Positions 1 through 64,000 of a stretch of DNA of 64,000 nucleotides are shown piece by piece. The translations under genes were made by a program, and so were the position numbers. How positions within the stretch are numbered: position 1 is the first letter of the stretch; the number at the start of each line of letters is the position of its first letter. The notes under the pieces are model-generated. The model ran no database searches. It saw only the letters and a list, made by a program, of their open reading frames with translations, and was not told the DNA's origin. Origin of the DNA: Alphaproteobacteria bacterium (GTDB lineage: Bacteria > Pseudomonadota > Alphaproteobacteria > Rs-D84); the NCBI GenBank assembly GCA_009783855.1, contig WRCO01000002.1, forward strand, positions 25,038 to 89,037, given 5' to 3'.

Positions 1-4
1 TGAA

Positions 5-955
5 ATGCGTCGCATTTCATCAGAGCAGGGCATAGGTTTTGGGGTGGTTGCAGAGTTGGAAGATGAGACGAAGCTGTCCGTATCATGGACAGAGGGCGAC
101 ACATACAGACGCGCAACGGTCGACGGTGATGCGGCGCCGCTTTCCGATTTGGCGCGTTATTTGCGCCTTGTCTGGCTTACGCCGAAAGAAGACCGGCTGT
201 TTTACGATTCCGCGTCCGACCGCCGCGCGTTTTTCGACCGGTTGGCGGCAAGTTTTGATTCGGCGCACGCCGGCCGCGTAGCGCGCATGGCAAAGCTTTT
301 ATCCGAACGGGCGTTCGCGCTTAAATCCGGCGCCGCGAGTGAATGGCTTCGCGCAATCGAAAAACAGCTTGCCGAAACTGCCGTTGCTGTCGCCGCCGCG
401 CGGGTGAAATATGTCGGAGAGGTGAACTATTTTCTGGGGCATAAGGCATATGGCACAGGGAATAACGAAGATGAGAATGCCTTATGCCCTATGACCTATG
501 CCCTTGCCATTGCCGGGGTCTTGGAGCAAAAATTATCAGCCGGGCAGAATGCCATGGATACGGAAAAAGAGTATGCCGAATATTTGTCGGGCGAACGCGC
601 GCTTGTTCATGAAAAGATGACAATCGACGGCGCGCACAAATCCGACATGACAATGTTTAACCAACCGCTTTCCATGAATGTCGCGATGACGTCTACCGGG
701 CAACAGAAATCGGCGCTGCTCTCGCTTATCATCGCCCATGCGAAATTATTGCATGCGAAAACGAATGCGCGGCCTGTCGTACTGCTTGACGAAGCGGCGG
801 CGCATTTGGACGCCGATGCGCGCGCGAACCTGTTCGCGGAACTCTCCGAAACGGATTCCCAGGTATGGGCGACCGGCGTCTGCCCCTTGCTTTTCCAAGG
901 GGTCGGGGGCGCGATATTTATTGGTTGCGAAAACGGCCGGATTATAGAACAATAG
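5..955 (+). CDS. recF: DNA replication/repair protein RecF, C-terminal part (5' end lies outside the window)
   Basis: The ORF runs to the window edge. It carries the C-terminal SMC/ABC-type signature LLDEAAAHLD and the RecF-like tail LLFQGVGGAIFIGCENGRI. Confidence 0.75.
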   Translation: MRRISSEQGIGFGVVAELEDETKLSVSWTEGDTYRRATVDGDAAPLSDLARYLRLVWLTPKEDRLFYDSASDRRAFFDRLAASFDSAHAGRVARMAKLLSERAFALKSGAASEWLRAIEKQLAETAVAVAAARVKYVGEVNYFLGHKAYGTGNNEDENALCPMTYALAIAGVLEQKLSAGQNAMDTEKEYAEYLSGERALVHEKMTIDGAHKSDMTMFNQPLSMNVAMTSTGQQKSALLSLIIAHAKLLHAKTNARPVVLLDEAAAHLDADARANLFAELSETDSQVWATGVCPLLFQGVGGAIFIGCENGRIIEQ

Positions 956-959
956 AATC

Positions 960-1418
960 ATGAAGAAAAATATCGACTATCAGCATCTTCTTGAACGCGC
1001 GTTGCGGGCGGTTGTTAAGGACGCGCTTACGCATGCACAATTCAACGGTCTTGGCGATAATACGCATTTCTATATCACTTTCAGAACGCGCGAGCCGGGC
1101 GTGAATATCCCCGATTTTCTTCGCCTTCGATATCCGGAGATGATGACTATTGTGCTTCAATATTCTTTTTCCAACCTTAACGTGTCGGACAAAGAATTCG
1201 GCGTGACGCTTACCTTTGACGGCCGGCCTTTTTATATTCGGATTCCTTATAACGCGCTTGTCGAATTCAAGGACCCGTCTGTGGACTTTATGCTTCAATT
1301 TCAAAACCGCGGGCATAATGATTCAAGCAATGATTTGGAATTGCCATTAAATGAAAAAACAACGGAAGATGAAGCGCGCGTCGTATCGCTTGATGAATTC
1401 AGAAAAAAGAAAAAATAA
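960..1418 (+). CDS. sspB: SspB-like ClpXP adaptor (stringent starvation protein B family, alpha-type)
   Basis: 152 aa. N-terminal LLERALRAVVKDAL followed by HFYITFRTREPGVNIPDFLRLRYPEMMTIVLQ is typical of the alphaproteobacterial SspB fold. The C-terminal tail is acidic and Lys-rich. Confidence 0.5.
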   Translation: MKKNIDYQHLLERALRAVVKDALTHAQFNGLGDNTHFYITFRTREPGVNIPDFLRLRYPEMMTIVLQYSFSNLNVSDKEFGVTLTFDGRPFYIRIPYNALVEFKDPSVDFMLQFQNRGHNDSSNDLELPLNEKTTEDEARVVSLDEFRKKKK

Positions 1419-1435
1419 AACAAAAGGAGAAAAAG

Positions 1436-1621
1436 ATGAACAAACTTATCGGTTACATCATAATTCTTGGCGTGATTGCGCTTACCCTTATCGCGGGCTG
1501 GCTTGCAAGCGGGCTTGTGGCGCAGCATGTGCGGGGTATAGACGACATGTTCGTACAGATGGTCGGCATTGCCGTCGGAATCATCGGCGGATACTTCGTA
1601 TTGCCAAAAGTTGTGAAATAA
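1436..1621 (+). CDS. small hypothetical membrane protein (61 aa, two TM segments)
   Basis: RBS aaaaggagaaaaagATG. Two hydrophobic helices. A terminator follows. Confidence 0.4.
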   Translation: MNKLIGYIIILGVIALTLIAGWLASGLVAQHVRGIDDMFVQMVGIAVGIIGGYFVLPKVVK

Positions 1622-1650
1622 AAAATCCGCCGAAAGGCGGATTTTATTTT
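1622..1650. terminator. bidirectional rho-independent terminator (aaatccgcc-gaaa-ggcggattt plus T-run)
   Basis: Perfect 7-bp stem, GAAA loop, T-rich on both sides. It overlaps the accC stop. The same hairpin recurs at 22510, 24472 and 31905. Confidence 0.7.
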
Positions 1651-3005
1651 GGTTCTTCTTTCTTTGGTATCAGAACCCGCTCCATCCATTGATTGTCAAT
1701 GGTAAGGTTTTTAACGTCTTCGGATTCCAGCAGTCTTTTATGCAAAGGAATCGTCGTCTTTACGCCTTCGATTGAAAATTCGTCCAACGCGCGTTCCGAA
1801 CGAAGCATGCATGTCGAACGGTCCGGCGCCCAGACGATAAGCTTTGCAATCATGGAATCATACGTCGGCGGGATGCGCCATCCGTCGTACGCCGCGGAAT
1901 CAATCCGGATGCCAAGTCCGCCCGGGGGCGAATACGCGGTTATCTGGCCGGCGTTCGGGATGAATGTCTCCGGGTCTTCGGCGTTGATTCTGAATTCAAT
2001 CGCGTGGCCGTCCGATTTCAAATCCGATTGGTCGTATCCCAATTTTTCGCCCATTGCGATGCGTATCTGTTCGCGGACCAAATCGACGCGGTATACCATT
2101 TCCGTCACAGGGTGTTCAACCTGCAGCCTTGTATTCATTTCAAGGAAATAGAATTTCCCGTCTTCAAACATGAATTCAAGGGTTCCGGCGTTCGTGTATC
2201 CCATCTTCTTTGCCGCAACGGCGCAGGTTTTTATCATGTCGTCCCGCTGTTTCTTGGTAAGACAGGTCGCGGGGCATTCTTCCATGACTTTTTGGTGCTT
2301 TCTTTGCAGGGTGCAGTCGCGCTCGCCAAATATGACGACATTGCCGTGTGTGTCGCCCAGAACCTGAAACTCTATATGACGCGGATGGACAAGCAGTTTT
2401 TCCATATAAAGCGTGTCGTCACCGAATCCGTTAAGTGCTTCCGCTTTGGTCATCTGGAACGCGGCCGGCATTTCTTCGGCGGAATATACTTTGCGCATTC
2501 CTTTGCCGCCGCCGCCCGCCGCCGCTTTAAGCATTACCGGGTATCCTATTTTCTCCGCCCACGAATGCGCGTCCGTCAAAGTATCCACCGCGCCGTCCGA
2601 TCCGGGTATAAGGGGAAGGCCGCATTTCGCCGCGGTATGTTTTGCGACGACCTTGTCACCCATCTCGGCCACAATCTTGGCGCCGGGCCCAATCCAAATC
2701 AGTTTATGCTGTTCCACCTTTTCGATAAAGCCGGACCGTTCGGACAGGAATCCGTATCCGGGGTGAATCGCGTCCGCGTTGGTAAGAAGCGCGGCGGTAA
2801 GGATGGCGGATTCGTTAAGGTATGATTCTTTTGCCGGAGCGGGACCGATACATACGGATTCGTCCGCAAGTTTCGCGTGCAACGAATCCTTGTCCGCGGT
2901 CGAATAAACGGCGACCGAACGGATTCCCATGTCGCGGCATGCACGTATAATGCGCAGGGCGATTTCCCCGCGGTTCGCAATAAGTATTTTGTTTATGGCT
3001 GGCAT
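1644..3005 (-). CDS. accC: acetyl-CoA carboxylase, biotin carboxylase subunit
   Basis: 453 aa. N-terminus MPAINKILIANRGEIALRIIRACRDMGIRSVAVYS. ATP-grasp motifs present (GGGGKGMR). Confidence 0.95.
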   Translation of the reverse strand: MPAINKILIANRGEIALRIIRACRDMGIRSVAVYSTADKDSLHAKLADESVCIGPAPAKESYLNESAILTAALLTNADAIHPGYGFLSERSGFIEKVEQHKLIWIGPGAKIVAEMGDKVVAKHTAAKCGLPLIPGSDGAVDTLTDAHSWAEKIGYPVMLKAAAGGGGKGMRKVYSAEEMPAAFQMTKAEALNGFGDDTLYMEKLLVHPRHIEFQVLGDTHGNVVIFGERDCTLQRKHQKVMEECPATCLTKKQRDDMIKTCAVAAKKMGYTNAGTLEFMFEDGKFYFLEMNTRLQVEHPVTEMVYRVDLVREQIRIAMGEKLGYDQSDLKSDGHAIEFRINAEDPETFIPNAGQITAYSPPGGLGIRIDSAAYDGWRIPPTYDSMIAKLIVWAPDRSTCMLRSERALDEFSIEGVKTTIPLHKRLLESEDVKNLTIDNQWMERVLIPKKEEPK

Positions 3006-3015
3006 TTTATTTCGT

Positions 3016-3087
3016 AAAGCGCAAGGCGTGAGACGTAAGACGGTATTGTCATATTACGCTTTACGCTTCACGCCTTACGCCTCGCGG
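3016..3087. repeat. palindromic repeat element (family C, ggcgtaaggcgtgaagcgt-type) in the accB-accC spacer
   Basis: aagcgcaaggcgtgagacgtaagacgg ... cgctttacgcttcacgccttacgcctcgcg forms an imperfect inverted repeat. Related copies sit at 28141-28170, 41498-41524 and 41711-41740. Confidence 0.6.
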
Positions 3088-3088
3088 G

Positions 3089-3559
3089 TTATTCAATTAC
3101 CATCAACGGCTGGTCGAATTCCACCGCCTGGCCGTCGGTTATATATATTTCTTTGACCGTTCCGTCCTTGTCGGCTTTCACGGGGTTGAACGTCTTCATC
3201 GCTTCGATAAGCGCGATGGTGTCGCCCGCCTTGACCTGTGTTCCGACGACTATGAACGCCTTGGCGCCCGGTTCCGGCGAAAGATAGGCGACGCCCACCA
3301 TCGGCGATTTAATCGCATTCGCCGCGGATGCGGCGGGGGCCGCCTCTGTGGCGGCTGTCGCGGAATTATTTTGCGGCGGGGGCGAAAATACAGTCGGCGC
3401 CGCGGCAACGATGTTCTTTTGTTTCGACAGTTCGATTTCCCGACGGAATATTCCAAAAAGGAACGATGTTTCGACTTTGAATTCGGTCAGTCCCATTTTA
3501 TCCATCATTTGGGACATGTGTTCGACTTTGTTAAAGTACGATGAGAAATAAGACGGCAT
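3089..3559 (-). CDS. accB: acetyl-CoA carboxylase biotin carboxyl carrier protein
   Basis: C-terminal biotinyl domain with an EAMK motif (IEAMKTFNPVKADKDGTVKEIYITDGQAVEFDQPLMVIE). A Pro/Ala-rich linker is present. Confidence 0.85.
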   Translation of the reverse strand: MPSYFSSYFNKVEHMSQMMDKMGLTEFKVETSFLFGIFRREIELSKQKNIVAAAPTVFSPPPQNNSATAATEAAPAASAANAIKSPMVGVAYLSPEPGAKAFIVVGTQVKAGDTIALIEAMKTFNPVKADKDGTVKEIYITDGQAVEFDQPLMVIE

Positions 3560-3677
3560 ATAAATTTCCTTATTGTTCGATTATCAGTGGGCCCATGCCA
3601 GGCCGGTATGCGGGAATTGTACCACGTGGAACCGGCTTGTCAAATAGTTAATGGCTGTCGCCACCGCCGCGAACAAT

Positions 3678-4388
3678 TCAGGGATTCGTAAAGGTGTTGA
3701 GCGCCACGGAACGGAAAGTGGCGTCCATGTTCGCGTCCGCGCAACCGCTTGGGCAAATAAAGGCGCAATCGGCGGCGGTCGAGTCGGTCCTGCGGAACAC
3801 CCACACGCCATTAGCGCCGTCGGAACGCCGTTTCAAACGGCACCAGCATTGACGAGTTGTGCCGCTGAAAGGAATTGCGGGGAGGGCGGGATCGCCCTGG
3901 ACCGCCCAAGTGCCCGTGGTGGGGCTGCACGTCGATTGAACCCAATATGTCGGATAGACGCCGACATTTGTCAGGCCGGCATTCCTGGCTGTAGAGTTGA
4001 AATCCCTTACAGATTGTCCGCCGAAATTATTGGGCAGGCCATGTTGCCCGCCATTCCATGTATAAATTTGCGGATAGTCCGCCGAGATTGTGGTGAATGT
4101 ATGGTTGGGGGGCGGAGTCAGACTGAAAATATCGCCGCCAGGCATCCGGAGGGACAGGCGGCCGGGCGCCGTGTCGCTGGTCAGGAAGCCGTACCATATG
4201 TCGCCTTCGGGCATCCGGACGGCAAGCGCGGGCGAGCTTCTCTTGTCGGATGTCAATATAACCGCCTGGGGGCCGATGTGCATAGTTCGGATTGTTGCCG
4301 CATGCGCGGATATCGCAATCAGCAATCCGATAAGAACTGGAACGAGTGATTTCAATTCAAAACCCCTGTTGCACAATAAAACCGCCAA
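3678..4388 (-). CDS. hypothetical secreted protein (signal peptide, 8 Cys)
   Basis: N-terminal signal LVPVLIGLLIAISAHAATI. No recognisable domain. Sits between the accBC and rnpA-yidD blocks. Confidence 0.4.
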   Translation of the reverse strand: MAVLLCNRGFELKSLVPVLIGLLIAISAHAATIRTMHIGPQAVILTSDKRSSPALAVRMPEGDIWYGFLTSDTAPGRLSLRMPGGDIFSLTPPPNHTFTTISADYPQIYTWNGGQHGLPNNFGGQSVRDFNSTARNAGLTNVGVYPTYWVQSTCSPTTGTWAVQGDPALPAIPFSGTTRQCWCRLKRRSDGANGVWVFRRTDSTAADCAFICPSGCADANMDATFRSVALNTFTNP

Positions 4389-4674
4389 GGGAATTGACGG
4401 TCGGGGAGTTTGTAAATCAGTCTATGATTGATTCCGTGGTTTTTGTCCGCCGCGCTTGCACGCATCGGGACTATTGTATAGCCACCGGCCCCCCGACCAA
4501 AGTCGGGGACATAACGGTGCGTTTGCACCATTACATCATAGATAACGATGCAATCGCACCGCATAGACTGGGCTTACAATAGCCCCGAACCCAAATCCCT
4601 TTGGATTCATCAGTATTATAAGGAATTAATCATAAAAAACAAAGGATAAAAAACAGCCGACACCGGCGCAACTG

Positions 4675-4890
4675 TCAACCGACCGGGTCGTACCCGAACC
4701 CGCCGCCGGGGCGGCATCTTGATATTCTGCGCACCGCAAGCCATGCGCCGCGAAGGCATCCGTGCTTTTCTATCGCCTGCTTTGCGTATTCGCTGCACGT
4801 TGGGACAAACCGGCACGCGGCCCGCCCGCCAATAAATGGGGAAATCGCCATTTGGTAGAGTTTGATAAAAAATAGAAAAAGAGACTTCAT
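4675..4890 (-). CDS. yidD: membrane protein insertion efficiency factor YidD
   Basis: 71 aa. [55 protein letters not shown] is the conserved YidD signature. Confidence 0.85.
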
Positions 4891-4894
4891 GTTA

Positions 4895-5015
4895 ATTTTT
4901 AGTTTTGAGTATTGAGTTTTGAGTTAATGCGTTCGTGCTTCGCACTCACAGTTGATTAATTTGTAACTGTCGGCGCTGGCCGACACCATAATTCAACACT
5001 CAACACTCAAAACTT
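4895..5015. repeat. inverted-repeat-flanked ~100-bp insert between rnpA and yidD
   Basis: agttttgagtattgagttttgag (4898-4920) pairs with ctcaacactcaacactcaaaact (4992-5014). An inner hairpin tgtcggcgctggccgaca is present. Confidence 0.5.
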
Positions 5016-5376
5016 TTAACTTTTTCAACGCCGTTCTCATCAGGCTTTGCGCAAGTTCGAAATCGGCGTCAAGGACCCCGGCGCGGATGATGAATATATA
5101 ATCCATGTCGGGCGACATATGTTTTTCATTTGCGCGAATCCATACGCGAAGCATCCTTTTTCCATGGTTGCGGTCCACGCTGCGCTTAAGGGTTTTCTTG
5201 GTCACCTTTATCCCGTATTTCGCATCGCCCGGCCATTTTGTTTTTCTTGCGCGCGCGACGAAAAACTCCGTCCGATAAGTCGGGTCGTCTTCGGACAGTT
5301 CAAAATCTTTATGCTTTTTTATAATCGGTCGCATGGGGCCAGTATAAAACGCGGAATCCCAAATAGCAAATAACAA
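4993..5376 (-). CDS. rnpA: ribonuclease P protein component
   Basis: 127 aa basic protein with RnpA-like KRSVDRNHGKRMLRVWIRANE. It is immediately upstream of yidD (conserved rnpA-yidD order). No rpmH was found upstream in the window. Confidence 0.7.
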   Translation of the reverse strand: MLFAIWDSAFYTGPMRPIIKKHKDFELSEDDPTYRTEFFVARARKTKWPGDAKYGIKVTKKTLKRSVDRNHGKRMLRVWIRANEKHMSPDMDYIFIIRAGVLDADFELAQSLMRTALKKLKVLSVEC

Positions 5377-5380
5377 AAAC

Positions 5381-5409
5381 TTGCATGCTTGGAAATATGT
5401 GTCTATAAT
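5381..5409 (+). promoter_or_regulatory. sigma70-type promoter for pnp (TTGCAT-17 nt-TATAAT)
   Basis: TTGCAT at 5381-5386, TATAAT at 5404-5409, spacer exactly 17 nt. About 105 nt upstream of the pnp ATG. Confidence 0.6.
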
Positions 5410-5514
5410 CCGCCCTGCAGGAGAGATGATTGTTCTATTGTGCGCCCGAGCCGGCGCAGAATTGAATAATTATCTCCTGTAAAAATAACAACTTAAAAAC
5501 AGGAGATACTTATT

Positions 5515-7683
5515 ATGGTATTTGGTAAACTATTCAAAAAAGATGAAAAAGCACAGTTAAACCACCCGGTCTCGGTTTCGATGGAAATCGGCGGCAAGGT
5601 GCTTACCCTTGAAACCGGACGCTTTGCAAAACAAGCGACCGCATCCGTTATGGCCACGATGGGACAGACCATGGTGCTTGCGTCCGTGGTTGCGGAAAAG
5701 ACCGCCGTCGAAGGACAGGACTTTTTCCCATTAACCGTGGATTATCAAGAAAAATTCGCATCCGCCGGAAGAATCCCGGGTTCGCGCGACCGCCGCGAAG
5801 GCCGCACCACGACAGCGGAAACATTGACAGCGCGCCTTATCGACCGGCCCATACGCCCGCTTTTCCCCGATACTTTCAAAAACAAGGTTCAGATTACGGC
5901 GACATGCTTTTCGTATGACAAGAAAAACAGCCCGGATATTTTGGCGATGATTGCGTCAAGCGCGGCTTTGGCGATATCCGGCGTTCCGTTCGGCGGTCCC
6001 GTCGGCGCGGTGCGCGTGGGATACGACGACAAGGGATATGTTTTGAATCCGGATGTCAAAACACTTGATGACTTGGAAATGGACCTTGTCGTCGCGGGCA
6101 CCAAAGACGGCGTTTTGATGGTCGAATCCGAAATCGGCGAATTGGATGAAAAGACAACGCTTGGCGCGGTTAAATTCGGTTTTGACGCGTTCCAGCTGGT
6201 CATCAAGCTTGTCGAAGAATTGAAAGAAAAAGCGGGCAAAGAAGCGTGGGCGGCCGAAGAGCTTGCCCCCGAATACAAAGCCATGCAGAAAGACTTTGAA
6301 CAGTTCGCGGGCGAAATCGAAGCGGCGCTTGGCATTTCCGACAAACTGCCGCGCCGGGATACCTTGGCATCCATACGGGACAAGGCTTTGGCGCGCATAC
6401 CGGAATTGTTTCCGGAAAGCAAGATTGCCGCCGGCACCTTGAAATCATGGGGGGCGGAAATTGTCGACGTCCTGGGTGGGCGCATTATGCGCGAAAGCAT
6501 TCTGGCGGGAAATCCCCGCGTCGATGGCCGCGACAATAAAACCGTGCGCCCCATCGAGTGCGAGGTCGGCATCCTTCCGCGCGCGCATGGTTCGGCATTG
6601 TTCACACGCGGCGAAACGCAAGGCCTGGTCACTTTGACGCTTGGCGGCACATCGGACGCTTTGCCGATTGAAAACATGGGCGGCAAGTCCGAAGAAGGTT
6701 TTATAATGAACTATAACTTTCCGGGATTTTCGGTGGGTGAGGCGAAAATGCTTCGCGGACCCGGGCGCCGTGAAATCGGGCATGGAAATTTGGCGCTTCG
6801 CGCTTTGCGCCCGATGCTTCCGACAAAGGACAAGTTTGATTACACCGTCCGCATAGTATCGGACATTTTGGAATCCGACGGGTCGTCGTCAATGGCGACG
6901 GTATGCGGCGGAACGCTTGCCATGATGGACGGCGGTGTGCCGATGACCAAACCGGTCGCGGGAATCGCCATGGGCCTTATCAAAGAAGGCGACAAGTATG
7001 CCGTGCTTTCCGACATTCTGGCGGACGAAGACCATCTTGGCGACATGGATTTCAAGGTCGCGGGAACCAAAGACGGAATCACTTCGTTGCAGATGGACCT
7101 TAAAATCACATCCGTGAATTTCGACATTATGGAAAAAGCATTGGCCCAGGCGCGCGAAGGCCGCATGCACATACTTGACGTCATGTCCGACGCGATTAAA
7201 TCGCCGCGCAAGGAACTTTCCGAATTCGCGCCCCAGGCGTTTGTCATGAAAATCCATCCGGATAAAATCCGCGAAGTGATTGGAAAGGGCGGAAGCGTCA
7301 TCAAATCCATCACCGCGGAAACGAACACCGGTATTGACCTGTCGGACGACGGCACCGTGAAAATCATGTACACGGACATTGCGGACCGCGACGCGGCGGT
7401 GGAAAGAATAAAATCCATTGTCGCAGAACCCGAAGTCGGCATGATTTACGAAGGCGTCGTGTCCGGTAAAAAGGATTTCGGACTGTTCGTGAAAGTCATG
7501 AACGGCACATTCGAATCCATGGTCCATATTTCCGAAATCACGGGCGAACGCTTGAACACCATCGAAGATGCGAAACTTTCCGAAGGCGACAAAGTGTTTG
7601 TGAAGTACCTTGGGCTTGACAAGCGTGGCAAAACCCGCATGAGCATGGTCGGAATCAATCAAAAAACGGGAGCGGAGAAATAA
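5515..7683 (+). CDS. pnp: polyribonucleotide nucleotidyltransferase (PNPase)
   Basis: 722 aa. Two RNase PH domains, a KH domain (IREVIGKGGSVIKSITAETNTGIDL) and an S1 domain. FFPLTVDYQEKFASAGRIPGSRDRREGR matches the PNPase N-terminal motif. Confidence 0.95.
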   Translation: MVFGKLFKKDEKAQLNHPVSVSMEIGGKVLTLETGRFAKQATASVMATMGQTMVLASVVAEKTAVEGQDFFPLTVDYQEKFASAGRIPGSRDRREGRTTTAETLTARLIDRPIRPLFPDTFKNKVQITATCFSYDKKNSPDILAMIASSAALAISGVPFGGPVGAVRVGYDDKGYVLNPDVKTLDDLEMDLVVAGTKDGVLMVESEIGELDEKTTLGAVKFGFDAFQLVIKLVEELKEKAGKEAWAAEELAPEYKAMQKDFEQFAGEIEAALGISDKLPRRDTLASIRDKALARIPELFPESKIAAGTLKSWGAEIVDVLGGRIMRESILAGNPRVDGRDNKTVRPIECEVGILPRAHGSALFTRGETQGLVTLTLGGTSDALPIENMGGKSEEGFIMNYNFPGFSVGEAKMLRGPGRREIGHGNLALRALRPMLPTKDKFDYTVRIVSDILESDGSSSMATVCGGTLAMMDGGVPMTKPVAGIAMGLIKEGDKYAVLSDILADEDHLGDMDFKVAGTKDGITSLQMDLKITSVNFDIMEKALAQAREGRMHILDVMSDAIKSPRKELSEFAPQAFVMKIHPDKIREVIGKGGSVIKSITAETNTGIDLSDDGTVKIMYTDIADRDAAVERIKSIVAEPEVGMIYEGVVSGKKDFGLFVKVMNGTFESMVHISEITGERLNTIEDAKLSEGDKVFVKYLGLDKRGKTRMSMVGINQKTGAEK

Positions 7684-7767
7684 AGGTGGCTGGTGCTGGT
7701 GATTCGTGGGTTTGGAAATTATTACAACTTCACGTCACCAGCCGCCACTGAACGAAGTGAGCGAAAG
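7684..7767. repeat. family A palindromic repeat (GGTGGYTGGTG / CACCAGCC arms); its 3' end gaacgaagtgagcgaaagATG abuts a start codon
   Basis: aggtggctggtgctggtgattcgtgg ... cacgtcaccagccgccact. The same tail (aacgaagtgagtagaaATG) precedes infB at 19745-19757. Confidence 0.65.
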
Positions 7768-7947
7768 ATGTACGAAAAGAATAAACAGGATATCACAAGG
7801 TATGTCGGGTGCGCTTTGATTCCGTTTGCCATTCCTTTGTTTTTGATAATGTGGGGCGTGATTGGAATTATTGATAAAGCGGAACAAAAAGCCGAATACA
7901 ATCGCACATGCCGCGAAATCAGAAAAGCCCGTGAAAAACAAAAATAA
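7768..7947 (+). CDS. small membrane protein, paralog 1 of a 4-gene tandem family
   Basis: ITRYVGCALIPFAIPLFLIMWG TM segment plus a basic tail. Paralogous to the next three ORFs, which share RDYC/RDYF and an A(P)V(L)(I/L)P TM motif. Confidence 0.4.
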   Translation: MYEKNKQDITRYVGCALIPFAIPLFLIMWGVIGIIDKAEQKAEYNRTCREIRKAREKQK

Positions 7948-7959
7948 GGTTGGCAGACG

Positions 7960-8190
7960 ATGAAATTCGAACTGTTGCATGAAGTGCGGGATTATTGCAA
8001 AGAAACTTATAATTTTCAGCGCGCGATATTTAATGAATCGCCGCGTTTTATGAAAACCATAGGACAGTCCACCGCCTTTTTGGCGCCTGTGTTGATTCCG
8101 GCGTTCTTCGGCGCCGTCTTTTTGATGTACTGCGCTTACAGCCCGGTAAAAGAAATAATAGACCATTATTCCAATAAAAAGCAGAGATAA
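7960..8190 (+). CDS. small membrane protein, paralog 2 (MKFELLHEVRDYCKETY...APVLIPAFFGAVFLMY)
   Basis: Tandem paralog. Single TM. Basic C-terminus. Confidence 0.45.
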   Translation: MKFELLHEVRDYCKETYNFQRAIFNESPRFMKTIGQSTAFLAPVLIPAFFGAVFLMYCAYSPVKEIIDHYSNKKQR

Positions 8191-8200
8191 GGAACAGACA

Positions 8201-8443
8201 ATGTGGGATTATTGCAAGAATGTCTATCATTGGAAACGTGAAGAGCTTGTCGGCCCAAAAACACCGCCCGCTAAGAAAGTCATTGGGCATGCCTGTGCGG
8301 TTGCGGCCCCTGTAATAGGCACGGCGATATTATCCATGTGGTTTATAATATGGTGCGCATTGAAATCAGGCGATATAATCAAAGACAATATTGGAGATTA
8401 TAAGCATAAGAAAAACTGGCGAAAAGTCACGAAACAAAGATAA
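8201..8443 (+). CDS. small membrane protein, paralog 3 (MWDYCKNVYHW...AAPVIGTAILSMWFIIW)
   Basis: Tandem paralog. Confidence 0.45.
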   Translation: MWDYCKNVYHWKREELVGPKTPPAKKVIGHACAVAAPVIGTAILSMWFIIWCALKSGDIIKDNIGDYKHKKNWRKVTKQR

Positions 8444-8454
8444 GAAGTATAAAT

Positions 8455-8817
8455 ATGGACCAGGCAAAACAAAAGGGACGGGTGATGAATTTCAAGCCGC
8501 TGCACAACATACGGGATTATTTTGTCGGGTCTTATGACTTTGTAATCGGCGATTTGGACACCCTTCGGTATTGGCACCTGAGGAAATTTGACAAGGATTT
8601 CGTGTTTTATAACTCGGAAAAACCCAATATTTTTACTGTGCTTAAAAATTGCGGGGAAAAATCCATGATGTATGTTGCCGCGGTTTTGGCCCCCGTGCTG
8701 TTGCCAATGGGTTATTGTGGATGGAGAATCGAGAATAGGGTTTCAAAAAAGAAAAGAGAGTTGCCGACATTCAAAGAATTTCTGCAGCGCATTATTGAAG
8801 AATCCAGATTCAGATAA
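8455..8817 (+). CDS. small membrane protein, paralog 4 (FKPLHNIRDYFVGSYDF...AAVLAPVLLPMGY)
   Basis: Tandem paralog, longest copy. The start could be the internal M at 8485. Confidence 0.4.
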   Translation: MDQAKQKGRVMNFKPLHNIRDYFVGSYDFVIGDLDTLRYWHLRKFDKDFVFYNSEKPNIFTVLKNCGEKSMMYVAAVLAPVLLPMGYCGWRIENRVSKKKRELPTFKEFLQRIIEESRFR

Positions 8818-8833
8818 AAACAAGGAGCAGACA

Positions 8834-9133
8834 ATGGACATGAAAGCATTGATGGAACAGGCAAAGGGGCTGCAGGCAAAGGTCAGCGCGGCACAGGATT
8901 CGCTGTCCCGCACCGTTGTAAAGGGCATTGCCGCGGGCGGAATGGCGATTGTAGAAATGACTGGAAAATATGAATTGGTTAAGCTAACATTATCGCCGGA
9001 TATAGAGCAGGAAGACCTTGAAAGCATGACGGCAATCATATCCGCCGCGTTTAATGACGCGAAAGCGAAAGCCGACGCGACAATTGACAAGGTTATGTCG
9101 GAAGCCACGGCCGGTATGCCGCTTCCGCAGTAA
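8834..9133 (+). CDS. ybaB: nucleoid-associated protein YbaB/EbfC family
   Basis: RBS caaggagcagacaATG. MDMKALMEQAKGLQAKVSAAQDSL...SPDIEQEDLESMTAIISAAFNDA matches the YbaB pattern (MKQAQQMQ...LLEDLVAAAFNDA). Confidence 0.8.
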   Translation: MDMKALMEQAKGLQAKVSAAQDSLSRTVVKGIAAGGMAIVEMTGKYELVKLTLSPDIEQEDLESMTAIISAAFNDAKAKADATIDKVMSEATAGMPLPQ

Positions 9134-9137
9134 GGTT

Positions 9138-9213
9138 TGGACGATTAGCTCAGTTGGTAGAGCGTCTCGCTTACACCGAGTAGGTCGGCGGTTCGAGCCC
9201 GTCATCGTCCACC
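9138..9213 (+). tRNA. tRNA-Val (anticodon TAC)
   Basis: Cloverleaf GGACGAT / ATCGTCC acceptor stem, anticodon loop cttacac, T-arm GGTTCGAGCCC, 3' CCA encoded. Confidence 0.85.
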
Positions 9214-9441
9214 ATAAAATTCGGAGAGAGAATGACTGGATGGACACATTCTTGACAGTTGGGCGTTTTTAATCCGCGCCTTTTATTATCTGAAAAAGAT
9301 TTGCGGAAAAATTCACGATTTAGAGAAATATCGCTTTAATCCCTTGACTTTTCCTGGGGGGGGTAGAATTGCATTGAAAGATACGTCTGGTGACGTGTAT
9401 TTTCGGCCTATATAAACAAAAGGAAAAAATATGAAAAAATA

Positions 9442-10059
9442 ATGCTTACATCATTGGGTGCATTGCTGATTGCTAATTCAGCCAGTGCAGTGGATATACG
9501 TCCTTATACATCGCTGAAACTTGGATATAACAGTCTTAACAGCGAATATAACGTGACAAAGCCGGTAGTCATAACAGAGGATTTAGAACGCATCGGCGGT
9601 TTTGTCGGCGCGATTGCTGGCGGTGTATCATTCGGCGTGCATGATATGGTCGGTGTGCGCGCGGAACTTGAATATTCCTATACCCGGAACAGCGGAAAAG
9701 TATACAAGGGTTACGACGATAAACGCACAATTACCGATAATAGAATTCTGGCGAATGCGTATGTGGATTTCGGTGGAAACAATTGGGTCGGGTTCAACCC
9801 GTATATAGGGCTTAGCCTGGGATATGGTTTTGCCAGTGGTAAAGAATTTATTGAAGGCGGGGTGGATCTTAAAGCCAACGGATTGGTATACGGCGGGTCT
9901 GTCGGTGTGGCATATTCCGTAACCAACAATATCGCCGCTGATTTGGGCGTTCGTTATCTGATGGCTAACCGCAATTGGAGCGTTACTGCCGTGGACGCTG
10001 AAGGCAAATTCAAAAGCAATGACCTTTCCGTATTGTTCGGAGCGCGTTATACTTTCTAG
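9442..10059 (+). CDS. outer-membrane beta-barrel protein (OmpW/opacity-porin-like, 8-strand type)
   Basis: Signal peptide MLTSLGALLIANSASA. Alternating hydrophobic beta-strands. C-terminal aromatic signature ...GARYTF. Confidence 0.6.
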   Translation: MLTSLGALLIANSASAVDIRPYTSLKLGYNSLNSEYNVTKPVVITEDLERIGGFVGAIAGGVSFGVHDMVGVRAELEYSYTRNSGKVYKGYDDKRTITDNRILANAYVDFGGNNWVGFNPYIGLSLGYGFASGKEFIEGGVDLKANGLVYGGSVGVAYSVTNNIAADLGVRYLMANRNWSVTAVDAEGKFKSNDLSVLFGARYTF

Positions 10060-10083
10060 GAATACATAGAAAGAACGAAAATA

Positions 10084-10112
10084 ATACCACTCTTTCATGG
10101 GTGGTATTTTTT
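10084..10112 (+). terminator. rho-independent terminator after the omp gene
   Basis: ataccac-tctttcatgg-gtggtat followed by TTTTTT. Confidence 0.6.
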
Positions 10113-10516
10113 GCGCACCCTTGCGGGGGCGGCAAAAAGCGCATTGGAATTCGAATTCCGGAAAGGTTTTAAGAAAAACCACAGAGTTTGGAAAAACAAT
10201 TTTATAAGTTTACTTTTCAATATCCATTTTATATAATGAAACCTGAACCTGTGGAGACATTGGTTCAGGACTGTGATTAGTCCTTATTGAATGCGGTGCA
10301 GTTATTTGCATTGTTATCTGATGTAATGGTGTTTTTACTGCACCGTTATATCCTGGCCTTGTGGTCGGGAAGTCGTTTGCTATAAAACAGGGGAAACCCG
10401 AAGGCAACGAAGTCATTTCATTCAATATGATTAATCAACTTCCTGACCGCCATTCCTTGGCGGCTTTTTTGTCTCCCAAAAACAGAAATAAAAACCTAAA
10501 AGGGAAGAAAATAACA

Positions 10517-11041
10517 ATGAAAGTCGCAATCATATTAGGCACAGTTTTAACTGTGCCCACACAATTATTGGCAGGCCCATTCAGAAATAGAGCGGCAATA
10601 GGCGATATGTGGATGTCTGCTTCCATATTTTATGCTTATGGTATGTCCGCGATGGAAAAAGATTGGGCGGGAACTTTGCAATTTACCGGGTCTTTGGTAT
10701 CTGCGCAACTGGCAACGCAGGGCTTGAAAGAAACCGTTCAGGCACGAAGACCGGACTATGGCGACAATATGTCGTTCCCAAGCGGGCACGCCGCCGCCGC
10801 GTGGTCCAGCGCGATGTTTGTTCATAAGAGATACGGATGGAAACAGGCGTTGTTTCCCTATGCAATGGCGGGCGCTGTGGCTTGGTCCCGTGTTGACCAA
10901 AGGGCGCATTATTGGCACGATGTAATCGCAGCCGCGGGAGTGAGCGCGTTATTCACCTGGATTCTTGTCGACCGTTACGAGAATATCAGGATAGAGGCGG
11001 CGCCGGGGCATGCAAAGTTAAATTATAATATCGCGTTTTGA
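10517..11041 (+). CDS. PAP2-family phosphatase (acid phosphatase / lipid phosphatase type)
   Basis: PAP2 motifs KETVQARRP, PSGHAAAAWSSA and SRVDQRAHYWHDVIAAAG. Signal/TM at the N-terminus. The start was chosen at the ATG with RBS gggaag. Confidence 0.7.
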   Translation: MKVAIILGTVLTVPTQLLAGPFRNRAAIGDMWMSASIFYAYGMSAMEKDWAGTLQFTGSLVSAQLATQGLKETVQARRPDYGDNMSFPSGHAAAAWSSAMFVHKRYGWKQALFPYAMAGAVAWSRVDQRAHYWHDVIAAAGVSALFTWILVDRYENIRIEAAPGHAKLNYNIAF

Positions 11042-11517
11042 CGGCGGCGGCCGCGCTATCCAACTTTTCCTTGAAAACCCGGATGGGCGCTGCTATGCTT
11101 TTCGGCATGAAACGATATGTAATAATGTTTGCCTTTTTACTGCCTGTTGTCGCGGCGCTTGGCTGGTACGGGATGATGACTTCGGCCCAGCTTGAGACAG
11201 CGGCGGGCGCGCAGAAAATCCCGCCGACAATGGCGCGGAAAATGATGAACGGGCCGAAGGAATTCGTGCTTCTTGACGTGCGCACCGAAGAAGAATTCAA
11301 GGAACGGCGCATTAACGGCGCGCTTTTAATCCCTCATGACGAAATACACGCGCGCGCAAAGGATTTGCCGGCGGACAAAAGCAAACCTATTTTCGTATAT
11401 TGCCGCCTTGGCCGCAGAAGTCAGGTTGCGGGCGAAAAACTTGCCGGGCTTGGGTATAAAAACGTATACGACATGGGCGGCGTGGTAGATTGGCCGTATG
11501 AAACGATTGGGGGCTGA
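11038..11517 (+). CDS. rhodanese-domain protein with N-terminal TM anchor
   Basis: Rhodanese active-site loop IFVYCRLGRRSQVAGEKL. The start is ambiguous (11038, 11083 or 11107). Confidence 0.6.
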   Translation: MTAAAALSNFSLKTRMGAAMLFGMKRYVIMFAFLLPVVAALGWYGMMTSAQLETAAGAQKIPPTMARKMMNGPKEFVLLDVRTEEEFKERRINGALLIPHDEIHARAKDLPADKSKPIFVYCRLGRRSQVAGEKLAGLGYKNVYDMGGVVDWPYETIGG

Positions 11518-11519
11518 AA

Positions 11520-12056
11520 ATGACGGTAAAAATCATATTCGAAGCGCATTCGACGACTTGGGACAACGAAGCGGAAAAATCATCGGGATGGAACGATGTC
11601 CGGCTGTCGTTGCCGCTTGGGTACAAACAATCCGAAGAACTTGGCGAACGTTTCGTCGGCAAGCATCTTGACGCCATATTTTGTTCGGACCTGCAGCGCG
11701 CGTATCTGTCCGCCGAAATCGGTTTTGCCGGACGGGATATTCCGATTTTCCGCGACGCGCGTTTGCGCGAATGCAATTACGGCGATTTGACGCAAGGTCC
11801 CGCGGACGCGGTCAACGGTCAAAAGGCGGAAAGGATAGACGTCCCGTTTCCAAACGGCGAAAGCTATACCGACACCAACAAGCGTATGAAAGAATTTCTG
11901 GACGAATTAAAGACCAATTATGACGGCAAGACGGTTTTGGTTGTCGGGCATCGCGCCACTCAATACGCGCTTGACCATTTTATCCTTGGCCAGCCTATGA
12001 AAGAAATTGTCGCAAAGAAATTCAAATGGCAACCGGGTTGGGAATACGAACTGTAA
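11520..12056 (+). CDS. histidine phosphatase superfamily (PGAM-like) protein, non-canonical N-terminal motif
   Basis: The fold is PGAM-like: IIFEAHSTTWDNEAEKSSGW in place of RHGxT, plus VLVVGHRATQYAL carrying the conserved His. It lacks the canonical RHG Arg. Confidence 0.5.
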   Translation: MTVKIIFEAHSTTWDNEAEKSSGWNDVRLSLPLGYKQSEELGERFVGKHLDAIFCSDLQRAYLSAEIGFAGRDIPIFRDARLRECNYGDLTQGPADAVNGQKAERIDVPFPNGESYTDTNKRMKEFLDELKTNYDGKTVLVVGHRATQYALDHFILGQPMKEIVAKKFKWQPGWEYEL

Positions 12057-12065
12057 GGCGACGCT

Positions 12066-12434
12066 ATGACCAATTACTCAAAAGTCTGCGAATTTCATAA
12101 AAAATACGACCGTTTTCTTGACCTTGGCAAATTGCCGGAAAATCAGGCGGCGTTCAGAGTCGGGTTTATTGAAGAAGAACTTGGCGAATTAAAGAAAGCC
12201 GTGGCGAATGATGACTGTGTCGGGATTCTGGACGCGCTTGCCGATATTTTATACGTAACCTATGGAATGGCGGCGGAATACGGTTTTGACATGGACGAAG
12301 CGTTCGGCAGGGTTCACGAAAGCAATATGTCAAAAACCATGACCCGGGATAAGGGAAAGCTTGCCAAAGGACCGGGGTACAAGCCGGTGGATTTAACCGA
12401 TTTGGCGCGTATCCCTTCGAATCAAAGGGGTTGA
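12066..12434 (+). CDS. MazG-like nucleotide pyrophosphohydrolase (NTP-PPase, all-alpha)
   Basis: FIEEELGELKKAVANDDCVGILDALADILYVTYGMAAEYGFD is the EExxE...D metal-binding helix pair of MazG/HisE-like NTP-PPases. Confidence 0.55.
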   Translation: MTNYSKVCEFHKKYDRFLDLGKLPENQAAFRVGFIEEELGELKKAVANDDCVGILDALADILYVTYGMAAEYGFDMDEAFGRVHESNMSKTMTRDKGKLAKGPGYKPVDLTDLARIPSNQRG

Positions 12435-13561
12435 GGATTCAGGCGCAGCTGTCCGCAAGCGCTTCCGATGTCCGCGCCGCGTTCGCGCCGGATGCGCGTA
12501 TGGATGCCGTTTTCTTTCAATATATCTTGGAACCGATGCACCGCGTTGTTCGATGGCGCAGACAAGTCGCCGCGTTCCGCGACCGCGTTCCAGGGGATTA
12601 AATTCACCATTACGCTTTTGTCTTTTAACAGCGCGGACAATTGTTCGGCGTGTTCGGGGGCATAATTTCCCCCACCCGTCCCCCGATTTGGGGTGGGAAA
12701 ATCCAAAAGTATATATTCAATCATCAATTGGCGGCCGGTTCTTTCGCTGTGCGCGAAAGCGGCGTCAAGGACGTCCGCAATCGGATAACGTTTGTTTATG
12801 GGCATTAATTCGCCGCGCAATTCGTCGTTCGGCGCGTGCAGGGAAATCGCAAGGTTCACCGGTCTGGCCCATTCGGTCAATTCGTTGATACCCGGAACAA
12901 TGCCGCATGTCGATACAGTCATCCGCCGCCATGAAATGCCAAGTTTGGCATTCGCGGTTCCAAGAAATCCGCGAAGGTTTTCAGTGTTCTGCAACGGCTC
13001 GCCCGTGCCCATCACAACGATATGCGACACGTCGTTATTATTTGGGTCGCCGTTCGCGCGGACTTTGTGTGCGTCGTGGGGCGCAAGGCGTGTGCGAAGC
13101 TCCCATTGCGCCGCCAAAACCTGTGCCAGCATTTCATTGGCGGTTAAATTTCTTTTTAATCCAAGAAGCGTCGATGCGCAGAATTTACAGCCCATGGCAC
13201 AACCGGCCTGTGACGATACGCATACGCTGTTCCCGTAACTTGTGCGCATAAGGACGGTTTCTATAATATCGTGCTGTTGATTTGTGTCGGTGGTTCGCAA
13301 TAAGAATTTTGTTGTCTGCCTGTCCAGGGATTCTAATTTCTGCTCTATCGTGCAGGGCAGGGTTTGCGCCGCGCGGCCAAGGTCGCGGCGAAGGCTCTCC
13401 GGCAGATTCTTCATGACCGAAAAATCGGGCGCGCCGCGGTACAGCCATTCTTGTACTTGCTTCGCCCTGAATCTCGGCTGTCCAAGACCGACGACGAATT
13501 GTTCCAATTCGGAAGGGGGCATATTGAAGAGGATGGGTTTATTGCTCATAAAAACTGACAA
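12422..13561 (-). CDS. rlmN: 23S rRNA (adenine2503-C2)-methyltransferase RlmN (radical SAM)
   Basis: CVSSQAGCAMGCKFCAS radical-SAM cluster motif. GTGEPLQN. A C-terminal Cys is present. Confidence 0.9.
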   Translation of the reverse strand: MSVFMSNKPILFNMPPSELEQFVVGLGQPRFRAKQVQEWLYRGAPDFSVMKNLPESLRRDLGRAAQTLPCTIEQKLESLDRQTTKFLLRTTDTNQQHDIIETVLMRTSYGNSVCVSSQAGCAMGCKFCASTLLGLKRNLTANEMLAQVLAAQWELRTRLAPHDAHKVRANGDPNNNDVSHIVVMGTGEPLQNTENLRGFLGTANAKLGISWRRMTVSTCGIVPGINELTEWARPVNLAISLHAPNDELRGELMPINKRYPIADVLDAAFAHSERTGRQLMIEYILLDFPTPNRGTGGGNYAPEHAEQLSALLKDKSVMVNLIPWNAVAERGDLSAPSNNAVHRFQDILKENGIHTRIRRERGADIGSACGQLRLNPQPL

Positions 13562-13580
13562 CTGACAGCTAACAACCGGG
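13553..13580. repeat. family B repeat (ctgacaactgacagctaacaac type)
   Basis: One of at least 7 copies of a gttgtcagttgttagctgttag-like element. Others are at 16570-16600, 16643-16677, 31931-31966, 32709-32744, 34998-35030 and 35188-35222. Confidence 0.65.
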
Positions 13581-13631
13581 GTTACGGAAATGGATAACGG
13601 TTCGCCTGGCGAACACCGCGGTTGTCGGTTG

Positions 13632-14531
13632 CTAGTCCAACGCTCCCCTGTAACTTGGGTTATTTATCACTATGACCGCGCGGCGGCGCAATTGTTTAAG
13701 CTGTTGGTCGGCAAGGAACAGCGACCGCTTGAACGTCACATTCTGGCGCACGACTTCGTCAAGGTTTTCGAATTCCGCCATCTGCGTCCGCGAACAGACA
13801 ATCAAAACGGACCGGTCTTCTCCGCGCGGGGACCAAGTAAGTTCGGCAAGCCCCGCAATCCGCGCCCTTATATCTTCGGCAAGTTCGAATTCCGGAACCG
13901 TTATCCGGACCGGCACGCCGCCAAGGTTTCGCGCCTGACTCATCGCGTCGTCGCAATCCTTCGGCGTTGTCAATTTCGCCGCAATATCTTCCGGAATATC
14001 CACAAGGCGGATAAGCGTCGTATCAACGGGCAGGCCGCGCGTGCGGGAAAGAAGGGCAAGTTCGTCCCGCACGTCCGCGTCCGTTATGCTTACCGTCGGC
14101 ATTATCGTGCGGCCGATTACCATCTGCCACGCGATATGCGCGCGGGTTGATGCGCGAAGCATTTCCGCGCCGACAGGGTCAAGCGTGTCAATGGGCAGGC
14201 CCCGTGCGCGCAATGAATCCAATTCGCGCCGGACGTCCGCATCCGAAGGGTTTATTTGTATCTGCGCCGCGTGGTGAAGTTTTATATGGTCGTCTATGAT
14301 TTCTGAAAGCGCGCGGATGCGGTTGTCCGTCGATACCTGTCCCTTCATATTCATGATGCGCGCGCGCGCTGTAATGTCGCGGTCCGTTATCGGGTTGCCG
14401 TTAATGCTTGCGGCGATGGTGGCGGCGTTTGCGGTAAAGCCGCAAATAGAGCACAGAGCACAGACCAAAGAGCAAAAATGTATGCGTTTGGAAATTTTAT
14501 TCTTTAATATCGGCATTTGTTGGGTCTCCAT
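13632..14531 (-). CDS. surA: SurA-like periplasmic chaperone (N-terminal SurA domain; short form without a clear PPIase domain)
   Basis: Signal peptide. SurA_N-like helical region. Sits between lptD and rlmN, as in many alphaproteobacteria. Only 299 aa. Confidence 0.45.
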   Translation of the reverse strand: METQQMPILKNKISKRIHFCSLVCALCSICGFTANAATIAASINGNPITDRDITARARIMNMKGQVSTDNRIRALSEIIDDHIKLHHAAQIQINPSDADVRRELDSLRARGLPIDTLDPVGAEMLRASTRAHIAWQMVIGRTIMPTVSITDADVRDELALLSRTRGLPVDTTLIRLVDIPEDIAAKLTTPKDCDDAMSQARNLGGVPVRITVPEFELAEDIRARIAGLAELTWSPRGEDRSVLIVCSRTQMAEFENLDEVVRQNVTFKRSLFLADQQLKQLRRRAVIVINNPSYRGALD

Positions 14532-14570
14532 TGTTGTTATCTGTTATCTGTGCTCTGCGCGCAAAGCGCG

Positions 14571-16640
14571 CTATCTTCTTCCTTCCACCAATCTCAAGCT
14601 GAAGACAAGTTTGATGGTCGTGGTTCCGACATAGTTTTCGTCCACGCCAAAGCCGCGCCGGATTGCGCCGTCGCGCGCGTATTCAAGCCCAAGCATATAA
14701 CACGGATGTTCGTAATAAAGCCCGGCCTGTTGCCTTTGTATGCGTTCGTCCGTGATATTGTACGTCGTGCGCGCGCGAAGCCTCCACCGTTCGGTAAGTC
14801 CCGTGCCAAACCCGCCCGCGATTTCATTCTGGCGGCTTTCTTCCGTGAACGGGTCGCTTAACTGTACCGCCATTATATACCCGGCTTCGATAAAATCGGT
14901 TTTGCCGAACCGCGCCATGGATTCTATGTGGCGCAATGCGAAACTGTCGCGGTAAAACCGCGCGCGGTTGTTTATGGCGAACCAGTTTTTGTATTCAAGC
15001 GAAAGACGTCCAACAAAATCGGACCGGCCCGCGTGAAACCCGGAATTCGGGTCCAGACCGGCTGTTTCGGAAAAGTCATAGGTCTGTCCCGCAAAACCGG
15101 ATACGGATATTCCGTTCGCAGAAAAAGCCGACCAGTCAATACCGTAATCCGCATAATTGCTGTTGACCCAAAGGTCGTATCCGGCAAAGCGGTTGTTGGA
15201 AAACAAAGTCGCGTCCGACAAGACCGAACCGGCCGAATCTATGTCCGTAAACGCGGGCGAATCAAGCACGCGCATCATTGTAAACCGGGCGCGCGGCTTT
15301 AACACATGCGTCCAGTTTTCAGAACTGTTGTTTATAAGCGGAAGCGCCCATTCGATATATCCCGATGGTAAAAACCGTGTTTTGGTTCCGGTAAAGTTGG
15401 GGTCGCCTTCGAACCTTGTCATATCGGCGTTATCAAAATAATAAATATCATACCGGGCCTGGGCCGACAGGGTAATACGCTGTCCCCCCCGTATTATCCA
15501 CGGAGAGGCAACGCCGACAGAGCCAAGTATGCGCTGCATCCTGTCGGCGTTTTGGGAATTGTAAATCCCAATCATATCGCCCGTGAAAAAGGCGTAAGTG
15601 TCGGCATACAGCGGCGCCGTTTGGAAAACGCCGTGAATGTTCGGAAGAATGTCGCCGGATTGGGAAATGGTGCGCCTGTTCGGATTAACGCGGAGTTCTT
15701 GGAACGTATGCGCGCTTGCGCGGACGTATCCCGAATCCGCAAAAACCTCCACGCGCCCGCCGGAATCAAGGAACGGCTGTGCGTCATAGAATCCGTATCG
15801 TTGCAAATATGTCTTGTCGGACGTGCGTTGCAGGAATATCGTCGCGCGCGCATGGTCGCCAAGTTCAATCACATCGTTGTTGAAGACGTGCCATCTGTTG
15901 TTCCCCGCCCTGTTGCGCGTGTACGACCCTGTTGTCCGGAACTGTGACCGTTCGGCGTTAAGGCGGTGCTCTATTTGCCAAAGCGGGTTTTCGCCCGTCA
16001 GGTGCGCGGGCGTAAAGGTGAAATCATGCATATCGGAAAGCGCGATGTAGACCGGGAAATTAATCTGGGTCCCCATGCCGGTCGTCGTGTTCATGTACGG
16101 TATAAGCAGACCGGACCGCCTTCGGACCGTAGGGTCCGGATAAGCCAGATAAGGCGACCAGAATATCGGAATATTATACGCCCAGAAGACCGCGTTGTAA
16201 AACTGCATGACGCGGGTGTCGGTATCATGCCGCATGCGTGACGCCGTGACCTCCCATGCATTTATGCCGTCGTCGCAATCTTCGCATGCCGTGTACGTGA
16301 CGCGGGCCGCGGTTGTTATATTGTCGGTCCGGTCGGCCCTTTCGGCGGAAAAGAATGTCCGCCTGCCAAGCCATACCTGTACATTGTCGCCGCCGGCAAG
16401 CGCGCCCCGTTGCTCCATATGCGCGTCGGACCATGTCATGCGCTGGCCGTCGGCGGTTTCCATCTCTGCTTGTCCGACGGTTCGTATCGCCTGGGACCGT
16501 CGGTCAAATTCTATTCTTTCCGCGGTAATCGTCCGCGCGGATTCAAGGTCGACGGAAAGGGCGTACGTTGAACTAACAACCAACAACGAACAACTAATAA
16601 CCAGTGCGGTGCGAAAAAAATGAAAGGAATAATTTTGCAT
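14571..16640 (-). CDS. lptD: LPS-assembly protein LptD (organic solvent tolerance protein)
   Basis: 689 aa. Signal peptide, N-terminal OstA-like domain (AERIEFDRRSQAIRTVGQAEME) and a large C-terminal barrel. Upstream neighbour is lptG. The signal peptide contains a family B repeat-derived segment (SCSLLVVSS). Confidence 0.85.
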   Translation of the reverse strand: MQNYSFHFFRTALVISCSLLVVSSTYALSVDLESARTITAERIEFDRRSQAIRTVGQAEMETADGQRMTWSDAHMEQRGALAGGDNVQVWLGRRTFFSAERADRTDNITTAARVTYTACEDCDDGINAWEVTASRMRHDTDTRVMQFYNAVFWAYNIPIFWSPYLAYPDPTVRRRSGLLIPYMNTTTGMGTQINFPVYIALSDMHDFTFTPAHLTGENPLWQIEHRLNAERSQFRTTGSYTRNRAGNNRWHVFNNDVIELGDHARATIFLQRTSDKTYLQRYGFYDAQPFLDSGGRVEVFADSGYVRASAHTFQELRVNPNRRTISQSGDILPNIHGVFQTAPLYADTYAFFTGDMIGIYNSQNADRMQRILGSVGVASPWIIRGGQRITLSAQARYDIYYFDNADMTRFEGDPNFTGTKTRFLPSGYIEWALPLINNSSENWTHVLKPRARFTMMRVLDSPAFTDIDSAGSVLSDATLFSNNRFAGYDLWVNSNYADYGIDWSAFSANGISVSGFAGQTYDFSETAGLDPNSGFHAGRSDFVGRLSLEYKNWFAINNRARFYRDSFALRHIESMARFGKTDFIEAGYIMAVQLSDPFTEESRQNEIAGGFGTGLTERWRLRARTTYNITDERIQRQQAGLYYEHPCYMLGLEYARDGAIRRGFGVDENYVGTTTIKLVFSLRLVEGRR

Positions 16641-16642
16641 AT

Positions 16643-16677
16643 TCAGTTGTTAGTCGTTAGCTGTTAATTGTTAATTC
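16643..16677. repeat. family B repeat between lptG and lptD
   Basis: attcagttgttagtcgttagctgttaattgttaattcg. Confidence 0.65.
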
Positions 16678-17749
16678 GCGGTCTTACGCCCGCAAGTATG
16701 AAAAACAAAACGGTTATGGCCAAGACCTGTCCCGCAAGGATTCCGAAAAAGCCCCAAAGCCCAATCGCCAAATCGCCAAGCACCATAAAAGCCGCCATCG
16801 CAAGAGACATCCCAAGCGTCGCCATCGGCGCCGCCATATTGAACCCGGCGCGGCGAAGGAGAGAGGATTTAAGCAGCGCGGCAAGGGCGATAAGGGCAAG
16901 CACAATACTCATAAGCGGGCCCAAAAACCTTGTCGACATTTCGGATAAAATGCGCCGCTGGTCCCTTGGGCGGAACGTGTCAAGCCTTTGCGCTTCGCGA
17001 ATCAGATCCAGCGAAGACAAACGCCGCACACGGAATATATTTCCGGGGTCCCTGTCCGCAAGGTTCAAATCCATATCCATTGAATCAAAGGTGCCGACGG
17101 CGAAGTTTTCATCCCTGAACTGTACGCTTCCCCTTTCCATCGCGATTGAAAGCCCGCGGTCGGTATGGATAAGTTTTCCGCTGTCGGCCGATATTATCAT
17201 CTGGTTTTTTGTGTCGCGGTTGTCGAAAAGCATCAATCGCGACAAATACGTTCCGGCGACCTTTTCAACAAAGACCACAAGCCCGCGCGACATCTGCGTG
17301 AATGTCGCCTCTTGCAATTTCAGGTGCGCAAGGCCGAACCGCATGTTCCATTGGGTGTCGTAAAACTTTGCCTGGGTCGCCGGCACGACAAACATATTCA
17401 TTGCGAAATGAAGCGCGACGATGAGCCCCGCAAACACAAGCGCGGGTCGCGCAACCTGCAGGGGGGAAAGACCCGCCGCCGCCGCAACCGTGATTTCGCG
17501 ACCCGATATAAGCCGCACATACACGAACATAATCGCGATAAATGTGGAAAACGGAATTATAATGGAAAGAATCAGGGGAAGCATCATGGCCGTAAGCCCA
17601 AGAAATCCGACAAGACTTATCCCGTATTGAATAAGAAAGCGCAGCATCGAAAGTATCTGCATCATCCAGGCAAGTCCGGCCAAGACAAGCAGCAGCATTA
17701 TAAAAAATGCAACAAGCTGTTTTGTGAAATAGTTCGATAGGGTTCTCAT
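16664..17749 (-). CDS. lptG: LPS export ABC permease LptF/LptG family (YjgP/YjgQ)
   Basis: 361 aa, 6 TM. YjgP/YjgQ-type architecture with a periplasmic beta-jellyroll insert. Immediately upstream of lptD. Confidence 0.75.
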   Translation of the reverse strand: MRTLSNYFTKQLVAFFIMLLLVLAGLAWMMQILSMLRFLIQYGISLVGFLGLTAMMLPLILSIIIPFSTFIAIMFVYVRLISGREITVAAAAGLSPLQVARPALVFAGLIVALHFAMNMFVVPATQAKFYDTQWNMRFGLAHLKLQEATFTQMSRGLVVFVEKVAGTYLSRLMLFDNRDTKNQMIISADSGKLIHTDRGLSIAMERGSVQFRDENFAVGTFDSMDMDLNLADRDPGNIFRVRRLSSLDLIREAQRLDTFRPRDQRRILSEMSTRFLGPLMSIVLALIALAALLKSSLLRRAGFNMAAPMATLGMSLAMAAFMVLGDLAIGLWGFFGILAGQVLAITVLFFILAGVRPRINN

Positions 17750-17872
17750 TCGTGGTTGGTGGCCCGTGCCGGTGGTTCGTGTCCGAGGTCGTATTCTAGT
17801 ACAATGGAGAATAATATCAAATTATTTTTATAAATCCGAACCACCGGCCGCCAACACGAACACGAATCACGA
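17750..17872. repeat. family A palindromic repeat (long copy) abutting the lptG start codon
   Basis: cgtggttggtggcccgtgccggtggttcgtg ... ccgaaccaccggccgccaacacgaacacgaatcacg. The arms are reverse complements with an AT-rich centre. Confidence 0.7.
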
Positions 17873-17982
17873 TTTTCCTTGCATTTCCCCGATTCGTAGT
17901 TAATAATCCCCGTGTTCTTTAATAAATTAATTAGAGAGCGGGTTCGTAAAAGAGCCCGCTCTTTTAAGTAAGATGGTGGTTG

Positions 17983-18083
17983 GTGTTGGCGGTTGGTGAT
18001 TCGTGTTTTGGATTTTTGGGCAATAACATCCATAAATTCACGTCACAAGCCATCGGCGCGAACCACCGACCACGAAACGACTA
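17983..18083. repeat. family A palindromic repeat upstream of nusA
   Basis: gatggtggttggtgttggcggttggtgattcgtg ... cgcgaaccaccgaccacgaaacg. It ends 15 nt before the nusA GTG start and supplies the aaggag RBS context. Confidence 0.7.
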
Positions 18084-18098
18084 ACAAGGAGTGCGAAC

Positions 18099-19670
18099 GT
18101 GTCATTCGAATCAATGCCAAGACAGGACCTGTTGCTTGCCGTCGAATCATTGGCGGCCGAAAAAATCATAGACCGTGAAATCGTCATGGAATCATTAGAG
18201 GCGGCAATCGCCAAAATCGCCGGACAAAAATACGGTACCGAATTCAATATCGCCGCGCATATCGACCGGCGGAACGGCGCCATTAACGTAAAGCGCCTGT
18301 TCGACGTCGTCGACCCGGACAACCTTGGCGAAGACGAACTTGGCGAACCAATCCCGTTCAACAGCGACACCATGATAACCGTCGCCAAGGCGAAAAAATA
18401 CGCAAAAGACCCGAAAATCGGCGATGTTGTCGAAGACCCGTTGCCCGAACCGGAATTCGGGCGCATGGCGTTCCAGACCGCGAAGCAAATCATGACCGCG
18501 CGCGTCCGCGATGCCGAAAAAGGCCGCCAGTTTGAAGAATTCAAAGACAATATCGGCGACATTGTAAACGGCGTCGTAAAGCGCATCGAATTCGGAAACG
18601 TGTTCGTCGACATCAACAACCGCACCGAAGGATACATCAAGTCAACCGAACTTATCCCGGGCGAAAAACTGCAACCGGGCGACCGCGTTCGCGCGCTTGT
18701 CATGGATGTCGCGCGTTCCAATTCGGGCCCCCAAATCTTTTTGACGCGCACTCATCCGATGTTCATGGAAAAACTGTTTATGCAGGAAGTGCCGGAAATA
18801 TACGAAGGCATCATCCGGATTAAATCCGTCGCGCGCGCGCCGGGAAGCCACGCCAAAATCGCCGTCACCACCGACGACCCGTCCATAGACGCCGTCGGAA
18901 TGACCGTCGGTATGAAGGGAACCCGCATCCAGCCGGTCATCAACGAATGCCACGGTGAAAAAATCGACGTCATCCTTTATTCCGAAGACCCGGCCGTATT
19001 CATCGTCAATGCCATCCAGCCGGCAAAGGTTCAAAAGATTATCGTCGACGAAGACACCCGCACCGCCGCGCTTGTCGTCGCGGAAGACCAGCAATCGCTT
19101 GCCATCGGCCGCCGCGGACAGAACGTGCGCCTTGCGTCCCAATTGACGGGATGGAATATCGACGTCATGAACGAAATGGAAGAAATGGAAAAACGCGCGA
19201 AGGAATTCAAAGAAAAAACCGAACTGTTCACCAAGGGATTGGACGTCGACGAAATGATTGCGCATCTTCTTATCACCGAAGGTTTCCGCACTATTGAAGA
19301 AATCGCTTATGTGGACCTTTCCGAACTCTCGACCATCGAAGGTTTTGACGCCGATCTTGCCACGGAATTACAGGGCCGCGCAAAAGCGCATATCGAAAAA
19401 CAGGAACAGGAATATCGCGACACCGGCAAACAGCTTGGCATGAACGAAGACCTTTTGCTGTTCGATTTTGTAAAGCGGCCGACAATCTTGGCGCTTGGCC
19501 GCGCAGGTATACGCAGTCTTGAAGACTTGGCGGATTTGGCGTCCGACGAACTTGTCGAAATCCTTGGCGAAGACAATATGTCCGAACGCCTTGCCGGCCG
19601 CATCGTCATGAAAGCCCGTGAACAGGCGTATGGAATAGGGGACGAGAAGGAAGAGGAAGAACAGGAATAA
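18099..19670 (+). CDS. nusA: transcription termination/antitermination factor NusA
   Basis: 523 aa. GTG start. S1 plus two KH domains (IGRRGQNVRLASQLTGWNIDV). Acidic C-terminus. Confidence 0.95.
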   Translation: MSFESMPRQDLLLAVESLAAEKIIDREIVMESLEAAIAKIAGQKYGTEFNIAAHIDRRNGAINVKRLFDVVDPDNLGEDELGEPIPFNSDTMITVAKAKKYAKDPKIGDVVEDPLPEPEFGRMAFQTAKQIMTARVRDAEKGRQFEEFKDNIGDIVNGVVKRIEFGNVFVDINNRTEGYIKSTELIPGEKLQPGDRVRALVMDVARSNSGPQIFLTRTHPMFMEKLFMQEVPEIYEGIIRIKSVARAPGSHAKIAVTTDDPSIDAVGMTVGMKGTRIQPVINECHGEKIDVILYSEDPAVFIVNAIQPAKVQKIIVDEDTRTAALVVAEDQQSLAIGRRGQNVRLASQLTGWNIDVMNEMEEMEKRAKEFKEKTELFTKGLDVDEMIAHLLITEGFRTIEEIAYVDLSELSTIEGFDADLATELQGRAKAHIEKQEQEYRDTGKQLGMNEDLLLFDFVKRPTILALGRAGIRSLEDLADLASDELVEILGEDNMSERLAGRIVMKAREQAYGIGDEKEEEEQE

Positions 19671-19757
19671 TTCGTGTTGGCGGCTTGTGCTGGTGGCTGG
19701 TATATGCCACGAATCACCAGCACAAGCCACCAGTCACAACGAACGAAGTGAGTAGAA
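19671..19757. repeat. family A palindromic repeat between nusA and infB
   Basis: ttcgtgttggcggcttgtgctggtggctgg ... ccacgaatcaccagcacaagccaccagtcac, followed by aacgaagtgagtagaaATG (infB start). Confidence 0.7.
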
Positions 19758-22133
19758 ATGGCAACACTGACACTTAAAAAATCTGTCGATACGGGCGCCG
19801 TGCAGTCTGCAAAGGGTGCGGTCATATCCGTGGAGCGGCGGCGCAAAATTGAAATTCCTGGTACGCGAACCCTGCGGGAAGAGCCGAAATCCCCGGTCGT
19901 GAAGAATGCCGCGGATGAAAAACTCCGCGCCGTGTTGTCGGCCGCGAAAGAACGCGAAGCCCAGCGGCAAAAACAGCAAGCCGAAGAGGAGGCCCTTCGC
20001 GCACGCCGCGATGCGGAAATACAACGCGAAGAAGAAGAATACGCCGCGGTAAAAGAAAAATTAAGCGCGAAAGTGTCCGTCGAAGAAGACGATAAGAATC
20101 AGGAGTCAGCGGCCAGAAGCCAGCCGGTCGGACGCCTTGCGTTCGCCAACCGCACAGCCGGCGGTGATGACGAAGAAGACCGCCGCAGACCCGGCAAGCA
20201 TAAAAAGGCCCCGGTTAAAAAAGATTTCTCCAAAGGCAAGATTTCCATCCGCGATATCGTTATGGCCGGCGGCGACGGCGAAGACGACGAAATCGGCGTC
20301 CGTGCCGCGCACAGACGGTCCGAAGCGTCCCTTAAAAGATTCCGCGACAAGGCAAGGCAGGCGTTCGCCGCGCCCGTAAAAGTATCGCGCGAAGTCGTGG
20401 TCGGCGATTCGATTACTGTGAAAGATTTATCCGCCGCCATGGCCGAAAAAGTCGGCGCGGTTATCAAAAAGCTTATGGAAATGGGAATGATGGCGTCGCA
20501 GAACCAATCGCTTGACGCCGATACCGCCGAACTTGTCGCGCATGAATTCGGCGCGACCGTAAAGCGCGTTGTGACCGTGCCCCATTCCGAATTGTTGGAA
20601 CGCGCGCCGGATGCCGCAAATTTGAAACCGCGCGCGCCGGTCGTCACCGTCGTGGGTCACGTCGACCATGGAAAGACTTCGCTTCTTGACGCGTTCCGCA
20701 ATGCGAACGTGGTATCGGGCGAAGCCGGCGGAATAACACAGCATATCGCGGCGTACGAAGAAAAATCCGCGTCCGGAAAAATTATCACTTTCCTTGACAC
20801 TCCCGGTCACGAAACATTTTCCGCGATGCGTTCGCGCGGCGCGAATATGGCGGACATAGTCGTCCTTGTCGTTGCGGCGAACGATTCCATAATGCCGCAG
20901 ACAGTCGAAGCGATAAGCCATATACGCGCGGCAAAGGTCCCGTTTATCGTTGCGATAAACAAAATCGACCTTGGCGAAGCGGACGCGCAGAAAGTCCGCA
21001 CCGACCTGTTGCGCCACGAGGTTCAGGTTGAACAAATGGGCGGCGATATTCAATCGGTCGAAATATCCGCGACGAAAAAAATCAACCTTGATAAACTTGA
21101 AGACGCGATTTTATTGCAAGCCGAATTAATGGATTTGAAGGCCGACCCGGATATGCCCGCAGTGGCGTCGGTGGTCGAAGCCAAAATGGAAAAGGGGTTG
21201 GGACCGACCGCGACCATCCTTATGCAACAGGGAACGCTCTCCGTCGGCGATGTGTTCGTTGTGGGCGAAACATGGGGGCGCGTGCGCGGCCTTATCAATT
21301 CCGAAGGCGTTCGGGTGAAATCCGTCGGGCCGTCGCAGCCTGTCATCATCCTTGGCCTTGAATCGGTGCCGCACGCGGGCGACGAATTGCGCGGCCTTGA
21401 AACCGAAGCGCAGGCGCGCGAAGTCGTGGAATACAGACAGCATAAAAGACAAGTCGCCGCAAATACCGCAAAGCGTTCCAGCCTTGAAGAAATGTTCGCA
21501 AAGCGCGACGAAACAAAAAAACTTGCATTGCCCGTCGTGCTTCGCGCGGATGTTCAGGGTTCCGCCGAAGCCATTCGCGACATGCTGTCGGGTGTGCATT
21601 CGGAAAAGGCCGAAATTGACCTTGTCGCCGCGGGCGTCGGACAAATTACCGAAGGCGACGTGCGCCTTGCCGCGGCGTCGAACGCAATCATCGTCGCGTT
21701 CAATGTGCGCGCGGATTCTGCCGTGCGCGAACTTGCCAAATCATTGGGCGTGGACATACGGTACCATTCCATCGTGTATCGCATTACGGATGAATTGAAA
21801 GAAATCCTTACCGGCAAACTTGCGCCGGAACGCCGCGAAAACTTTATCGGATACGCCGATGTCATCGCATTGTTCACAGTGGGCAAGGGTGTGCGCGTCG
21901 CCGGATGCCGCGTAAGCGAAGGCGTGATAAAACGCGACGCGAACGTACGCCTTCTTCGCGACAACGTTGTTATTTACGACGGCAAAATCGGACTTTTGAA
22001 ACGCGAAAAGAACGAAGTGAAAGAAGTCGGCGTCGGCAATGAATTCGGCATGTCGTTCGACAAGTACAACGACCTTAAAGAAGGCGACCGCGTGGAATGT
22101 TATGAAGTCGAAAACATCAAAGCGACATTATAA
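19758..22133 (+). CDS. infB: translation initiation factor IF-2
   Basis: 791 aa. G-domain [25 protein letters not shown] and NKID motifs. Confidence 0.95.
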
Positions 22134-22144
22134 AGGAGTCCAAA

Positions 22145-22510
22145 ATGGCAAAATTTGCAATAAAATTCGAAACACCATATCGGTTGGCCTATGAGCATAA
22201 GATAGCCAGCATAGCGGGCAGCGATGTTACATGGGAATTTGATTTTGCCGAAAAATGGGCCGCAAAAATATTGAAAGAAATGAACGCGGGTAAAAAGATG
22301 ACGAAGCAGCTTGTCAACAAAATGGCCAAACTGGTATATCCAACTTTTGGCGCCAATGCCCCCGCGTTACACCCAATGGCCGAACAAGTGCTGGTCAAAT
22401 ATTGGGTCCACGGTTCCCAGTTTGGCGAGATTGTCGGGATGCAAAAGCTCGACATAATGAAGAAACGCCATTACGCCGAAATGACAGAATTAAGGCTTGC
22501 AAGATACTGA
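22145..22510 (+). CDS. hypothetical protein (121 aa), not RbfA
   Basis: Occupies the position where rbfA usually follows infB, but shows no RbfA KH-fold motifs. A terminator follows. Confidence 0.35.
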   Translation: MAKFAIKFETPYRLAYEHKIASIAGSDVTWEFDFAEKWAAKILKEMNAGKKMTKQLVNKMAKLVYPTFGANAPALHPMAEQVLVKYWVHGSQFGEIVGMQKLDIMKKRHYAEMTELRLARY

Positions 22511-22535
22511 AAATCCGCCGAAAGGCGGATTTTAG
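22510..22535. terminator. rho-independent terminator (aaatccgccgaaaggcggattt), identical to the 1622 copy
   Basis: Perfect hairpin plus a T-run. Confidence 0.7.
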
Positions 22536-22571
22536 TATCCTGAAACATACTCTCTTTACACCTGAATCTTT

Positions 22572-23858
22572 TTGTTTTATAGTTCCGTTGTGAAAAAACT
22601 TATTCCGTTGTTATTAATCCCTTTGCTGTGCGCATGCGCCCAGTCGATGGAGCGGCGGCTTGACAGCGTTCGGGATGATTTCGAATCGCGAAACTTCGCA
22701 AAGCAAAGGGTCGGCGACCGGAATCTTGACCCGCTGCTTGCCGGGAATGCTTTGTTCCAACAGGGCAAATTTGCCGACGCGGACACGGAATTCGAATCAA
22801 TAAACCGGCGGATGGCGGACGCGCAATCGTCCGGCATAATCGGCAACGTCACGCGTATCGCGGCCGGCAACATGGCGGCGGATTACAAGCCTTATTTTAT
22901 GGACGACCTGTTCGTATCATATTACCAGGTTTGGGCGGCGCTTGCAGAACGCCGGTTTGACGACGCGCGCGTGATTATAAATCAATCTTATGCGAAACAG
23001 CAAAGACTGTCACAGGAATACGCGTCGCTGCTTCGTTCGCGCGAAAGGGATACGGACGGCCTTGGCGCGAATATGCGCCGCGAAAACGCACAATGGGAAT
23101 CGTTCGGCGATATCATGAATCCGGCGCTTACTTACCTTGCCGGAATTTATTTTTTGAATTTCGCGCAGAACCCGAACGACTTTGAAACCGCGCGCACGTA
23201 TCTTGCCCGCGCGGACGGAATGGCGCCGGGCAACACGTTTGTAAAGAATGACATCGCGGCCGCGCGCGGCGGCCGCGCGCCGGAAAATACTACATGGATA
23301 TTTATTGAATCGGGCTTTGCGCCCAGGCTTCGCGAACGGCGAATCGATTGGCCGATTATATTACCAAGCGGCCCGCGCGTGGTGTCGATTGCAACGTCCG
23401 AGGCAATCTTCTCTCCCGCCCCGGCGCGAATCGACGGTGCGGAATTAATCGCGAATACAGACGCGATGTTTCTGACAGAATACAAGGAGTATCAGGTTAA
23501 CGAAGCCCTGCGCGCGCTTGCGTCCATCATATCGAATCTTGCGCTGCAAAACGCGGCGAACCGGCATGCGGGGCCGCTTGGCGGTCTTGCCGCGGTGGCG
23601 GTAAGCATCGCGGCGACAAGCGCGGAAATACGGACATGGGCGACCCTTCCCAAACGGATTTACGTCATGCGCATTGATAAAGGCACAGGGCTCAGAGCGC
23701 ATGGCATAAATGATAACGAAGTCTTGATTGAAATCAAATCCGGTGGTAGAGTCTTGAAAGAAATACCGGTATCAAGAACTGGCAATGATTTGATTTACAT
23801 CAGATTAACGAGCAATGAAATTAAACCAAAGATAATAAAACTTAACCAAAAAGGATAA
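22572..23858 (+). CDS. hypothetical lipoprotein (428 aa; lipobox LLCAC)
   Basis: Signal plus lipobox LLIPLLCAC. No recognisable catalytic motif. Probably co-transcribed with the next lipoprotein gene. Confidence 0.4.
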   Translation: MFYSSVVKKLIPLLLIPLLCACAQSMERRLDSVRDDFESRNFAKQRVGDRNLDPLLAGNALFQQGKFADADTEFESINRRMADAQSSGIIGNVTRIAAGNMAADYKPYFMDDLFVSYYQVWAALAERRFDDARVIINQSYAKQQRLSQEYASLLRSRERDTDGLGANMRRENAQWESFGDIMNPALTYLAGIYFLNFAQNPNDFETARTYLARADGMAPGNTFVKNDIAAARGGRAPENTTWIFIESGFAPRLRERRIDWPIILPSGPRVVSIATSEAIFSPAPARIDGAELIANTDAMFLTEYKEYQVNEALRALASIISNLALQNAANRHAGPLGGLAAVAVSIAATSAEIRTWATLPKRIYVMRIDKGTGLRAHGINDNEVLIEIKSGGRVLKEIPVSRTGNDLIYIRLTSNEIKPKIIKLNQKG

Positions 23859-23861
23859 AAC

Positions 23862-24467
23862 ATGAACAAATCATTTCTTTTGCTTATCCCCGTGCTTCTT
23901 GCCGGTTGCGGCGGGACGCGCGTAATCGACACAACCGACCAGCGTGCGGTTGCGGGTATGGCGCATGTTATGGAATTAGAGCACCGCGACTGGACGGATA
24001 CGGCCGACATGATGGTCAAATCGATGTTGGATTCCGGCGCTTTCCGCCGGATTGAAAATCCGGTTATCGCAATGGGGCCGATGATTAACGACACCAAACA
24101 GCGGTTCGATACCGATATATTGGTGCGGAAAATCCGGTCCGACCTTGTGAACAGCGGCCGCGCCCAGATGGCGACAAACTTTACCGGCGAAGACACGACA
24201 TCCGACGCCATGCGCGCACAGCGCGGCAATGTCGAATTCGACGCCGCGACAATCGCCGCGCGCGGAACCCTTGTCGCGCCGAACATGTCGTTGTCCGGCA
24301 AGATGATACAGCGCAACCTGCACGTCCCCGGCACAACATTTACGCGCAGCCAGGAACGCGTGGAATACTATCTTCAACTGGTGCTGACCGACCTTCGCAC
24401 GGGGCTTTCGGTTTGGGAGGAAGAAAGACAGATTGTCAAACAAGGCCGAAATGCGCCCAGATGGTAA
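23862..24467 (+). CDS. lipoprotein, LpoB-like (penicillin-binding protein activator family) candidate
   Basis: Lipobox LLAGCGG. GPMINDTKQRFDTDILVRKIRSDLVNSG...YYLQLVLTDLRTGLSVWEEE resembles the LpoB/COG3417 fold. Confidence 0.35.
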   Translation: MNKSFLLLIPVLLAGCGGTRVIDTTDQRAVAGMAHVMELEHRDWTDTADMMVKSMLDSGAFRRIENPVIAMGPMINDTKQRFDTDILVRKIRSDLVNSGRAQMATNFTGEDTTSDAMRAQRGNVEFDAATIAARGTLVAPNMSLSGKMIQRNLHVPGTTFTRSQERVEYYLQLVLTDLRTGLSVWEEERQIVKQGRNAPRW

Positions 24468-24471
24468 TAGA

Positions 24472-24497
24472 AAATCCGCCAAACGGCGGATTTTTTA
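24472..24497. terminator. bidirectional terminator (aaaatccgccaaacggcggatttttt) shared by the LpoB-like gene and der
   Basis: Hairpin plus T-run. Overlaps the der stop. Confidence 0.65.
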
Positions 24498-25844
24498 ATC
24501 ATACGGATTCTCGGTTTTTGAATACTCCACAACAACGGGCAAGGATTCCCAATCAAGCGCTTTCGCAATACCCTTGCGCAAATAGCGCGTGTATGATTCC
24601 GGGATGTCGCTTGCCCCGCCTACATTTATTGTTATCCGCATCGGGCGCCGGCCAGTTAATGACGCGAATTTTATCTTCATGGGTCTTTTAAGGCGGCTCA
24701 TCGGCGGTTGCCGCGCGGCGATTAATTTTTCAAGCGTGCGGTTTATAAAGCTTGTCGCGGCGGGTTCGTTCGACGATTCCCATAATTCATAGGCGCGCTT
24801 CATCATATTGCGGACGCCTGTTCCCTTTTCGGCGCTGATTGGAAGTATCAGGGGCTTTATAATCTGATGAAATGAATTTGCGAATTGTTTTTTTAATTTC
24901 AATAATTTTTCATCGCGCGATTCTGCGGGCACCAAATCCCATTTGTTAAGCGCGACGGCAAGGATTTTACCCGCATCATAAACCCGTCCCGCGATTCCCA
25001 ACGCCTGGTTTTCTATGTTCTTTGTCGCGTCGACGATTAGAATCACAACATCGGATTTGAAAATCGCATCCAAAGATTTAAGCGCGGCAAGCGTTTCAAC
25101 ATCGTCCGTCACATTCGCCTTGCGCCGCAGGCCGGCCGTATCGACAAGCGTTATATCGCGGCCAAGGAATTTCGCGCGCGTCCGCACAGTGTCGCGCGTG
25201 ATACCCGGCTGGTCCTTTACAATCATCCGCTCTTCGCCAAGTATCTTGTTCACCAATGTGGATTTGCCGACGTTCGGTTGGCCCATAATCGCGACGCGAA
25301 GCGCTTCACGATTCGTGTCGCAAGAGTTTAGGGTTGAGGGTTTAGAACTGGGATTATCTTTATCTAAACTCTGGATAAAATCTATGATTCTATCCAACCC
25401 TTGCTTATGTTCCGCGCTGATTAGAACCGGTTCACCAAAGCCCAGTTTATAAAATTCAGAAATATCCGCGTTCCGTTTTCCTTCGGTTTTATTGGCAAGA
25501 AGCAGAACGGGCCGGTTCGCTTTCTTTACAATCCGCGCCCAATCGGAATCCGCCGGGTGAAGCCCCGCGCGCCCGTCGACCACAAACAATACCGCGTCGG
25601 CGTCTTTAATCGCCGCCAATGATTTGTCGGTGGATATTTTTCCAATTTCATCGGTTCTGGTCTCAAGGCCGGCCGTATCTATAAGTCCGATTGGAAAATC
25701 CAGGCTTTCGACCCTCAACTCTCCAGCGACGCAGTCGCGGGTCACCCCCGGCCGGTCATGCACAAGCGCGTCGCGGCTGTGCGTCAATTGATTGAACAGC
25801 GTCGATTTTCCAGTATTGGGGCGCCCGGCGATTGCAAGTTTCAT
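24495..25844 (-). CDS. der: ribosome-associated GTPase Der (EngA), two GTP-binding domains
   Basis: MKLAIAGRPNTGKSTLFNQL and a second G-domain IMGQPNVGKSTLVNKILGEER. KH-like C-terminus. Confidence 0.95.
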   Translation of the reverse strand: MKLAIAGRPNTGKSTLFNQLTHSRDALVHDRPGVTRDCVAGELRVESLDFPIGLIDTAGLETRTDEIGKISTDKSLAAIKDADAVLFVVDGRAGLHPADSDWARIVKKANRPVLLLANKTEGKRNADISEFYKLGFGEPVLISAEHKQGLDRIIDFIQSLDKDNPSSKPSTLNSCDTNREALRVAIMGQPNVGKSTLVNKILGEERMIVKDQPGITRDTVRTRAKFLGRDITLVDTAGLRRKANVTDDVETLAALKSLDAIFKSDVVILIVDATKNIENQALGIAGRVYDAGKILAVALNKWDLVPAESRDEKLLKLKKQFANSFHQIIKPLILPISAEKGTGVRNMMKRAYELWESSNEPAATSFINRTLEKLIAARQPPMSRLKRPMKIKFASLTGRRPMRITINVGGASDIPESYTRYLRKGIAKALDWESLPVVVEYSKTENPYD

Positions 25845-25847
25845 TGT

Positions 25848-25989
25848 CGTGACTTGTGTTGGTGGCCCGTGGTTCGGGGCCAGGGTAATTTTTCAATTGT
25901 GTTTTGTTATTTTCGCCACTATTATATAACAGAAAATAACAAAAGCAAAGTATTCCGTAATACGGTCTACAAGTCACCAGCACGGAGAA
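25848..25989. repeat. family A-related composite repeat (GGTGG arms flanking an AT-rich core)
   Basis: gtgttggtggcccgtggttcgggg ... caagtcaccagcacgg. Confidence 0.5.
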
Positions 25990-25993
25990 TAAA

Positions 25994-26608
25994 ATGGCAA
26001 AACGAAATTCATACAGACACCTTTTGACGGGGTGGTTCGCGCATATAGTACAGATAATCACAAACCCGAAACAATTCTTTTCAAAAATTGTCGCCGACGG
26101 CAATATGGACGAATCCATGATGAAGGCGTTCATGTACGGTTTGCTTGGCGGTGTTCTTGTCCTTGTCATACAATATATCGGTGGCGCGGATTTGACTATG
26201 CAGCTTGTCTTTTCCAAACTTGTCATCGTGCCGGTGCTTGCCGTGGCGCTTCTCTTCGTTCTTGGCGGGATGCTTATGCTTGTATCCGAAATCACCGGCG
26301 GCGAACGCGATTGGGAAATCGGTATCAAGGGGCTGGCATCCGTGTTCTTTATATACCCAATCATCCTTGTCATGAATTCTTTGGCGTTCAATTGCACATC
26401 GCTTTGGGTCATAAGCGCGATTGTCGACGGATATGTCCTGTTCCTTTTGTACAACATCGCCGTATATTGCATGAAGGGCAACAAGACGCGCGTCCTTGTC
26501 GTTATCGGCGCTTTTGCTTTCTTTATGCTTACCGTGTACGCGACGGATTACAGGTTCGGATGGCTGTCGCTTAAAAACTATGCGGCGGCGCTTGAATGTT
26601 ACAGATAA
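25994..26608 (+). CDS. Yip1-domain membrane protein
   Basis: 204 aa, 5 TM. N-terminal HIVQIITNPKQFFSKI followed by a Yip1-like TM bundle. Confidence 0.4.
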   Translation: MAKRNSYRHLLTGWFAHIVQIITNPKQFFSKIVADGNMDESMMKAFMYGLLGGVLVLVIQYIGGADLTMQLVFSKLVIVPVLAVALLFVLGGMLMLVSEITGGERDWEIGIKGLASVFFIYPIILVMNSLAFNCTSLWVISAIVDGYVLFLLYNIAVYCMKGNKTRVLVVIGAFAFFMLTVYATDYRFGWLSLKNYAAALECYR

Positions 26609-26636
26609 AAAATCCCGCATTCGCGGGGTTTTTTAA
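26607..26636 (+). terminator. rho-independent terminator (aaaatcccgcattcgcggggtttttt)
   Basis: Hairpin plus T-run after the yip1 stop. Confidence 0.65.
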
Positions 26637-26716
26637 TGGTGGCCGTTTCGTGCCTGTCCAATATATTAAGCATCCTGTAATTATCCATAAAAGAAATTAT
26701 TTGCTGTGGCAGGCAG

Positions 26717-27127
26717 TTAAATACTGCTGACTTTTATATTATTCTTTCTTAATAATTCTGCGGCCACCCCATCGCCTTGGATTTGTTTGCCGCTGAAAGT
26801 GCCATCATATTGCATGCCGACGCCACACGAAGGGCTTCCGTTCTTGCCTATAAATTCTGTTGCTCCGATATTTTTTGCAAGCTTTAATGTTTCATTTGCC
26901 CAATTGTTAAAATCTTCAGTGTAATCTTTTCCGGTTACGGATAAAATTTTATCGCCCACTCGCTCGCAAGCTTCTCTTGGTGTTGGAAGCCCAGCCATCA
27001 ACTCTGGACAAACTGGGACAGCCTCCCCACAAGCGACCATATTTCGGATTTCGTTATTTAATTTGTTTGCGCCGTCGTATCGGCAGTTAATTCCACATAA
27101 ACAAGCGGCAACCAGTTTCATTGTCAA
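26717..27127 (-). CDS. DUF523/TudS-family [4Fe-4S] protein (thiouracil desulfurase-like)
   Basis: KLVAACLCGINCRYDGANK. DUF523 N-terminal Cys pattern (ACLxGxxCRYDG) plus a downstream Cys. Confidence 0.5.
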   Translation of the reverse strand: MTMKLVAACLCGINCRYDGANKLNNEIRNMVACGEAVPVCPELMAGLPTPREACERVGDKILSVTGKDYTEDFNNWANETLKLAKNIGATEFIGKNGSPSCGVGMQYDGTFSGKQIQGDGVAAELLRKNNIKVSSI

Positions 27128-27149
27128 TCCTCTTTATATGTTCCACTTG

Positions 27150-28181
27150 TTAAAAACTTGCGCGGATGCCGGCCGTTATAAATGGCGAAAAGTCGCCGGC
27201 GTTTATAACCGCGCCGCCGGATGTGAAGACGCTGAAATACTGGTCTATTTTATACCGCAATGACGCAAGCCCCGTATGGGTAAGATAGGAATTCGGATGT
27301 TCGGGATTGTTGTCCCAGATGCCGACGGCGGAAAATATATAAGAAAGCGACCCGGACCAGTTAAGGAAATCGTAGGACGCGCCGATGCCCCCCTGCAGGC
27401 CGTCCGACGGAGCGGTTATCGGGTTGTTGTCGTAAATACCGCGCGCGGTTATGCCAAAGTTCCAACTTCTGTGCTGTATATTCGTGCCCAGCGCCAATTG
27501 ATACCGGGAATCGGCCGTGACGTTCGGCGCGTACGAATCCGCGGACAGGTTGTTCGGGCGGTCTATATACCCAGCGCCAATTGATACCGAATATTTCGTC
27601 CGGCCGTGCGGCATCCGGTATCTTATGCCGATGTCGGTTGCCGAATCGAAATTCGTATTGAACGGCGATACGGACATTCCGACCTGTACCGGTCTTGTCG
27701 GGACGGTCACGGTTGTCGCGCGGAACGCGTATCTTGTCCCGGTTGCGACCGGGTTGGCGATGACATTCCGGGCGCCGGTCATGTCATAGAAAAGCGGAGT
27801 GCTGTTCGCGCGAAGCGACCCGACATCGGGAAGTCCCACGCCAAGTTTCGCCGCTACGGATTCGGTCCATCCCAATTCCACGCGGCCGTACGGGCTTTCC
27901 GTAAAGATAAATATGTCGTTATAGAAATATTCGCGGTCGACTCCGGTCCGTTCAACAGAGTATACCGCGCCAAGCGTCCAGCCGTTCCATACCGCGTAAT
28001 TGGCCTGGGCCCTTATGCGATAATCGTACACCGTATATTCCGGCATACCCGCGCCGCCCGTCGCATGCCCCGAAAGGCGAAGCCCGACGCGGTTGCGGTT
28101 ATAAGTGAACGCATCGGCGCTTTGCACACAAAGCGCTGAAAGGCATAAGGCATAAGGCATAAGGCGTAAGAATTTTTTCAT
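27150..28181 (-). CDS. outer-membrane beta-barrel porin-like protein
   Basis: Signal MKKFLRLMPYALCLSALCVQSADA. C-terminal ...GIRASF. The signal peptide region contains a (ccttatg)x3 heptamer tract. Confidence 0.55.
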   Translation of the reverse strand: MKKFLRLMPYALCLSALCVQSADAFTYNRNRVGLRLSGHATGGAGMPEYTVYDYRIRAQANYAVWNGWTLGAVYSVERTGVDREYFYNDIFIFTESPYGRVELGWTESVAAKLGVGLPDVGSLRANSTPLFYDMTGARNVIANPVATGTRYAFRATTVTVPTRPVQVGMSVSPFNTNFDSATDIGIRYRMPHGRTKYSVSIGAGYIDRPNNLSADSYAPNVTADSRYQLALGTNIQHRSWNFGITARGIYDNNPITAPSDGLQGGIGASYDFLNWSGSLSYIFSAVGIWDNNPEHPNSYLTHTGLASLRYKIDQYFSVFTSGGAVINAGDFSPFITAGIRASF

Positions 28182-28245
28182 GGGCCAATTATAACACAAT
28201 AGCGTTGGCTGGCAAGAATTTTTGCAGGAACAAAATATATATGCC

Positions 28246-29196
28246 TTACGCCTTGTTGGCGTCGGCCAAGATTAACGATTGTAATTTTGTAAACGCGCGT
28301 TCTTCAATCTGTCTTACGCGTTCGCGCGAAATGCCCAATTTTTCCGACAATTGTTCAAGCGTCAGCGCCGGGTCGGACAGACGCCGCGCGACAAGAATCT
28401 CGCGGTCGCGTTCCGGCAGCGAGGCAAGGTGTTTGTGCAAAAGCTCGTGTCCGAATTTTCGAAACTGCAAATGCTCAATCCTGTCTTCGATGGATTCGGA
28501 ATCGTCCGCAAGATTGGACAGGATGTCCGTCCCTTCGCTTTCGTCGCTGTATGCGGGGCGGTTAAGCGAAAGGTCGCGCGCGCTTATGCGGCGGCTCATC
28601 CTTGTTACGTCTTGTTCCGGGACTTCCAGGTACTCCGCAATTTGTTTCGTCTGTTCGTCGGACAGGTTGTTGTCCATAATGCCAAGCGCGCGTTTCGCCC
28701 GCGCAAGGTTGAAGAACACGCGCTTTTGATTCGCGGATGTTCCGATTTTCACCATCGACCAGTTATTAAGGACGAAATCGTAAATCTCGGCCTTTATCCA
28801 AAACATCGCATAGGTCGAAAACCGAAACCCCCGGTCCGGGTCGAATTTTGATAAAGCCTGCATAAGGCCCAAATTTCCGGAAGCGATAAGTTCCGATATC
28901 GGAATGCCGTAATTCTTGAAATCATAGGCGACGGAAACCACCATGCGAAGATGGCTTGACACCAGTTTTTCCGCGGCGAACTTGTCGCGCGCATCGCGCC
29001 ATGCGACGGCGAATTCATGCTCTTCTTCGGCGGATAACAGGGGGAAAGCCTGGACCGACCTTATGTATCTTTCAAGGTTGGCGTCGTCGGACAGGGCGAC
29101 GGACGGCATGCCGTAAGCCGCCGGAAGCGCTGTCGCCGTTTTTTGGTTGTCTTTTTTCTTGTCTTTGTTTCCTTTCATGGTTAAATTATAGTGCAA
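28246..29196 (-). CDS. rpoH: RNA polymerase sigma-32 factor RpoH
   Basis: RpoH box QKRVFFNLARAKRAL. Regions 2 and 4 present (LSEKLGISRERVRQIEERAFTKL). Confidence 0.9.
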   Translation of the reverse strand: MHYNLTMKGNKDKKKDNQKTATALPAAYGMPSVALSDDANLERYIRSVQAFPLLSAEEEHEFAVAWRDARDKFAAEKLVSSHLRMVVSVAYDFKNYGIPISELIASGNLGLMQALSKFDPDRGFRFSTYAMFWIKAEIYDFVLNNWSMVKIGTSANQKRVFFNLARAKRALGIMDNNLSDEQTKQIAEYLEVPEQDVTRMSRRISARDLSLNRPAYSDESEGTDILSNLADDSESIEDRIEHLQFRKFGHELLHKHLASLPERDREILVARRLSDPALTLEQLSEKLGISRERVRQIEERAFTKLQSLILADANKA

Positions 29197-29261
29197 ATTA
29201 AAACGATTGCAAATATGATGGAAATAATAGTATATTTAGCGTCAGAAAAAAGGAGCAAGCA

Positions 29262-29966
29262 ATGAAATCCATGCTTGAAAAGTTCAAAAAGAACAAAACC
29301 GCCGTGCCGGCCCAGAAAAAAACACTTTCGGACCATGCGGAAGACGCGCTGTACCGCGAAGTTAATGAGGAAGTACAGGCACAGCAAATGTACGATTTCA
29401 TAAGAAAATACCTGCGCGTTCTTGTTGCGGTTGCGGCGCTTGCGGTCGTGGTTGTTGTCGCGCTTCAATTGTCAAAGGCTCAAAATGCCAAAACTTTGCG
29501 GCAATCCGCATCGGCATACGAATCGGCCATAATGATGCTTGACGCGGGCAACCCGGTTGCCGCCCGCGAAGCGCTTGTCCGCGCGGCAAGAAGCTCAAGC
29601 GGCGGTATGGCTGACCTTGCATTGTTTTCGGCCGCAAGGATAGATTTGCAAATGGGCGACAGCGACGCAGGAGTGGCAAAACTTGAACAGCTTGTCCGGA
29701 ATGGCCGGACGCGCGATTTTCGCGACCTTGCGCTTGTCAAGCTTGCCATGATGAGGGCGGAACACATGACGGGACGTCAGTTCGAGCAGTTCCTTGCCCC
29801 CGTACAGACCAAACGGTCGCCGTTCTATTACACCGGCATGCTTTTGGTTGCGAAAAAATATCTCTCTGTCGGCGAAGATGTCGCCGCCCGCAGATGGCTT
29901 GACAGAATTACGTCCGACCGCGGCGCCCCGCCAAGCGTTGTGGCAGAGGCGGAAATGTTGAGGTAG
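29262..29966 (+). CDS. YfgM-like membrane-anchored TPR protein (UPF0070)
   Basis: Cytoplasmic N-terminus, one TM (VLVAVAALAVVVVVAL) and a periplasmic TPR-like domain. Immediately upstream of the bamB-like gene, as in the yfgM-bamB arrangement. Confidence 0.55.
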   Translation: MKSMLEKFKKNKTAVPAQKKTLSDHAEDALYREVNEEVQAQQMYDFIRKYLRVLVAVAALAVVVVVALQLSKAQNAKTLRQSASAYESAIMMLDAGNPVAAREALVRAARSSSGGMADLALFSAARIDLQMGDSDAGVAKLEQLVRNGRTRDFRDLALVKLAMMRAEHMTGRQFEQFLAPVQTKRSPFYYTGMLLVAKKYLSVGEDVAARRWLDRITSDRGAPPSVVAEAEMLR

Positions 29967-29971
29967 AACAA

Positions 29972-30066
29972 AGAGCATAGGGCACAGATAAGTGTTGAAA
30001 TTAAAAAGATATTTTACGGATATTAAAAAAGCATCTATGCTCTATGCTCTATGCTCTATGCTCTTG
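29972..30066 (+). promoter_or_regulatory. conserved 5' cassette E1 plus (CTATGCT)x4 heptamer tract preceding the bamB-like gene
   Basis: cacagataagtgttgaaattaaaaagatattttacggatattaaaaaagcatct followed by atgctctatgctctatgctctatgctc. Near-identical copies are at 38930-39003 and 53440-53530; a diverged copy is at 40925-41040. Confidence 0.7.
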
Positions 30067-30765
30067 CTTTTGGCTGCCTGTTCCAAAACCGACCCTGTTT
30101 TGCCCGGAACGCGGCATCCCATATTCCATGCCGGCGGAATCAATCTTTTGGACCGGGCGGTGCCGGATTCCGCGCTTGCCGATATACGGGAGACCGGCAT
30201 ATATGACAATACGTATCGACAGGATTCGAACAATGTCGTCTGGCGGGATACAGAACGCGTATTTTCCGGACTTCCCACAAGCGCCCGCGTTGCGGGCGAA
30301 AGACGGCCGATGGTGGCGGGCGACCATATAATCGCAGGACTGTCGACCGGCGAAGTCGTAAAGGTAAACCGCAACACCAAAGAACCCGAATGGGTCGCGG
30401 ATGTATTCAGGACGTCCGCCATGACCGGCGGGTCAAGCATCCTTGACATAGTCGCGCCTGTTGTCATTGAAAACGACAGATTCATATATGCCGGCGGGCT
30501 TGGCAACGCTTTCTGCAAACTTGATTTTAACACGGGCGCTCGGATATGGTGCGCCGACATCGGCGTGGGCAAGCCGTTCATAGTCCGTGCGGGCGTATCA
30601 TACGTTGTCGGCACGAACGGATTCCTGTATGCGATTGACACCCGCTTGGGCGATGCGTTCTGGCGTGCGGAAATAAGAAGACAGGCAGAGCCGAAAATCT
30701 CCGGCAACGTTATTGCCGTTGGACGGGAAAAATTCGATGCAAGAACGGGGGATAAATTAAAGTGA
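29992..30765 (+). CDS. bamB: BamB-like PQQ beta-propeller lipoprotein (short form, 257 aa)
   Basis: Lipobox LLLAAC|S. PQQ-like repeats (DRFIYAGGLGNAFCKLDFNTGARIWCADIGVG, YVVGTNGFLYAIDTRLGDAFWRAEI). The start is ambiguous (GTG at 29992 or ATG at 30037). Confidence 0.55.
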   Translation: MLKLKRYFTDIKKASMLYALCSMLLLLAACSKTDPVLPGTRHPIFHAGGINLLDRAVPDSALADIRETGIYDNTYRQDSNNVVWRDTERVFSGLPTSARVAGERRPMVAGDHIIAGLSTGEVVKVNRNTKEPEWVADVFRTSAMTGGSSILDIVAPVVIENDRFIYAGGLGNAFCKLDFNTGARIWCADIGVGKPFIVRAGVSYVVGTNGFLYAIDTRLGDAFWRAEIRRQAEPKISGNVIAVGREKFDARTGDKLK

Positions 30766-30861
30766 CGCCGGCCACCAGCGCGAGCCGCCAACACCATTTT
30801 TTCCTTGCCCCCAGGCGATAAGTTTTCTAGAATCATCATCAAGAGAAAACGGGAGAGACAA

Positions 30862-31905
30862 ATGCCACAGAAAAAAACCAAAAAGCCGGTAAAAACGGCG
30901 GTCGAACGAGTCGCGGTCAAAAAGCCCGCACCCGGTTCTTTGCGTATCGCGCCCGCGCCGCGCATACCCGCCACGCGCGCAATGCCCGCGCCGTCTGGAA
31001 ACAAGCTTGTCCATTATGTATACTTGGGCATAATTCTGTTCTTTATTTCGTCGACGTTCTATATCATGGGGCGCAGTTATCACATATTCAACCCGGGCGC
31101 GGACGCCGTGCACGTCGCCATGATGGATATGTCCGGAATGACTGTGGAACAACGCGCCGCGCTTGCGCGCGAATATCTTGAATCGGGGCGGTACAAACTG
31201 TTCGCAGGCAATATTGCGGGCGCGGTCCTTGACCTTTCCGTATCAATTGAAGCGGACGCGACGGACCCGTTCGCGTTCATTTATCGCGGGGAAGCATTTT
31301 TACAGATAAGCGACCTTGACAGGGCCGAAGCCGATTTCACCCGCGCTTTGGAACTTGACGACGGGAATCCGGTCGCGCTTTACGACCGCGCGATGGTCAA
31401 CATAAGGCGCGAAGTCTTTGCGTCTGCGATAAAAGACCTTGACGTTGCGCTTGTATCAAACAGGACGCGCAGGACCGACATCCTGTCCGACCGCGACATC
31501 CTGTCCCGGCGCGCGCAATTGCACCTTTGGATGAAGAATTTCCAGGCGGCGGCGGCGGATTATACGGCGGCGATTGCGGCAAGCGGTCTTATAATTAACC
31601 CGGATGATTTGGCGGGCCGGGCCGAAGCATATACGGGGTTGCAGGCCTGGTCGCCCGCGGCGCGCGATTATCTTGCCGCGATAACGATTATATCCGAAAG
31701 GATACAGGATGCGACGACGGATGACGAACGCGAAAACATGTCGCGCATGGCGATGTCGTATTTTGAAAAATCCGCCGCGCTGCATGTCTTGCTGCATGAC
31801 TTTGTTGCGGCGCGCGCCGACCTTGAATCCGCGATTATGATTGGGACGGCGCTTGGCGACGATGATGCGGTCACCCGTATGCGAAGCCTGTTGGAAGGAA
31901 TGTAA
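30862..31905 (+). CDS. TPR-repeat membrane protein
   Basis: Basic N-terminus, one TM (LGIILFFISSTFYIM), then multiple TPR-like helices. Confidence 0.45.
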   Translation: MPQKKTKKPVKTAVERVAVKKPAPGSLRIAPAPRIPATRAMPAPSGNKLVHYVYLGIILFFISSTFYIMGRSYHIFNPGADAVHVAMMDMSGMTVEQRAALAREYLESGRYKLFAGNIAGAVLDLSVSIEADATDPFAFIYRGEAFLQISDLDRAEADFTRALELDDGNPVALYDRAMVNIRREVFASAIKDLDVALVSNRTRRTDILSDRDILSRRAQLHLWMKNFQAAAADYTAAIAASGLIINPDDLAGRAEAYTGLQAWSPAARDYLAAITIISERIQDATTDDERENMSRMAMSYFEKSAALHVLLHDFVAARADLESAIMIGTALGDDDAVTRMRSLLEGM

Positions 31906-31932
31906 AAAAATCCGCCGCAAGGCGGTTTTTTT
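31905..31932. terminator. bidirectional terminator (aaaaaatccgccgcaaggcggttttttt)
   Basis: Hairpin plus T-runs on both sides. Confidence 0.65.
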
Positions 31933-31934
31933 AA

Positions 31935-32708
31935 CTAACAACTTTTAGCTGTCAGTTGTGTTAACTCTTTCCCGGTCAATTCTCTGAACTTTCCAGATTC
32001 CAGATTCCCAAGTTCTATCGGGCCGTAAGATTCCCGATTCAGCTTGGATACAGGGAGTCCAATATAATCAAACGCGATGCGGATTTCGTTTTTCTTGCCC
32101 TCGGTCAATTTGATTTTTACAAGCAATGGATAACGCGACAGCAATTCAATCTCCATGGGTGCGTATTTCACGCCGTCTATTGTCGCGCCGCGGCGAAGCG
32201 AATCAAACACGGAATCGTCCGCCGAAAGGGGCGATAAGAATTCACGAAGACGGCGGACGCCGTTCGGAGATTTTGCCGCCCCCGGGTCGGGTCGAAGCTT
32301 TGCGGTGTATACGCGGACGATTTTGGATTCCGGCAATGTCAGGCGCCTTGCAATATCGCCGTCGTTGGTAAGCAGCAGCAGTCCCGTCGTTTTGTAATCC
32401 AGCCGCCCGACATATTTCAAACCGCGCATATTTTTTGGCAGACAGTCGTAAATTGTTTTACGTCCGTCGGGGTCGCGCAGCGTCGTCATTGTGTTTGCCG
32501 GCTTGTTGAATGCGATTATTTGTGTTCGGGTTCGTGTGCGGACGGGTTCGTTATTTATGGCGACGACGTCATTCGGTTCGACAAAAAAGACGGGTGTTGT
32601 AACCGGTTTGCCGTTTACGGAAACGGAACCGTTTTCGATAAGACGCTCGGCCTCGCGCCGCGATGCGCCGCCAGAGTCAGAAATAAATTTAGCAAGTCTT
32701 GTTTTCAT
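31935..32708 (-). CDS. pseudouridine synthase RsuA/RluB family (S4 domain + PSU catalytic domain)
   Basis: S4 motif RLAKFISDSGGASRREAERLIENGSVSVNG. Catalytic GRLDYKTTGLLLLTNDG. The C-terminal tail encodes a family D repeat (NLESGKFRELT). Confidence 0.8.
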   Translation of the reverse strand: MKTRLAKFISDSGGASRREAERLIENGSVSVNGKPVTTPVFFVEPNDVVAINNEPVRTRTRTQIIAFNKPANTMTTLRDPDGRKTIYDCLPKNMRGLKYVGRLDYKTTGLLLLTNDGDIARRLTLPESKIVRVYTAKLRPDPGAAKSPNGVRRLREFLSPLSADDSVFDSLRRGATIDGVKYAPMEIELLSRYPLLVKIKLTEGKKNEIRIAFDYIGLPVSKLNRESYGPIELGNLESGKFRELTGKELTQLTAKSC

Positions 32709-32744
32709 AATAACAGTTGTTAGCTGTTAGTTGTTAGTTTTTAA
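32709..32744. repeat. family B repeat at the 3' flank of the T4CP gene
   Basis: cagttgttagctgttagttgttagttttt. Confidence 0.65.
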
Positions 32745-34980
32745 CTTCCCTTGTCTCCCCCGTCCCGTAATCGTATACTTTCGGCACGCCGGGGTACCCC
32801 ATTGTCGCGTGGTGCGACGGGACAAGAAATTCGGGCAACGCCGCCGCGCGCGGAATATCGGTAAGTTTGAACAAATCTTTTTCTTTGCCCGGCCAGACCC
32901 ACGGGACGTCCGCCTCAATCGGGCGATGCGGATAGCCCTGTAAAATCACAAGAAGTTTATCCGAATCAAGTTTCATTATGTCCATCGGACTGTAAAGCAG
33001 CGCCGCTTCTTTTTTGTCGTCTTTTACTTCGCCGGTTTTGTCGTCCGTCTTTTCTTCAATCTTTTTCTGGTATCCTATCATCCTGCTGAACTTGTCCGCA
33101 GTGTCGTAACTGTTTTGACGGAACACAAGTTTCACCGCTGTTGTCGATATTATGGTTTCGGCGGCGTCCGCACCGTATTTGTCCCGGATTTGGGCAATAT
33201 CCTGACCGATTATAAGATACGAAACCTGTTGTCCGCGGCCAAGGTCGGGCCCCTGAATCACAGCCTGCATCTTTTGCATTTTCGGCATTTCGTCCAGCAC
33301 GAACAAGACCGGCGTCGGCCCCAGTTTTTGACCGGCATGCGTATCTTCCGGCTTGTTGGTAAGAAGAAACGCCGACATAAGTTCGATGAATATCGCGCTT
33401 ATCGGATTCAATGCCTCCGCATCGACCATGTTTATGGAAAGGTAAACGGTAACCGGCTCCCACTTTCCCGTCTTTTTGTTTTTGATTCCGCGCAAATCGG
33501 AAAAATGAAAATCGGAATGCGACGTGCGGTTGCGGACGGCCGCGTTTCGGAAAATGTTAAGCCCCGACAATGCCGTCGACATAATCGACCCGCGTTCCTT
33601 GTCCGGCGTGTTTGCAAGCTGTGTAAGTTCTTGGATGGACCGGTGCGCGTATCCGTATTGGCGCGCCTCTTCGACCGCGTCGTGGAACAAATCCTTCATC
33701 GGGTCGGCCATCATCACCATCTGGTCGCCTTGTTTGCGCCTGTCTTCCAATTCTTCGGCGATTCTTATCTGGTTCGTGGTAAGCCAGTCAAGAACCATGG
33801 AAAGCGACGCCTCTTTGCCAACCCATGCGGCCGGTATATTCGCCCAGGTTCCGACGGGAACATAATTCGCGGCCGACAAAGCGCCCGTGGAAAGCATATG
33901 CCGCGCCGCCGCCGCGTTCGGGTCCCGCATCATCGCATACCGTTCGTCAAGAAGGACTCTGTCGGTCTGGTCGAATGTTCCGGAATCAAGGCGCGATTTG
34001 AAATAATCGTTCCATTTTGCGCGCTCTACCTTTGACACAATAAATTGTAAGAATCCGGTAAGCGCCGCGCGGCCCGTAGTGACCCAGTGCGGGTCGGCGG
34101 ACGACGTCGCCTTGTCCGCGACAAGCGTCGCGCAAATAGAGTCTATATAAAGGTCGCGTTTTTCTTGAACAAACGGCACGTGTTCGGGCGACAACGGATT
34201 CCACGACGGATAATATATGCCGCGTTCCGGGTCGTCTTGACCCGCCCAGTTTATGATGAACACCGGACCGATGCCCGCGCGGTACCCGCTTGTCAAAGCG
34301 TCCAATTCAGGTTTGGGGTCGTTGACAATCATGGACACCTTATCGCATTTGAATATGGTCGGCATAACTATGCCGCGGGATTTACCGGACCCCGGCGGCG
34401 CGACGCAAAGCGCGGACAATGTTTCGTCCAGCATAAGGAATTTCTTTTTGAATTTGCCAAGGACGATTATAAAACCGCCGAACAGGCCTTCTTTGTTCTT
34501 TTTGTCGCGGCCCATGCCCTTTACATCATTTTCGTTCGCCTTGCGGGAAGAATCGTCCGCCCACCAGTTCGTGCCATGCGGATTAAATTCGCCAAGGAAC
34601 GTCGGAATCGTAAGCAAATGATACGCGATTATTGCAAACAAGGGCGTAATAACCGGTAAATCGGGGCGAAGGACCGCGCGGACAAGCCATGCCGGAATCT
34701 CTGCAAAAATGCGCAGACCGAACGTATGCAGAATCTGGTCGAAATAAACATGAAGCCACGTGATTGTCGCCGGGCTCCACCCGTACCGCCATATATGCTC
34801 GATTGCAAAGGAAAGTCCGAACGCGGCGATGGATGCAAACCAGGCAAGGAAAAGATAACGGTATTTCCAGAACACAAGGCGCATGTGCGTCCGTTTGTCG
34901 CCCTTGTACGCGTCGGACGAAAAGATGCCAAGGCCCTTGCCTTTACCGCTTACAGATAAGATGTTGAACTTTGCAACCAT
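32734..34980 (-). CDS. type IV secretion coupling protein (VirD4/TraG/TrwB family ATPase), orphan
   Basis: 748 aa. N-terminal TM pair. Walker A LCVAPPGSGKSRGIVMPT (compare VirD4/TraG xAPTRSGKGVGxVIPN). Walker B PVLFVLDEMPKM. No other T4SS genes are adjacent. Confidence 0.6.
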   Translation of the reverse strand: MVAKFNILSVSGKGKGLGIFSSDAYKGDKRTHMRLVFWKYRYLFLAWFASIAAFGLSFAIEHIWRYGWSPATITWLHVYFDQILHTFGLRIFAEIPAWLVRAVLRPDLPVITPLFAIIAYHLLTIPTFLGEFNPHGTNWWADDSSRKANENDVKGMGRDKKNKEGLFGGFIIVLGKFKKKFLMLDETLSALCVAPPGSGKSRGIVMPTIFKCDKVSMIVNDPKPELDALTSGYRAGIGPVFIINWAGQDDPERGIYYPSWNPLSPEHVPFVQEKRDLYIDSICATLVADKATSSADPHWVTTGRAALTGFLQFIVSKVERAKWNDYFKSRLDSGTFDQTDRVLLDERYAMMRDPNAAAARHMLSTGALSAANYVPVGTWANIPAAWVGKEASLSMVLDWLTTNQIRIAEELEDRRKQGDQMVMMADPMKDLFHDAVEEARQYGYAHRSIQELTQLANTPDKERGSIMSTALSGLNIFRNAAVRNRTSHSDFHFSDLRGIKNKKTGKWEPVTVYLSINMVDAEALNPISAIFIELMSAFLLTNKPEDTHAGQKLGPTPVLFVLDEMPKMQKMQAVIQGPDLGRGQQVSYLIIGQDIAQIRDKYGADAAETIISTTAVKLVFRQNSYDTADKFSRMIGYQKKIEEKTDDKTGEVKDDKKEAALLYSPMDIMKLDSDKLLVILQGYPHRPIEADVPWVWPGKEKDLFKLTDIPRAAALPEFLVPSHHATMGYPGVPKVYDYGTGETREVKN

Positions 34981-35033
34981 AGTGGTATTATAACATAATA
35001 ACTGACAACTGACAACTAACAGCTAACAACTAG
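34981..35033. repeat. family B repeat at the 5' flank of the T4CP gene
   Basis: aactgacaactgacaactaacagctaacaac. Confidence 0.65.
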
Positions 35034-35035
35034 AG

Positions 35036-35722
35036 ATGAAAAATATACCAAGGATTTATATAAATGAAAATTTGGAAGTTGGGCGAAGTTTCCCGGTGTC
35101 CAGGGACATCGCGCATTATTTGACCCGTGTTATGCGAACGGACAGATGTTTGGTGTTCAATTATGGAAAAGAGTTCAAGGCTGAGCTTTCAGTTGTCAGC
35201 TGTTCGTTGTTAGTTGTCAGTCCTACTGGGCGGCCCGACCCGTCGAACAATTTGACGCTTGCGTTCGCGCCGGTAAAACAGGCGCGGATGGAGGAAATGC
35301 TTTCCATGGCGACCCAGATGGGCGTAAAAAGGCTTCAGCCCGTAATCACTGCCTTTGTAAATGAACATCATCCGAAATGGGAAAGGATTAAAAAAATTGT
35401 CATAGAGGCGGCGGAGCAATCCGGAAGAAACAGCGTGCCGGAATTGGCAGAGCCGCAAAAATTTACAGAATTTCTGCAGGGGGTAAAAGACTTGGTTTTT
35501 GCGGACGAACGGGCCGCGAGCCCCCGGTCCTTTCCAGATTCCGGGCTTGCGTTGCACGCGCCCCGGAATGACACAATCGTTTTGATAGGGTCAGAGGGCG
35601 GATTTTCAGACGCGGAATTTGATGCGCTGGACAAAGCGGGCGCGACTGGCATAAACCTTGGGCCGACAATTCTTCGGGCGGAGGTCGCTGCGGTGGTGGC
35701 GATTGCGAAAGTTGTTGGTTAA
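35036..35722 (+). CDS. rsmE: 16S rRNA (uracil1498-N3)-methyltransferase RsmE, with an in-frame family B repeat insertion
   Basis: N-terminus MKNIPRIYINENLEVG. SPOUT C-terminal IVLIGSEGGFSDAEFDALDKAGATGINLGPTILRAE. Residues ELSVVSCSLLVVSPTG are encoded by repeat 35188-35222. Confidence 0.8.
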   Translation: MKNIPRIYINENLEVGRSFPVSRDIAHYLTRVMRTDRCLVFNYGKEFKAELSVVSCSLLVVSPTGRPDPSNNLTLAFAPVKQARMEEMLSMATQMGVKRLQPVITAFVNEHHPKWERIKKIVIEAAEQSGRNSVPELAEPQKFTEFLQGVKDLVFADERAASPRSFPDSGLALHAPRNDTIVLIGSEGGFSDAEFDALDKAGATGINLGPTILRAEVAAVVAIAKVVG

Positions 35723-35745
35723 AGATAAAGCCGGCAAAGCTGGAT

Positions 35746-36054
35746 TTATTTTTTATTAAGCTGTGTCAAAAAGTCCGGAAAGCTTTCGTCTTCGTCTTCG
35801 TCTTTTTCTTCCGTTGCCGGTTCCTGGCTTTTGGTGCCGTTTTCCTTTCCGTTGCCGTTTCCGCGGACGCCGTCGATTTTGGTCTGTTCTTCGGATACTA
35901 TGCGGCCGTAATGTTCCGCCATTTGCAACAGTCTTTCGCGTTCGATTTCATCCGAAGTCTTGCGCGCTTGGTCAAGATATTGCCGGCGTTTTTCGCGCCA
36001 GCGGTGGCACCGTTGAATCATAAGTCCGGTCGACATTTGATTTTTTTTATACAT
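35746..36054 (-). CDS. DUF4167-like small basic/acidic protein
   Basis: ERERLLQMAEHYGRIVSEE resembles the DUF4167 AEHYxQHAEHYFR core. Basic N-terminus, acidic C-terminus. Confidence 0.4.
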   Translation of the reverse strand: MYKKNQMSTGLMIQRCHRWREKRRQYLDQARKTSDEIERERLLQMAEHYGRIVSEEQTKIDGVRGNGNGKENGTKSQEPATEEKDEDEDESFPDFLTQLNKK

Positions 36055-36160
36055 ATGGAAAACTTTTGTTTAATGCGGGGGGCATACAGTTGGTCAGTTT
36101 TAAGTTTTATGGGGGTAAATCCGTTAAACGCACCGTGATTATAAACCGTCCTAAAACCGT

Positions 36161-36189
36161 TTGCAATAAATTTTTTAACCGACTAGAAT
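36161..36189 (+). promoter_or_regulatory. sigma70-type promoter TTGCAA-17 nt-TAGAAT directly upstream of Tad-like gene 1 (possibly a leaderless transcript)
   Basis: TTGCAA 36161-36166, TAGAAT 36184-36189. The ATG at 36196 is only 6 nt downstream. Confidence 0.45.
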
Positions 36190-36195
36190 TCGGGC

Positions 36196-37644
36196 ATGGA
36201 GAGAACGACAAACCAAAGCAGCGGAAATTTCATGTTACAGGCCTTGCTTGCGCTTGCGCTTGTCATCGCGTTTATGCCCATGCTTGTGCGGAAAATGGCG
36301 CGCTCGGGGTTCGATGCGGAAATGAACGCGGCCATGCAACAGGTTAATTCCGCGGTGCCGGCCGTGCGCGCGTTCGGGCGGGATAATTACGATTCGCTTC
36401 AATTCGGCGTCCAGATATACGAAGGACGGGATTTCCAAGACGCTTTGGAACCGTACGGGCTTCCCATCGGGTTTGTGCCGCGGACGCCCTTGGGACAGAA
36501 CATCGTCATGATTACAACGCGGAACGACAGCGAGACCATCGCATGGCTTCGTATTATGGGCGGGCGCGCGACCGGGATAGAAAAGGCCGAACTTGCTTTG
36601 CGCATCGGATTCTGGGCGGCGGATGTGGACGGCAACAGGCTTTCCGGCGCGACCGGCGGATGGGACAAGGATATGACGGAATTCGGATACAGGCCGGCAA
36701 GCGGCGCCATATACGTCCGCGTGCCGCTTTCGCATGAATTTTCGGACCTTCTTTCCACCACCGCGCGAAATATCGAAGCCAACCGGATGCACGTAAACCT
36801 TAACATGGGCGGCCGCGATGTGCGCGCCGCGCGCGACATAACCGCACGCGAAGGGAATTTCCGTTCGGTGCTTTCCGGCGATTTCATCCTTTCCGGGGCG
36901 GAAGACGGCCGGCGCCAAAGAAACAGATTTTCCGAACTTAACATACGCCGCGCTCATTTTCAATCAAGGGACGGTTCGAACGCGCTTAACATATCGCGCG
37001 GCACGATGAATGCCCGCTCCGTGGTTGCGCCGACCGTATCCAGATATGGCGACCCGGGTAATCTTACAAGCGAATCCGTATCCGTGCACAATTTTGCGAT
37101 GGCGGCCGGACGCACGGGGTTTATGGGCCCCACCGTATGGGAAGTGCGCGGCGATGCGATATTAAGCAATGTGACGCTTAACACCGAACGCGTGGAGGTC
37201 GGCGGATATATAAACGCCACGCGCGGCCAGGACGTGTTCGTGGATGAAGACGAGCTTACCTTTAATCAAAAATCCGGAATAGAAACCAATATCGTATCGG
37301 CGACCGCGCTTACCCTGCGCGACCAGACTTCGAACGTTCTGCTTGAAGGAGGGTCGGGACCGGTAATCATCGACATCCGGCCGGCGGGGGTTTCCGTGTT
37401 GCCCGACGTGCTTTTGGCCGGGATAAACAACGACGGCATCGCGGCGCTTGCAAGCCCGTCGGACGAATCAGACATAATGACCGCATGCAGAGGCATAATC
37501 GGCGGCCTTCCCGGAGTGAACGCAAGGTACGAGCAGAATTCGCTGGCGCAGAATATAATATGCCGGTTTGTGTTTTGGCAAAGGCTTGAACAAAGAATAG
37601 ACAAGATGCAATGCATACTTGATAGAGGGGAGGAGAATTGTTAA
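36196..37644 (+). CDS. TadG-like large pseudopilin-family protein (prepilin-type N-terminus G|NFMLQALLALALV; beta-helix-like C-terminal repeats)
   Basis: N-terminus QSSGNFMLQALLALALVIAFMPML resembles the TadE/G-like (RGNxAxxFAL) class III signal. Shares the paralog motif MHVNLNMGGRDVRAARDITA with the next two genes. Confidence 0.45.
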   Translation: MERTTNQSSGNFMLQALLALALVIAFMPMLVRKMARSGFDAEMNAAMQQVNSAVPAVRAFGRDNYDSLQFGVQIYEGRDFQDALEPYGLPIGFVPRTPLGQNIVMITTRNDSETIAWLRIMGGRATGIEKAELALRIGFWAADVDGNRLSGATGGWDKDMTEFGYRPASGAIYVRVPLSHEFSDLLSTTARNIEANRMHVNLNMGGRDVRAARDITAREGNFRSVLSGDFILSGAEDGRRQRNRFSELNIRRAHFQSRDGSNALNISRGTMNARSVVAPTVSRYGDPGNLTSESVSVHNFAMAAGRTGFMGPTVWEVRGDAILSNVTLNTERVEVGGYINATRGQDVFVDEDELTFNQKSGIETNIVSATALTLRDQTSNVLLEGGSGPVIIDIRPAGVSVLPDVLLAGINNDGIAALASPSDESDIMTACRGIIGGLPGVNARYEQNSLAQNIICRFVFWQRLEQRIDKMQCILDRGEENC

Positions 37645-38923
37645 GGCGTATATGAACCTGATAAAAATGATTTTCACCGGAACAGACAGCGCGCCCCGCC
37701 TTACGTCTTGCGGCGACGAACGCGGCGCAAGTCTTCTTGAAACGCTTCTTGCCATCGGGCTTGTCGCGGCGATGGCGCCTTTTGCGTACAACCGCGTGCT
37801 TGACGTAAGCCGCGATATAGCCGACGTCGCCGCCGCGCGGCGCATTCATAATTGGAAGGAAGCCGCCAAGGGATTTATCCGCGCAAACCAGATGGATTGG
37901 GAGGACGATGCGATTTTTGAGCTTTCCGAACGCGACCTTGTCGCGATACGGGCGCCGGACGAAGGAAAACAGGCCATCTTTCCATACGCCGCGTTTATTG
38001 AAAAATTCAGTCATGCGGGCGGCACGACCATAGAGGCGTATATTCTGTTCCCCGGCGAATTCGACGGAATCCGTATGCACCGCATCGCGCACCATCTTGG
38101 CGCGGACGCCGCCGTCGCGGGCGACGCGCAAATCGCATTTTCCGCAAGCGGCGGCTGGAGCATAGAATCGGACATATTGGAAGAAAATGATATTGTGTTC
38201 CGCGTGTCCGTAAATATGCCGATAGACGATTCATACGCGTTCATGCACCGGGTGGATACCGGCGACGAAAGGCTTAATACCATGGAGCGTGACCTGTCCA
38301 TGTCGCGCAACGACATAGTCCATGCGGGCGCGGTTAACGCAGGTCTTCTTGATTCCAAAATGGTCGGTGCATGGTTTGCGGGCGGCGGTGCATTTTCCGC
38401 GGACGAAGCCGTATTCCCCCAAGGCGCCAATGTCGACGGCGGCGGAGTATCGTTCGCGGCGGTCCGCGTTGTGGGGGATATTATCGGTTTTCGTAATATA
38501 CATGCGGGCATATTCGCGGGCGGCGGCGGGGCCTTGAACTGGTCCGCTCAGGGGAATATAATCGCCGACCGGGTGAATATAGCCGAAGCGGTTCACGTTG
38601 GAAGAAACATGACCGTAAGGTCTCCAAACGTCCGAACGGTTTCCGGATTCCTTGGCATAAGCGTGCATTCTCTGGCGACCCCGTTTGTATCCACCGAAGA
38701 ATTGCGGTTTGCGGACGGCTTTGGGCTTTCAATTTCCAACGAACTTTCGGCAAGCTTTACCGACGGGCCGTTAAGGCTTGGCAACTGGGCGTTTCCGCGG
38801 ACACCTGCGCCAAGATTTGCGGACCTTGTCCTTACACAAGGAGGCGCAGTCAAAGGCGGCGTGCCAACAGGATTTGAAAACATAATGAGCAGGAATTGGA
38901 AGGCTTTAAGGCCAAGGGAATAA
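37619..38923 (+). CDS. TadE/G-like pseudopilin-family protein 2 (G|ASLLETLLAIGLVAAMAPF, Glu at +5)
   Basis: Prepilin peptidase-type site ERG|ASLLE. Gly-rich beta-helix-like C-terminal half (GANVDGGGVSFAAVRVVGDIIGFRNIHAGIFAGGGGALNW). Start alternatives at 37652 or 37667. Confidence 0.45.
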   Translation: MIEGRRIVKAYMNLIKMIFTGTDSAPRLTSCGDERGASLLETLLAIGLVAAMAPFAYNRVLDVSRDIADVAAARRIHNWKEAAKGFIRANQMDWEDDAIFELSERDLVAIRAPDEGKQAIFPYAAFIEKFSHAGGTTIEAYILFPGEFDGIRMHRIAHHLGADAAVAGDAQIAFSASGGWSIESDILEENDIVFRVSVNMPIDDSYAFMHRVDTGDERLNTMERDLSMSRNDIVHAGAVNAGLLDSKMVGAWFAGGGAFSADEAVFPQGANVDGGGVSFAAVRVVGDIIGFRNIHAGIFAGGGGALNWSAQGNIIADRVNIAEAVHVGRNMTVRSPNVRTVSGFLGISVHSLATPFVSTEELRFADGFGLSISNELSASFTDGPLRLGNWAFPRTPAPRFADLVLTQGGAVKGGVPTGFENIMSRNWKALRPRE

Positions 38924-38929
38924 AAATAG

Positions 38930-39003
38930 AGCAAAGACAATAGAGCGCAGATAAATGTTGAGATTAAAAAGATATTTTACGGATATTAAAAAAGCATCTA
39001 TGC
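38930..39003 (+). promoter_or_regulatory. conserved 5' cassette E2 (no heptamer expansion)
   Basis: cgcagataaatgttgagattaaaaagatattttacggatattaaaaaagcatctatgct. Confidence 0.7.
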
Positions 39004-40307
39004 TTTTGCCTGTGCGAACGCGTTCTCGCAGCGAGCGCGGCGCGACGCTTGTCGAACTTCTTCTTGCGCTGGCGGTGGCGGCGGCCATGCTTCCATTTAT
39101 AATAAGACAGGCCGACGTGCGGACCCGCCGCGCGGAAAATATAAAAGCCGCCGCCGACCTTGGCAAAGTCAAATCCGCGCTTGAAAGATATATGGAAGCG
39201 AACAGGCACGAGCTTTTCTCGACCATAAGCCGGAACGTCGTGCGCGTATCGATTTCCGATTTGGAAGAACACGGGCTTGATACCGCCAATCTTGACAAGT
39301 CGGAACAGTTCCAGATGCGCGTCGTTAAAAGCGCGGACCGGGGCGGGCGGTCGTTTCTTCAGGGCGTCGTCATCATGGACACGGAAGGCATCGCGCCGAT
39401 AAGGACGCGCGAAATCGCGGCAATCGCCGGCGGCGGCGCGGGATTCGCCGACGATAACATAACATACGGCGCATTCGGAACATGGCGCGTAAGCGCGAAC
39501 GTATGGAACGCGCGGTTTACCGACAGGTCGCTTCTTGAAGTCACGGATGCCATACGGTCGGGCGAAGAATTCCTGCGCCGCATAGTGTACGAAGACGGCG
39601 GCGCGATGATGCATTCGCCGCTTGCCCTTGGCGGGCACGACATAGTCAACGCGCGGTCGGTGTTCGCGGAATCCGCGCGCTTTGCCGAATTCGTGAATTT
39701 TACGAACGCATCGGCAAGCCGCCTTGTCATGGAAGGCAAACCGACACTTGACGGCAATGTGACCATATCCGGAGAATCAACGGTTTCGGGCGTGCTGAGT
39801 TCCGATTCACGAAGCATGGAAGTCGGCCGCATGACGGTATCCGGCACTTCGCGGTTCGGCACGGTTAATGCAAACGAATTATGGGCGGGCGATTTGGAGC
39901 TTGCCGGATTTTCGGTCCAAATTGACGAGCGTCGCCCCGCCACGCTGTCGGTCGGCCGGTCGATTGACATGACCGGCGGACGCGTTGTCTCCATGCTTGT
40001 CGCGGTGGGACACGGGGGAAGCACTACGCCGCGGCTTTTCGTAAAAGACCGGGTTGAAGACGCAAGAAATCCCGAATATTTTTGGGATGTCGCGACGGGT
40101 GAAGCCATGCTTTCCGACATATTTATCCCCGCGCTTTCCAATATGGCGCGGACCGCCATAGGCCGCGAACAGCCGGGAACGGAATCTCATCGCATCCTGT
40201 CCCAGGTTGCGAACAACGCCAACGCGACGGTCGCGGATTATATGCGCGCGCTTGCCGAAATAGAACGCCGCGTCACGGCAAGGTTTGATGCGTTGAATTT
40301 GGAATAA
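38955..40307 (+). CDS. TadE/G-like pseudopilin-family protein 3 (SERG|ATLVELLLALAVAAAMLPF)
   Basis: Class III signal with Glu at +5. Beta-helix-like repeats (GNVTISGESTVSGVLSS...MTVSGTSRFGTV). The probable true start is the ATG at 39000 (MLLPVRTRSRSERG leader). Confidence 0.45.
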   Translation: MLRLKRYFTDIKKASMLLPVRTRSRSERGATLVELLLALAVAAAMLPFIIRQADVRTRRAENIKAAADLGKVKSALERYMEANRHELFSTISRNVVRVSISDLEEHGLDTANLDKSEQFQMRVVKSADRGGRSFLQGVVIMDTEGIAPIRTREIAAIAGGGAGFADDNITYGAFGTWRVSANVWNARFTDRSLLEVTDAIRSGEEFLRRIVYEDGGAMMHSPLALGGHDIVNARSVFAESARFAEFVNFTNASASRLVMEGKPTLDGNVTISGESTVSGVLSSDSRSMEVGRMTVSGTSRFGTVNANELWAGDLELAGFSVQIDERRPATLSVGRSIDMTGGRVVSMLVAVGHGGSTTPRLFVKDRVEDARNPEYFWDVATGEAMLSDIFIPALSNMARTAIGREQPGTESHRILSQVANNANATVADYMRALAEIERRVTARFDALNLE

Positions 40308-40310
40308 TTT

Positions 40311-40426
40311 GGCGGTTGGTGGCCCGTGCCGGTGGTTCGTGGTAAAATAAAAATTTGATATTATCGCTTATTGTAATAAAATGCGAATCACGAAGGCGAG
40401 TCACCAGCCGCCAACACGGACCACCA
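40311..40426. repeat. family A palindromic repeat ending at the start codon of the zinc-ribbon protein
   Basis: ggcggttggtggcccgtgccggtggttcgtgg ... cgagtcaccagccgccaacacggaccaccaATG. Confidence 0.7.
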
Positions 40427-40924
40427 ATGAAAATAACATGCCCATTTTGCAAAATCGAATACGCGGCGAAAATCCCAAAGGGACGGCGCGCGGAATGCAT
40501 CGTGTGCGGCCATGTATGGGCGCCGGACGGCGCGCGCGGAAGGAACAGGATTCTTATGTGGCTTTTGATGGCGGCTTTCGCGCTTTTGGTGGCGGTGATT
40601 GCGATTACCATGACGACAAGGTATGCCCCGGCAAATAAGACAGAAGAAACAATCGTCGTCGAAATGACCGGCTTTCGGCGGACTGCCGCCGCGGACGGCG
40701 CGCGCATTGTCATATCCGGAAGGGTCAAGAATATGTCCGGAAGGGTTTACGGAATTCCCGACATCATGCTTGTCCTGCGGGACGATGCGGGTGAAATTGT
40801 ATTTACCCAAAGAATCATGCCGCCCGCGCCGGTTCTGGATATTGGAGAGGTTGCGAAATTTTCCCACACCCTTTCCGGCGTTCCGGAAAATGCCAGAGCG
40901 GCCCGGGCAGAGTTTGTAAGATAG
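40427..40924 (+). CDS. zinc-ribbon (MJ0042-type CxxC) + TM + DUF3426-like domain protein
   Basis: MKITCPFCKIEYAAKIPKGRRAECIVCGHVW zinc ribbon, a single TM, then a ~100 aa beta-rich domain. This architecture matches DUF3426 proteins. Confidence 0.5.
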   Translation: MKITCPFCKIEYAAKIPKGRRAECIVCGHVWAPDGARGRNRILMWLLMAAFALLVAVIAITMTTRYAPANKTEETIVVEMTGFRRTAAADGARIVISGRVKNMSGRVYGIPDIMLVLRDDAGEIVFTQRIMPPAPVLDIGEVAKFSHTLSGVPENARAARAEFVR

Positions 40925-41040
40925 CACATAGAACACAGATAATAGAACATAGATAGGAGAACGAACAAATGTTGAGATTCAAAAACAATTTTACAGGTCT
41001 TTGGAAAGCATCTGTGCTCTATGTTCTGTGCTCGATGCTC
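40925..41040 (+). promoter_or_regulatory. diverged conserved 5' cassette E3 with degenerate heptamer tract
   Basis: acagataatagaacatagataggagaacgaacaaatgttgagattcaaaaacaattttacaggtctttggaaagcatctgtgctctatgttctgtgctcgatgctc. Confidence 0.55.
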
Positions 41041-41493
41041 TTGGTCTCGGCGCGAGCCGCGCCGACATGTCCGCCGTGCGTATGCCCGTCCATACCGCCG
41101 TCGATTTTTTCGACAAGCACGGATTGGGAAGCGGTGACGGGGATGCGCCTTTCCGAATTTATGGTTTCGTTCGGTCGCGATGGAAGCATCGGCAATATCG
41201 GGTGGGAGATATATTTCCTTGACGGATTTCCATGCTATGGCCAATCGGAGACCGCGCGCATGTGGGTAAGTCCGTCGCGCCATTACGCAATCGACGGCGG
41301 CGCCGACGCGCGCGGCCGCATCACGTGCCTTTATGCGCCGAAAACCGTAAAGCTTGCATGGCGCGAGGCAAGGCGCGACGCGGCGCAGGCGCGCACACGC
41401 GGGATGGCCGTTTGCGAAGTGGAGCACAGCGGACGGAACATCACAATCCGATTGGACAAATGCGAAAGGACGGATTGGGGTGATTTGCGATAA
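40969..41493 (+). CDS. hypothetical secreted Cys-rich protein (174 aa)
   Basis: Signal peptide after the cassette leader. APTCPPCVCPSIPP motif. 8 Cys. Confidence 0.4.
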   Translation: MLRFKNNFTGLWKASVLYVLCSMLLVSARAAPTCPPCVCPSIPPSIFSTSTDWEAVTGMRLSEFMVSFGRDGSIGNIGWEIYFLDGFPCYGQSETARMWVSPSRHYAIDGGADARGRITCLYAPKTVKLAWREARRDAAQARTRGMAVCEVEHSGRNITIRLDKCERTDWGDLR

Positions 41494-41512
41494 CAACCGT
41501 AAGGCGTAAGGC

Positions 41513-42478
41513 GTGAAGCGTGAGGAATTTGTTTTCATCGTTGAAGAACAGGACGCGGGTTTGCGTGTCGATAAATTTATCGCGTCCAGATTGACCGAAT
41601 ATTCTCGTTCTGAAATCCAAAAATTTCAAATAACGAAATCTGGCGCTGCAACAAAGCTTTCCGAAAAGGTAAAGCTTGGTGAAAAATATGAAGTTGCCGT
41701 TTTAATAAATATGCCTTGTGCCTTGTGTCCTATGCCTTCTTCGAAAAAAATATCCTTGGATATTTTATTCGAAGACGACGACATCATCGTTGTCAACAAG
41801 CCGCGCGGAATCGCAATGTATCCGGGCGCGGGACGCGACAGCGGAACATTGGTGCAAAGCGTTCTGGCGCATACGAATCTGTCGTCCATCGGCGCGGACG
41901 GCATGCGGCCCGGCGTTGTTCACCGCATCGACAAAGACACGTCCGGCGTTGTGATTTTTGCAAAAACGGATTCGGCGCACCGTGCGCTTGTCACGGTTTT
42001 TTCCGAACACAATCTGGTGCGGAAATATATCGCGTTTATTTGGGGCGTGCCGAACTGGCTTTCCGCGGATATTTCCGGAAACATAGGGCGGTCGACGCGC
42101 AACCGCCAAAAAATGACTATGGTCAAAACCGGCGGAAAGCCCGCGCACACAAGCGCCGAGGCTATAAACGTCTGGCCGCGCGCGAATATTTCGGAATTGC
42201 GGTGCACTTTGGACACCGGCCGCACGCATCAGATTCGCGTCCATCTTGCCGCGCATGGTTTTCCCGTTTTGTGCGACCCGCTTTACGGGCGGGGCGGGGC
42301 GCGGCTGGGCAGTGTCAAGGACCCGGAATTATTGGAATTTCTGCGTGAAAACCGCGGTCAGATGCTTCATGCCGAAGTATTGGAATTAACGCATCCGATA
42401 ACCGGCGCGCCATGCAAATTCCGCGCTAAATTGCCGGGGGACATGAGTGCGTTGAAAGAGATTCTTAACGAAAAGTGA
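41513..42478 (+). CDS. rluD: pseudouridine synthase RluD/RluC family, with an in-frame family C heptamer repeat insertion
   Basis: S4-like N-terminus. Catalytic HRIDKDTSGVVIFAKT. GTG start. Residues NMPCALCPMPSS are encoded by atgccttgtgccttgtgtcctatgcctt (41711-41740). Confidence 0.85.
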   Translation: MKREEFVFIVEEQDAGLRVDKFIASRLTEYSRSEIQKFQITKSGAATKLSEKVKLGEKYEVAVLINMPCALCPMPSSKKISLDILFEDDDIIVVNKPRGIAMYPGAGRDSGTLVQSVLAHTNLSSIGADGMRPGVVHRIDKDTSGVVIFAKTDSAHRALVTVFSEHNLVRKYIAFIWGVPNWLSADISGNIGRSTRNRQKMTMVKTGGKPAHTSAEAINVWPRANISELRCTLDTGRTHQIRVHLAAHGFPVLCDPLYGRGGARLGSVKDPELLEFLRENRGQMLHAEVLELTHPITGAPCKFRAKLPGDMSALKEILNEK

Positions 42479-42605
42479 AAAATGAAGAGTGAAAAGTTGT
42501 TGTGTCGCGACAAAGCCGCGAACGCAACCACTTTTCACCCGTCATTATTCATTTGATTGATTTCCCCCAATATGATAAAATAAGTTGAAATAAAGAGAGG
42601 ATAAT

Positions 42606-45488
42606 ATGCGCTCATATTCCAAACCATTTTTTGTCTTTGCATTTTTTGCAATCGGGCTTGTCATATCCGCCGATGCCGCGCCAAGGGTGTCAAGCGTAAG
42701 GCCGGGCGTCACTGTCCAGTCTGCAAGGTCGCGCATATCCACCGCCGGTCTGCAGATTCAGGCGCCTATACCGGTGGTGCCGGCGCTTCCCGTATTCGAC
42801 GGAACGTGCGCGAATCCCGCGCCGGAACAATTGGACGCGCTTCGCTGCACCCAACGGTATTTCGCATGTCTTCGCCGCGATATGGTATGCGGGGAGCATT
42901 TCGAACTCTGCGACACTATCGCCCGGTTTAATCAACGGCGCATGTTTTGCCAGGATGAGCTTGCGCGTTGTCCCGCGACCGTCATCGCCGAACTTTTCGG
43001 CAATCCGATAACACAGACGGTCGACGCGGAAAACATGGCGATGTGCGACGGCCAATGGACGGTGGTCCGCCGCGATTTCACGCCCGGCCTTCACGATATT
43101 CAATTGGCGTTTAACGCAAGCCTTGGGCCCAATCAGCTTTCCGGAATCGGCCGCGAAATATGGGCCGGCGCCGAATGGGCGGCCGCCAATACTTTGAGGG
43201 TTTGCGAATCCGTCGCGAACGCATGCCTTACCCGCGCGTGCCGGAATGAACCGCACAAGTGTTTGGGACGGCAATTCCTGTTGCCACAGGTCGCGGATAT
43301 CGCGGGCCTGGCCAGCGATGAAACGGAAAGAACCCACGCCGGAATCGCGACCGAGCGCGCCCGGTTTGTGGTGCCGCCGACATTGGTGCGGAATTATGCC
43401 GAAAACATGCTTTGGGAAGATGCGAACGTGATGCAGTATCTTCGCGCGGAATGCGGGTCTGAAATCGGAACGAACGAACATTGTTTCCGCCTTGCCAATC
43501 CTAATTCAAGATTTGGGTCATCGGACCAGTTTGAGGCAAACCTTGCATTTGATACGGTAATGACGGGTGAAATAAACCGCCGCGCATGGGTACAGGCGCG
43601 AAGCATAGAATGGCTTGCCGCCGCGGTCGCCGAAGTGGTGACGTCGTGCGAATTGGCGATTGAAGATTGCGTAAAGAATACATGCGGGTTCGGTTCGATG
43701 GCTTCGTGTTACGGCCGCGCGCGCAACCGGGACGGGTTGGTCAACCTTGCCGCAGGCACGGTAAACGATGAAATCGCAAGAATATGCAGACCGCAGATTG
43801 CCGAGAATCAGCATTGCCGCGACCTTCGCCCCGCGGGCGAAAGCGCGACCGCGGTATGGACGCATTTCTGGGGCGCGGGGGCGGAATCGACGCGCCTTTC
43901 CGCACGCCTTTCGTCGCAATTGCAGAACGCGTTTTCTGAAACGGGCAAGGCGAATATGCGCCGCGCGTGCCAGACCGCCGCAACCGCGTGCGTGCGTCAG
44001 GAATGCGGAAACGATTTCACAAGATGCCTTGTCCGCGGCGCGGACGACGACACGGGCCGCCGGGAATTCAACAACGACGGCCGGCCGATAATTGCCGGAG
44101 CCCAGGCGGGCGGATTTTCGCAAGACATGGCGCGCGGGCTTTGCATGCTTACCGTAAAGGAAATACGGGCGTGCAACGATTGGTTCGATATACAGTTTGC
44201 GGAAAGCGCGATGACCGAAAGCGGTCAATGGGGCGCGCTTGATTCATGGACCGCGGGCCGCGATGCGCGGAACGCATGGGGGGGCGATAACAGAACCCAT
44301 GTATGCGTGCTTGAACGCATGCCGATGATAGAAGCGGAAGTGCAAGCAATCGGCGATATGAGGATGTTCAGAAACCTTGGCGTTGCAGCGCGGCGGGCCG
44401 ATGTTTCCGAAAACGACTTTGGATGCGCGATGCAGGGGCGCCGGATATTCGACGAACTTATCGCGGACATCGCGGCCGAGGCACAGCAAAGACTGATAGT
44501 CGCCGCGAACGAAGCAAAGAACCAATGCCTTGACAGAAACCGCGTGCGCGGGTTACAGGATAATTTCGTATGGGCGAATGTAAGCGACCTTCGCGACAGA
44601 TTCAACCCGGTACAGGGAATCCTTGTCCAGGATATAAGGCCGACGGCGGATATTTGGGATGGATTCTGTGCGGTGCGGATTACGATGAATTCGGACGATA
44701 CGATATTGAACAATCATTTGAGCGGCGTCATGGCGTCAAGGAATGTAAGATACTTTTCGGTGGGCGATGCCGCAGTCTGCGGAAGCTGGATGTCGCAAAG
44801 CGACCTTGAAAGTCTTGAAGACGCGGTGCGTGCCGCAAACCCGCAAAGCAGGGTGCAAAAGGGTACGTCCGGTCGATGGATGGGCGCGATTACGGGCATA
44901 CTTGGCGGCGGTGCCGGCGGTATAGCGGTTGGCAATATGATAGGTAATGCGGGGGCTAGAGACAACTGTACCACCAGAGGAGGCACATCTGCTTGTAATA
45001 TGTGTGGTCATCAAATAAGAGGTACTGATGCGGGTGACGTGGATGACAGAGTTTGGTATACATGCGATATTTCCATAATTGGAAACGAAGTTGTGGTGAG
45101 TAATCGCGAAACTTCACGGGAACCACCAGTGTCCGAAGGGGGCGGCGGACGTATTGGCGATACCTTTATAGCCAGCACCTTACGCGGTTGCAATGACGCG
45201 GTAGATAATCTTTTGAATCAGTGCAACGCAGGCAACCGCAACAGGACGATGCAGCTTGGGCGACATGGAATAACGGGTGGCCTTGTTGGCGCGGCGGGTC
45301 TTGGCGCCGTCGGACTTATCGCCGGAAACCAGATAGACGTGGCAAGACAAAGAACGGCCCAAGAAGAAGAACGCCTTAAACAAGATGCCGCCGTTGCCGA
45401 ATGGTTCAATACAATCGGTTCAAGAATCAATTGCTTCATCGACGGCAGACAGGTCGGAAGATTCGGAGATCCGATAGAGATAAGGTAA
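42606..45488 (+). CDS. large secreted Cys-repeat protein (960 aa) with C-terminal glycine-zipper segment
   Basis: Signal peptide FVFAFFAIGLVISADA. About 45 Cys in recurring AxxCxxxxCxxxxxxC units. C-terminal GITGGLVGAAGLGAVGLIAG. A terminator follows. Confidence 0.45.
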   Translation: MRSYSKPFFVFAFFAIGLVISADAAPRVSSVRPGVTVQSARSRISTAGLQIQAPIPVVPALPVFDGTCANPAPEQLDALRCTQRYFACLRRDMVCGEHFELCDTIARFNQRRMFCQDELARCPATVIAELFGNPITQTVDAENMAMCDGQWTVVRRDFTPGLHDIQLAFNASLGPNQLSGIGREIWAGAEWAAANTLRVCESVANACLTRACRNEPHKCLGRQFLLPQVADIAGLASDETERTHAGIATERARFVVPPTLVRNYAENMLWEDANVMQYLRAECGSEIGTNEHCFRLANPNSRFGSSDQFEANLAFDTVMTGEINRRAWVQARSIEWLAAAVAEVVTSCELAIEDCVKNTCGFGSMASCYGRARNRDGLVNLAAGTVNDEIARICRPQIAENQHCRDLRPAGESATAVWTHFWGAGAESTRLSARLSSQLQNAFSETGKANMRRACQTAATACVRQECGNDFTRCLVRGADDDTGRREFNNDGRPIIAGAQAGGFSQDMARGLCMLTVKEIRACNDWFDIQFAESAMTESGQWGALDSWTAGRDARNAWGGDNRTHVCVLERMPMIEAEVQAIGDMRMFRNLGVAARRADVSENDFGCAMQGRRIFDELIADIAAEAQQRLIVAANEAKNQCLDRNRVRGLQDNFVWANVSDLRDRFNPVQGILVQDIRPTADIWDGFCAVRITMNSDDTILNNHLSGVMASRNVRYFSVGDAAVCGSWMSQSDLESLEDAVRAANPQSRVQKGTSGRWMGAITGILGGGAGGIAVGNMIGNAGARDNCTTRGGTSACNMCGHQIRGTDAGDVDDRVWYTCDISIIGNEVVVSNRETSREPPVSEGGGGRIGDTFIASTLRGCNDAVDNLLNQCNAGNRNRTMQLGRHGITGGLVGAAGLGAVGLIAGNQIDVARQRTAQEEERLKQDAAVAEWFNTIGSRINCFIDGRQVGRFGDPIEIR

Positions 45489-45491
45489 ACA

Positions 45492-45521
45492 AAAACACCC
45501 GGCGAAAACCGGGTGTTTTTT
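45492..45521 (+). terminator. rho-independent terminator (aaacacccggcgaaaaccgggtgtttttt)
   Basis: 9-bp stem plus a T-run. Confidence 0.7.
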
Positions 45522-45541
45522 GTTTGCCTGTTCCGTGCTCT

Positions 45542-45570
45542 CCCCGTCATCCCGGCGAAGGCCGGGACCC
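45542..45570. repeat. family D inverted repeat, left arm (ccccgtcatcccggcgaaggccgggaccc), flanking the GIY-YIG gene
   Basis: Reverse-complementary to 45968-45993. Related copies at 60341-60368. Confidence 0.7.
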
Positions 45571-45577
45571 ACTGCCT

Positions 45578-45946
45578 TCAGGCTGTCTGTATATTTATCT
45601 CATCCGGCTTATATTCCGGCACAGGTTCAGCATAGGCATGTATGCCCGCGCCGCGAATTTCATCCCAAAGGTCTATCCAATACGGATTCTTGCTTATTAT
45701 CAAACGCAATTTCCAATTGCGTTTCCATTCTTTTAACTGTCTTTCCCGCCGAACCATTAATTCCATATCTTCAAAAAATTCATAATATACGATTTTATCA
45801 ACACCGTATTTCGTGGTAAACCCGCCGTAGAATTTTTCCTTGTGCTGTGCGACGCGGGCAATCAAATCGGAACTTGACCCGATGTACAGCGTTCCCATTT
45901 TATCGCTTGCTATAATATATACAAATCCGGCTTTCTTATTCAGCAT
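45578..45946 (-). CDS. GIY-YIG nuclease superfamily protein (small stand-alone type)
   Basis: FVYIIASDKMGTLYIGSSSDLIARVAQHKEK...YGVDKIVYYEFFEDMELMVRRERQLKEW gives the GIY...YIG motif plus conserved R and E. Confidence 0.7.
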   Translation of the reverse strand: MLNKKAGFVYIIASDKMGTLYIGSSSDLIARVAQHKEKFYGGFTTKYGVDKIVYYEFFEDMELMVRRERQLKEWKRNWKLRLIISKNPYWIDLWDEIRGAGIHAYAEPVPEYKPDEINIQTA

Positions 45947-45967
45947 CAGAGAATGTCGTTCCGCAAT

Positions 45968-45993
45968 GGTTCCCGGCCTTCGCCGGGATGACG
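45968..45993. repeat. family D inverted repeat, right arm (ggttcccggccttcgccgggatgacg)
   Basis: Pairs with 45542-45570 across the GIY-YIG gene. Confidence 0.7.
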
Positions 45994-46034
45994 TTAAGAA
46001 GTTGTTGAAAGTTTATAAAGTCGCGTCCGTATTT

Positions 46035-46706
46035 TTACAACTTCACAATTCCATTCGTTGCGAACAGCTGTCCGTTTTCTTCGTATATTTTTCCGCCGGA
46101 TTCAAGCACCATCAATTCTCCGGCGCAAAGCTCCGCGTAATTCAAAGGGTCGCTTATAAACGCGTCAAACTTTCCCGTTGCAACAAACGCCAAATCAAGC
46201 GCCGCACAGCCGGTCGCACGCTTCGCGCCGGTATTCGGTATCCGGTATTCGGTATTCGAATAACCGATGGTAAGGTCCGCCGGATCGGACAGTTTCGACA
46301 CGCGGTGGCGGTTGGAATGGAACGCACTGAAAATAAAACATCCCGCGTCTTTTTCCGCGTAATACAATTTATCCGCAATCGGCGCGTATGTAAGGCCTGC
46401 GCGCGCCTCGCCGTTCACGCGAAGCGCAAGCGTTATCGCAAAATGTGAATTGCCGCGCACGAAATTCTCGGCGCCCGAAAACGCCAAAACAAATTCGGAA
46501 ATCCCGTCGCCGTCCGTCGACATGTTCGGAGTCAATACGCCCGCAGTCGGCCGCACAAGCGTCAAATCCGACAGAATCATTTGTTCGATTCTTTGTTCGG
46601 CCCTGCGCACAAAATCGCGCGCGCCGGGCAATGATTGCTGAAGCTGTTCCACCTCTCCGAAATCGCGGCGGATACCCGTCGCCGTCCGCGACAATGCCGC
46701 AAACAT
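46035..46706 (-). pseudogene. inositol monophosphatase (SuhB) family, degenerate and N-terminally truncated
   Basis: C-terminal AALDLAFVATGKFDAFI motif is present. The catalytic DPxDGT is replaced by FSGAENF. A family D 52-bp repeat lies upstream (46756-46808). Confidence 0.4.
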
Positions 46707-46807
46707 CTGATTTAATTCCGAAGAGCCTTTTAAGAGGTTTTCTGTTCTTTCCAATTCCGGGTCCTTTCCAGATTCCGGACAATTGCTTCGCAATTTCCGG
46801 AATGACA

Positions 46808-47017
46808 CTAAAACTTGAAGCCGTCGAATTTCTTTTTGAACTTGTCCGCCTGCTGGCCTTTGTCCACGGACTGTTTCTGGCCGGTCCATGCGGTGTGGTT
46901 AAGGTTGTCGACGGACAAAACCTGGTCCTTTTTAACGCTTGAATACATTTTCACGGTCTTGCCGTCGGTCATCGTCACGTTGATTTCGTGATACGCCGGA
47001 TGAATGTTTTTTTTCAT
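46808..47017 (-). CDS. rpmE: 50S ribosomal protein L31 (type B, non-zinc)
   Basis: MKKNIHPAYHEINVTMTDGKTV... Confidence 0.8.
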   Translation of the reverse strand: MKKNIHPAYHEINVTMTDGKTVKMYSSVKKDQVLSVDNLNHTAWTGQKQSVDKGQQADKFKKKFDGFKF

Positions 47018-47118
47018 AATATTTGCCTTTTTATTTTGCAATGGCCCGCCTTCACTTCGTTATGGCGCGGCACTCAAATTTCTTAAGATTTTGCGCGGCA
47101 AAATTTAACGAAATTCGG

Positions 47119-47192
47119 TGGTTGGGGCGCAGGGACTCGAACCCCGATAAACAGAACCAAAATCTGTTGTCCTACCATTAGACGACACCCCA
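47119..47192 (-). tRNA. tRNA-Gln (anticodon TTG)
   Basis: Reverse complement: tggggtgtcgtctaatggtaggacaacagattttggttctgtttatcggggttcgagtccctgcgccccaacca. Anticodon loop ttTTGgt, T-arm GGTTCGAGTCC, CCA encoded. Confidence 0.8.
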
Positions 47193-47254
47193 GTGTCTGC
47201 AATGCCGGAAGATTATACACGCGAATTGATGAAAATCAAGGGGATAGTTGCGGA

Positions 47255-47797
47255 TTAATACCCGCCGATACAGCCAAGATATGAATTGCCCGTGCCCTCG
47301 ACAAGTGATATGAATTTCTTTTTATTCCGACCGGAAAAAAGTCCCAAAATAGTCCCCGCATCCGTCGCAAGCATATCAAGCGACAACGCAACGCCCGTAT
47401 TCATCTTTTTGAAAAACGAACTTGACGGATGGATTTCGGCCGTAAATAAACGTGAGCCGTCGCGCTTGTGCGCGCCGAGGCTTTGGGCGCGGGATGATTT
47501 TCCTATGACCATTAAATGACAATCCGCGGAAAGGATGATTTTGCCCGTGACTTTTACGTCTTCGTTGCCAAGAAGGCCGCCCCACCAGCCGACGGAATCC
47601 ACAAACACTGGGATATAAAGTTCCGCATCGGGGTTTGTTGCGAAAAAATCCGAAATATCCGGCTCTGTATGAATGACGCGCGGCATCTGGCCGGTCGCTG
47701 CGAAAATCTCTTTGCGCGCGGCGGCATAGAGCGAATCGCCCCGTGTACGCTTCGTGCCGTAAAAAAGTACCGGGTATGCAGTCGATTCGGGCTTCAT
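47255..47797 (-). CDS. hypothetical protein (180 aa)
   Basis: Intact ORF. No motif recognised. Confidence 0.3.
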   Translation of the reverse strand: MKPESTAYPVLFYGTKRTRGDSLYAAARKEIFAATGQMPRVIHTEPDISDFFATNPDAELYIPVFVDSVGWWGGLLGNEDVKVTGKIILSADCHLMVIGKSSRAQSLGAHKRDGSRLFTAEIHPSSSFFKKMNTGVALSLDMLATDAGTILGLFSGRNKKKFISLVEGTGNSYLGCIGGY

Positions 47798-47816
47798 TTC
47801 AAGGGATTATATCATA

Positions 47817-48036
47817 ATTAGTGGCTGGTGGCTAGTGATTAGTGGTTGGTGGTTTGTGGCTTGTGCCGGTGACTGGTACGGTTGTCTGATATATTAGACA
47901 ATCATTAATTAACGCATAAATTAAAGGCTGTCCACTATAGTGGACAGCCTTTAATTACAGGCCATTAATACGAACCACCGGCACGAGTCACGAGCACGAA
48001 TCGCCAGCACAAGCCACAAGCACAAGTCACCGGCCA
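47817..48036. repeat. largest family A composite palindromic repeat (~220 bp) with central perfect palindrome ggctgtccactatagtggacagcc
   Basis: Left arm tggtggctagtgattagtggttggtggtttgtggcttgtgccggtgactgg. Right arm cgaaccaccggcacgagtcacgagcacgaatcgccagcacaagccacaagcacaagtcaccgg. Confidence 0.7.
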
Positions 48037-48040
48037 TCAA

Positions 48041-49366
48041 TCACTTCTGAAGGCCCGCGTATGTTTTTTTGACGCCGCTCCAAAGGCCTTTGCCCTGCTC
48101 CTTTGCCTTGTTATAATATTCTTCGGGCACCTTTATACCCTTGAACAGGTTGTTTATTATCGCCGGAATCGACGTCATGAAAAATCCGATAAACAAACCC
48201 GCCATGATTATTGTAACCAGGCTTGTATTCTGAAGCGTAAGACCGTCCATAAGATACCGCGAATCATTGTTCTCCAACGCCGTTTGCAGCAAATCCGAAC
48301 CCTGGAACTCTCCGAACATCGCATTCAAAAACATCACCGCAAACACGACAAGGACGGCGACCGCAACAATGCCAACCGTATTCTTGACAAGGTCGTCTAT
48401 CATACCCTTAATCTTTTCGCCTTTGGCGCCCGGCATGACTTTCCAATCGCTGAACACCCAGCCCAAAAGAAACAGCGGAAGCATTATCAAATCCAACGAA
48501 ATCCGCATAATCGTTTCAAGAAAATACATCGGAATCGGAAGCAGCGCCATAAAAAACAAAAATATGATTATCGCACCCGCCGCAATAAGACCCATGTTCG
48601 GAAATATCGGTATATCCCACAAAAATGTGTGCATATAACGCACATCGAACGCAGAATTAAGCAGTGTCCAGCCGACAGTCATGCCAAGCCCCGTCATCTT
48701 GTGAATCCCGCCCAATTGACAGGTCAGATTATGCCGAAGCCTTGGCGAAAATATCCCGTCCGGCGAACCTGTGCTGCCTTCGGCGATTGCGGTTGCGATG
48801 ATGCAGGCTTCGAACGCATGCCTGTTTCCTTCGTCGGCAAACCTGTCCGCCGCGCCGCGGCCAAGCGACAGGCCGGTGTTGAATACAGGCTCTATCAGCG
48901 CGCCGCCGATAATCTTTGGAAGCGGCGCCAAAAGCAGCGCGCTGACAAATATAAGCTTTACAAGCAGAATACCGAATTTCTCGGCAAGCGTCCACGCGCC
49001 GCCTTCTTTTTTCATATCAACCTCGGCGCCTTTTGCGCCTATCCAGCTTGAAATGACGGTCCATGCGACCCAAACCGCCGCAAGCCCAAGCGATATCGGA
49101 ATCACGGCAAGCCCGACAGCCCTGTATATCCTTGGCACAAAGTCGGAAAGCGACGCGACAACGCCGCCGAACATGCCGCATGTCCAACAGCTTGAAAAGA
49201 ATGTAAGCGCGCCCGACATATCAACCGGCGCAAAAGACCTGTATATCGAAAATCCGATGATGCCGCCCCCAGCGGCGATGCCGCCGATGGCAAGCATCGA
49301 AATCGCCGACGCCGATAACGGAAACAGCGCAAGAAATGCGGGAAAAAGTTTTTTTAATTTATCCAC
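48041..49366 (-). CDS. polytopic membrane protein, paralog P1 of a 5-gene family (signal peptide; CWTCGMF motif)
   Basis: 441 aa, at least 8 TM. SSCWTCGMFGG. C-terminal tail KKTYAGLQK is shared with P2 and P5. Divergent from P2. Confidence 0.4.
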   Translation of the reverse strand: MDKLKKLFPAFLALFPLSASAISMLAIGGIAAGGGIIGFSIYRSFAPVDMSGALTFFSSCWTCGMFGGVVASLSDFVPRIYRAVGLAVIPISLGLAAVWVAWTVISSWIGAKGAEVDMKKEGGAWTLAEKFGILLVKLIFVSALLLAPLPKIIGGALIEPVFNTGLSLGRGAADRFADEGNRHAFEACIIATAIAEGSTGSPDGIFSPRLRHNLTCQLGGIHKMTGLGMTVGWTLLNSAFDVRYMHTFLWDIPIFPNMGLIAAGAIIIFLFFMALLPIPMYFLETIMRISLDLIMLPLFLLGWVFSDWKVMPGAKGEKIKGMIDDLVKNTVGIVAVAVLVVFAVMFLNAMFGEFQGSDLLQTALENNDSRYLMDGLTLQNTSLVTIIMAGLFIGFFMTSIPAIINNLFKGIKVPEEYYNKAKEQGKGLWSGVKKTYAGLQK

Positions 49367-49413
49367 AAATCCCCCGGAATTTGCTTTGCATTATACCATA
49401 AATCTTTCCTATA

Positions 49414-50718
49414 ATGGCGAAGATTATGAGAGGGTTCTTTCTTTTTGCCGGCTTGCTTTTGCTGCCGCTGCCTCTGGCGGCCGCAGGAATCGTCGACGCG
49501 CTTTCGCTTGCGGGGTTTGTCCCGCTTGTCCTTGACGCGATGATGACCGTCGCCATGACCGGATACGAATTTTTTGTCGGCGACGGATTCGGCATCATAT
49601 ATATTCTTGTCTGGGGCTGGCTTGGCATTACTGTCGGTCTTTATCTTGTCCGGATGTATCTTCCTTCGAAATGGCTTGGCATGTTCGGCGTTCAGGGCGA
49701 CGACAGGCTTGCCAAAGGCGAGCTTTCCGGAATGCAAATCGGCGAAGATTTGTTAAAGCCCGGCATACGCGCAATCTTCGCGGTCTTGGTTCTTTTGCAA
49801 GTCCGGCCGCAGTATATAACAACCTTTATCGTGGACCCGTTCCTTCGTTTCGGCGCGATATACACCGACAGCATTTATCGCGAAGTTTCCCAAGGAAACA
49901 CAATGTTCGGCGCGCCCCCGGTCGTAAAGTGTCCGGAAGGGTTGCTTATGAACATAGAAAGGACAAGAGGATATATTTCCGAAGCCGGGTGCAACTTTCT
50001 TATCCAGCCGGTCGCGCAGATAACGCACGCCAACAACTTTATCATAAAGCGCGGATTCCGGATGTTGACCAGCGGCATCGGGGGGCTTATGACGCTTATC
50101 CCGCGCGGCGGGGAAAATTTCATGAATATCATAACGGGATTCCTGTTGATTACCACGTTCGTATCAAGCAACTTTTTCATGGCGCTTCTTGTCATCCAGG
50201 GGATATTCACGTTCGGAATGACGCTTGTGCTTTATCCTTTCAAAGTGCTTAAATACGTCGCAAAGCCGGCGGACGGCAAGGCGTGGTTCGACCCGTGGGA
50301 CGCTTTTTCCGATATTATCCCCGCGCTTCGCAATCTTGTCATCACCATGATTGCGTCCATGTTCATTATGCTTATCAATATCGCCATAGTGCGCGCGCTG
50401 TTCAATTGGAACGAAAGCATGTTCGTCGAAGTGGCGGGCGGAACCGCGACCGCCAACGTGCCGACGGCGGCGGCACAGGGCGCCATGGGATTCGGTCATC
50501 ATTCCGTGACGTGGCTTTCCGCGATATTGACGTTCTATCTTATGCTTCGCATTTTTCAGATGACGCGCGAAAAGCTTGCCGAATATACGTCCGGAACGCC
50601 GTCGACGCTGTATGACAAAGCGAAATCCGACGCGCAATCGTTCGTGGGCGGAACAAAAAAATATTCGGCCGGAACGTGGGATGCGTTCAAATGGGTGAAA
50701 AACAAGGTTGGTAAATAA
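49414..50718 (+). CDS. polytopic membrane protein, paralog P2
   Basis: 434 aa. Signal-like N-terminus. C-terminus GGTKKYSAGTWDAFKW. First gene of a translationally coupled P2-P5 operon. Confidence 0.4.
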   Translation: MAKIMRGFFLFAGLLLLPLPLAAAGIVDALSLAGFVPLVLDAMMTVAMTGYEFFVGDGFGIIYILVWGWLGITVGLYLVRMYLPSKWLGMFGVQGDDRLAKGELSGMQIGEDLLKPGIRAIFAVLVLLQVRPQYITTFIVDPFLRFGAIYTDSIYREVSQGNTMFGAPPVVKCPEGLLMNIERTRGYISEAGCNFLIQPVAQITHANNFIIKRGFRMLTSGIGGLMTLIPRGGENFMNIITGFLLITTFVSSNFFMALLVIQGIFTFGMTLVLYPFKVLKYVAKPADGKAWFDPWDAFSDIIPALRNLVITMIASMFIMLINIAIVRALFNWNESMFVEVAGGTATANVPTAAAQGAMGFGHHSVTWLSAILTFYLMLRIFQMTREKLAEYTSGTPSTLYDKAKSDAQSFVGGTKKYSAGTWDAFKWVKNKVGK

Positions 50719-50720
50719 TA

Positions 50721-51920
50721 ATGATGTGGCTTGAACCTCTTGTCGACCGTACGGCGCAGTGTTGGGGATGCGGCGTGTTTGACATGCTGTTTTCGGTCGT
50801 GTCGGTCGCCGCCGCCGGCATGTACGGCGCCATGACGACGATTGCCGTCGCGTTGCTTGCCGTGTTTATCGCGTTCTATGTCCTTTGGTCGGTGTGGCAG
50901 AACCTGTACGGCGATGCGAAAGAGCCCATATATAAAAAATATTTTCACCCGGTGCTTGTAAATTCATTAATCGTGCTTGCGCTGTTGTCTTTGGGCGTGG
51001 TGTTCCCGCGCATGATAACAACGATGACCATAGAGCCCATAGCGCGGGTGACGCTTGTCTATTCCGAAAGCATGCTTAACAAAACAACACAACAGGTCGA
51101 TTTACAGGTCCCATATACGCCAAAGGAAATGCCGGAAGACGGGTTTTACCGGCCGGAGCTTCGCGATACCATAATCAGCCTTGTCAAAACTTCCACCACA
51201 CAATTCCAGGCGATGATGACCATGGGGCTTCTTGTCGTCGACCGGTCGTTTTCATGGTCGGCCCTTAACGGAATCGGCGCGATGGTGAAACATTTCGTCA
51301 TGCTTATCATGGGGCTTACGATTGTTTGGAATTTTTTCAAGCTGTTCGTAAAATTCTGTCTGTATTTTGTCGACGTCATCATCAACCTTTCTTTGTTCGC
51401 GTTCTTCTTTCCCCTGGGCCTTGTGTTCTTTGTGCTCAAGAATTCCGAAAGCGAAGGCTGGGTGAAAAAAATCGGGGAAAACATCGCGCCCGGAATGCTT
51501 AACAAGCTTATCGGGTCCATTGTCACGCTTGCGACGGTTGTCATCACGTACACCGTCATCCTTGTGCTTATGGCGCGGTTCTTTTCGGGTGATTCCGAAG
51601 GCGGCGCGGAGCTTGCGCGCGCGATAATGTCCAACGACCCGACCAACGATTTGTTTTCGGGTGCGATTGCCGAAGACAACCTTGCCGCGATGACTCTTGG
51701 GGGCATCGTCGTGCTTGTGTTCGTCATCCGGTTCCTTGCCGGTCAGATAGACGAAGTTGCAAAGATGATTACGCAATCGTTCAACATAGAGGTTCAAAAA
51801 CCCGAAGTCGGGGAAAAGTTGGGCGAAAGCGTGCTTGCGGTCGGCGAAAAAACCAAAGGGTTCGCGTGGGAGGAAGCAAAGCTTGGGCTTGGCATAGGAG
51901 AGGATAAAAACAAAACATAA
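50721..51920 (+). CDS. polytopic membrane protein, paralog P3 (QCWGCGVFD motif)
   Basis: 399 aa. Start 3 nt after the P2 stop. Confidence 0.4.
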   Translation: MMWLEPLVDRTAQCWGCGVFDMLFSVVSVAAAGMYGAMTTIAVALLAVFIAFYVLWSVWQNLYGDAKEPIYKKYFHPVLVNSLIVLALLSLGVVFPRMITTMTIEPIARVTLVYSESMLNKTTQQVDLQVPYTPKEMPEDGFYRPELRDTIISLVKTSTTQFQAMMTMGLLVVDRSFSWSALNGIGAMVKHFVMLIMGLTIVWNFFKLFVKFCLYFVDVIINLSLFAFFFPLGLVFFVLKNSESEGWVKKIGENIAPGMLNKLIGSIVTLATVVITYTVILVLMARFFSGDSEGGAELARAIMSNDPTNDLFSGAIAEDNLAAMTLGGIVVLVFVIRFLAGQIDEVAKMITQSFNIEVQKPEVGEKLGESVLAVGEKTKGFAWEEAKLGLGIGEDKNKT

Positions 51921-53434
51921 TGTGGAAAGCGGCGCTTATCTTTACCGCCATAAGGCTGATTATCGGAATCGCGGTTATCGGCGTCGCTGTTTCGTATATG
52001 TCGCGGTCCATAGACGGCGTGGTTGTGTCGTACGTAAGCCTTGATTCGTTTCTTCGCGCCATCGGTGCGTGCGACGCGTATGGCAATTGCGACATCGCGT
52101 ATACAAGCGGGTGTTTCCTTTGCAAATATGTCGAACAATTGTTCTTTATAATCGGTGACGCGGCGTATGCCTTTTGGGATGCGTTAATCGGGAATATATG
52201 GATTCTGATGTCGGTTGGGTTTGTGATATTCCTGTTCCATCACAGTTATAAACACATAAGGGATGCGAACGCCGCGGCCGCGACACAGCATGCCCAGGAA
52301 AAGAAATTTGATTTCAAGGCGTGGTTCGACCCGGTTTGGAAATTGGGCGTGCGGGTGTTTGTTGTCGGCGCGCTTCTTGGCGTTGTGGGATACGGCGGCG
52401 CGCCGGTGGTAAAAACGGTCGCCGATGTAACAATAACGCCCGTGATGTTTATAGGGTCAAGCCTTGCCACCGTGGCAACGGGGATAAGCGATACCGCGGC
52501 GTGCGGAAGCGGCCGCGGCATAGAACGGGAAGGCACCGACATACTTGGGCCGGCGCTTCAACCGTTTATGTGCGTGATTGGGAATCTGAATGCGGTCGTG
52601 CTTGCCGGGGCGGCGGGCGGGTTTGCGCTTATGAATTACACCGCGCTTGGGATTGGAGGCGGGCTTTGGACATGGGTCGCGGGGCTTGGCATTGTCATTA
52701 TGTTCATGTTCATCGGGTTCAATATATTCTTCAAGATATTAAGCGTCGTGTTCCAATTGGTGTTTTTAATCATATTCCTTCCCCTGTTTATGGCGGCGTG
52801 GGCGTATGAAAAGGAATGGACGCTTATGGCGGGCTCTGTGTCCAACGCAATCGGAATGCTTGCCAAATGCGCGGTCCGGATTATTGCGATAACGCTTCAG
52901 ATTTTAATCTTTTACGGCATGGTGCAGTTTGTCGCAATCGAATTCTTTCCGGGGACGGATGAATCGCGGGCGGCGGGATATACCGTGCTGTTGCCGGCTG
53001 GAATACTTGATAACCAAGGCATGGGAGCCCAGGGACCGACAGACAGGCAAACGGCGTCGGTTATGGAAGTATTTTCAAGATGCGAAGCGGTCGGCACCGC
53101 GGACGGAGTAATGAATAAAAACGCGTTCCGCGATTGTTTCAGGGCGGAAAGGGCCAAAGTGGAGGCAATATATCCCGGAGCGTTCGATTTCATGAGGCAA
53201 GGCTGGTCGTTCCTTTGGATGATGATAGGATTGATATTCGTTTATTTCTTTGCCGTGATGAAAAAGGTTGAAGATATGCTGCTTGGCGGGAAAGACAATA
53301 CCGGCGATGATTTATTCGGGTCCGGCGGCGGAACTCCGTTTGAATACGGAAGCCATGTCCGGCAATTCGGTATGAGCATATGGGGCGTGCAAAAGGGAAT
53401 AGTTAACAAGATAGAGGGAATATTCAAACCTTGA
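51920..53434 (+). CDS. polytopic membrane protein, paralog P4 (GCFLCKYV motif)
   Basis: 504 aa. TAATG overlap with P3. Confidence 0.4.
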   Translation: MWKAALIFTAIRLIIGIAVIGVAVSYMSRSIDGVVVSYVSLDSFLRAIGACDAYGNCDIAYTSGCFLCKYVEQLFFIIGDAAYAFWDALIGNIWILMSVGFVIFLFHHSYKHIRDANAAAATQHAQEKKFDFKAWFDPVWKLGVRVFVVGALLGVVGYGGAPVVKTVADVTITPVMFIGSSLATVATGISDTAACGSGRGIEREGTDILGPALQPFMCVIGNLNAVVLAGAAGGFALMNYTALGIGGGLWTWVAGLGIVIMFMFIGFNIFFKILSVVFQLVFLIIFLPLFMAAWAYEKEWTLMAGSVSNAIGMLAKCAVRIIAITLQILIFYGMVQFVAIEFFPGTDESRAAGYTVLLPAGILDNQGMGAQGPTDRQTASVMEVFSRCEAVGTADGVMNKNAFRDCFRAERAKVEAIYPGAFDFMRQGWSFLWMMIGLIFVYFFAVMKKVEDMLLGGKDNTGDDLFGSGGGTPFEYGSHVRQFGMSIWGVQKGIVNKIEGIFKP

Positions 53435-53439
53435 TAGAA

Positions 53440-53530
53440 CATGGATGGAGCACAGATAAGTGTCGAGATTAAAAAGATATTTTACGGATATTAAAAAAGC
53501 ATCTATGCTCTGTGCTCTGTGCTCTGTGCT
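53440..53530 (+). promoter_or_regulatory. conserved 5' cassette E4 plus (CTGTGCT)x4 heptamer tract
   Basis: cacagataagtgtcgagattaaaaagatattttacggatattaaaaaagcatctatgctctgtgctctgtgctctgtgctc. Confidence 0.7.
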
Positions 53531-54932
53531 CTTTTGCGGCTTTGCCGCAGATGCCGCGCCGGTAAGCAATATTCCGGGCGCCATTGCCGAATACGGCCAT
53601 TGGAATACAGATGAAACCCTTCGCCCCATGGTCGACGGAATCCGCAGTGATATAGCCGCGTTCGAAGCCGGGTTCGCAGAACAAGTATTTACCCAAGGTG
53701 ACCAGTTCGTGCCGCCCGAGGCGAAAATCGGACTTGCCATGATTAACGCGTTCACGATGGTCGCGCAATCAATCGACCGGACGCTTGGAAGTTTTGTCAT
53801 CGCGCTTCTTGTCGTTCTGTTCGCGTTCTGGGTGATGATGGAAACGTACCAGGTTATGAAGACCGGCGGCAATATAAGAGAACTTGCAATGAAAATCGTG
53901 CGCAAGGGTTTGTGGATTGCCGTATGGATTATCATACTGGCGTTCGGGCCCGCGCGATTATTCATGATGGTCGCAAGCCCGGTTATACAGGCGGGTATAA
54001 TCATGTCCGACCTTATACTTGATACCATGACCGAAGTCGCGGGCCTGCATCTTCTTGACACATGCGGCGCGATAAGGGGGTATGTCGCGGAAAGGCATAC
54101 GGGCGCCGGGCTTTTCAATGCGGAAGCCACGGCAGATATGCTTTGCATCCCGACAAGGCTTTCCGGATTCTTTTACACGTGCGTCGCGGCGGGATGGAAA
54201 TGGGTGGCGGCGGGCGCCGGAAATGTCTGGGCGGCGGGAACAACCGCGGTGGCGGGCGGGGTCGGCGGCGCCCTTCTTGGCGGCGGAGTGGCCGGGACGC
54301 TTGCCGGAGCCGGCGTCGGCGCCCTGACCGGCGGCGCGATAAGCGGCGGCAACATGCTTACATTCATCATGGGCCTTATATTTATCGCCATATTCGCGCG
54401 CAATATCTGGCTTTTCGCAATCGAAGCGCTTGGTGTTGTGGCAAGTCTTTTCCTTGCCGTCATGTTCTTGCCGTTCACCGCCGTCGCGGAATGTTTCGGG
54501 GGCGGCGAGACAAGCCTTAAAGACCGGGGGATATTCACGGAATTCTTCAAAATGCTTGCCAATATGGTCGGCGGCGGAAAATTGAAATTCCGCGGCCAGC
54601 TTCAGACATTCATAAACGCCGCGATTTATTTTGTGGCCTTGTCCGTTGTGTCTGCCATCGGGCTTGCCCTTCTTGCACAGGTCATCGGACCAAGTCCCGC
54701 GGATTTTGCGGACTCCGTCCCGACGGCGGAAAACAGCACAAGTTTCATGATGGTGCTTGTCGTCGGAATGCTTGTGTCGCATCTTGCCAAAAAGGCGGGC
54801 GATATTGCAAAAGACCTTGGCGGGTCCATAGATGCCGAATTTGGGAAACGGCTTGACGCACAGGCGCAATCTTTACGCGGCTGGGCGGTAGGCAGCGCAA
54901 AGAAATGGTACGGGGTGTTTAAGGGGAAATGA
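53460..54932 (+). CDS. polytopic membrane protein, paralog P5 (cassette-type leader; Gly-rich GxxxG segment)
   Basis: 490 aa. Signal MLCALCSVLFCGFAADA. AGTTAVAGGVGGALLGGGVAGTLAGAGVGALTGG. C-terminus AKKWYGVFKGK. Confidence 0.4.
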   Translation: MSRLKRYFTDIKKASMLCALCSVLFCGFAADAAPVSNIPGAIAEYGHWNTDETLRPMVDGIRSDIAAFEAGFAEQVFTQGDQFVPPEAKIGLAMINAFTMVAQSIDRTLGSFVIALLVVLFAFWVMMETYQVMKTGGNIRELAMKIVRKGLWIAVWIIILAFGPARLFMMVASPVIQAGIIMSDLILDTMTEVAGLHLLDTCGAIRGYVAERHTGAGLFNAEATADMLCIPTRLSGFFYTCVAAGWKWVAAGAGNVWAAGTTAVAGGVGGALLGGGVAGTLAGAGVGALTGGAISGGNMLTFIMGLIFIAIFARNIWLFAIEALGVVASLFLAVMFLPFTAVAECFGGGETSLKDRGIFTEFFKMLANMVGGGKLKFRGQLQTFINAAIYFVALSVVSAIGLALLAQVIGPSPADFADSVPTAENSTSFMMVLVVGMLVSHLAKKAGDIAKDLGGSIDAEFGKRLDAQAQSLRGWAVGSAKKWYGVFKGK

Positions 54933-55103
54933 TAAGAATGTGGGGGCAGATATCATTTGCCCCGAATAATTCCAACAAATTCATAATTTATTATGTGTCG
55001 ACACCTTGTGGGGCAAATGATATTTGCCCCTATATTTAAGCGTTAACAGTTCGCTATTCGCCAAATTTATGATATAATAAATTGATACAAAAAAGGACTT
55101 ACC

Positions 55104-56198
55104 ATGCTTTCAACTTTGCTTGTCGATTTGGGTTTTCGTTCCGCCGCATCCGGATGGTTCGGATTTTCCGGCGCCACCGCCGTGGCCTTCGTCTTCATGA
55201 TTCTTTTTGGACCCGCGTTCATAAATGCGATGCGCGCATGGCAGAAGAAGGGGCAGCCGATACGGTCCGACGGTCCGAAGACGCATCTTGCCAAGGCCGG
55301 CACGCCGACCATGGGCGGGCTTCTTATCCTTTTGGCGATATTTGTGTCCGCCGCGCTGTTCATAGATTTCAGAAACCCGATTCCGTTTGTCGCGCTGCTT
55401 TCGCTTGTCTTCTTCGGCGCAATCGGCTTCGTCGACGATTACGGCAAAATCAAAAGACAGGCGTCCAACCGCGCCGCCGAAATTCTTTCCGCGCGCGCGC
55501 GTCTTGCGCTTGGGGGGATTGGTGCGATTATCCTTGCATTTCTTGCCGACCGGTTTATGCCGTCGAATCCCGACATGCTTCTTTCCATATACATCCCGTT
55601 TTTCCATATCTTAATCCCCGCCGGAATATTCTATTTCGTTTTCGCGTACTTTGTAATCGTCGGATCCGCCAACGCCGCGAACATCACCGACGGGCTTGAC
55701 GGGATGCTTTCCAAAATCATGCTTCCGGTTCTTGTAGTGATAACGGTCGCGCTTTACGGCGCGACGCATTACGGATTCCTTGCGGGCGGAGTATCCCTGC
55801 CGGACGCCGCGGGATTATATCCGATCGTCGGCGCGGTGCTTGGCGCGGTATTGGGCTTTCTCTGGTTCAATGCGAAACCGGCGCAGATATTTATGGGCGA
55901 TGTCGGGTCGCTTGCGCTTGGCGGATTTATCGGAACGGTCGCGATGCAGTTAAAGGCGGAATTTGTCGTCGGGCTTGCCGCCGCAATGATGGTCATCATA
56001 CTTCTTTCAAGTTTTCTGCAGACAATGGTTTTCAAGCTTACCAAAGATTCGTCCGGGCGCGGCCGCCGCATATTCAAGATGGCGCCGCTTCACCATCATT
56101 TCGAACTCTCCGGCCTTGCGGAAACAAAAATAGTTGAACGGTTCTTCATAGCGTCGATTATTTTCAGCGCGGTCGCTTTGGTGTTGCTTAAGGTATGA
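55104..56198 (+). CDS. mraY: phospho-N-acetylmuramoyl-pentapeptide transferase
   Basis: 364 aa. NAANITDGLDGM and MGDVGSLALGG motifs. Confidence 0.95.
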   Translation: MLSTLLVDLGFRSAASGWFGFSGATAVAFVFMILFGPAFINAMRAWQKKGQPIRSDGPKTHLAKAGTPTMGGLLILLAIFVSAALFIDFRNPIPFVALLSLVFFGAIGFVDDYGKIKRQASNRAAEILSARARLALGGIGAIILAFLADRFMPSNPDMLLSIYIPFFHILIPAGIFYFVFAYFVIVGSANAANITDGLDGMLSKIMLPVLVVITVALYGATHYGFLAGGVSLPDAAGLYPIVGAVLGAVLGFLWFNAKPAQIFMGDVGSLALGGFIGTVAMQLKAEFVVGLAAAMMVIILLSSFLQTMVFKLTKDSSGRGRRIFKMAPLHHHFELSGLAETKIVERFFIASIIFSAVALVLLKV

Positions 56199-56201
56199 CG
56201 A

Positions 56202-57350
56202 ATGTTAAAACGCGCAGAGGAAAGTCATCTTACAAGTTGGTTTTTCGAAATTGACCGCAAGCTGTTGATTGCGGTGTTCGCGCTTGTCGCCGTTGGGATA
56301 TGGGCGACCGTCACCGCCGGGTCCGTCGCCGCGGAACGCATGAGCCCGCCGCAGCCGTGGCATTATTTTTTTATCAAGATGATTCCGTTTTATGTTCTTG
56401 GGCTTGGCGCCATGCTTGTGACAAGCGCGTTTAACAAAAAGCTTGCGCTTGCCATCGCGTGGCTTAATATCGCCGTGTGCTTTGTCCTTCTTGCCATGAC
56501 TTTTATCAATCCGGTGATAATAAACGGGTCTGCGCGGTGGGTGCCGCTGTTCGGATTTCGCGTTATGCCGGCCGAAATAATGAAGCCGGGGTTCATAATA
56601 ATCACCGCGTGGTTTCTTGACAGAATGTACCGGATAATGCCCGGCCAGGACATATTCATATCAAAACGCGCGTGGCAATGGGACGGCTGGCCCGCGTATC
56701 TTGTCCCGTTTTTCGCGGCGGTGTATATTATCTTCAATCATCCGGATGTCGGAACGGCCGCGCTGTATTTTATCGTATTCGCCGGGATGCTTTTCCTTGC
56801 CGGGTTGCCGTGGATGCTTGTTTTGGGGATGGGCGGCATCGCGGCGCTTGGCGGCATCGCGGCCTTTCTTACCGTCGGGCATTTCCAGCGGCGCGTTCTT
56901 TTATGGCTTGGGATGGAAGGCGGCGCGGATAATTTCCAGATAAGACAGTCGGTCGCGGCGATAAGGCACGGCGGCCTTCTTGGTTCCGGCGAAGATTCGT
57001 TTATAAAGCAATCGCTTCCCGACGCGCACACGGATTTCATATATTCGGCGATTGCCGAAGATTCGGGCGCGCTTCTTGCCGCGGCGCTTATCCTTGGCCT
57101 TTTGTTTGTTCTTGGGCGTCTTGCGACGAATGCGCGCACCGCGCGCGACCGGTTTGTATTCTATGCCGCGGGCGGAGTGTTCGTGCTGTTCGGGGTTCAG
57201 ACGTTCATCAATATAGCGTCCGCGCTTGGCATGATACCGACAAAGGGAATCACATTGCCGTTCATATCGTACGGCGGGTCGTCGTTTGTGGCGCTTTGTC
57301 TTTTGTTCGGGCTGCTTCTTGCGCTTGTCCGGGAAGACAGATGGAAATAA
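56202..57350 (+). CDS. ftsW: peptidoglycan glycosyltransferase FtsW (SEDS family)
   Basis: SEDS TM core. MPAEIMKPGFIIITAWFL. Sits between mraY and murG, with no murD in between. Confidence 0.85.
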   Translation: MLKRAEESHLTSWFFEIDRKLLIAVFALVAVGIWATVTAGSVAAERMSPPQPWHYFFIKMIPFYVLGLGAMLVTSAFNKKLALAIAWLNIAVCFVLLAMTFINPVIINGSARWVPLFGFRVMPAEIMKPGFIIITAWFLDRMYRIMPGQDIFISKRAWQWDGWPAYLVPFFAAVYIIFNHPDVGTAALYFIVFAGMLFLAGLPWMLVLGMGGIAALGGIAAFLTVGHFQRRVLLWLGMEGGADNFQIRQSVAAIRHGGLLGSGEDSFIKQSLPDAHTDFIYSAIAEDSGALLAAALILGLLFVLGRLATNARTARDRFVFYAAGGVFVLFGVQTFINIASALGMIPTKGITLPFISYGGSSFVALCLLFGLLLALVREDRWK

Positions 57351-57428
57351 TTCGTGGTTCGTGATGGTGGTTTGTAAGTTTGGTTGCCGGTGGAAAAATC
57401 CCCGCAAACTTATACCATGAACCACGAT
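57351..57428. repeat. family A repeat in the ftsW-murG spacer
   Basis: ttcgtggttcgtgatggtggtttg ... ccatgaaccacgataaaaaacc. Confidence 0.6.
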
Positions 57429-57446
57429 AAAAAACCGGAGGTTTTT

Positions 57447-58526
57447 ATGAAAATATGGATAGCCACAGGCGGAACGGGCGGGCATGTGTTCCCGGCGCTT
57501 GCCGTTGCGGCGGAACTTGTAAAGCGAGGCGACCGGGTCATAATATCCGCCGACGGGCGCGTTCAAGAAATGATTCGCAAAAACAAACCGGCGGGCGCGG
57601 GCACCGCGTTCGTATGGGCGTCCGGCGTCGGCGCAAAATCGTCCGTCCGGCAATTAATCGCGTTGTTCAAAATCGGATGTTCGGCGTCGGCGCTTGCCCT
57701 TCGCTTTATGGTTTTGCGCCCGGACAAGGTTGTCGCGTTCGGCGGATACGCGTCCGTTCCCGCAATACTTGCCGCGCGCGCGTTTCGCATTCCGACATAC
57801 CTTCACGAACAGAACGCGCATATCGGCCGCGCGAATCTGTTTGCGTTGCGCTGGGTCGACGTGCTTATGACATCGTTTCCGAAAGTGTCCGGTATTCGGC
57901 ATTCGGATACGGTATCCGGCAAACTACGCGTTGTTTATACCGGTCTTCCGGTTCGGAAAGATTTTATAGATGCCGCGTCCGAATACCGAATACCGAATGC
58001 CGAATACCGGCTGTTGATAACCGGAGGAAGTTTGGGCTCGCAGATTCTGGACGATGTTGTGCCGAACGCTGTGGCGGCGCTGTCCGCGTCCGTCAAGAAA
58101 AAGCTTTTCGTCGTTCATCAAACGCGGCCGGATGCCGTTGCCCGTCTGCAAAGGTTTTACGCCCACAACGGAATCCGCGCGAACGTTCTGTCGTTCATAC
58201 ACGACATGGCGGCGCAGATGGCGGCGGCCGACCTTGTCATTTCGCGCGCGGGCGCAAGCACCGTCGTCGAATTGCAAACCGTGGGCCGGGCGGCGATTCT
58301 GGTGCCTCTTGCCATCAATCCGGACCAGCCGGCGAATGCGGACGCATTCGCGAAAACCGGCGCCGGATTCAATGTGGCGCAAAGCAAATTTACGGTCAAA
58401 TGGCTGTCGGCAACGCTTGCCGAATTGTTTTCCAATCCCGCGCGGCTTCTGAAAATGAGCTCAAGGGCCCGACAGGAAAACAACGCCGTTGAAAATATAA
58501 TAAAGACGCTGGGCATTGATAGTTAA
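57447..58526 (+). CDS. murG: UDP-N-acetylglucosamine--N-acetylmuramyl-(pentapeptide) pyrophosphoryl-undecaprenol GlcNAc transferase
   Basis: RBS ggagg. MKIWIATGGTGGHVFPALAVA. GT28 C-terminal ITGGSLGSQ. Confidence 0.9.
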   Translation: MKIWIATGGTGGHVFPALAVAAELVKRGDRVIISADGRVQEMIRKNKPAGAGTAFVWASGVGAKSSVRQLIALFKIGCSASALALRFMVLRPDKVVAFGGYASVPAILAARAFRIPTYLHEQNAHIGRANLFALRWVDVLMTSFPKVSGIRHSDTVSGKLRVVYTGLPVRKDFIDAASEYRIPNAEYRLLITGGSLGSQILDDVVPNAVAALSASVKKKLFVVHQTRPDAVARLQRFYAHNGIRANVLSFIHDMAAQMAAADLVISRAGASTVVELQTVGRAAILVPLAINPDQPANADAFAKTGAGFNVAQSKFTVKWLSATLAELFSNPARLLKMSSRARQENNAVENIIKTLGIDS

Positions 58527-58536
58527 AGGTTGCAAA

Positions 58537-59181
58537 ATGAAAATAAAAACAAAACGAATCACCAGCACAAGCCACCGGCCACGAATCGTCCTGTTCGATT
58601 TCGACGGGACTTTGTCGTCGCACGATACGAATGTAGAGTTTGGGAAATATTGCTTCAGACATTCGTCAAGACCTTGGCTTTTTCTGCCCGTTGTTGCGGC
58701 GGGGGCGGTCCTTAAATGGGCTGTCGGACATGACCGCGGATTCCGGGTTCGCAAAATCGACATCGTATGGCGACAGATGGTACGGTGTTTTATTACGTCC
58801 AAGATGGCGAAAAAACTCGCGCCGGGATTTGTCCGGGAACATAAAATGCGTCGGTTCGGATGGGCCGCCGAACAGGTCGCTAAAGAACGAAAAGCTGGGA
58901 ATTTCGTGATACTTTCAAGCGCGACGCCTTCGTATCTGATTCTGCCTCTTGTATCCGATATGGATTTCGATTTGATAATCGCGTCACAGGTTGATTCAAA
59001 GCGCCCGTGGAAAATAAAATTCCTTAACTGGGGCCATAACAAGGTTATGGCGCTTGAAAAGGTCATAGCGGGGCGCAAAGTCGTCCGCGCTTATTCGGAC
59101 AGCGCTTTCGACACGCCAATGATGGATTTGGCAAAGGAACAGGTTTGGATTAATCCAAAAACCGGATGTCGGGAAAATTAA
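58537..59181 (+). CDS. HAD-superfamily hydrolase (HAD-IB/phosphoserine phosphatase-like); N-terminus encoded by a family A repeat
   Basis: IVLFDFDGTL motif I. Residues ITSTSHRPRI derive from repeat 58558-58587. Confidence 0.5.
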   Translation: MKIKTKRITSTSHRPRIVLFDFDGTLSSHDTNVEFGKYCFRHSSRPWLFLPVVAAGAVLKWAVGHDRGFRVRKIDIVWRQMVRCFITSKMAKKLAPGFVREHKMRRFGWAAEQVAKERKAGNFVILSSATPSYLILPLVSDMDFDLIIASQVDSKRPWKIKFLNWGHNKVMALEKVIAGRKVVRAYSDSAFDTPMMDLAKEQVWINPKTGCREN

Positions 59182-59184
59182 TTT

Positions 59185-59379
59185 TTACCGAATTTTTTGC
59201 CGTATGTTGTAAAAATTAATCCCGGCCGTTAAAGCGGCGGCAAGGGCGCCGGCGAGAAGCAAAACGGCGATGCCTTCGTGCCGCTGGATTATAAAGCCGA
59301 TTGTGAAAAGAAGAGCGCCGACAGCCGATATAATCCCGGCGGCAAGTTTGCGATTATTCATGTTATTCTCCGAATTCAA
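59185..59379 (-). CDS. small membrane protein (64 aa, 2 TM)
   Basis: Intact ORF upstream of rmuC on the same strand. Confidence 0.3.
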   Translation of the reverse strand: MNSENNMNNRKLAAGIISAVGALLFTIGFIIQRHEGIAVLLLAGALAAALTAGINFYNIRQKIR

Positions 59380-60244
59380 GTTCGCGCAGTTTCTCGGCGC
59401 GCGGTGTGATTTTATTTATCGATGTTTGCAGTTGCTCCAAATCGTCGGTCGTTTGACGGAAGTGGGTCGCCATCTTTGCCGCCCGGTCCGAAAGACGCGA
59501 CAGGTCCGTAAGCAACAATTCCAATTCTTTTTTTATCTGACCCGCGACCCGCTTGATTTTTATATCGGACAGCACGCTGCGCACTGTATTTAACGTCGCC
59601 CACAGCGTTGCCGGTGATACTATGAAAACGCGGCGGCGGGCGGCATAATCGACCAGTCCCGGAAATTCCCGATGCAAAGCCTCGAATATGCTTTCGGCGC
59701 CGATAAACATCATCGCGCTTTCGGCCGTCTTGCCGGAAATTATATATTTGGACGCGATTGCATCGATATGCGTGCGGACCGCGATTTCGAACTGTTTCCG
59801 CGACATCTCGCGGTCGGTTTCCGTTTCCGCCGATTGCATCTTTGCGTAATTTTCAAACGGGAATTTTGAATCAATCGCCATATCGCCCGGCGGATAGGGT
59901 AATTTTATCACGCAATCCGGGCGCGTGCCGTTATCGAAACTGCATTGGAATTCATACGTTTCCGGCGGCATGACATCGGTGACAAGGTCTTCCAATTGCC
60001 GTTCGCCGAATTGTCCGCGCGCCTGTTTGTTGCCCATCAGTATGTTTTTGAAATTCGCAATATCGCCCGATATGGCTTTCAAATCGTTCGCATTTTGCGC
60101 AAGCGCGCCAAGCCGTTCGCTTATCACATCGCGAAGTCTGTTTATCTGGGGCGACAGGTCCGCCGCCGCGGGCGGCTTGCGGAAAAGCAGGACAAGCAAC
60201 AGGCCGATAATTATTCCAAGTGCGATTAAAATATAGGTTGTCAT
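59363..60244 (-). CDS. rmuC: DNA recombination protein RmuC (short form, 293 aa)
   Basis: N-terminal TM. RmuC C-terminal domain (KQARGQFGERQLEDLV...PDCVIKLP...RRVFIVSPATLWATLNTV). Confidence 0.8.
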   Translation of the reverse strand: MTTYILIALGIIIGLLLVLLFRKPPAAADLSPQINRLRDVISERLGALAQNANDLKAISGDIANFKNILMGNKQARGQFGERQLEDLVTDVMPPETYEFQCSFDNGTRPDCVIKLPYPPGDMAIDSKFPFENYAKMQSAETETDREMSRKQFEIAVRTHIDAIASKYIISGKTAESAMMFIGAESIFEALHREFPGLVDYAARRRVFIVSPATLWATLNTVRSVLSDIKIKRVAGQIKKELELLLTDLSRLSDRAAKMATHFRQTTDDLEQLQTSINKITPRAEKLRELEFGE

Positions 60245-60340
60245 TCGGATTTCCTTTGTTATGATTATAAAGTGAAAAGTGATAGGTGAAAAGTGAAAAA
60301 TGGCTGTGTCGCGCTTTGCGCGGCGATTCTATAAACAATG

Positions 60341-60368
60341 GATCCCCGTCTTCGCGGGGATGACGGTA
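60341..60368. repeat. family D repeat (ggatccccgtcttcgcggggatgacggtaaacgc) upstream of the def start
   Basis: Would encode IPVFAGMTVNA if translated. Confidence 0.6.
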
Positions 60369-60374
60369 AACGCA

Positions 60375-60902
60375 ATGCTTGAAATGAAACTGTGCGGCGA
60401 CCCGGTCTTGCGGGAAATTGCCGTGCCGGTAAACGAAATTACAAACGAAATTAAGGACGCAATGCGCCAAATGGTCGGCATGATGGATACTCATCACGGC
60501 GTCGGGCTTGCCGCGCCTCAGGTCGGCATATTGTCGCGCTTTCTTGTCATGAAGGCGGGCGACGAAATCATCCGGATGGTCAATCCGAAAATCACGGAAA
60601 AATCCCCGGAAATTGCGGTTTTGGAAGAGGGATGCCTGTCGATTTTGGGCCCCGACGGCATTCCGATTTTCGCGGATGTCGCGCGGCCGGAATCCGTTGT
60701 CGTTGAATGGATGGATGAACGGGGCCGGCCGCACAACCGAAAGTTTTCCAACACATGCGCGCGGATTGTCCAACATGAAATCGACCATCTTGACGGGATT
60801 TTATTCATAGATTATCTGTCATCCGCCAAACGCGAAATGGTGATGAACAAAGTAAGGAAACGCAAGGCGCCTGTCATGGCGAAGCGGAGCGAAGACGGAT
60901 GA
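60375..60902 (+). CDS. def: peptide deformylase
   Basis: GVGLAAPQVG, EGCLS and QHEIDHLDG motifs. ATGA overlap with fmt. Confidence 0.9.
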   Translation: MLEMKLCGDPVLREIAVPVNEITNEIKDAMRQMVGMMDTHHGVGLAAPQVGILSRFLVMKAGDEIIRMVNPKITEKSPEIAVLEEGCLSILGPDGIPIFADVARPESVVVEWMDERGRPHNRKFSNTCARIVQHEIDHLDGILFIDYLSSAKREMVMNKVRKRKAPVMAKRSEDG

Positions 60903-61756
60903 AGCGTAAGGCGATTATTTTGATGGGCACGAATGATTGGGTGATTCCGGTGTTCGAACGCGCGGCGAATGAACATGATATTGTCGCCGTATTTACCCGC
61001 GGGCCGAAACCCGCGGGCCGTAAAAGAATCGTCACAAAATCGCCGGTACACGTTTGGGCGGAATCACGCGGAATTCCGGTTTATAACAGGGTTAAAGAAT
61101 TTTCAAGTCTCAAACCTCAAATTTCAAATCTCGATTATATTGTCGTTGCGTCGTATGGCGTTATCTTAAAAGACGATGTTTTGAATTTCGCGCCGTGCGT
61201 AAATATTCACCCAAGCGATTTGCCGAAATATCGCGGACCGGCGCCTATGTCGACGGCCGTGTACAACGGAGATACGGAATCGGCGGTTTGTTTGATGCGG
61301 GTCGCGGCGGAAGTCGACGCGGGCGGCGTATATATGCGCGCGCCCTTTGCGATTGGTGAAAATGATACAACAGCGGACGTTGAATCGCGCGTTGGCGCAA
61401 TATCGGCGGAGATGTTAAGCGGATTTTTGGCATCGCCTTCAAACTATCCGTCCGCGGCGCAAGTTGGCACGCCTACGTTTACCCGCAAATGGACACCCGA
61501 TGACGAGATTATAAATTGGAACCGTGGTGCCGAGGCGATTCATAATCAGGTAAGAAGCATCGGCGGACGGACAAAGATAAACGGGTTGGATGTGAAGATT
61601 CTTGAAACGCGGGTTAATAATGACGAATTCCCCTTTGCCAAGGCTTCGGGGGGCAGGCTGGAAATCCTGCGCGTACAGCCGGCCGGAAAAAATCCGATGG
61701 ATTGGAAATCATTCGTTAACGGTTTTCGCGGGGCGCGAATAGAATTTGGGAAATGA
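60899..61756 (+). CDS. fmt: methionyl-tRNA formyltransferase
   Basis: VAVFTRGPKPAGRKR. NIHPSDLPKYRGPAPMSTAVYNGDTESAVCLMRV. Confidence 0.85.
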   Translation: MKRKAIILMGTNDWVIPVFERAANEHDIVAVFTRGPKPAGRKRIVTKSPVHVWAESRGIPVYNRVKEFSSLKPQISNLDYIVVASYGVILKDDVLNFAPCVNIHPSDLPKYRGPAPMSTAVYNGDTESAVCLMRVAAEVDAGGVYMRAPFAIGENDTTADVESRVGAISAEMLSGFLASPSNYPSAAQVGTPTFTRKWTPDDEIINWNRGAEAIHNQVRSIGGRTKINGLDVKILETRVNNDEFPFAKASGGRLEILRVQPAGKNPMDWKSFVNGFRGARIEFGK

Positions 61757-61781
61757 GAAAGCAGGCATAAGGAAAAGGAAA

Positions 61782-62027
61782 ATGAGAAACACGGAAAACA
61801 AACAGTTCAATCTGGACAATACTTATCACATAGCGAAAGTTTGCTGGAATTGTGCGCATTCTTACGAATTTGATTGGAGCAGAAACAGGAAATTCTTTGT
61901 CTGCGTGCATCCGGAAAGAAAAACCCCGGATGCAGAAAAAATAAGATTAATTATCGGAAACAGGCCGCCGTCCGATTTTGATTTTGTCATCCATCATTTT
62001 GGCTGTTGTGAAAAACATACAAGATGA
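61782..62027 (+). CDS. small Cys-rich hypothetical protein (81 aa; CWNC...C...CC pattern)
   Basis: RBS aaggaaaaggaaaATG. VCWNCAHS...FFVCVH...HHFGCCEKH suggests a zinc-ribbon-like fold. Confidence 0.35.
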   Translation: MRNTENKQFNLDNTYHIAKVCWNCAHSYEFDWSRNRKFFVCVHPERKTPDAEKIRLIIGNRPPSDFDFVIHHFGCCEKHTR

Positions 62028-62827
62028 CGCGATACAAACTGATTCTTGAATATGACGGAACGGATACCGTCGGATGGCAGACACAGGCGGACGGCGTGTC
62101 TGTCCAGTCGTTGTTGCAAGACGCAATTTTTCAATTCTGCAAAGAGCGCGTCGAAGTGGTCGCGGCGGGCCGCACCGATGCGGGTGTGCACGCGCTTGCG
62201 ATGACGGCGCATTTTGATTTGGAAAAAGAGGCCGAACCGGAAACGGTTATGGCGGCGGTGAATTTCCACCTGAATAGCGCGCCACCCTTCGCCGAGGCTT
62301 CGGGTGGCAGGCCGGTTTCGGTGTTGGCATGCAAGCGTGTCGACGAAAATTTTCACGCGCGGTTTGGGTGCAGAATGCGGCGCTATAAATACGTCATCCT
62401 TAATCGGCGGGCGCCCGTGGTTCTTGATAAAAACCGGGTATGGTGGGTGCCGCGACCTTTGGATATTGACGCGATGCGGGCGGCGGCGGTGCGATTGGTG
62501 GGCGAACATGATTGGACATCGTTCCGCGCAGCGGAGTGTCAGGGGAAATCCCCAATTAAAACGTTGGATGAGATAAAAATAATTTCCGGGGCTTTCCAGA
62601 GCCCGGACAATTGCGCTTTGCGCGATTTCCGGGATGACACAATAATTTTTGAATTTTCCGCGCGGTCGTTTTTACATCACCAGGTTCGGAATATGGTCGG
62701 AACCCTTGTCGAAATCGGACTTGGCAAACCGTACGACATAGATGAAATCTTCACGGCGAAAAACCGCGCCGCCGCCGGTCCGACCGCGCCGGCATCGGGC
62801 CTTTATTTTGTCGGTGCGGAATATTAA
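62024..62827 (+). CDS. truA: tRNA pseudouridine(38-40) synthase TruA, with a probable in-frame family D repeat insertion
   Basis: MTRYKLILEYDGTDTVGWQTQ, RTDAGVHA and FLHHQVRNMVG. Residues GAFQSPDNCALRDFRDD are encoded by 62590-62641. Confidence 0.9.
   Translation: MTRYKLILEYDGTDTVGWQTQADGVSVQSLLQDAIFQFCKERVEVVAAGRTDAGVHALAMTAHFDLEKEAEPETVMAAVNFHLNSAPPFAEASGGRPVSVLACKRVDENFHARFGCRMRRYKYVILNRRAPVVLDKNRVWWVPRPLDIDAMRAAAVRLVGEHDWTSFRAAECQGKSPIKTLDEIKIISGAFQSPDNCALRDFRDDTIIFEFSARSFLHHQVRNMVGTLVEIGLGKPYDIDEIFTAKNRAAAGPTAPASGLYFVGAEY
62590..62641. repeat. family D long (52-bp) element inside truA
   Basis: gctttccagagcccggacaattgcgctttgcgcgatttccgggatgacac is about 85% identical to 46756-46808 (tcctttccagattccggacaattgcttcgcaatttccggaatgacac). 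Confidence 0.65.
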
Positions 62828-62925
62828 TTATAGATATCAGATAGTAGATAGTAGATAAAAAAGTGTCTACTATAGTAGACAACTTAAAATTCATTGGAAT
62901 AATTCCGGAATACTATGTCTATTAT

Positions 62926-63993
62926 CTATCTATGCCAGATTCTGTTTGTTGGAATTTGGTGAACCCTTCCGTCTTTATAAATCACAAGTCCGCCGGATAG
63001 GACTTGTTCGTCGCAATTCGGCGCGCGGATGCGCCAGGGCGTGACGATGAAATCCACATCGCTGTTGCAGAGTTTTTCTATGTTAAGCGCAAGCGGCACG
63101 AATTGATGGATATACGCAAGTTTCCAATACGGCGTTTCATATATGCAGACTCTGTTTTCGCAGGTCGCGCGAAACTTTTCGCCGTCGAATCCGCGGCGTA
63201 TCGGGCGACGTGTTTCCGGCGGACGGGTCCAGTTTAATTTCTCCCAAGAATCAAAAATCATCCGATGACTGCTGCTGCTTCCGCGGTTGAATTGCAGCGT
63301 GCCGTCGTCCCGCATAAATGCGACAAGTCTGTTATCATGCGACGAATAAAATATCGGCCGGGGGCGCGCCGCAACAACGACCAATGCGACGACTGCAAGA
63401 AATACTGCGGCGAAACGGCTGATTTTTACTTTATTATCAATTATAAATATCCAGCACATCAAAGATAACGTAAAAAGAGAAAGCGCGATTCCGGGCATGG
63501 CCGGCATCTGCGCCGAGGCGTACGGCAGTGCTTGAATCCAGTCTGTAATCGACAGTACGATTGCGTAAACATATGCCGCCCATTCAAGCGGAAAGAGCAA
63601 TCCAAATTGCGACGTTATCGTTCCAATCAGGACAAGCGGCATAATCGCGAACGAAAACAACGGCAGGCAAAGCAGATTGCCGATAAGCGTATAAATCGGA
63701 ACATAGTGAAAATGATATGCTATGTACGGCGTCGTGAAAATAGTCGCGACGACCGATGTCATAAAAAGGATTTTTAACGCGTCGTATACTTTCTGCAATC
63801 GCGTTTTGCGGCTGTATTTCCGCGTTTGGAAATACCAGACGATGCCGAAGACCGCGCTGAACGATAATTGAAAGCCCGCCTGTACGATATAATGCGGATT
63901 TGTAAGAAGCAGCGCGCCGAACACAATCGCCGCGGTGCGAAGCGAAAATATATTCCGCGCGAATATCATCGCAAGAAAGGCAACAAGCGCCAT
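62926..63993 (-). CDS. comEC: ComEC/Rec2-family competence membrane protein (C-terminal part; the N-terminus lies beyond the window)
   Basis: Polytopic competence-domain-like TM region. The ORF is open to the window edge. No MBL HxHxDH motif is seen in the visible part. Confidence 0.5.
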   Translation of the reverse strand: MALVAFLAMIFARNIFSLRTAAIVFGALLLTNPHYIVQAGFQLSFSAVFGIVWYFQTRKYSRKTRLQKVYDALKILFMTSVVATIFTTPYIAYHFHYVPIYTLIGNLLCLPLFSFAIMPLVLIGTITSQFGLLFPLEWAAYVYAIVLSITDWIQALPYASAQMPAMPGIALSLFTLSLMCWIFIIDNKVKISRFAAVFLAVVALVVVAARPRPIFYSSHDNRLVAFMRDDGTLQFNRGSSSSHRMIFDSWEKLNWTRPPETRRPIRRGFDGEKFRATCENRVCIYETPYWKLAYIHQFVPLALNIEKLCNSDVDFIVTPWRIRAPNCDEQVLSGGLVIYKDGRVHQIPTNRIWHR

Positions 63994-64000
63994 AAGAAGC

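Follow-up and report, generated by a model that had tools for sequence, protein, structure and literature searches.

Positions 45545 to 45993 of the 64-kb window, i.e. of the whole stretch of 64,000 nucleotides analysed here, are occupied by a compact cassette of 449 bp in which a single gene, referred to as ssn in the following, is enclosed by one short hairpin repeat on either side. The repeats form inverted arms of 31 nt each (45545-45575 and 45963-45993) that are complementary at 29 of 31 positions (94%) and separated by 387 nt, and the sole open reading frame between them (45946-45578, minus strand) codes for a protein of 122 amino acids. The inverted repeats that a first-pass annotation of this DNA had described around a 122-aa GIY-YIG gene are real, with arms that are longer than the 25 bp given there. 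Both arms contain the same 23-nt core, CGTCATCCCGGCGAAGGCCGGGA, which, if up to three mismatches are allowed, is found three times in the window as opposed to 0.00 times in 100 dinucleotide-preserving shuffles.

The flanking genes are also those named before, i.e., a convergent plus-strand gene coding for a large Cys-rich protein of 960 aa, for which no Pfam family was found, and a co-directional minus-strand gene similar to suhB, coding for an inositol monophosphatase. The 960-aa gene and ssn have in common a bidirectional intrinsic terminator (45491-45520; -15.2 kcal/mol, z -4.6), which is terminator-like on the minus strand. A strong terminator had been placed just upstream of the nuclease gene, and while the terminator exists, it lies downstream of the leftward-reading ssn. 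Its stem, CCCGGCGAAAACCGGG, is 88% like that of the hairpin repeats. Between suhB and ssn no promoter-like site was found, and the only terminator found is the one downstream of ssn and its distal repeat; co-transcription of rpmE, suhB and ssn is therefore the simplest reading, ssn probably being transcribed together with rpmE-suhB and terminated at 45520-45491. A search with PADLOC gave no match for Ssn or its neighbours, and a known defence system was accordingly rejected as a candidate; in Rfam, nothing but a tRNA-Gln scored above threshold.

The Ssn family comprises small single-domain GIY-YIG proteins, corresponding approximately to CDD cd10448, and their genes have "Ssn-related motifs" (SRM) on either side; in Neisseria, the SRM is the NTS, CGTCATTCCCGCGMAVGCGGGAATCYRG (Chenal et al. 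2025, Nat Commun 16:2388, PMC11893778). SsnA of N. meningitidis (NMV_0044/NMB0047) binds the NTS only as single-stranded DNA and in a strand-specific manner, cuts a few nucleotides upstream of it, and has no action on double-stranded DNA (PMC11893778). The bases directly 5' of the NTS palindrome govern cleavage, the C directly 3' of the palindrome is the most important base for binding, and cleavage is abolished in the variants Y6A, Y17A and E64A (PMC11893778). [quoted passage not shown]

With 122 aa, the window protein lies within the size limit for single-domain Ssn proteins (up to 150 aa), and its only Pfam domain is GIY-YIG (PF01541; residues 7-79, E 2.1e-14, 54 bits as compared to a cut-off of 22.6). 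For the comparison with meningococcal SsnA (CAX49033.1), the N. gonorrhoeae ortholog was used as a stand-in, taken from two gonococcal chromosomes that are mislabelled as plasmids in PLSDB. On each of these chromosomes the window protein matches one place, a 94-aa open reading frame of the same length as SsnA of N. meningitidis, with 16 copies of the NTS lying no more than about 1 kb away. The two proteins are 52% identical over 89 of 94 residues in BLASTP (E 1e-32), so that, by way of the gonococcal ortholog, the homology surpasses the published thresholds for Ssn proteins (E <= 1e-10, at least 75% query coverage). Residues Y10, Y21 and E68 align with Y6, Y17 and E64 of the meningococcal enzyme, and among 40 homologs Y21, G23, R31, H35, E68 and N87 are invariant while Y10 is present in at least 90%. 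The AlphaFold model has a pLDDT of 88, with values above 90 for residues 7-103, and a C-terminal tail of low confidence (about residues 104-122) that contains no domain. Judged by its sequence, the 122-aa protein is a member of the Ssn family.

The best fold matches of the model in the PDB are the GIY-YIG proteins UPF0213 1ZG2, Slx1 and UvrC, and 1ZG2 is also the best match in a search of solved structures by sequence (E 0.067); no Ssn structure was found in the PDB, either by sequence or by fold. The only NCBIfam match is a sub-threshold one to the group I intron endonuclease family TIGR01453. Together with the GIY-YIG domain, this weak match would be compatible with a free-standing homing endonuclease of the I-TevI/Seg type which cuts double-stranded DNA at an empty site, the repeats being incidental. 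Such an enzyme is highly improbable here, as the TIGR01453 score of 24.4 bits stays far from the cut-off of 56.05, the single 122-aa domain comes without a DNA-binding module, and the gene is chromosomal, residing between suhB and a secreted-protein gene without any intron or phage context. Only two relatives were present in the viral contig collection, for which reason a phage link was rejected as well, and the protein is 52% identical (in the gonococcal ortholog) to SsnA, which is inactive on double-stranded DNA.

With respect to the repeats, the published degenerate SRM motif, HGTCWYN(0-2)YYVSBRHN(0-5)WNVSBRGN(0-2)RNCYNB (PMC11893778), matches exactly the three short repeats in the 64-kb window and nothing else, with 0.19 matches expected from 100 shuffles, and ssn has a match less than 500 bp away on its 5' as well as on its 3' side. 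The SRM 5' of ssn (45963-45993, minus strand; motif match 45966-45993) has its CGTCAT on the coding strand, its end being 16 nt ahead of the ATG, and the SRM 3' of ssn (45545-45575, plus strand; motif match 45545-45572) is inverted, with its CGTCAT facing outward, and starts 2 nt past the stop codon. As single-stranded DNA, the 5' copy is predicted to form a 7-bp stem with a GAAG loop (-9.6 kcal/mol), and the 3' copy folds at -9.2 kcal/mol. All three window repeats consist of CGTCAT, a 7-bp GC-rich hairpin and a conserved C, located at position 25 in each of them, and they have these elements in common with the Neisseria NTS.

The third copy is a solo short SRM (60338-60365, minus strand) with three mismatches to the core, which lies between two divergently oriented genes and 5' of def, a gene identified by the peptide-deformylase motifs GVGLAAPQ, EGCLS and HEIDH. 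A related copy in front of def had been noted before at 60341-60368, and its position is corrected here. When read in the def frame, this SRM translates to WIPVFAGMT. In addition, an SRM-like element with a longer hairpin (TGTCAT-TCCGG...CCGGA-ATCTGG; -11.8 kcal/mol, z -3.7) is inserted between the stop codon of rpmE and the start codon of suhB (46768-46807, minus strand), and it escapes the published motif because this allows for loops of up to 5 nt. It is absent from three relatives (L073, L029 and L036), in which the rpmE stop overlaps the suhB start or is found within about 25 nt of it. A pattern scan together with the sequence revealed a second and a third copy of this long-hairpin family at 62596-62639 and 35534-35573, both on the minus strand. 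Since the published motif misses longer loops and stems, SRM counts that are based on it are lower bounds.

The association of gene and repeat extends beyond the window. A phmmer search of 1.84 billion representative sequences yielded 9273 relatives, of which 2488 have E <= 1e-10 and nearly all are 95-170 aa long, and the N- and C-terminal extensions found among them are translated SRMs (e.g., RECGNPE, SFLRKQESS, VTPAQAGVQ or PSFRGDA). A scan of 185,579 species genomes with nine sequences resulted in 64 loci, most of which come from MAGs of gut Alphaproteobacteria (Candidatus Enterousia and unnamed relatives) and some from Burkholderiales and Patescibacteria. Of these loci, 53 have a match to the SRM motif no more than 400 bp from the gene and 36 have one on either side, few matches being present in the rest of the surrounding +/-3 kb; the numbers are lower bounds because variants such as those with a GGAT loop escape the motif. 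Of the 40 nearest pairs at genes with SRMs on both sides, 36 are inverted, half of these pairs facing outward (18) and half inward (18). With 107 distinct SRM 28-mers compared, 98.9% of the cells of the 7-bp stem are paired, and 135 double-sided changes were counted as compared to 36 in shuffles, a signal that collapses in a shifted register. As the motif sets base classes and not complementarity, this pairing constitutes real support for the hairpin. The 12 nt located 5' of 169 SRMs show no consistent base preference, except for a pyrimidine at position -1.

These comparisons bear directly on the proposition that the repeats are generic REP-like or terminator hairpins, located by chance beside a UPF0213/YhbQ-type housekeeping GIY-YIG gene to which they are functionally unrelated. 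The repeats are indeed GC-rich and lie between genes, the terminator close by resembles them in its stem, and 1ZG2 is the best fold match of the protein. However, chance is hardly credible as an explanation for an SRM association in 53 of 64 relatives that is concentrated within 400 bp and strongly biased towards the inverted orientation. Moreover, no T-tract follows the SRM hairpins of the cassette, and the E value of 0.067 to 1ZG2 has to be set against 1e-32 to the Neisseria enzyme.

The architecture of the locus, the SRM motif match, the homology to SsnA including its catalytic residues, the association in relatives and the compensatory changes in the hairpins are matters of observation, and the locus very probably represents the gene of an Ssn-family site-specific single-strand endonuclease placed between two inverted copies of its cognate SRM. 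The cassette is a new example of the published SRM-ssn-SRM arrangement and not a new kind of element. The earlier alternative that the repeats simply mark the boundaries of the gene is too weak, the repeats being the predicted recognition sites of the enzyme that is encoded between them.

By analogy with the characterised homologs, the SRM hairpin would be extruded once the region becomes single-stranded, e.g., in incoming transforming or conjugating DNA or in replication or repair intermediates. The Ssn protein might then bind the extruded SRM strand-specifically and, as do the four characterised homologs, cut a few nucleotides 5' of CGTCAT. On the plus strand a cut would accordingly be expected near 45541/45542, and on the minus strand near 45996/45997, so that the two opposite strands would be cut just outside either end of the cassette. 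Ssn specificity varies by homolog, the Wolbachia SRM being cut only by the Wolbachia enzyme (PMC11893778), and because of such differences the position and efficiency of cleavage given here are extrapolated. SsnA reduces transformation with DNA that carries the NTS about five-fold in vivo (PMC11893778). Likely candidates for the role of the window cassette, which is uncertain, are the restriction or modulation of SRM-bearing single-stranded DNA as in N. meningitidis, that of a selfish or domesticated element, or both. With only three short SRMs in the window, nothing points to a large expansion of the repeat such as that of Neisseria or Wolbachia.

Compatible with this Ssn assignment, and concerning the origin and spread of the unit instead, is the hypothesis that SRM-ssn-SRM is an autonomous mobile element or was one until recently, with the SRMs as its ends and Ssn as its nuclease; it was also raised by Chenal et al. 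(PMC11893778). In analogy to REP elements and their RAYT transposases, solo SRMs would then be derivatives that are not autonomous. We regard this as possible rather than probable. In its favour, the closest homologs (74, 69 and 59% identity) reside on contigs without similarity to the window flanks, and each of the three forms a compact SRM(+)-ssn-SRM(-) unit with matched arms. Furthermore, the contexts of the cassette are many, and eight MAGs carry two ssn copies. Within one MAG, two loci (L025 and L033) have 96% identical proteins and share 92.7% DNA identity over 384 bp only, another pair (L031 and L032) has 95% over 546 bp, and two more (L013/L015 and L022/L066) behave likewise, so that in copies from different contexts the DNA similarity extends over just 380-550 bp, covering the gene with the SRMs that flank it, and in one pair stops at the outer end of the downstream SRM. 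Similarly, two contigs have 98.8% identity over the cassette of a 68%-identical homolog (P0004) and a further 230 bp, the adjacent gene reaching 76%; the identical block begins at the CGTCAT of an SRM, and one of the contigs has an extra SRM-bearing insert. Such block boundaries at repeats could, however, also come from homologous recombination between dispersed SRMs, and MAG binning may mix strains.

Further points in favour of mobility come from the suhB 3' site. In the nearest relative by SuhB (L072, 77% identity), a member of a sister lineage that has kept the order orf441-orf180-rpmE-suhB, a different Ssn-type gene is located 8 nt after suhB, its product being 38% identical to the window protein and 55-58% identical to other family members, and this paralog is followed by another class of repeat, CGTCATTGCGAGGAG...GCAATCCAG. 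Two other relatives (L073 and L074, with 72 and 67% SuhB identity) have tRNA genes after suhB and no cassette, and the long-hairpin element at rpmE/suhB is itself a solo copy at a place where relatives have none. The two arms of a cassette are also more alike (16.9/18) than arms of different cassettes (13.2/18), the same stem variant being present in both arms of a cassette and compensatory changes being found between cassettes. The ssn open reading frame has a G + C content of 41.5% as compared to 52% for the window; but since low G + C is a family-wide trait, Neisseria included, it was rejected as a sign of recent transfer.

Several observations speak against mobility. The flanks GTGCTCTCCC (45535-45544) and TTAAGAAGTT (45994-46003) contain no direct repeat, so that the proposed check for a target-site duplication came out negative in the 10-nt flanks. 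The check for an empty site at the suhB 3' site had no better outcome, as a SuhB search of metagenomes yielded no clean empty site among four close loci and the cassette-free relatives also differ in the neighbouring gene. The cassette has no DDE, HUH, serine or tyrosine recombinase, its only product being the GIY-YIG nuclease, and no joining activity is known for Ssn; strand-specific cleavage of single-stranded DNA, without strand transfer, is the only activity demonstrated for the family (PMC11893778). The inverted SRMs, moreover, provide just one cleavable site per strand. Several locus types are syntenic across many MAGs, with Ssn sequences clustering by locus, which indicates long vertical inheritance, and all four contigs from other samples that encode this exact protein have the same neighbour on whichever side they extend. 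The window copy shows no sign of recent movement. The first-pass annotation had proposed a mobile or formerly mobile cassette and a search for further copies: comparative data at the level of the family favour the former, whereas the tests on the window copy were not positive, and as to the latter, there is one cassette in the 64-kb window but relatives have two or more per MAG.

In relatives in which ssn is adjacent to the gene of the large Cys-rich protein, it is found on the other strand, as would be expected if the cassette had been inverted by recombination between its own arms. However, the rpmE-suhB block is rearranged as well, and the Ssn proteins encoded next to the Cys-rich gene are not each other's closest relatives; because of this, inversion and independent insertion cannot be told apart.

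A more specific proposal takes SRM-ssn-SRM as a "minimal transposon" of about 450 bp that belongs to an undescribed mechanistic class and has the GIY-YIG single-strand nuclease as its one protein, which would nick just outside the terminal hairpins on opposite strands. Host replication or repair would complete the movement of the unit, from which the SRMs dispersed elsewhere, short as well as long-hairpin ones, would derive as non-autonomous forms. It is suggested by the cassette-limited blocks of similarity, the matched arms, the 36:4 bias towards inverted pairs and the replacement by a paralog at the suhB 3' site, and in our view it is unlikely. For a test of whether SRM-ssn-SRM units move as units, a question that arises from the 2025 paper, this clade of gut Alphaproteobacteria seems suited because it combines compact cassettes with matched, outward-facing arms, several paralogous loci per genome, the cassette-sized blocks in different contexts and the paralog replacement at a single site. 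Apart from this, the new stem variant CCCGGC-GAAG-GCCGGG could serve as another enzyme/site pair for tools acting on single-stranded DNA.

Compared to known systems, the window protein has the GIY-YIG catalytic fold in common with the I-TevI/Seg enzymes, which are likewise associated with gene mobility, but these have at least 200 aa and a C-terminal DNA-binding domain, cut double-stranded DNA and reside in introns or phages. The closest solved folds are UPF0213/YhbQ (PDB 1ZG2 and 1YWL) and the nuclease domain of Slx1, with UPF0213 also being of similar size; sequence similarity to UPF0213/YhbQ is nevertheless marginal, and no link of that family to flanking hairpin repeats has been reported. 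In its layout, a unit of about 450 bp with 31-nt terminal inverted repeats, one open reading frame and related units in different contexts, the cassette resembles an insertion sequence, from which it differs in that a target-site duplication and any recognised transposase family are missing and the window contains just one copy. The REP/RAYT systems are alike in that a nuclease gene present in a single or few copies lies inside inverted hairpin repeats that its product recognises as single-stranded DNA, with solo copies in intergenic regions. However, RAYT proteins, relatives of IS200/IS605, are HUH/Y1 enzymes that cleave and rejoin, whereas Ssn is a hydrolytic GIY-YIG nuclease with no known joining activity, and as the two are unrelated in sequence and fold the likeness is one of arrangement only.

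By far the closest parallel is with the Ssn system of Neisseria, from which the window cassette differs in several details. The stem of the Neisseria NTS is TTCCCGCG/GCGGGAA as opposed to CCCGGC/GCCGGG in the window, and the NTS copies nearest to the gonococcal gene face inward, whereas the nearest SRMs of the window cassette face outward. In contrast to the repeat arrays of Neisseria, the cassette is compact, with its single SRM per side, and its protein has a C-terminal tail of about 25 aa that is absent from the 94-aa Neisseria enzyme. The alphaproteobacterium that carries the cassette is uncultured, being known from metagenome assemblies only, and Ssn activity in it is predicted. Yet in both cases a small single-domain GIY-YIG protein has kept the catalytic Tyr, Tyr and Glu, and its gene is accompanied by intergenic 28-nt repeats on both sides.

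Besides the Ssn-related motif (SRM; CGTCAT, a 7-bp hairpin and a conserved C) that flanks ssn, the 122-aa GIY-YIG gene of the Ssn family of ssDNA nucleases, the window contains a second repeat family, which has SRM-like ends but a longer and partly variable hairpin (TGTCAT-YCCGG...CCGGR-MTCTGGAAAG). Three copies lie on the minus strand at 46768-46807, 62596-62639 and 35534-35573, and a fourth, degenerate copy (TCTGGAAAG) is found near 31990. This family escapes the published SRM motif (PMC11893778) because the latter does not accept loops longer than 5 nt.

One of these long-hairpin elements fits exactly between the rpmE stop codon (46810-46808) and suhB (window 46754-46810). In the relatives L073, which has no cassette at the suhB 3' site, L029 and L036, the latter two being ssn loci in gut Alphaproteobacteria MAGs, the rpmE stop overlaps the suhB start or lies within about 25 nt of it, and the element is absent between the two genes. 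Therefore, with regard to a solo hairpin, the rpmE/suhB junction is a filled site in the window and an empty one in these relatives. In the window, suhB probably starts with an in-frame TTG (46754) or with the ATG at position 46706, and not at the 284-aa ORF start at 46889.

At the other end of suhB, the nearest relative locus by SuhB (L072, region 5678-6371) carries, 8 nt after suhB, a different Ssn-type GIY-YIG gene in which the conserved helix occurs as a KGGSR variant. Downstream of this gene, another CGTCAT-led repeat (CGTCATTGCGAGGAG...GCAATCCAG) is present at least four times, and two of its copies lie inside a duplicated unit of about 140 bp. Two contigs sharing one ssn gene, L005 and L006, differ by a 118-bp insert (L006 1595-1712 versus L005 4945), which contains an extra inverted SRM and is placed between the upstream SRM and ssn, and a segment of about 144 bp downstream of the shared gene recurs on L005 at 2500-2641.

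The neighbouring gene at 42606-45488 codes for a Cys-rich protein of 960 aa with a signal-peptide-like sequence, for which no family was found in Pfam or PADLOC. Homologs (about 20-24% identity) are located directly upstream of ssn in seven gut Alphaproteobacteria MAGs (L013, L026, L029, L031, L033, L036 and L067), where both genes are on the same strand, whereas they are convergent in the window. The stem of a bidirectional terminator at 45498-45513 (CCCGGCGAAAACCGGG) shares 88% identity with the SRM stem CCCGGCGAAGGCCGGG, located at a distance of 53 nt; this resemblance could be due to chance, or else a decayed SRM could have been recruited as the terminator.

A dispersed repeat of about 89 nt has four copies in the window (29977-30065, 38940-39028, 40954-41042 and 53445-53533). 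They are 73-92% identical to the reference copy, and most terminate in tandem CTATGCT/CTGTGCT heptamers. Further intergenic families are rich in CACCAGC-type heptamers (e.g., 47964-48037, 19709-19737 and 58554-58582). Together these are probably the other repeat families of the first-pass annotation. Heptamers also occur within the suhB coding region, as a 32-nt run of GGTATTC/CGAATAC (46227-46258), to which a second copy at a distance of 11.7 kb (57980-58011) is 94% complementary, and the SuhB segment encoded by this run differs from that of L073.

With respect to Neisseria, the two N. gonorrhoeae records NZ_CP119140.1 and NZ_CP119142.1, both labelled as plasmids in PLSDB, have 2.17 Mb each and are evidently chromosomes. 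Their ssnA ortholog is unannotated, with the closest copies of NTS, the neisserial version of the SRM, pointing inwards. The outer bases of the NTS are identical to those of the long-hairpin family in the window (GTCATTCC...GGAATCTGG).

Follow-up and report, generated by a model that had tools for sequence, protein, structure and literature searches.

Family A elements and neighboring genes

Two minus-strand genes without known function enclose A7 (positions 47817 to 48036), one of ten loci of a repeat family, Family A, that is scattered through the 64,000-nucleotide stretch of DNA analyzed here (the window). All ten loci of the original prediction were found, with boundaries within about 10 nt of those listed there (Table 1). 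Eight are pairs of arms, a GT arm followed by a CA arm around a core. The half-site predicted at 30775 is indeed a solo CA-type arm (H10); the locus at 58558, described as a palindromic copy, is likewise only a solo arm of this type (H9). Genes beside the remaining copies include nusA, infB, der and a zinc-ribbon protein gene.

Table 1. Coordinates of Family A loci and adjoining genes in the window
Feature	Coordinates	Strand	Arms and position	Source
A1	7684-7750		GT arm 7684-7710, CA arm 7729-7750; between pnp stop (7683) and ORF 7768	
A2	17750-17872		GT arm 17750-17788, CA arm 17836-17872	
A3	17972-18076		in the nusA 5' leader; conserved AGAGCGGG...CCCGCTCTTTT stem-loop on one side, nusA RBS on the other	
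A4	19671-19741		nusA-infB spacer, first base directly after nusA stop codon	
A5	25848-25987		arms 25848-25882 and 25965-25987 around divergent der / orf25994 promoter core	
A6	40311-40426		GT arm 40311-40343, CA arm 40384-40426 up to ATG 40427 (zinc-ribbon gene)	
A7	47817-48036		GT arm 47817-47879 (9 units), CA arm 47969-48036; between two minus-strand genes	
A8	57351-57428		arms 57351-57375 and 57410-57428; begins right after ftsW stop	
H9	58558-58587	+	solo CA-type arm within HAD ORF, codes residues 8-17	
H10	30775-30800	+	solo CA-type arm 3' of stop at 30765	
pnp	5515-7683		upstream of A1	Pfam
LptF/LptG-family gene	16664-17749	minus	adjoins A2	
Gene without known function	48041-49366	minus	flanks A7	
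Gene without known function	47255-47797	minus	flanks A7	
murG	57447-58526		3' of A8 (ftsW 5' of A8)	
HAD hydrolase ORF	58537-59181		contains H9	Pfam

The elements sit tightly against genes and their signals. A1, A4, A6 and A8 begin 0-3 nt after a stop codon, and the CA arm of A6 runs into the zinc-ribbon start codon, as had been predicted. The GT arm of A2 touches the LptF/LptG-family gene at its minus-strand ATG (17749), and its CA arm touches the nusA promoter. A copy abutting an ATG of this family had been placed at 57351; it does exist, but at A2. The gene after the 57351 copy (A8) is murG, whose SD (GGAGG) and ATG follow the element, the ATG 18 nt away. H10 touches the promoter-like TTTTTTCCTTGCCC at a junction that is the same as that between the right arm of A2 and the nusA promoter. 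The arm in the HAD gene is translated as proposed, although into residues 8-17 and not the first 10; the protein has a 17-residue N-terminal extension, with the Pfam HAD domain starting at residue 18.

The middles bracketed by the arms differ. The A2 core holds a predicted minus-strand promoter, TTGATA-16-TAGAAT (17820-17793), and the A6 core a predicted plus-strand one, TTGATA-16-TAAAAT (40355-40382); A5 probably brackets a sigma-70 promoter as well, and its core includes a 13-bp inner palindrome. A7 encloses a perfect, terminator-like palindrome with 19-bp arms (47919-47956, GTCCACTATAGTGGAC at its center) and a second, small hairpin at 47883-47902, and the predicted extended -10 promoter of gene 47797, TGATATAAT, stands just outside the element. 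The middles of A1, A4 and A8 are only a few bases long.

ENA metagenome contigs of sample ERZ27257304 match the window. The closest genomes are metagenome-assembled genomes (MAGs) of uncultured gut Alphaproteobacteria, mostly from termite guts, together with 'Candidatus Enterousia'-type MAGs, with InfB identities of 80-69%. NusA identity reaches 92-93% in the nearest metagenome relatives; for two relatives used repeatedly below it is 92% (L090) and 84% (L148). Four independent assemblies of the same strain (ERZ27257304, ERZ27257297, JGI 3300010162 and Logan SRR10512951) are 100% identical over A2, A3, A4, A7 and A8, and among these four, whose flanks are likewise identical, there is no unit-number polymorphism. 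A Pfam scan found no transposase or RAYT within the 64 kb, and a scan of the window with Rfam covariance models at the gathering score returned two tRNAs and nothing else, leaving the arrays without an Rfam family. Separately, Prodigal placed gene starts inside arrays at 7699, 30037 and 53505; arrays of this kind mislead gene callers and split assemblies.

Family A arms are arrays of degenerate 6-7-nt units

An arm consists of 3-9 degenerate units of the form nGTGnn[n] in tandem, and its partner carries the reverse complement. Parsed at each GTG, the internal units comprise 35 heptamers and 20 hexamers (for example GGTGGTT, GGTGGCT, TGTGCT, CGTGTT, GGTGATT, GGCGGCT and CGTGCC). Only the GTG is fixed, and the arms are themselves non-palindromic, ending TTCGTG...CACGAA. 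Thus, the mirror-image arms of the original prediction are real, while the fixed GGTGGYTGGTG sequence ascribed to them gives way to arrays of 6-7-nt units.

The GTG units are one of at least seven heptamer flavors in the window. A search for self-similar arrays gave 20-25 at lag 7 against 0-4 at each other lag from 3 to 12, and none in shuffled sequence. Period-7 units reported by TRF include ATGCCCT, TTTTGAG, AACTGAC, AGAGCAC, AAGGCAT, TCTATGC, CGGTATT, AAAGTGA and TAGATAG, and these other arrays are likewise often inverted pairs. Reduced to canonical consensus units, the window holds 19, and the sets of its relatives are equally diverse. By a count from the spacer listing, an array of some flavor is present in about half of the 42 spacers that are 25 nt or longer.

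Several observations support Family A as one family beyond the short GGTGG motif, as had been proposed. GGTGGYTGGTG with at most one mismatch occurs 17 times in the window against 0.82 expected, a count reached in 0 of 100 shuffles. Runs of at least three GTGs at 3-4 nt spacing number 13, against 0.86 expected under a Markov model; 12 of them lie inside the listed copies, only one of these 12 being genic (the HAD copy), and the thirteenth belongs to another flavor. Eleven of the 13 are intergenic. The arms have 78 12-mers in common, against 8.5 +/- 4.8 when units are shuffled, and 20 16-mers against 0.4. The hairpin capacity claimed for the copies was also confirmed by folding: as single strands, the eight full copies give dG values of -30 to -112 kcal/mol with z-scores of -4 to -11 (A1, -29.9, z -4.5; A3, -42.1; A4, -41.3, z -7.6), and for A7, relative to dinucleotide shuffles, z is -8.2 when the transcribed strand is folded as RNA and -9.8 for DNA.

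The family resemblance is one of shared words: arms are mosaics of these rather than copies of one consensus, and they do not align column by column. Only the reverse complement of A2 and A6 can be aligned colinearly, at 79% identity including the core promoter and with an identical block of 28 nt, and A6 is homologous to A2; the copies as a set cannot be so aligned. No sequence is common to all cores, which apart from A2/A6 are unique (as in A3, whose core occurs once in the window) or ancestral. A1 and A4, when aligned, have both flanks in common. The 3' flank of A1 shares GAACGAAGTGAG with the infB leader, GAAGTGAG occurs at just two sites in the window (A1 and A4/infB), and positions 7751-7767 beside A1, outside its hairpin, carry the infB-type RBS context GAACGAAGTGAGCGAAAG. 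This hints that the A1 hairpin may have been copied along with an infB-type RBS. An arm pairs no better with its own partner than with the arms of other elements (permutation p = 0.36), and we therefore rejected element-specific co-evolution of the arms. Their order is constant: 5'-GT arm ... CA arm-3' in 8/8 window copies, and 17 GT...CA pairs in relatives against two apparent CA...GT pairs, both of which are merely neighboring elements.

Orthologous sites in related genomes

The same texture, built of their own and mostly different units, is found in L004, L005, L011-L015, L020, L045, L069, L070 and L090. Array-bearing relatives are mostly termite-gut MAGs, and arrays are absent from L002, the closest relative with a complete genome. 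The GTG flavor recurs in several genomes at non-orthologous sites and with the same polarity. The original prediction suggested comparing relatives for presence or absence of the elements. A3 and A7 do follow that pattern; elsewhere, orthologous sites hold the same flavor with another unit order, a different flavor, a plain stem-loop or nothing.

The nusA-infB spacer illustrates this range. GTG-type hairpins occupy it in the window and in L012. Other relatives have units CCGTAAC/TTACGGA (L090), ATTTGCG (L091), TTGCTGATTTCGGG (L092), AGTGTAA (L004), AGAGTAA (L005) or AAGTTAT (L014), GCAGAGT-type arms (L045, L102 and L122) or a hexamer (L013), and in many more there is a plain GC stem-loop or just 3-10 nt. 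A stem-loop of unrelated sequence is found here in at least 33 relatives, of which most have no heptamer arrays. In L045 and L122, each arm is homogenized internally, yet one base per unit is mismatched between the arms. A4 stops 3 nt short of GAACGAAGTGAG, the leader/RBS motif of infB that starts at 19741 and is kept downstream of the arms in L090 and L005 despite their different flavors. The proposal that the copy supplies the 'aacgaagtgag' RBS must therefore be dropped: this sequence is ancestral infB leader, present behind CCGTAAC arms in L090 and AGAGTAA arms in L005.

The spacer between lptF and nusA keeps a skeleton of lptF ATG, lptF promoter, nusA promoter, AGAGCGGG...CCCGCTCTTTT stem-loop and RBS. 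The window, L090, L148, L012, L013, L015, L070 and L069 have A2; L002, L045 and L020 do not. Its core promoter (TTGATA-16-TAGAAT) is kept across the window, L090 and L148, and its arms differ among these three by indels of 7, 13 and 14-19 nt. A unit change in L148 is mirrored in both arms ([CG]GTG/CAC[GC] to AGTG/CACT). Flavor B arms covary between the window and L173 (GAACA/TGTTC and GAGCA/TGCTC).

A3 and A7 are lineage-specific as whole elements, core included. Compared with L090, A3 is a clean indel of 113 nt (17973-18085), and comparison of the filled site with this empty one revealed no target-site duplication; most relatives are without A3, and the distant L012 has an unrelated GTG-type hairpin at this site. 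A7 is an indel of roughly 200 nt: the orthologous spacers of L170 and L171 measure 38-40 nt and hold only the extended -10 promoter TTATGATATAAT, and L172 has an AGTGTAA/TTACACT hairpin instead. No target-site duplication was recognizable at A7 against L170 and L171, a weaker test since these genomes are distant. The A6 site is free of arrays in L173, where the spacer is 12 nt, and in L174. A promoter of similar type is present in L174 without arrays, so the core shared by A2 and A6 may partly reflect promoter consensus.

At other sites, the arms surround older DNA. The A5 core occurs without arms in L004 and L013, in L171 a divergent promoter core has gained arrays to its left and right, and in murG arrays stand on either side of a conserved coding segment (VVYTGLPVR). 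Because the arms flank ancestral DNA at A2, A5, the L171 spacer and murG, insertion as a single piece cannot explain this arrangement.

Predicted leaders and RNA hairpins

A2 (as its reverse complement) and A6 have a common layout of GT arm, sigma-70-like promoter, CA arm and ATG, with no SD. In such elements the core promoter would transcribe only the CA arm, giving an SD-less leader of 36-45 nt. In L002, L012 and L045, lptF looks leaderless from its sequence, TATACT lying 7 nt before the ATG, so the CA arm of A2 in the window would be a new leader of about 36-45 nt. In this sense, the idea that the elements supply translation signals survives for A2 and A6, whose CA arms would form SD-less leaders into the ATG, but not for the infB RBS.

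An intact SD follows the ends of A1, A3, A4 and A8 after 2-12 nt (typically 3-9), and these four are predicted read-through hairpins. No T-run follows the arm hairpins, whereas canonical terminators stand elsewhere in the window (e.g., at 22511, 24468, 31906 and 45489). With the U-tract missing, we rejected the arm hairpins as intrinsic terminators; of the elements, A7 alone has a terminator-like part, its inner palindrome. Where both arms fall on one transcript (pnp-orf7768, the nusA leader, nusA-infB, ftsW-murG and 48041-47797), they would form a long hairpin that lacks a U-tract and ends 2-12 nt before the next SD, in effect an enlarged form of the simple intercistronic stem-loop of array-free relatives. 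Such a hairpin most likely serves as an mRNA processing, stabilizing or roadblock structure and not as a terminator. Since many array-free relatives keep a nusA-infB stem-loop, the hairpin there is probably of use, whether for processing or for stability of the mRNA, and would be elaborated by the arrays. Effects of the arrays on mRNA structure are probable.

No strand signature of selection at the RNA level was seen. Among nusA-infB hairpins from 32 relatives, the sense strand has no folding advantage over the antisense (16 vs 16, p = 0.84), and in the window the plus strand forms the more stable fold regardless of gene direction, even in A7 with its minus-strand genes. The G:U asymmetry is therefore probably compositional skew, and we rejected it as a sign of RNA-level selection. 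Moreover, the right arm of A2 lies upstream of both predicted promoters and outside both predicted transcripts, so arm matching there cannot stem from selection on RNA.

Possible origins and roles of the arrays

On balance, and by a small margin over even odds, we favor the view that Family A is the GTG subset of lineage-specific, paired, inverted microsatellite arrays forming slippage-driven, strand-symmetric hairpins. The arms take up the slack DNA separating a gene's stop or start codon from the closest essential signal. Replication slippage would create and resize the arrays. Quasi-palindrome template switching, in which copying changes strand at the nascent hairpin and for which there is mechanistic precedent (PMC7202029), would act together with ectopic conversion or segmental copying between copies to hold both arms, and all copies of a genome, to a single unit vocabulary, so that each lineage would drift to its own flavor. 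We count for this reading the 6-7-nt periodicity, the unit-sized indels between orthologs, the mirrored flavor change, the family-wide vocabulary, the strand symmetry, the position of the right A2 arm outside both predicted transcripts and the homogenization of each arm around a fixed one-base mismatch in L045 and L122. The coexistence of several flavors, the ancestral cores enclosed by arms and the lack of T-runs count for it as well. Work cited in PMC4679880 and PMC4692102 puts the heptamer SSR excess down to polymerase slippage. The shared words of up to 28 nt, the colinearity of A2 and A6, the common flanks of A1 and A4, the clean A3 and A7 indels and the fixed polarity fit copy-and-paste at least as well as slippage.

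These last features are what a non-autonomous mobile element of MITE or RPE type would leave, in which the GT arm-core-CA arm unit is mobilized in trans beside genes and sometimes carries a promoter or RBS. The excess of multi-unit words shared between copies, the infB leader duplicated in the A1 flank and the constancy of polarity across genomes speak for it too, and the repeat family and the whole-element indels of A3 (113 nt) and A7 (roughly 200 nt) are among the parts of the original MITE/RPE proposal that stand. Against mobility, there is no visible target-site duplication at A3 or A7, no consensus (the arms being mosaics) and no transposase or RAYT within 64 kb. Cores are unrelated between copies or consist of ancestral regulatory DNA, the murG arms flank a conserved coding segment and hence did not arrive as one piece, and many unrelated flavors occupy a single orthologous spacer. 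We regard mobility as quite unlikely. A selective account, under which the hairpins are primarily RNA structures (intercistronic stabilizers, RNase III sites or attenuators with a REP/BIME-like function) and the heptamer texture is merely the easiest mutational route to a long stem, strikes us as unlikely, if with somewhat more in its favor. It would fit the stem-loops of unrelated sequence in the nusA-infB spacers of at least 33 mostly array-free relatives, the placement of Family A hairpins from stop codon to 2-12 nt before an SD, the covariation of flavor B arms between the window and L173 and the very stable folds. It sits poorly with the missing sense-strand advantage, with the stabler plus-strand fold at the minus-strand genes of A7, with within-element pairing no better than between-element pairing, with the solo arms H9 and H10 and with the many relatives whose 3-10-nt spacers have no hairpin; in A2, and probably A5, the core promoter leaves the arms on different transcripts or untranscribed.

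A sequence-specific function of the GT arm, as arrayed protein sites, two-tetrad G-quadruplexes (GGTGGTTGGTGG) or Chi-like signals (GCTGGTGG, in A4 and A7), appears very improbable. The GTG flavor does recur in several genomes at non-orthologous sites with fixed polarity, and G-rich heptamer arrays of Xanthomonas form G4 (PMC4692102), but the units are degenerate, at least six other flavors with unrelated, often G-poor units have the same architecture, and no protein emerged as a candidate to bind the arrays. GCTGGTGG occurs four times against 0.85 expected, three of them within Family A arms; this is a marginal enrichment, reached in 1 of 100 shuffles and explained by the unit vocabulary, and the Chi-like reading was rejected on this ground. 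There remains the idea of unrelated sequences that are alike by chance low complexity or GC skew, which would account for a set in which only the short GTG core is invariant and colinear alignment fails. The shuffle controls refute it, through the motif counts, the arrays, the shared 16-mers and the hairpin z-scores, and we give it a negligible probability.

A bolder version of events, which we hold to be a long shot, is that an active genome-encoded mechanism, REP/RAYT-like or based on template switching, installs and homogenizes the arrays as modular brackets. If so, promoters and terminators would be insulated by the brackets, which would in addition form intercistronic processing hairpins and turn leaderless genes into genes with SD-less, CA-rich leaders. 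The brackets would also write peptide segments, as in murG loops and signal-peptide cores, and the whole would amount to a programmable system for remodeling intergenic DNA that is specific to this gut alphaproteobacterial clade.

Whichever account holds, heptamers are the most over-represented long microsatellites in bacteria. This clade offers a dense and diverse natural experiment, with many flavors per genome and orthologous sites that can be compared across dozens of MAGs. The data already show mirror pairs around ancestral regulatory cores, arms that evolve in concert and a reach into leaders and coding sequence. Slippage with strand switching versus mobile dispersal, and neutral filler versus RNA-processing element, are both directly testable.

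Relation to known repeat systems

Our literature search returned no description of such arrays in this clade, the closest accounts being PMC4692102 and PMC4679880. Compared with MITEs and RPEs, the elements have inverted termini, lengths of 70-220 nt, hairpin potential, some whole-element indels and an occasional location in an ORF. The complementarity of these terminal inverted repeats is family-wide and not element-specific, and arms pair interchangeably between copies and flank ancestral DNA. Unlike in MITEs, target-site duplications and a full-length consensus with conserved internal sequence were not seen; nor was an RPE-like consensus of about 100-150 bp lying in frame in ORFs, the solo arm H9 alone being translated. 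REP/BIME sequences are defined by an imperfectly palindromic unit of 20-40 nt whose head, GTAG or CGTC, is conserved (PMC3733652). Like these, the elements are extragenic, lie directly 3' of stop codons (A1, A4, A6 and A8), are genome-specific in sequence and form inverted pairs that give hairpins in operon transcripts and are plausible mRNA stabilizers. Unlike them, they have a tandem microsatellite texture in place of a palindromic unit with such a head, and no RAYT lies within the window.

The likeness to heptameric simple sequence repeats (SSRs) is greater. An excess of heptanucleotide SSRs in prokaryotes was reported by Mrazek et al. 2007, as cited in PMC4679880, and here the 7-nt period, intergenic enrichment, convergent inverted pairs and variation of unit number and sequence at one locus (A2 and the nusA-infB spacer) were all found, although no single unit dominates the window. 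Cyanobacterial STRR heptamers and the TAACTGA direct repeats of Beggiatoaceae (MacGregor 2015, PMC4679880) are also intergenic, often end a few nucleotides from a start codon, are patchily distributed across phylogeny and have slippage as their proposed origin; the window flavor AACTGAC is one base from TAACTGA. Those repeats are nearly always direct (one inverted case in 170 sets), whereas here the inverted pair is the rule.

The heptameric intergenic repeats GGGAATC of Xanthomonas and GGGGAYT of Nostoc, among which each genome has 70-75 convergent inverted pairs (Rehm et al. 2015, PMC4692102), combine more of the features described above. In both systems, tandem 7-nt units are heterogeneous within arrays and strongly intergenic, arrays are often paired convergently on opposite strands and capable of forming stem-loops, related species differ in array length and sequence but keep the pair type, and the G-rich arm could form G4. 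The repeats described here differ in their host, an uncultured gut alphaproteobacterial clade, and in their composition: Xanthomonas and Nostoc each have one dominant unit, whereas at least seven flavors coexist in the window and Family A units are 6-7 nt long with only GTG fixed. They differ as well in placement, with arms that adjoin start and stop codons, flank promoter or terminator cores and in some cases are coding. On these comparisons, the best description of the elements is that of paired inverted heptamer-array hairpins and not of classical mobile MITEs. On our best reading, the inverted GGGAATC heptamer pairs of Xanthomonas are their closest match, followed by the cyanobacterial STRR and the TAACTGA repeats of Beggiatoaceae.

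A palindromic core within arrays of different flavour

We found two occurrences of one palindrome, GTC[CT]ACTATAGT[GA]GAC, in the window (0 expected). It forms the repeated core of array-flanked elements that differ in flavour, that is, in the repeat unit of their paired inverted arrays: the surrounding arms are GTG-type in A7, the Family A copy at 47817-48036, and TAGATAG-type both at window 62828-62925 and in the relative L157. The palindrome sits in an A/T-flanked stem resembling a bidirectional terminator.

Across the clade, the repeat period is not strictly 7, since arrays with an 8-nt period are as numerous as those with a 7-nt period in the relative L012 (7 each), and L013 has hexamers at two sites.

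Array-associated and neighboring features
Feature	Sequence	Location	Context
Palindromic core	GTC[CT]ACTATAGT[GA]GAC	window 47930-47945, 62865-62880; L157	in L157, upstream of nusA promoter
Stem-loop	AGAGCGGG-loop-CCCGCTCTTTT	window 18034-18064; nusA leaders of all relatives	conserved
Flavour B	AGAGCAC/AGAACAC ... GTGCTCT/ATGCTCT	window 29967-30066, 38924-38954, 40925-41041, 53435-53535; L173 4385-4520	
Inverted heptamer arrays	CGGTATT / CCGAATA	window 57889-58010	inside murG CDS (57447-58526)
Flavour C pair	ACTGACA ... TGTCAGT	window 34996-35032, 35184-35221	rsmE-like gene 35036-35722
Paired arrays	TTTCTGA / TCAGAAA	L171 2323-2500	both sides of divergent promoter core
TraG/VirD4-type type IV secretion coupling protein gene		window 32734-34980, minus strand	

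Leaders, apparently leaderless genes and assembly

The stem-loop of the nusA leader lies between promoter and RBS and looks like a leader terminator or attenuator; it had no match in Rfam. Leaderless or nearly leaderless genes appear to be numerous in the clade. In these apparently leaderless genes an extended -10 (TTATGATATAAT or TATACT) is found 6-8 nt 5' of the ATG, without an SD, at window 47798-47815, in the L170-L172 spacers and upstream of lptF in L002, L012 and L045.

At window ~46,900-47,000, one ENA assembly breaks into two contigs (k141_1578852 and k141_1578747), and a 96.6-kb contig in a JGI assembly spans the genes split between them. Such breaks may be caused by repeat-rich spacers. 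The coupling protein gene is surrounded by housekeeping genes.

Arrays at gene starts and within coding sequences

The left arm of flavour B lies within the 5' leader and the right arm ~14 codons inside the ORF, which places the RBS and start codon inside the hairpin that the two arms would form. The right arm encodes SMLYALCSL, a signal-peptide-like segment, and the genes bearing these arrays have paralogous N-termini (MLKLKRYFTDIKKAS...). An identical layout is present in L173, with GAGCA/TGCTC there versus GAACA/TGTTC in the window, so that the two arms covary. Prodigal placed two starts (30037 and 53505) within the array; these are probably wrong, and GTG 29992 and GTG 53460 fit better.

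In L171, arrays have been added to either side of a divergent promoter core and adjoin both start codons; the window, L170 and L172 carry the ~50-nt core alone. Within murG, the arrays code for a pair of variable loops (SGIRHSDTVSG and SEYRIPNAEYR) on the two sides of the conserved VVYTGLPVR strand, and the loop peptides are similar in a homolog, P0128 (69% identical).

The left arm of flavour C adjoins the ATG of the rsmE-like RNA methyltransferase gene, and its right arm lies ~50 codons inside the ORF. The flavour C unit differs by one base from the TAACTGA repeat of Beggiatoaceae.

What the first reader, a model, noticed from the sequence alone, without database searches (positions are those of the whole stretch)
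48041..54932. Divergent array of five paralogous polytopic membrane proteins (P1 vs P2-P5 operon)
Five adjacent ORFs of 399-504 aa each have 6-10 predicted TM helices. They share low-complexity motifs: CWTCGMF / CWGCGVF / GCFLCKYV near an early TM, and the C-terminal tails KKTYAGLQK / KKYSAGTWDAFKW / AKKWYGVFKGK. P2-P5 are translationally coupled (3-nt gap, TAATG overlap). P1 is divergent, with a 47-bp spacer containing a TATAAT. P5 carries the conserved cassette and a long GxxxG-rich segment. Tandem arrays of VirB6/TrbL-like polytopic proteins are a hallmark of Rickettsiales-type rvh type IV secretion systems, and an orphan VirD4-like coupling protein lies 13 kb away. However, no VirB6 signature could be verified by eye, and no virB3/virB4 is adjacent. 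The array may be a novel membrane complex.
Basis: partly seen in the sequence, partly recalled or inferred. Interest (0 to 1): 0.75.

Follow-up and report, generated by a model that had tools for sequence, protein, structure and literature searches.

The report
Five-paralog VirB6-like membrane protein array
Five neighbouring membrane-protein genes, annotated only as "hypothetical" in the records seen here, are ancient, very divergent copies of VirB6, the inner-membrane core of type IV secretion machines; they are kept as a fixed set in a group of tiny-genome gut bacteria (order Rs-D84), which suggests these bacteria rely on a secretion-type machine to live off partner cells.

Summary
Five adjacent ORFs of 399-504 aa (P1 on the minus strand, P2-P5 on the plus strand) are polytopic, all-helical and genuine deep paralogues with 14-20% identity. 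None of the five window proteins matches TrbL/VirB6 in Pfam or NCBIfam.

- **Sequence.** A P3 profile finds only 156 relatives among 1.84 billion proteins. Of 62 distant ones, 26 hit Pfam TrbL. An HMM built from those 62 scores all five window proteins at 82-184 bits.

The block IMPase-o180-P1 | P2-P5 recurs in nearly all 80 Rs-D84 loci, and all five paralogues are present once each in 78. A sister lineage has P1-P5 in the same order on one strand, so the five-fold duplication is old and P1 was inverted.

VirD4, 13 kb away, is a core gene (61-76% identity). No VirB4 or VirB8-B11 was found anywhere I could look, so rvh membership is not established.

Best reading: the inner-membrane platform of a derived type IV secretion-like machine. 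This is a new variant of a known kind.

The parts
48041..49366 (-). P1, 441 aa. VirB6-like paralogue with a signal-like N-terminus, CWTC motif and the 'LPLFLLGWVFSDW' Pro/Trp motif. Transcribed divergently, upstream of o180 and the inositol monophosphatase gene.
   Evidence: hhalign P1-P3 98.5%, P1-P4 96%, P1-P5 95%. The outsider HMM scores it 180 bits. Single copy in 77 of 80 loci.
49367..49413 (.). 47-bp divergent intergenic spacer between P1 and P2. TATAAT at 49410-49415 overlaps the first possible P2 ATG. The spacer is 59 bp if P2 starts at 49426.
   Evidence: NCBI product is 430 aa.
51920..53434 (+). P4, 504 aa. Paralogue with a Cys-rich periplasmic N-region that includes CFLC. Its start overlaps the P3 stop (TAATG).
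   Evidence: (103 bits).
53460..54932 (+). P5, 490 aa as the maximal ORF; 475 aa from the ATG at 53505 as called elsewhere. It has a signal peptide. Residues 256-297 (nt 54225-54350) are a genome-specific Gly/Ala insertion.
   Evidence: (95 bits).
53445..53509 (+). Copy of an approximately 65-85-nt repeat in the P4-P5 gap. It supplies the 5' end and leader 'MSRLKRYFTDIKKASML' of the maximal P5 ORF. Other copies start at about 29975, 38940 and 40954.
55010..55030 (+). Terminator-like hairpin (9 bp stem followed by a T-rich tail) between P5 and mraY. Probable end of the P2-P5 transcript.
47255..47797 (-). o180, a 180-aa soluble protein of unknown family. Found in 74 of 80 Rs-D84 loci, immediately downstream of P1 in nearly all of them. 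Candidate sixth component.
   Evidence: 68% mean column identity. No Pfam, NCBIfam or PDB hit.
32734..34980 (-). VirD4-type coupling ATPase, 748 aa, solitary among housekeeping genes. It is a core gene of the clade.
   Evidence: T4SS-DNA_transf 179 bits, TraG-D_C, TrwB_AAD_bind. (orthologues 61-76% identical). (context in OZ246409.1).

Best explanation
The five ORFs are ancient paralogues of a divergent, so far unannotated branch of the TrbL/VirB6 superfamily. VirB6 is the polytopic inner-membrane subunit that forms the membrane-embedded base of the stalk in the solved R388 type IV secretion system.

In these Rs-D84 bacteria (genomes under 1 Mb, predicted to depend on partner cells), the five proteins most likely assemble into the inner-membrane platform or channel of a strongly derived type IV secretion-like machine. 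That machine would be fed by the conserved VirD4 coupling ATPase encoded 13 kb away.

**Shown.** Paralogy; the VirB6-like fold of P2 and P3; a sequence bridge to TrbL; near-universal single-copy conservation of all five; an ancestral collinear order P1-P5; VirD4 as a core gene.

**Inferred.** That they act in secretion or translocation with VirD4, and that they form a mixed oligomer, with each paralogue non-redundant.
For: **Fold.**
- Foldseek of the same model: the six best hits are all TrwI chains, probability 0.77-1.00.

**Sequence bridge.**
- The P3 profile finds 156 hits among 1.84e9 representatives.
- Of 62 distant relatives, 26 match PF04610 TrbL at E<=0.01, best 2.4e-8, and no other family recurs.
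- P0430 scores E 2.6e-10 to the P3 profile and E 2.8e-4 to TrbL over the TM/loop core.
- An HMM of those 62 scores P1-P5 at 82-184 bits, and ranks VirB6 first among pTi VirB1-B11.

**Conservation.**
- All five present once each, in the layout P1(-)|P2-P5(+), in 78 of 80 species-level genomes; the other two loci are truncated records.
- Within-orthogroup identity is 49-59%, between-paralogue identity 14-20%.
- Many 1-4 nt gene overlaps.

**Age.** L085 has P1-, P2-, P3-, P4- and P5-like genes in that order on one strand.

**VirD4.** Strong Pfam hits and 61-76% identity across the clade.

**Lifestyle.** Rs-D84 lack standard transporters and are proposed obligate symbionts or parasites (PMC12306168).

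**Precedent.** Rickettsia carries five VirB6 paralogues with about 80% divergence (PMC2653234).
Against: - None of the five window proteins hits TrbL at E<=1 in Pfam or NCBIfam. Only 3 of 105 family members give sub-threshold TrbL hits, alongside spurious families such as EI24 and FAM70.
- Profiles do not detect TrwI or pTi VirB6 directly.
- No other T4SS component was found in any of these places:
  - the window;
  - 80 loci of +/-10 kb;
  - around VirD4 in a complete chromosome;
  - 10-kb extensions of the contig;
  - beside related arrays in five other lineages.
- The neighbours are housekeeping and cell-envelope genes.
Confidence: 0.62

Rival explanations
1. These are VirB6-superfamily proteins that no longer belong to a canonical type IV secretion system. 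The array would form a stand-alone inner-membrane channel, for example for uptake of DNA, nucleotides or metabolites from a partner. It might work with the nearby prepilin-like proteins and ComEC, or with VirD4 alone.
For: - No VirB4 or VirB8-B11 lies near the array in any of six lineages examined.
- Rs-D84 lack nucleotide and amino-acid synthesis and standard transporters (PMC12306168).
- ComEC and three prepilin-like ORFs are in the window.
- Gillespie et al. speculated that multiple VirB6 copies could seed DNA-import channels (PMC2653234).
Against: - VirD4 has no known role outside T4SS, and it is a highly conserved core gene here.
- In Rickettsiales the rvh genes are also scattered in islets (PMC2653234), so absence nearby is weak evidence.
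- Only a small fraction of any genome could be inspected.
Confidence: 0.22
2. This is a bona fide Rickettsiales-type rvh system. P1-P5 would be orthologues of RvhB6a-e, inherited from a common ancestor with Rickettsiales, and the other rvh islets would lie elsewhere in the genome.
For: - Five tandem, extremely divergent VirB6-type paralogues, as in Rickettsia (PMC2653234).
- 'Multicopy RvhB6' is a listed rvh hallmark (PMC11077975).
- VirD4 is present.
- Some of these MAGs are labelled 'Rickettsiales bacterium' by NCBI.
Against: - There is no virB3-virB4 upstream of the array, and VirD4 is not in a virB8-D4 operon.
- The proteins are 399-504 aa, without the RvhB6 extensions (668-1154 aa, PMC2653234).
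- None of the 20 distant relatives whose names were looked up carries a VirB6 name; all are 'hypothetical' proteins of uncultured Alphaproteobacteria or are unnamed.
- The four 'Rickettsiales bacterium' MAG accession prefixes searched (JAISCX, JAISAB, JAIRZE, JAIRLB) are not in the rvh data set of PMC11077975.
- GTDB places Rs-D84 as its own order (PMC12306168).
Confidence: 0.12
3. This is an unrelated, lineage-specific family of helical membrane proteins. Its resemblance to VirB6 would be generic long-helix similarity plus compositional bias in the TrbL hits.
For: - Foldseek E-values are weak (1.5e-2) and TM-scores are 0.3-0.48.
- All four individual TrbL hits with reported scores are at or below the gathering threshold (21.2, 23.2 and 19.6 bits; E 6e-4). 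Other membrane families also appear among the weak hits.
Against: - Two paralogues with almost no mutual sequence similarity both pick TrwI first out of 48,164 chains, each covering 96% of it. Both also pick DotA, the other solved stalk-base protein.
- TrbL is the only recurrent family in 26 of 62 relatives, best E 2.4e-8.
- The TrbL-matched segment coincides with the family's invariant Pro/Trp core.
Confidence: 0.04

Closest known systems
RvhB6a-e, the five tandem VirB6 paralogues of the Rickettsia/Rickettsiales vir homolog (rvh) T4SS
   Same: - An array of about five adjacent VirB6-type polytopic proteins.
- About 80% divergence between paralogues, with each orthologue conserved across species.
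- Retained in reduced genomes of host- or partner-dependent Alphaproteobacteria.
- VirD4 is present and the vir genes are not all clustered (PMC2653234).
   Different: - No virB3-virB4 precedes the array.
- P1 is inverted.
- The proteins are compact (399-504 aa versus 668-1154 aa).
- They have a CxxC motif.
- They are not recognised by Pfam TrbL.
- VirD4 is solitary.
- The organisms are Rs-D84, not Rickettsiales.
- Orthology to RvhB6a-e was not tested.
TrwI/VirB6 of plasmid R388 (PDB 7o3v, 8rt9, 8rtd), the base of the VirB5-VirB6 stalk
   Different: - 9-11% identity and no direct sequence or profile hit.
- A single gene forming a homo-oligomer (five TrwI chains in 7o3v), against five distinct genes here.
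- Encoded within a complete virB-type operon on a plasmid.
DotA of the Legionella Dot/Icm type IVB system (PDB 9ngy, DotA-IcmX protochannel)
   Different: DotA is much larger (857 residues modelled) and a single-copy gene that is part of a T4BSS. It scores lower than TrwI.
Unannotated VirB6-like arrays in other uncultured Alphaproteobacteria (L084-L088)
   Same: The same protein family, with HMM scores of 45-394 bits. The genes are tandem: five in L084, L085 and L086, four in L087 and three in L088. L085 has one-to-one P1-P5 counterparts in the same order. No adjacent VirB4.
   Different: All copies are co-directional. Many carry N-terminal extensions of about 300 aa or fusions (Peptidase_M23 in L086). 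GC content (30-46%) and neighbours differ. o180 is not associated.

Membership tests
TrbL/VirB6 superfamily (Pfam PF04610) | Match to the PF04610 HMM at or above the gathering score (25.9 bits). | tested here: not met
   - No TrbL hit at E<=1 for P1-P5, and none in NCBIfam.
- 3 of 105 orthologues give sub-threshold hits, best E 6e-4.
- 10 P1 orthologues give none.
TrbL/VirB6 superfamily (Pfam PF04610) | Homology demonstrable through intermediate sequences (a transitive profile link). | tested here: met
   - The P3 profile reaches 62 distant relatives.
- 26 of those 62 hit TrbL at E<=0.01, best 2.4e-8, and it is the only recurrent family.
- P0430, P0431 and P0456 score 19.6-23.2 bits on TrbL profile positions 82-192.
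- The HMM of the relatives scores P1-P5 at 82-184 bits.
TrbL/VirB6 superfamily (Pfam PF04610) | Fold of a solved VirB6 (TrwI). | tested here: met
- The top six Foldseek hits are TrwI chains.
- Caveat: these are predicted models with pLDDT 72-77 and TM-scores of 0.30-0.48.
TrbL/VirB6 superfamily (Pfam PF04610) | Polytopic inner-membrane protein with five or more TM segments and a periplasmic N-terminus. | tested here: inconclusive
   - 6-9 hydrophobic segments by Kyte-Doolittle, and long helices in the models.
- Signal-peptide-like N-termini in P1, P2 and P5 would put the mature N-terminus outside.
- No dedicated topology predictor was available.
TrbL/VirB6 superfamily (Pfam PF04610) | Conserved TM/cytoplasmic-loop region with the invariant, essential Trp (PMC2653234). 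| tested here: inconclusive
   - There is an invariant Pro, and a Trp conserved at 90% or more in the P1-P4 orthogroups, 11-16 residues later. P5 has Phe.
- A statistically insignificant hhalign alignment (probability 0.3%) appears to put P3 W247 on pTi VirB6 W197; the printed alignment is cut off at that column.
- The TrbL-matched segment of the relatives covers this region.
TrbL/VirB6 superfamily (Pfam PF04610) | Encoded with other T4SS (virB/trb) genes. | tested here: not met
   - Only VirD4 is present, 13 kb away.
- No VirB1-B5 or VirB7-B11 by tblastn in the window plus 80 loci.
- None by Pfam in the window and its extensions.
Rickettsiales vir homolog (rvh) T4SS | Multicopy (4-5) divergent VirB6 genes in tandem. 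| tested here: met
   Five paralogues with 14-20% mutual identity.
Rickettsiales vir homolog (rvh) T4SS | Islet virB3-virB4-virB6a-e, with virB3 and virB4 directly upstream of the array. | tested here: not met
   Upstream of P2 is the divergent P1. The flanks are o180/IMPase and mraY. There is no VirB3 or VirB4 within +/-10 kb in 80 genomes.
Rickettsiales vir homolog (rvh) T4SS | Duplicated VirB4, VirB8 and VirB9, and no VirB5 (PMC11077975). | not testable with these tools
   Whole Rs-D84 genomes could not be fetched. Only the window, +/-10-kb loci and two contig extensions were available.
Rickettsiales vir homolog (rvh) T4SS | virD4 at the end of a virB8-virB9-virB10-virB11-virD4 operon. | tested here: not met
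   VirD4 is flanked by rsmE and rluB-type genes here, and by rsmE plus an unknown lipoprotein and an LpoB-like gene in OZ246409.1.
Rickettsiales vir homolog (rvh) T4SS | RvhB6 proteins carry long N- and C-terminal extensions (668-1154 aa; PMC2653234). | tested here: not met
   P1-P5 are 399-504 aa, and orthologues are similar in length. Extensions do occur in the related arrays L084, L086 and L087.

The most novel reading that the evidence does not exclude
The five paralogues are the five non-identical protomers of a hetero-pentameric VirB6 platform. In this reading, a clade of uncultured Alphaproteobacteria (possibly Rickettsia too) replaced the homopentameric stalk base seen in R388 and Dot/Icm with one copy each of five specialised subunits. 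In Rs-D84 this platform, with VirD4, could be the core of a minimal or radically remodelled translocon that lacks recognisable VirB4 and VirB8-B11, used to parasitise partner cells in the gut.

**Basis.**
- Exactly one copy of each paralogue in 78 of 80 genomes, with four of them tightly packed or overlapping.
- Five-gene arrays in L084, L085 and L086 and in Rickettsia (PMC2653234).
- Five TrwI chains in 7o3v.

**Against.** L087 has four copies, L088 has three and Anaplasmataceae have four.
Probability: 0.15. Interest if true: 0.85.

Novelty: new variant of a known kind. Interest (0 to 1): 0.55.

Why it matters
Rs-D84 ('Candidatus Enterousia' and relatives) are widespread gut bacteria of animals and termites. 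Their genomes are under 1 Mb, they have no standard nutrient transporters, and they are presumed to depend on partners (PMC12306168). How they interact with a partner is unknown.

Seven genes can now be tied to this question: the five co-conserved VirB6-type genes, the conserved o180 and a core VirD4. Recognising them as the visible part of a type IV secretion-like machine gives a concrete, testable candidate for that interaction.

For T4SS biology there are three points of interest:
- It shows a whole unannotated branch of the VirB6 superfamily, with only 156 representatives detectable among 1.84 billion proteins.
- VirB6 multiplication into ordered arrays is not confined to Rickettsiales.
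- Compact 400-500-aa paralogues are a tractable system for asking why some lineages keep five different VirB6 proteins when the solved machines use five copies of one.

Tried and rejected
**Searches that found nothing useful**
- Direct Pfam and NCBIfam scans of P1-P5 gave nothing relevant.
- Profile searches of PDB sequences with the P3, P2 and superfamily alignments gave only designed helical proteins, not TrwI.
- hhalign and hmmsearch of the orthogroup profiles against the single pTiC58 VirB6 sequence were not significant.
- Ten P1 orthologues against Pfam gave no TrbL hit.
- o180 has no hit in Pfam, NCBIfam or PDB.
- Literature: no paper links Rs-D84 to type IV secretion or VirB6 pentamers to Rickettsiales. 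One search was wasted through a loose term setting.

**Approaches abandoned**
- Building a broad VirB6 profile from plasmids: tblastn from pTi VirB6 reaches only 276 records, nearly all Rhizobiaceae and a few Acetobacteraceae.
- The afdb50 fold library was unavailable.
- R388 could not be fetched under accession BR000038.

**Search for the rest of a T4SS, all negative**
- tblastn of pTi VirB1-B11 against the window plus 80 loci.
- Pfam over the whole window.
- The VirD4 neighbourhood in a complete chromosome.
- 10-kb extensions at both ends of the contig.
- The supplements of the rvh survey do not list any of the four 'Rickettsiales bacterium' MAG accession prefixes searched.

**Readings rejected**
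- A mobile-element or ICE remnant. Synteny is chromosomal and fixed across 80 species, GC is unremarkable and the neighbours are housekeeping genes.
- The Gly-rich segment of P5 as a family feature. It occurs in 1 of 79 orthologues.
- The divergent promoter as an ancestral design. L085 has all five genes co-directional.

Full report
**1. The observation**

| ORF | Coordinates | Strand | Length |
|---|---|---|---|
| P1 | 48041-49366 | - | 441 aa |
| P2 | 49414-50718 | + | 434 aa |
| P3 | 50721-51920 | + | 399 aa |
| P4 | 51920-53434 | + | 504 aa |
| P5 | 53460-54932 | + | 490 aa |

- **Quoted motifs.** The Cys motifs and basic C-terminal tails are present.
- **Hydrophobic segments.** A Kyte-Doolittle scan gives 6-9 per protein.
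- **Junctions.** P2/P3 has a 2-nt gap, P3/P4 is a TAATG overlap, and the P4/P5 gap of 25-70 nt holds a repeat element.
- **P1/P2 spacer.** It is 47 bp, and its TATAAT overlaps the first possible ATG of P2. Gene callers start P2 at 49426 and P5 at 53505.
- **End of the operon.** A terminator-like hairpin at 55010-55030 closes the P2-P5 unit before mraY.
- **Correction.** The 'GxxxG-rich segment' of P5 is a 42-residue Gly/Ala insertion present in only 1 of 79 orthologues.

**2. Are they paralogues?**

Yes, but deep ones.

- Pairwise BLASTP is weak. P1-P3 scores 48 bits and the other pairs 35 bits or less.
- I obtained orthologues of all five from 80 species-level genomes and compared the profiles.
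  - Collinear alignments covering most or all of the length: P1-P3 98.5%, P1-P4 96%, P1-P5 95%, P2-P5 94%, P3-P5 92.5%, P4-P5 92%, P3-P4 88%, P2-P3 68%.
  - P1-P2 scores 75%, but only over a 29-residue C-terminal stretch.
  - P2-P4 alone shows no significant match.
- Among all window ORFs of 80 aa or more, the five orthogroup HMMs hit only each other. They never hit other polytopic proteins such as MraY, FtsW, LptF/G or ComEC.
- An HMM built from 62 distant relatives outside the clade scores P3 at 184 bits, P1 at 180, P4 at 103, P5 at 95 and P2 at 82.
- Identity is 14-20% between paralogues and 49-59% within each orthogroup.
- Shared features:
  - a CxxC just before the first core helix, in P1, P3, P4 and in at least 90% of the distant relatives;
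  - an invariant Pro followed 11-16 residues later by a conserved Trp.

**3. Whose genome, and how conserved?**

- Homologues come only from uncultured Alphaproteobacteria of termite and animal guts, including 'Candidatus Enterousia'. This is GTDB order Rs-D84, with genomes under 1 Mb. These bacteria lack most biosynthesis and standard transporters and are proposed to be obligate symbionts or parasites (PMC12306168).
- The window is chromosomal and otherwise filled with housekeeping genes.
- In 78 of 80 loci all five paralogues occur once each, in the layout P1(-)|P2 P3 P4 P5(+). The two exceptions are truncated records. Gene overlaps of 1-4 nt are common.
- The conserved block also includes a 180-aa soluble protein of unknown family (o180, 47255-47797) and an inositol-monophosphatase gene, both downstream of P1. 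The mraY-ftsW-murG genes lie on either side of the block in different genomes.
- No sixth paralogue was found in the window or in the sequenced flanks.

**4. What are they?**

*Direct family searches fail.*
- No Pfam or NCBIfam hit of relevance for the five proteins.
- Nothing by profile against PDB sequences.
- Only 3 of 105 orthologues give sub-threshold TrbL hits, among other weak membrane-family noise.

*Line 1: structure.*
- Foldseek independently ranks six TrwI chains first, with probability up to 1.00. Its E-values (1.5e-2) and TM-scores (0.30-0.48) are weak.

*Line 2: sequence.*
- An exhaustive HMMER search of 1.84 billion representatives with the P3 profile finds only 156 proteins at E<=1e-3.
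- Beyond the Rs-D84 orthologues there are about 62 distant relatives of 312-1497 aa. All 20 that were looked up are either named 'hypothetical' (from uncultured Alphaproteobacteria or 'Rickettsiales' MAGs) or carry no name.
- Twenty-six of the 62 match Pfam TrbL/VirB6 at E<=0.01 (best 2.4e-8). No other family recurs.
- One example is P0430. It scores E 2.6e-10 to the P3 profile, and TrbL at 21.2 bits against the 25.9-bit cutoff. The TrbL match covers profile positions 82-190, the segment that holds the family's Pro/Trp core.
- The same relatives' HMM ranks VirB6 first among the eleven pTiC58 VirB proteins, though weakly.

I therefore place P1-P5 in a divergent branch of the TrbL/VirB6 superfamily. 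In every record I looked up its members are named 'hypothetical' or are unnamed.

**5. Evolution of the array**

| Locus | Source and GC | VirB6-like genes |
|---|---|---|
| L085 | Alphaproteobacteria MAG, GC 33% | Five co-directional genes. The first four best match the P1, P2, P3 and P4 HMMs in that order. The fifth hits only the outsider HMM and is taken as the P5 counterpart by position |
| L084 | GC 30% | Five tandem genes of 474-857 aa |
| L086 | GC 46% | Five tandem genes, the last fused to an M23 peptidase |
| L087 | not determined | Four |
| L088 | not determined | Three |

The five-fold duplication and the order P1 to P5 therefore predate Rs-D84. The divergent orientation of P1 in Rs-D84 is a later inversion, not an ancestral regulatory design.

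**6. Is there a type IV secretion system?**

- VirD4 (32734-34980) has strong Pfam support. It is better conserved across the clade (61-76% identity) than P2 and P3, the two paralogues searched the same way (41-65%). It is therefore a core gene under selection.
- I found no other component in any sequence available to me:
  - by tblastn with pTiC58 VirB1-B11 against the window plus 1.6 Mb of Rs-D84 loci;
  - by Pfam across the window;
  - around VirD4 in the complete chromosome OZ246409.1;
  - in 10-kb extensions of both ends of the contig;
  - beside the related arrays L084-L088.
- Whole genomes could not be fetched, so this is absence nearby, not absence. In Rickettsia the rvh genes are also scattered in five islets (PMC2653234).

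**7. Most likely function**

- By homology, these are inner-membrane platform or channel subunits of a T4SS-like translocon served by VirD4.
- Strict one-of-each conservation implies that the five are non-redundant. So does the tight packing of P2-P5.
- A mixed oligomer is a natural inference, because solved VirB6 (five TrwI chains in 7o3v) and DotA form the stalk or protochannel base. This is not shown, and arrays of three or four copies exist.
- Rivals:
  - a VirB6-derived channel working without a canonical T4SS, for example uptake of DNA or metabolites. ComEC and three prepilin-like ORFs are in the window;
  - true rvh membership;
  - mere fold convergence, which I consider the least likely.

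**8. Comparison with the known**

- The closest known situation is the RvhB6a-e array of Rickettsia: five copies, about 80% divergent and each conserved (PMC2653234). 'Multicopy RvhB6' is a listed rvh hallmark (PMC11077975).
- Differences from rvh:
  - no virB3-virB4 upstream;
  - VirD4 is not in a virB8-D4 operon;
  - the proteins are compact, without extensions;
  - there is a CxxC motif;
  - P1 is inverted;
  - the organisms belong to a different order.
- I do not file the array as rvh. I file it as a new variant of the known 'VirB6 paralogue array' theme and a new branch of the VirB6 superfamily.

**9. Verdict**

- The rvh and T4SS context remains unproven.
- Interest is moderate (0.55). 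The known kind is recognisable, but three things are not in the literature I could search: the branch is unannotated, the array is fixed in an ecologically widespread tiny-genome clade, and there is a recurring match between five paralogues and a five-fold stalk base.

Noticed in passing
window 29975-30060, 38940-39025, 40954-41040, 53445-53530: An approximately 65-85-nt repeat in four copies. Three copies are 94-100% identical and the fourth is 71%. It sits at the 5' end of four genes for exported proteins: a BamB-like lipoprotein, prepilin-like pp3, ORF 40969 and P5. It encodes a shared leader 'M[LS][RK]LKRYFTDIKKASML' followed by (CTCTRTG)n-type repeats that code the hydrophobic core. This could reflect gene conversion, a shared regulatory or translation-initiation cassette, or a small mobile element.
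   Followed up: partly
window 36196-40307 (+): Three consecutive ORFs (482, 434 and 450 aa) have no Pfam family. pp2 and pp3 carry class-III (prepilin) signal sequences, 'RGASLLETLL...' and 'RGATLVELLL...'. pp3 gives weak N-terminal hits to ComGE and GspG. The cluster recurs next to VirD4 in OZ246409.1 (L082), and part of it (pp2, pp3 and the two small ORFs) next to the array in one locus. It may be a giant minor-pilin set of a type IV pilus or competence system.
   Followed up: partly
window 47255-47797 (-): o180 is a 180-aa soluble protein found immediately downstream of P1 in nearly all Rs-D84 genomes. Its mean column identity is 68%, with invariant GWWG..LLG and two invariant Cys. It matches nothing in Pfam, NCBIfam or PDB sequences.
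   Followed up: partly
window 42606-45488 (+): A 960-aa secreted, Cys-rich protein with no family, conserved in Rs-D84 (1011 aa in L082). It lies between the prepilin-like cluster and the array.
   Followed up: no
window 54225-54350 (P5 residues 256-297): A 42-residue Gly/Ala-rich insertion (65% G+A in a 40-aa window) present in this genome only, among 79 P5 orthologues. It sits in a loop of the protein.
   Followed up: yes
window 32734-34980 (-); L082, L083: VirD4 is solitary, next to rsmE and rluB-type genes. It is 61-76% identical across Rs-D84, more conserved than the VirB6-like proteins compared the same way. In OZ246409.1 it is followed by a 422-aa unknown lipoprotein plus an LpoB-like gene. 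In this window the same pair sits at 22572-24467.
   Followed up: partly
L084 (Logan SRR28370466), L085 (JAERRO010000013.1), L086 (JGI 3300010163), L087 (SAAU01000002.1), L088 (ENA ERZ28018883): Other uncultured lineages carry tandem arrays of three to five proteins of the same family, without Pfam-level annotation apart from weak TrbL hits on two L086 genes. Some have N-terminal extensions of about 300 aa. One is fused to Peptidase_M23 (1497 aa). L086 and L088 have an HTH_3 regulator right after the array. L084 has an 86-aa two-TM ORF just upstream.
   Followed up: partly
A4 members (orthologues of P1-P5): Pfam gave recurrent sub-threshold hits to unrelated membrane families: FAM70 in 10 members, and EI24/CysZ in 5 members with best E 7e-7. 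These are probably compositional. It is a warning that single weak hits on these proteins are unreliable.
   Followed up: no
window 62926-63993 (-) and L090 10903-13014: A full-length ComEC (703 aa, DUF4131 plus Competence domains) lies 8 kb downstream of the array. It fits DNA uptake in an organism that cannot make nucleotides.
   Followed up: no
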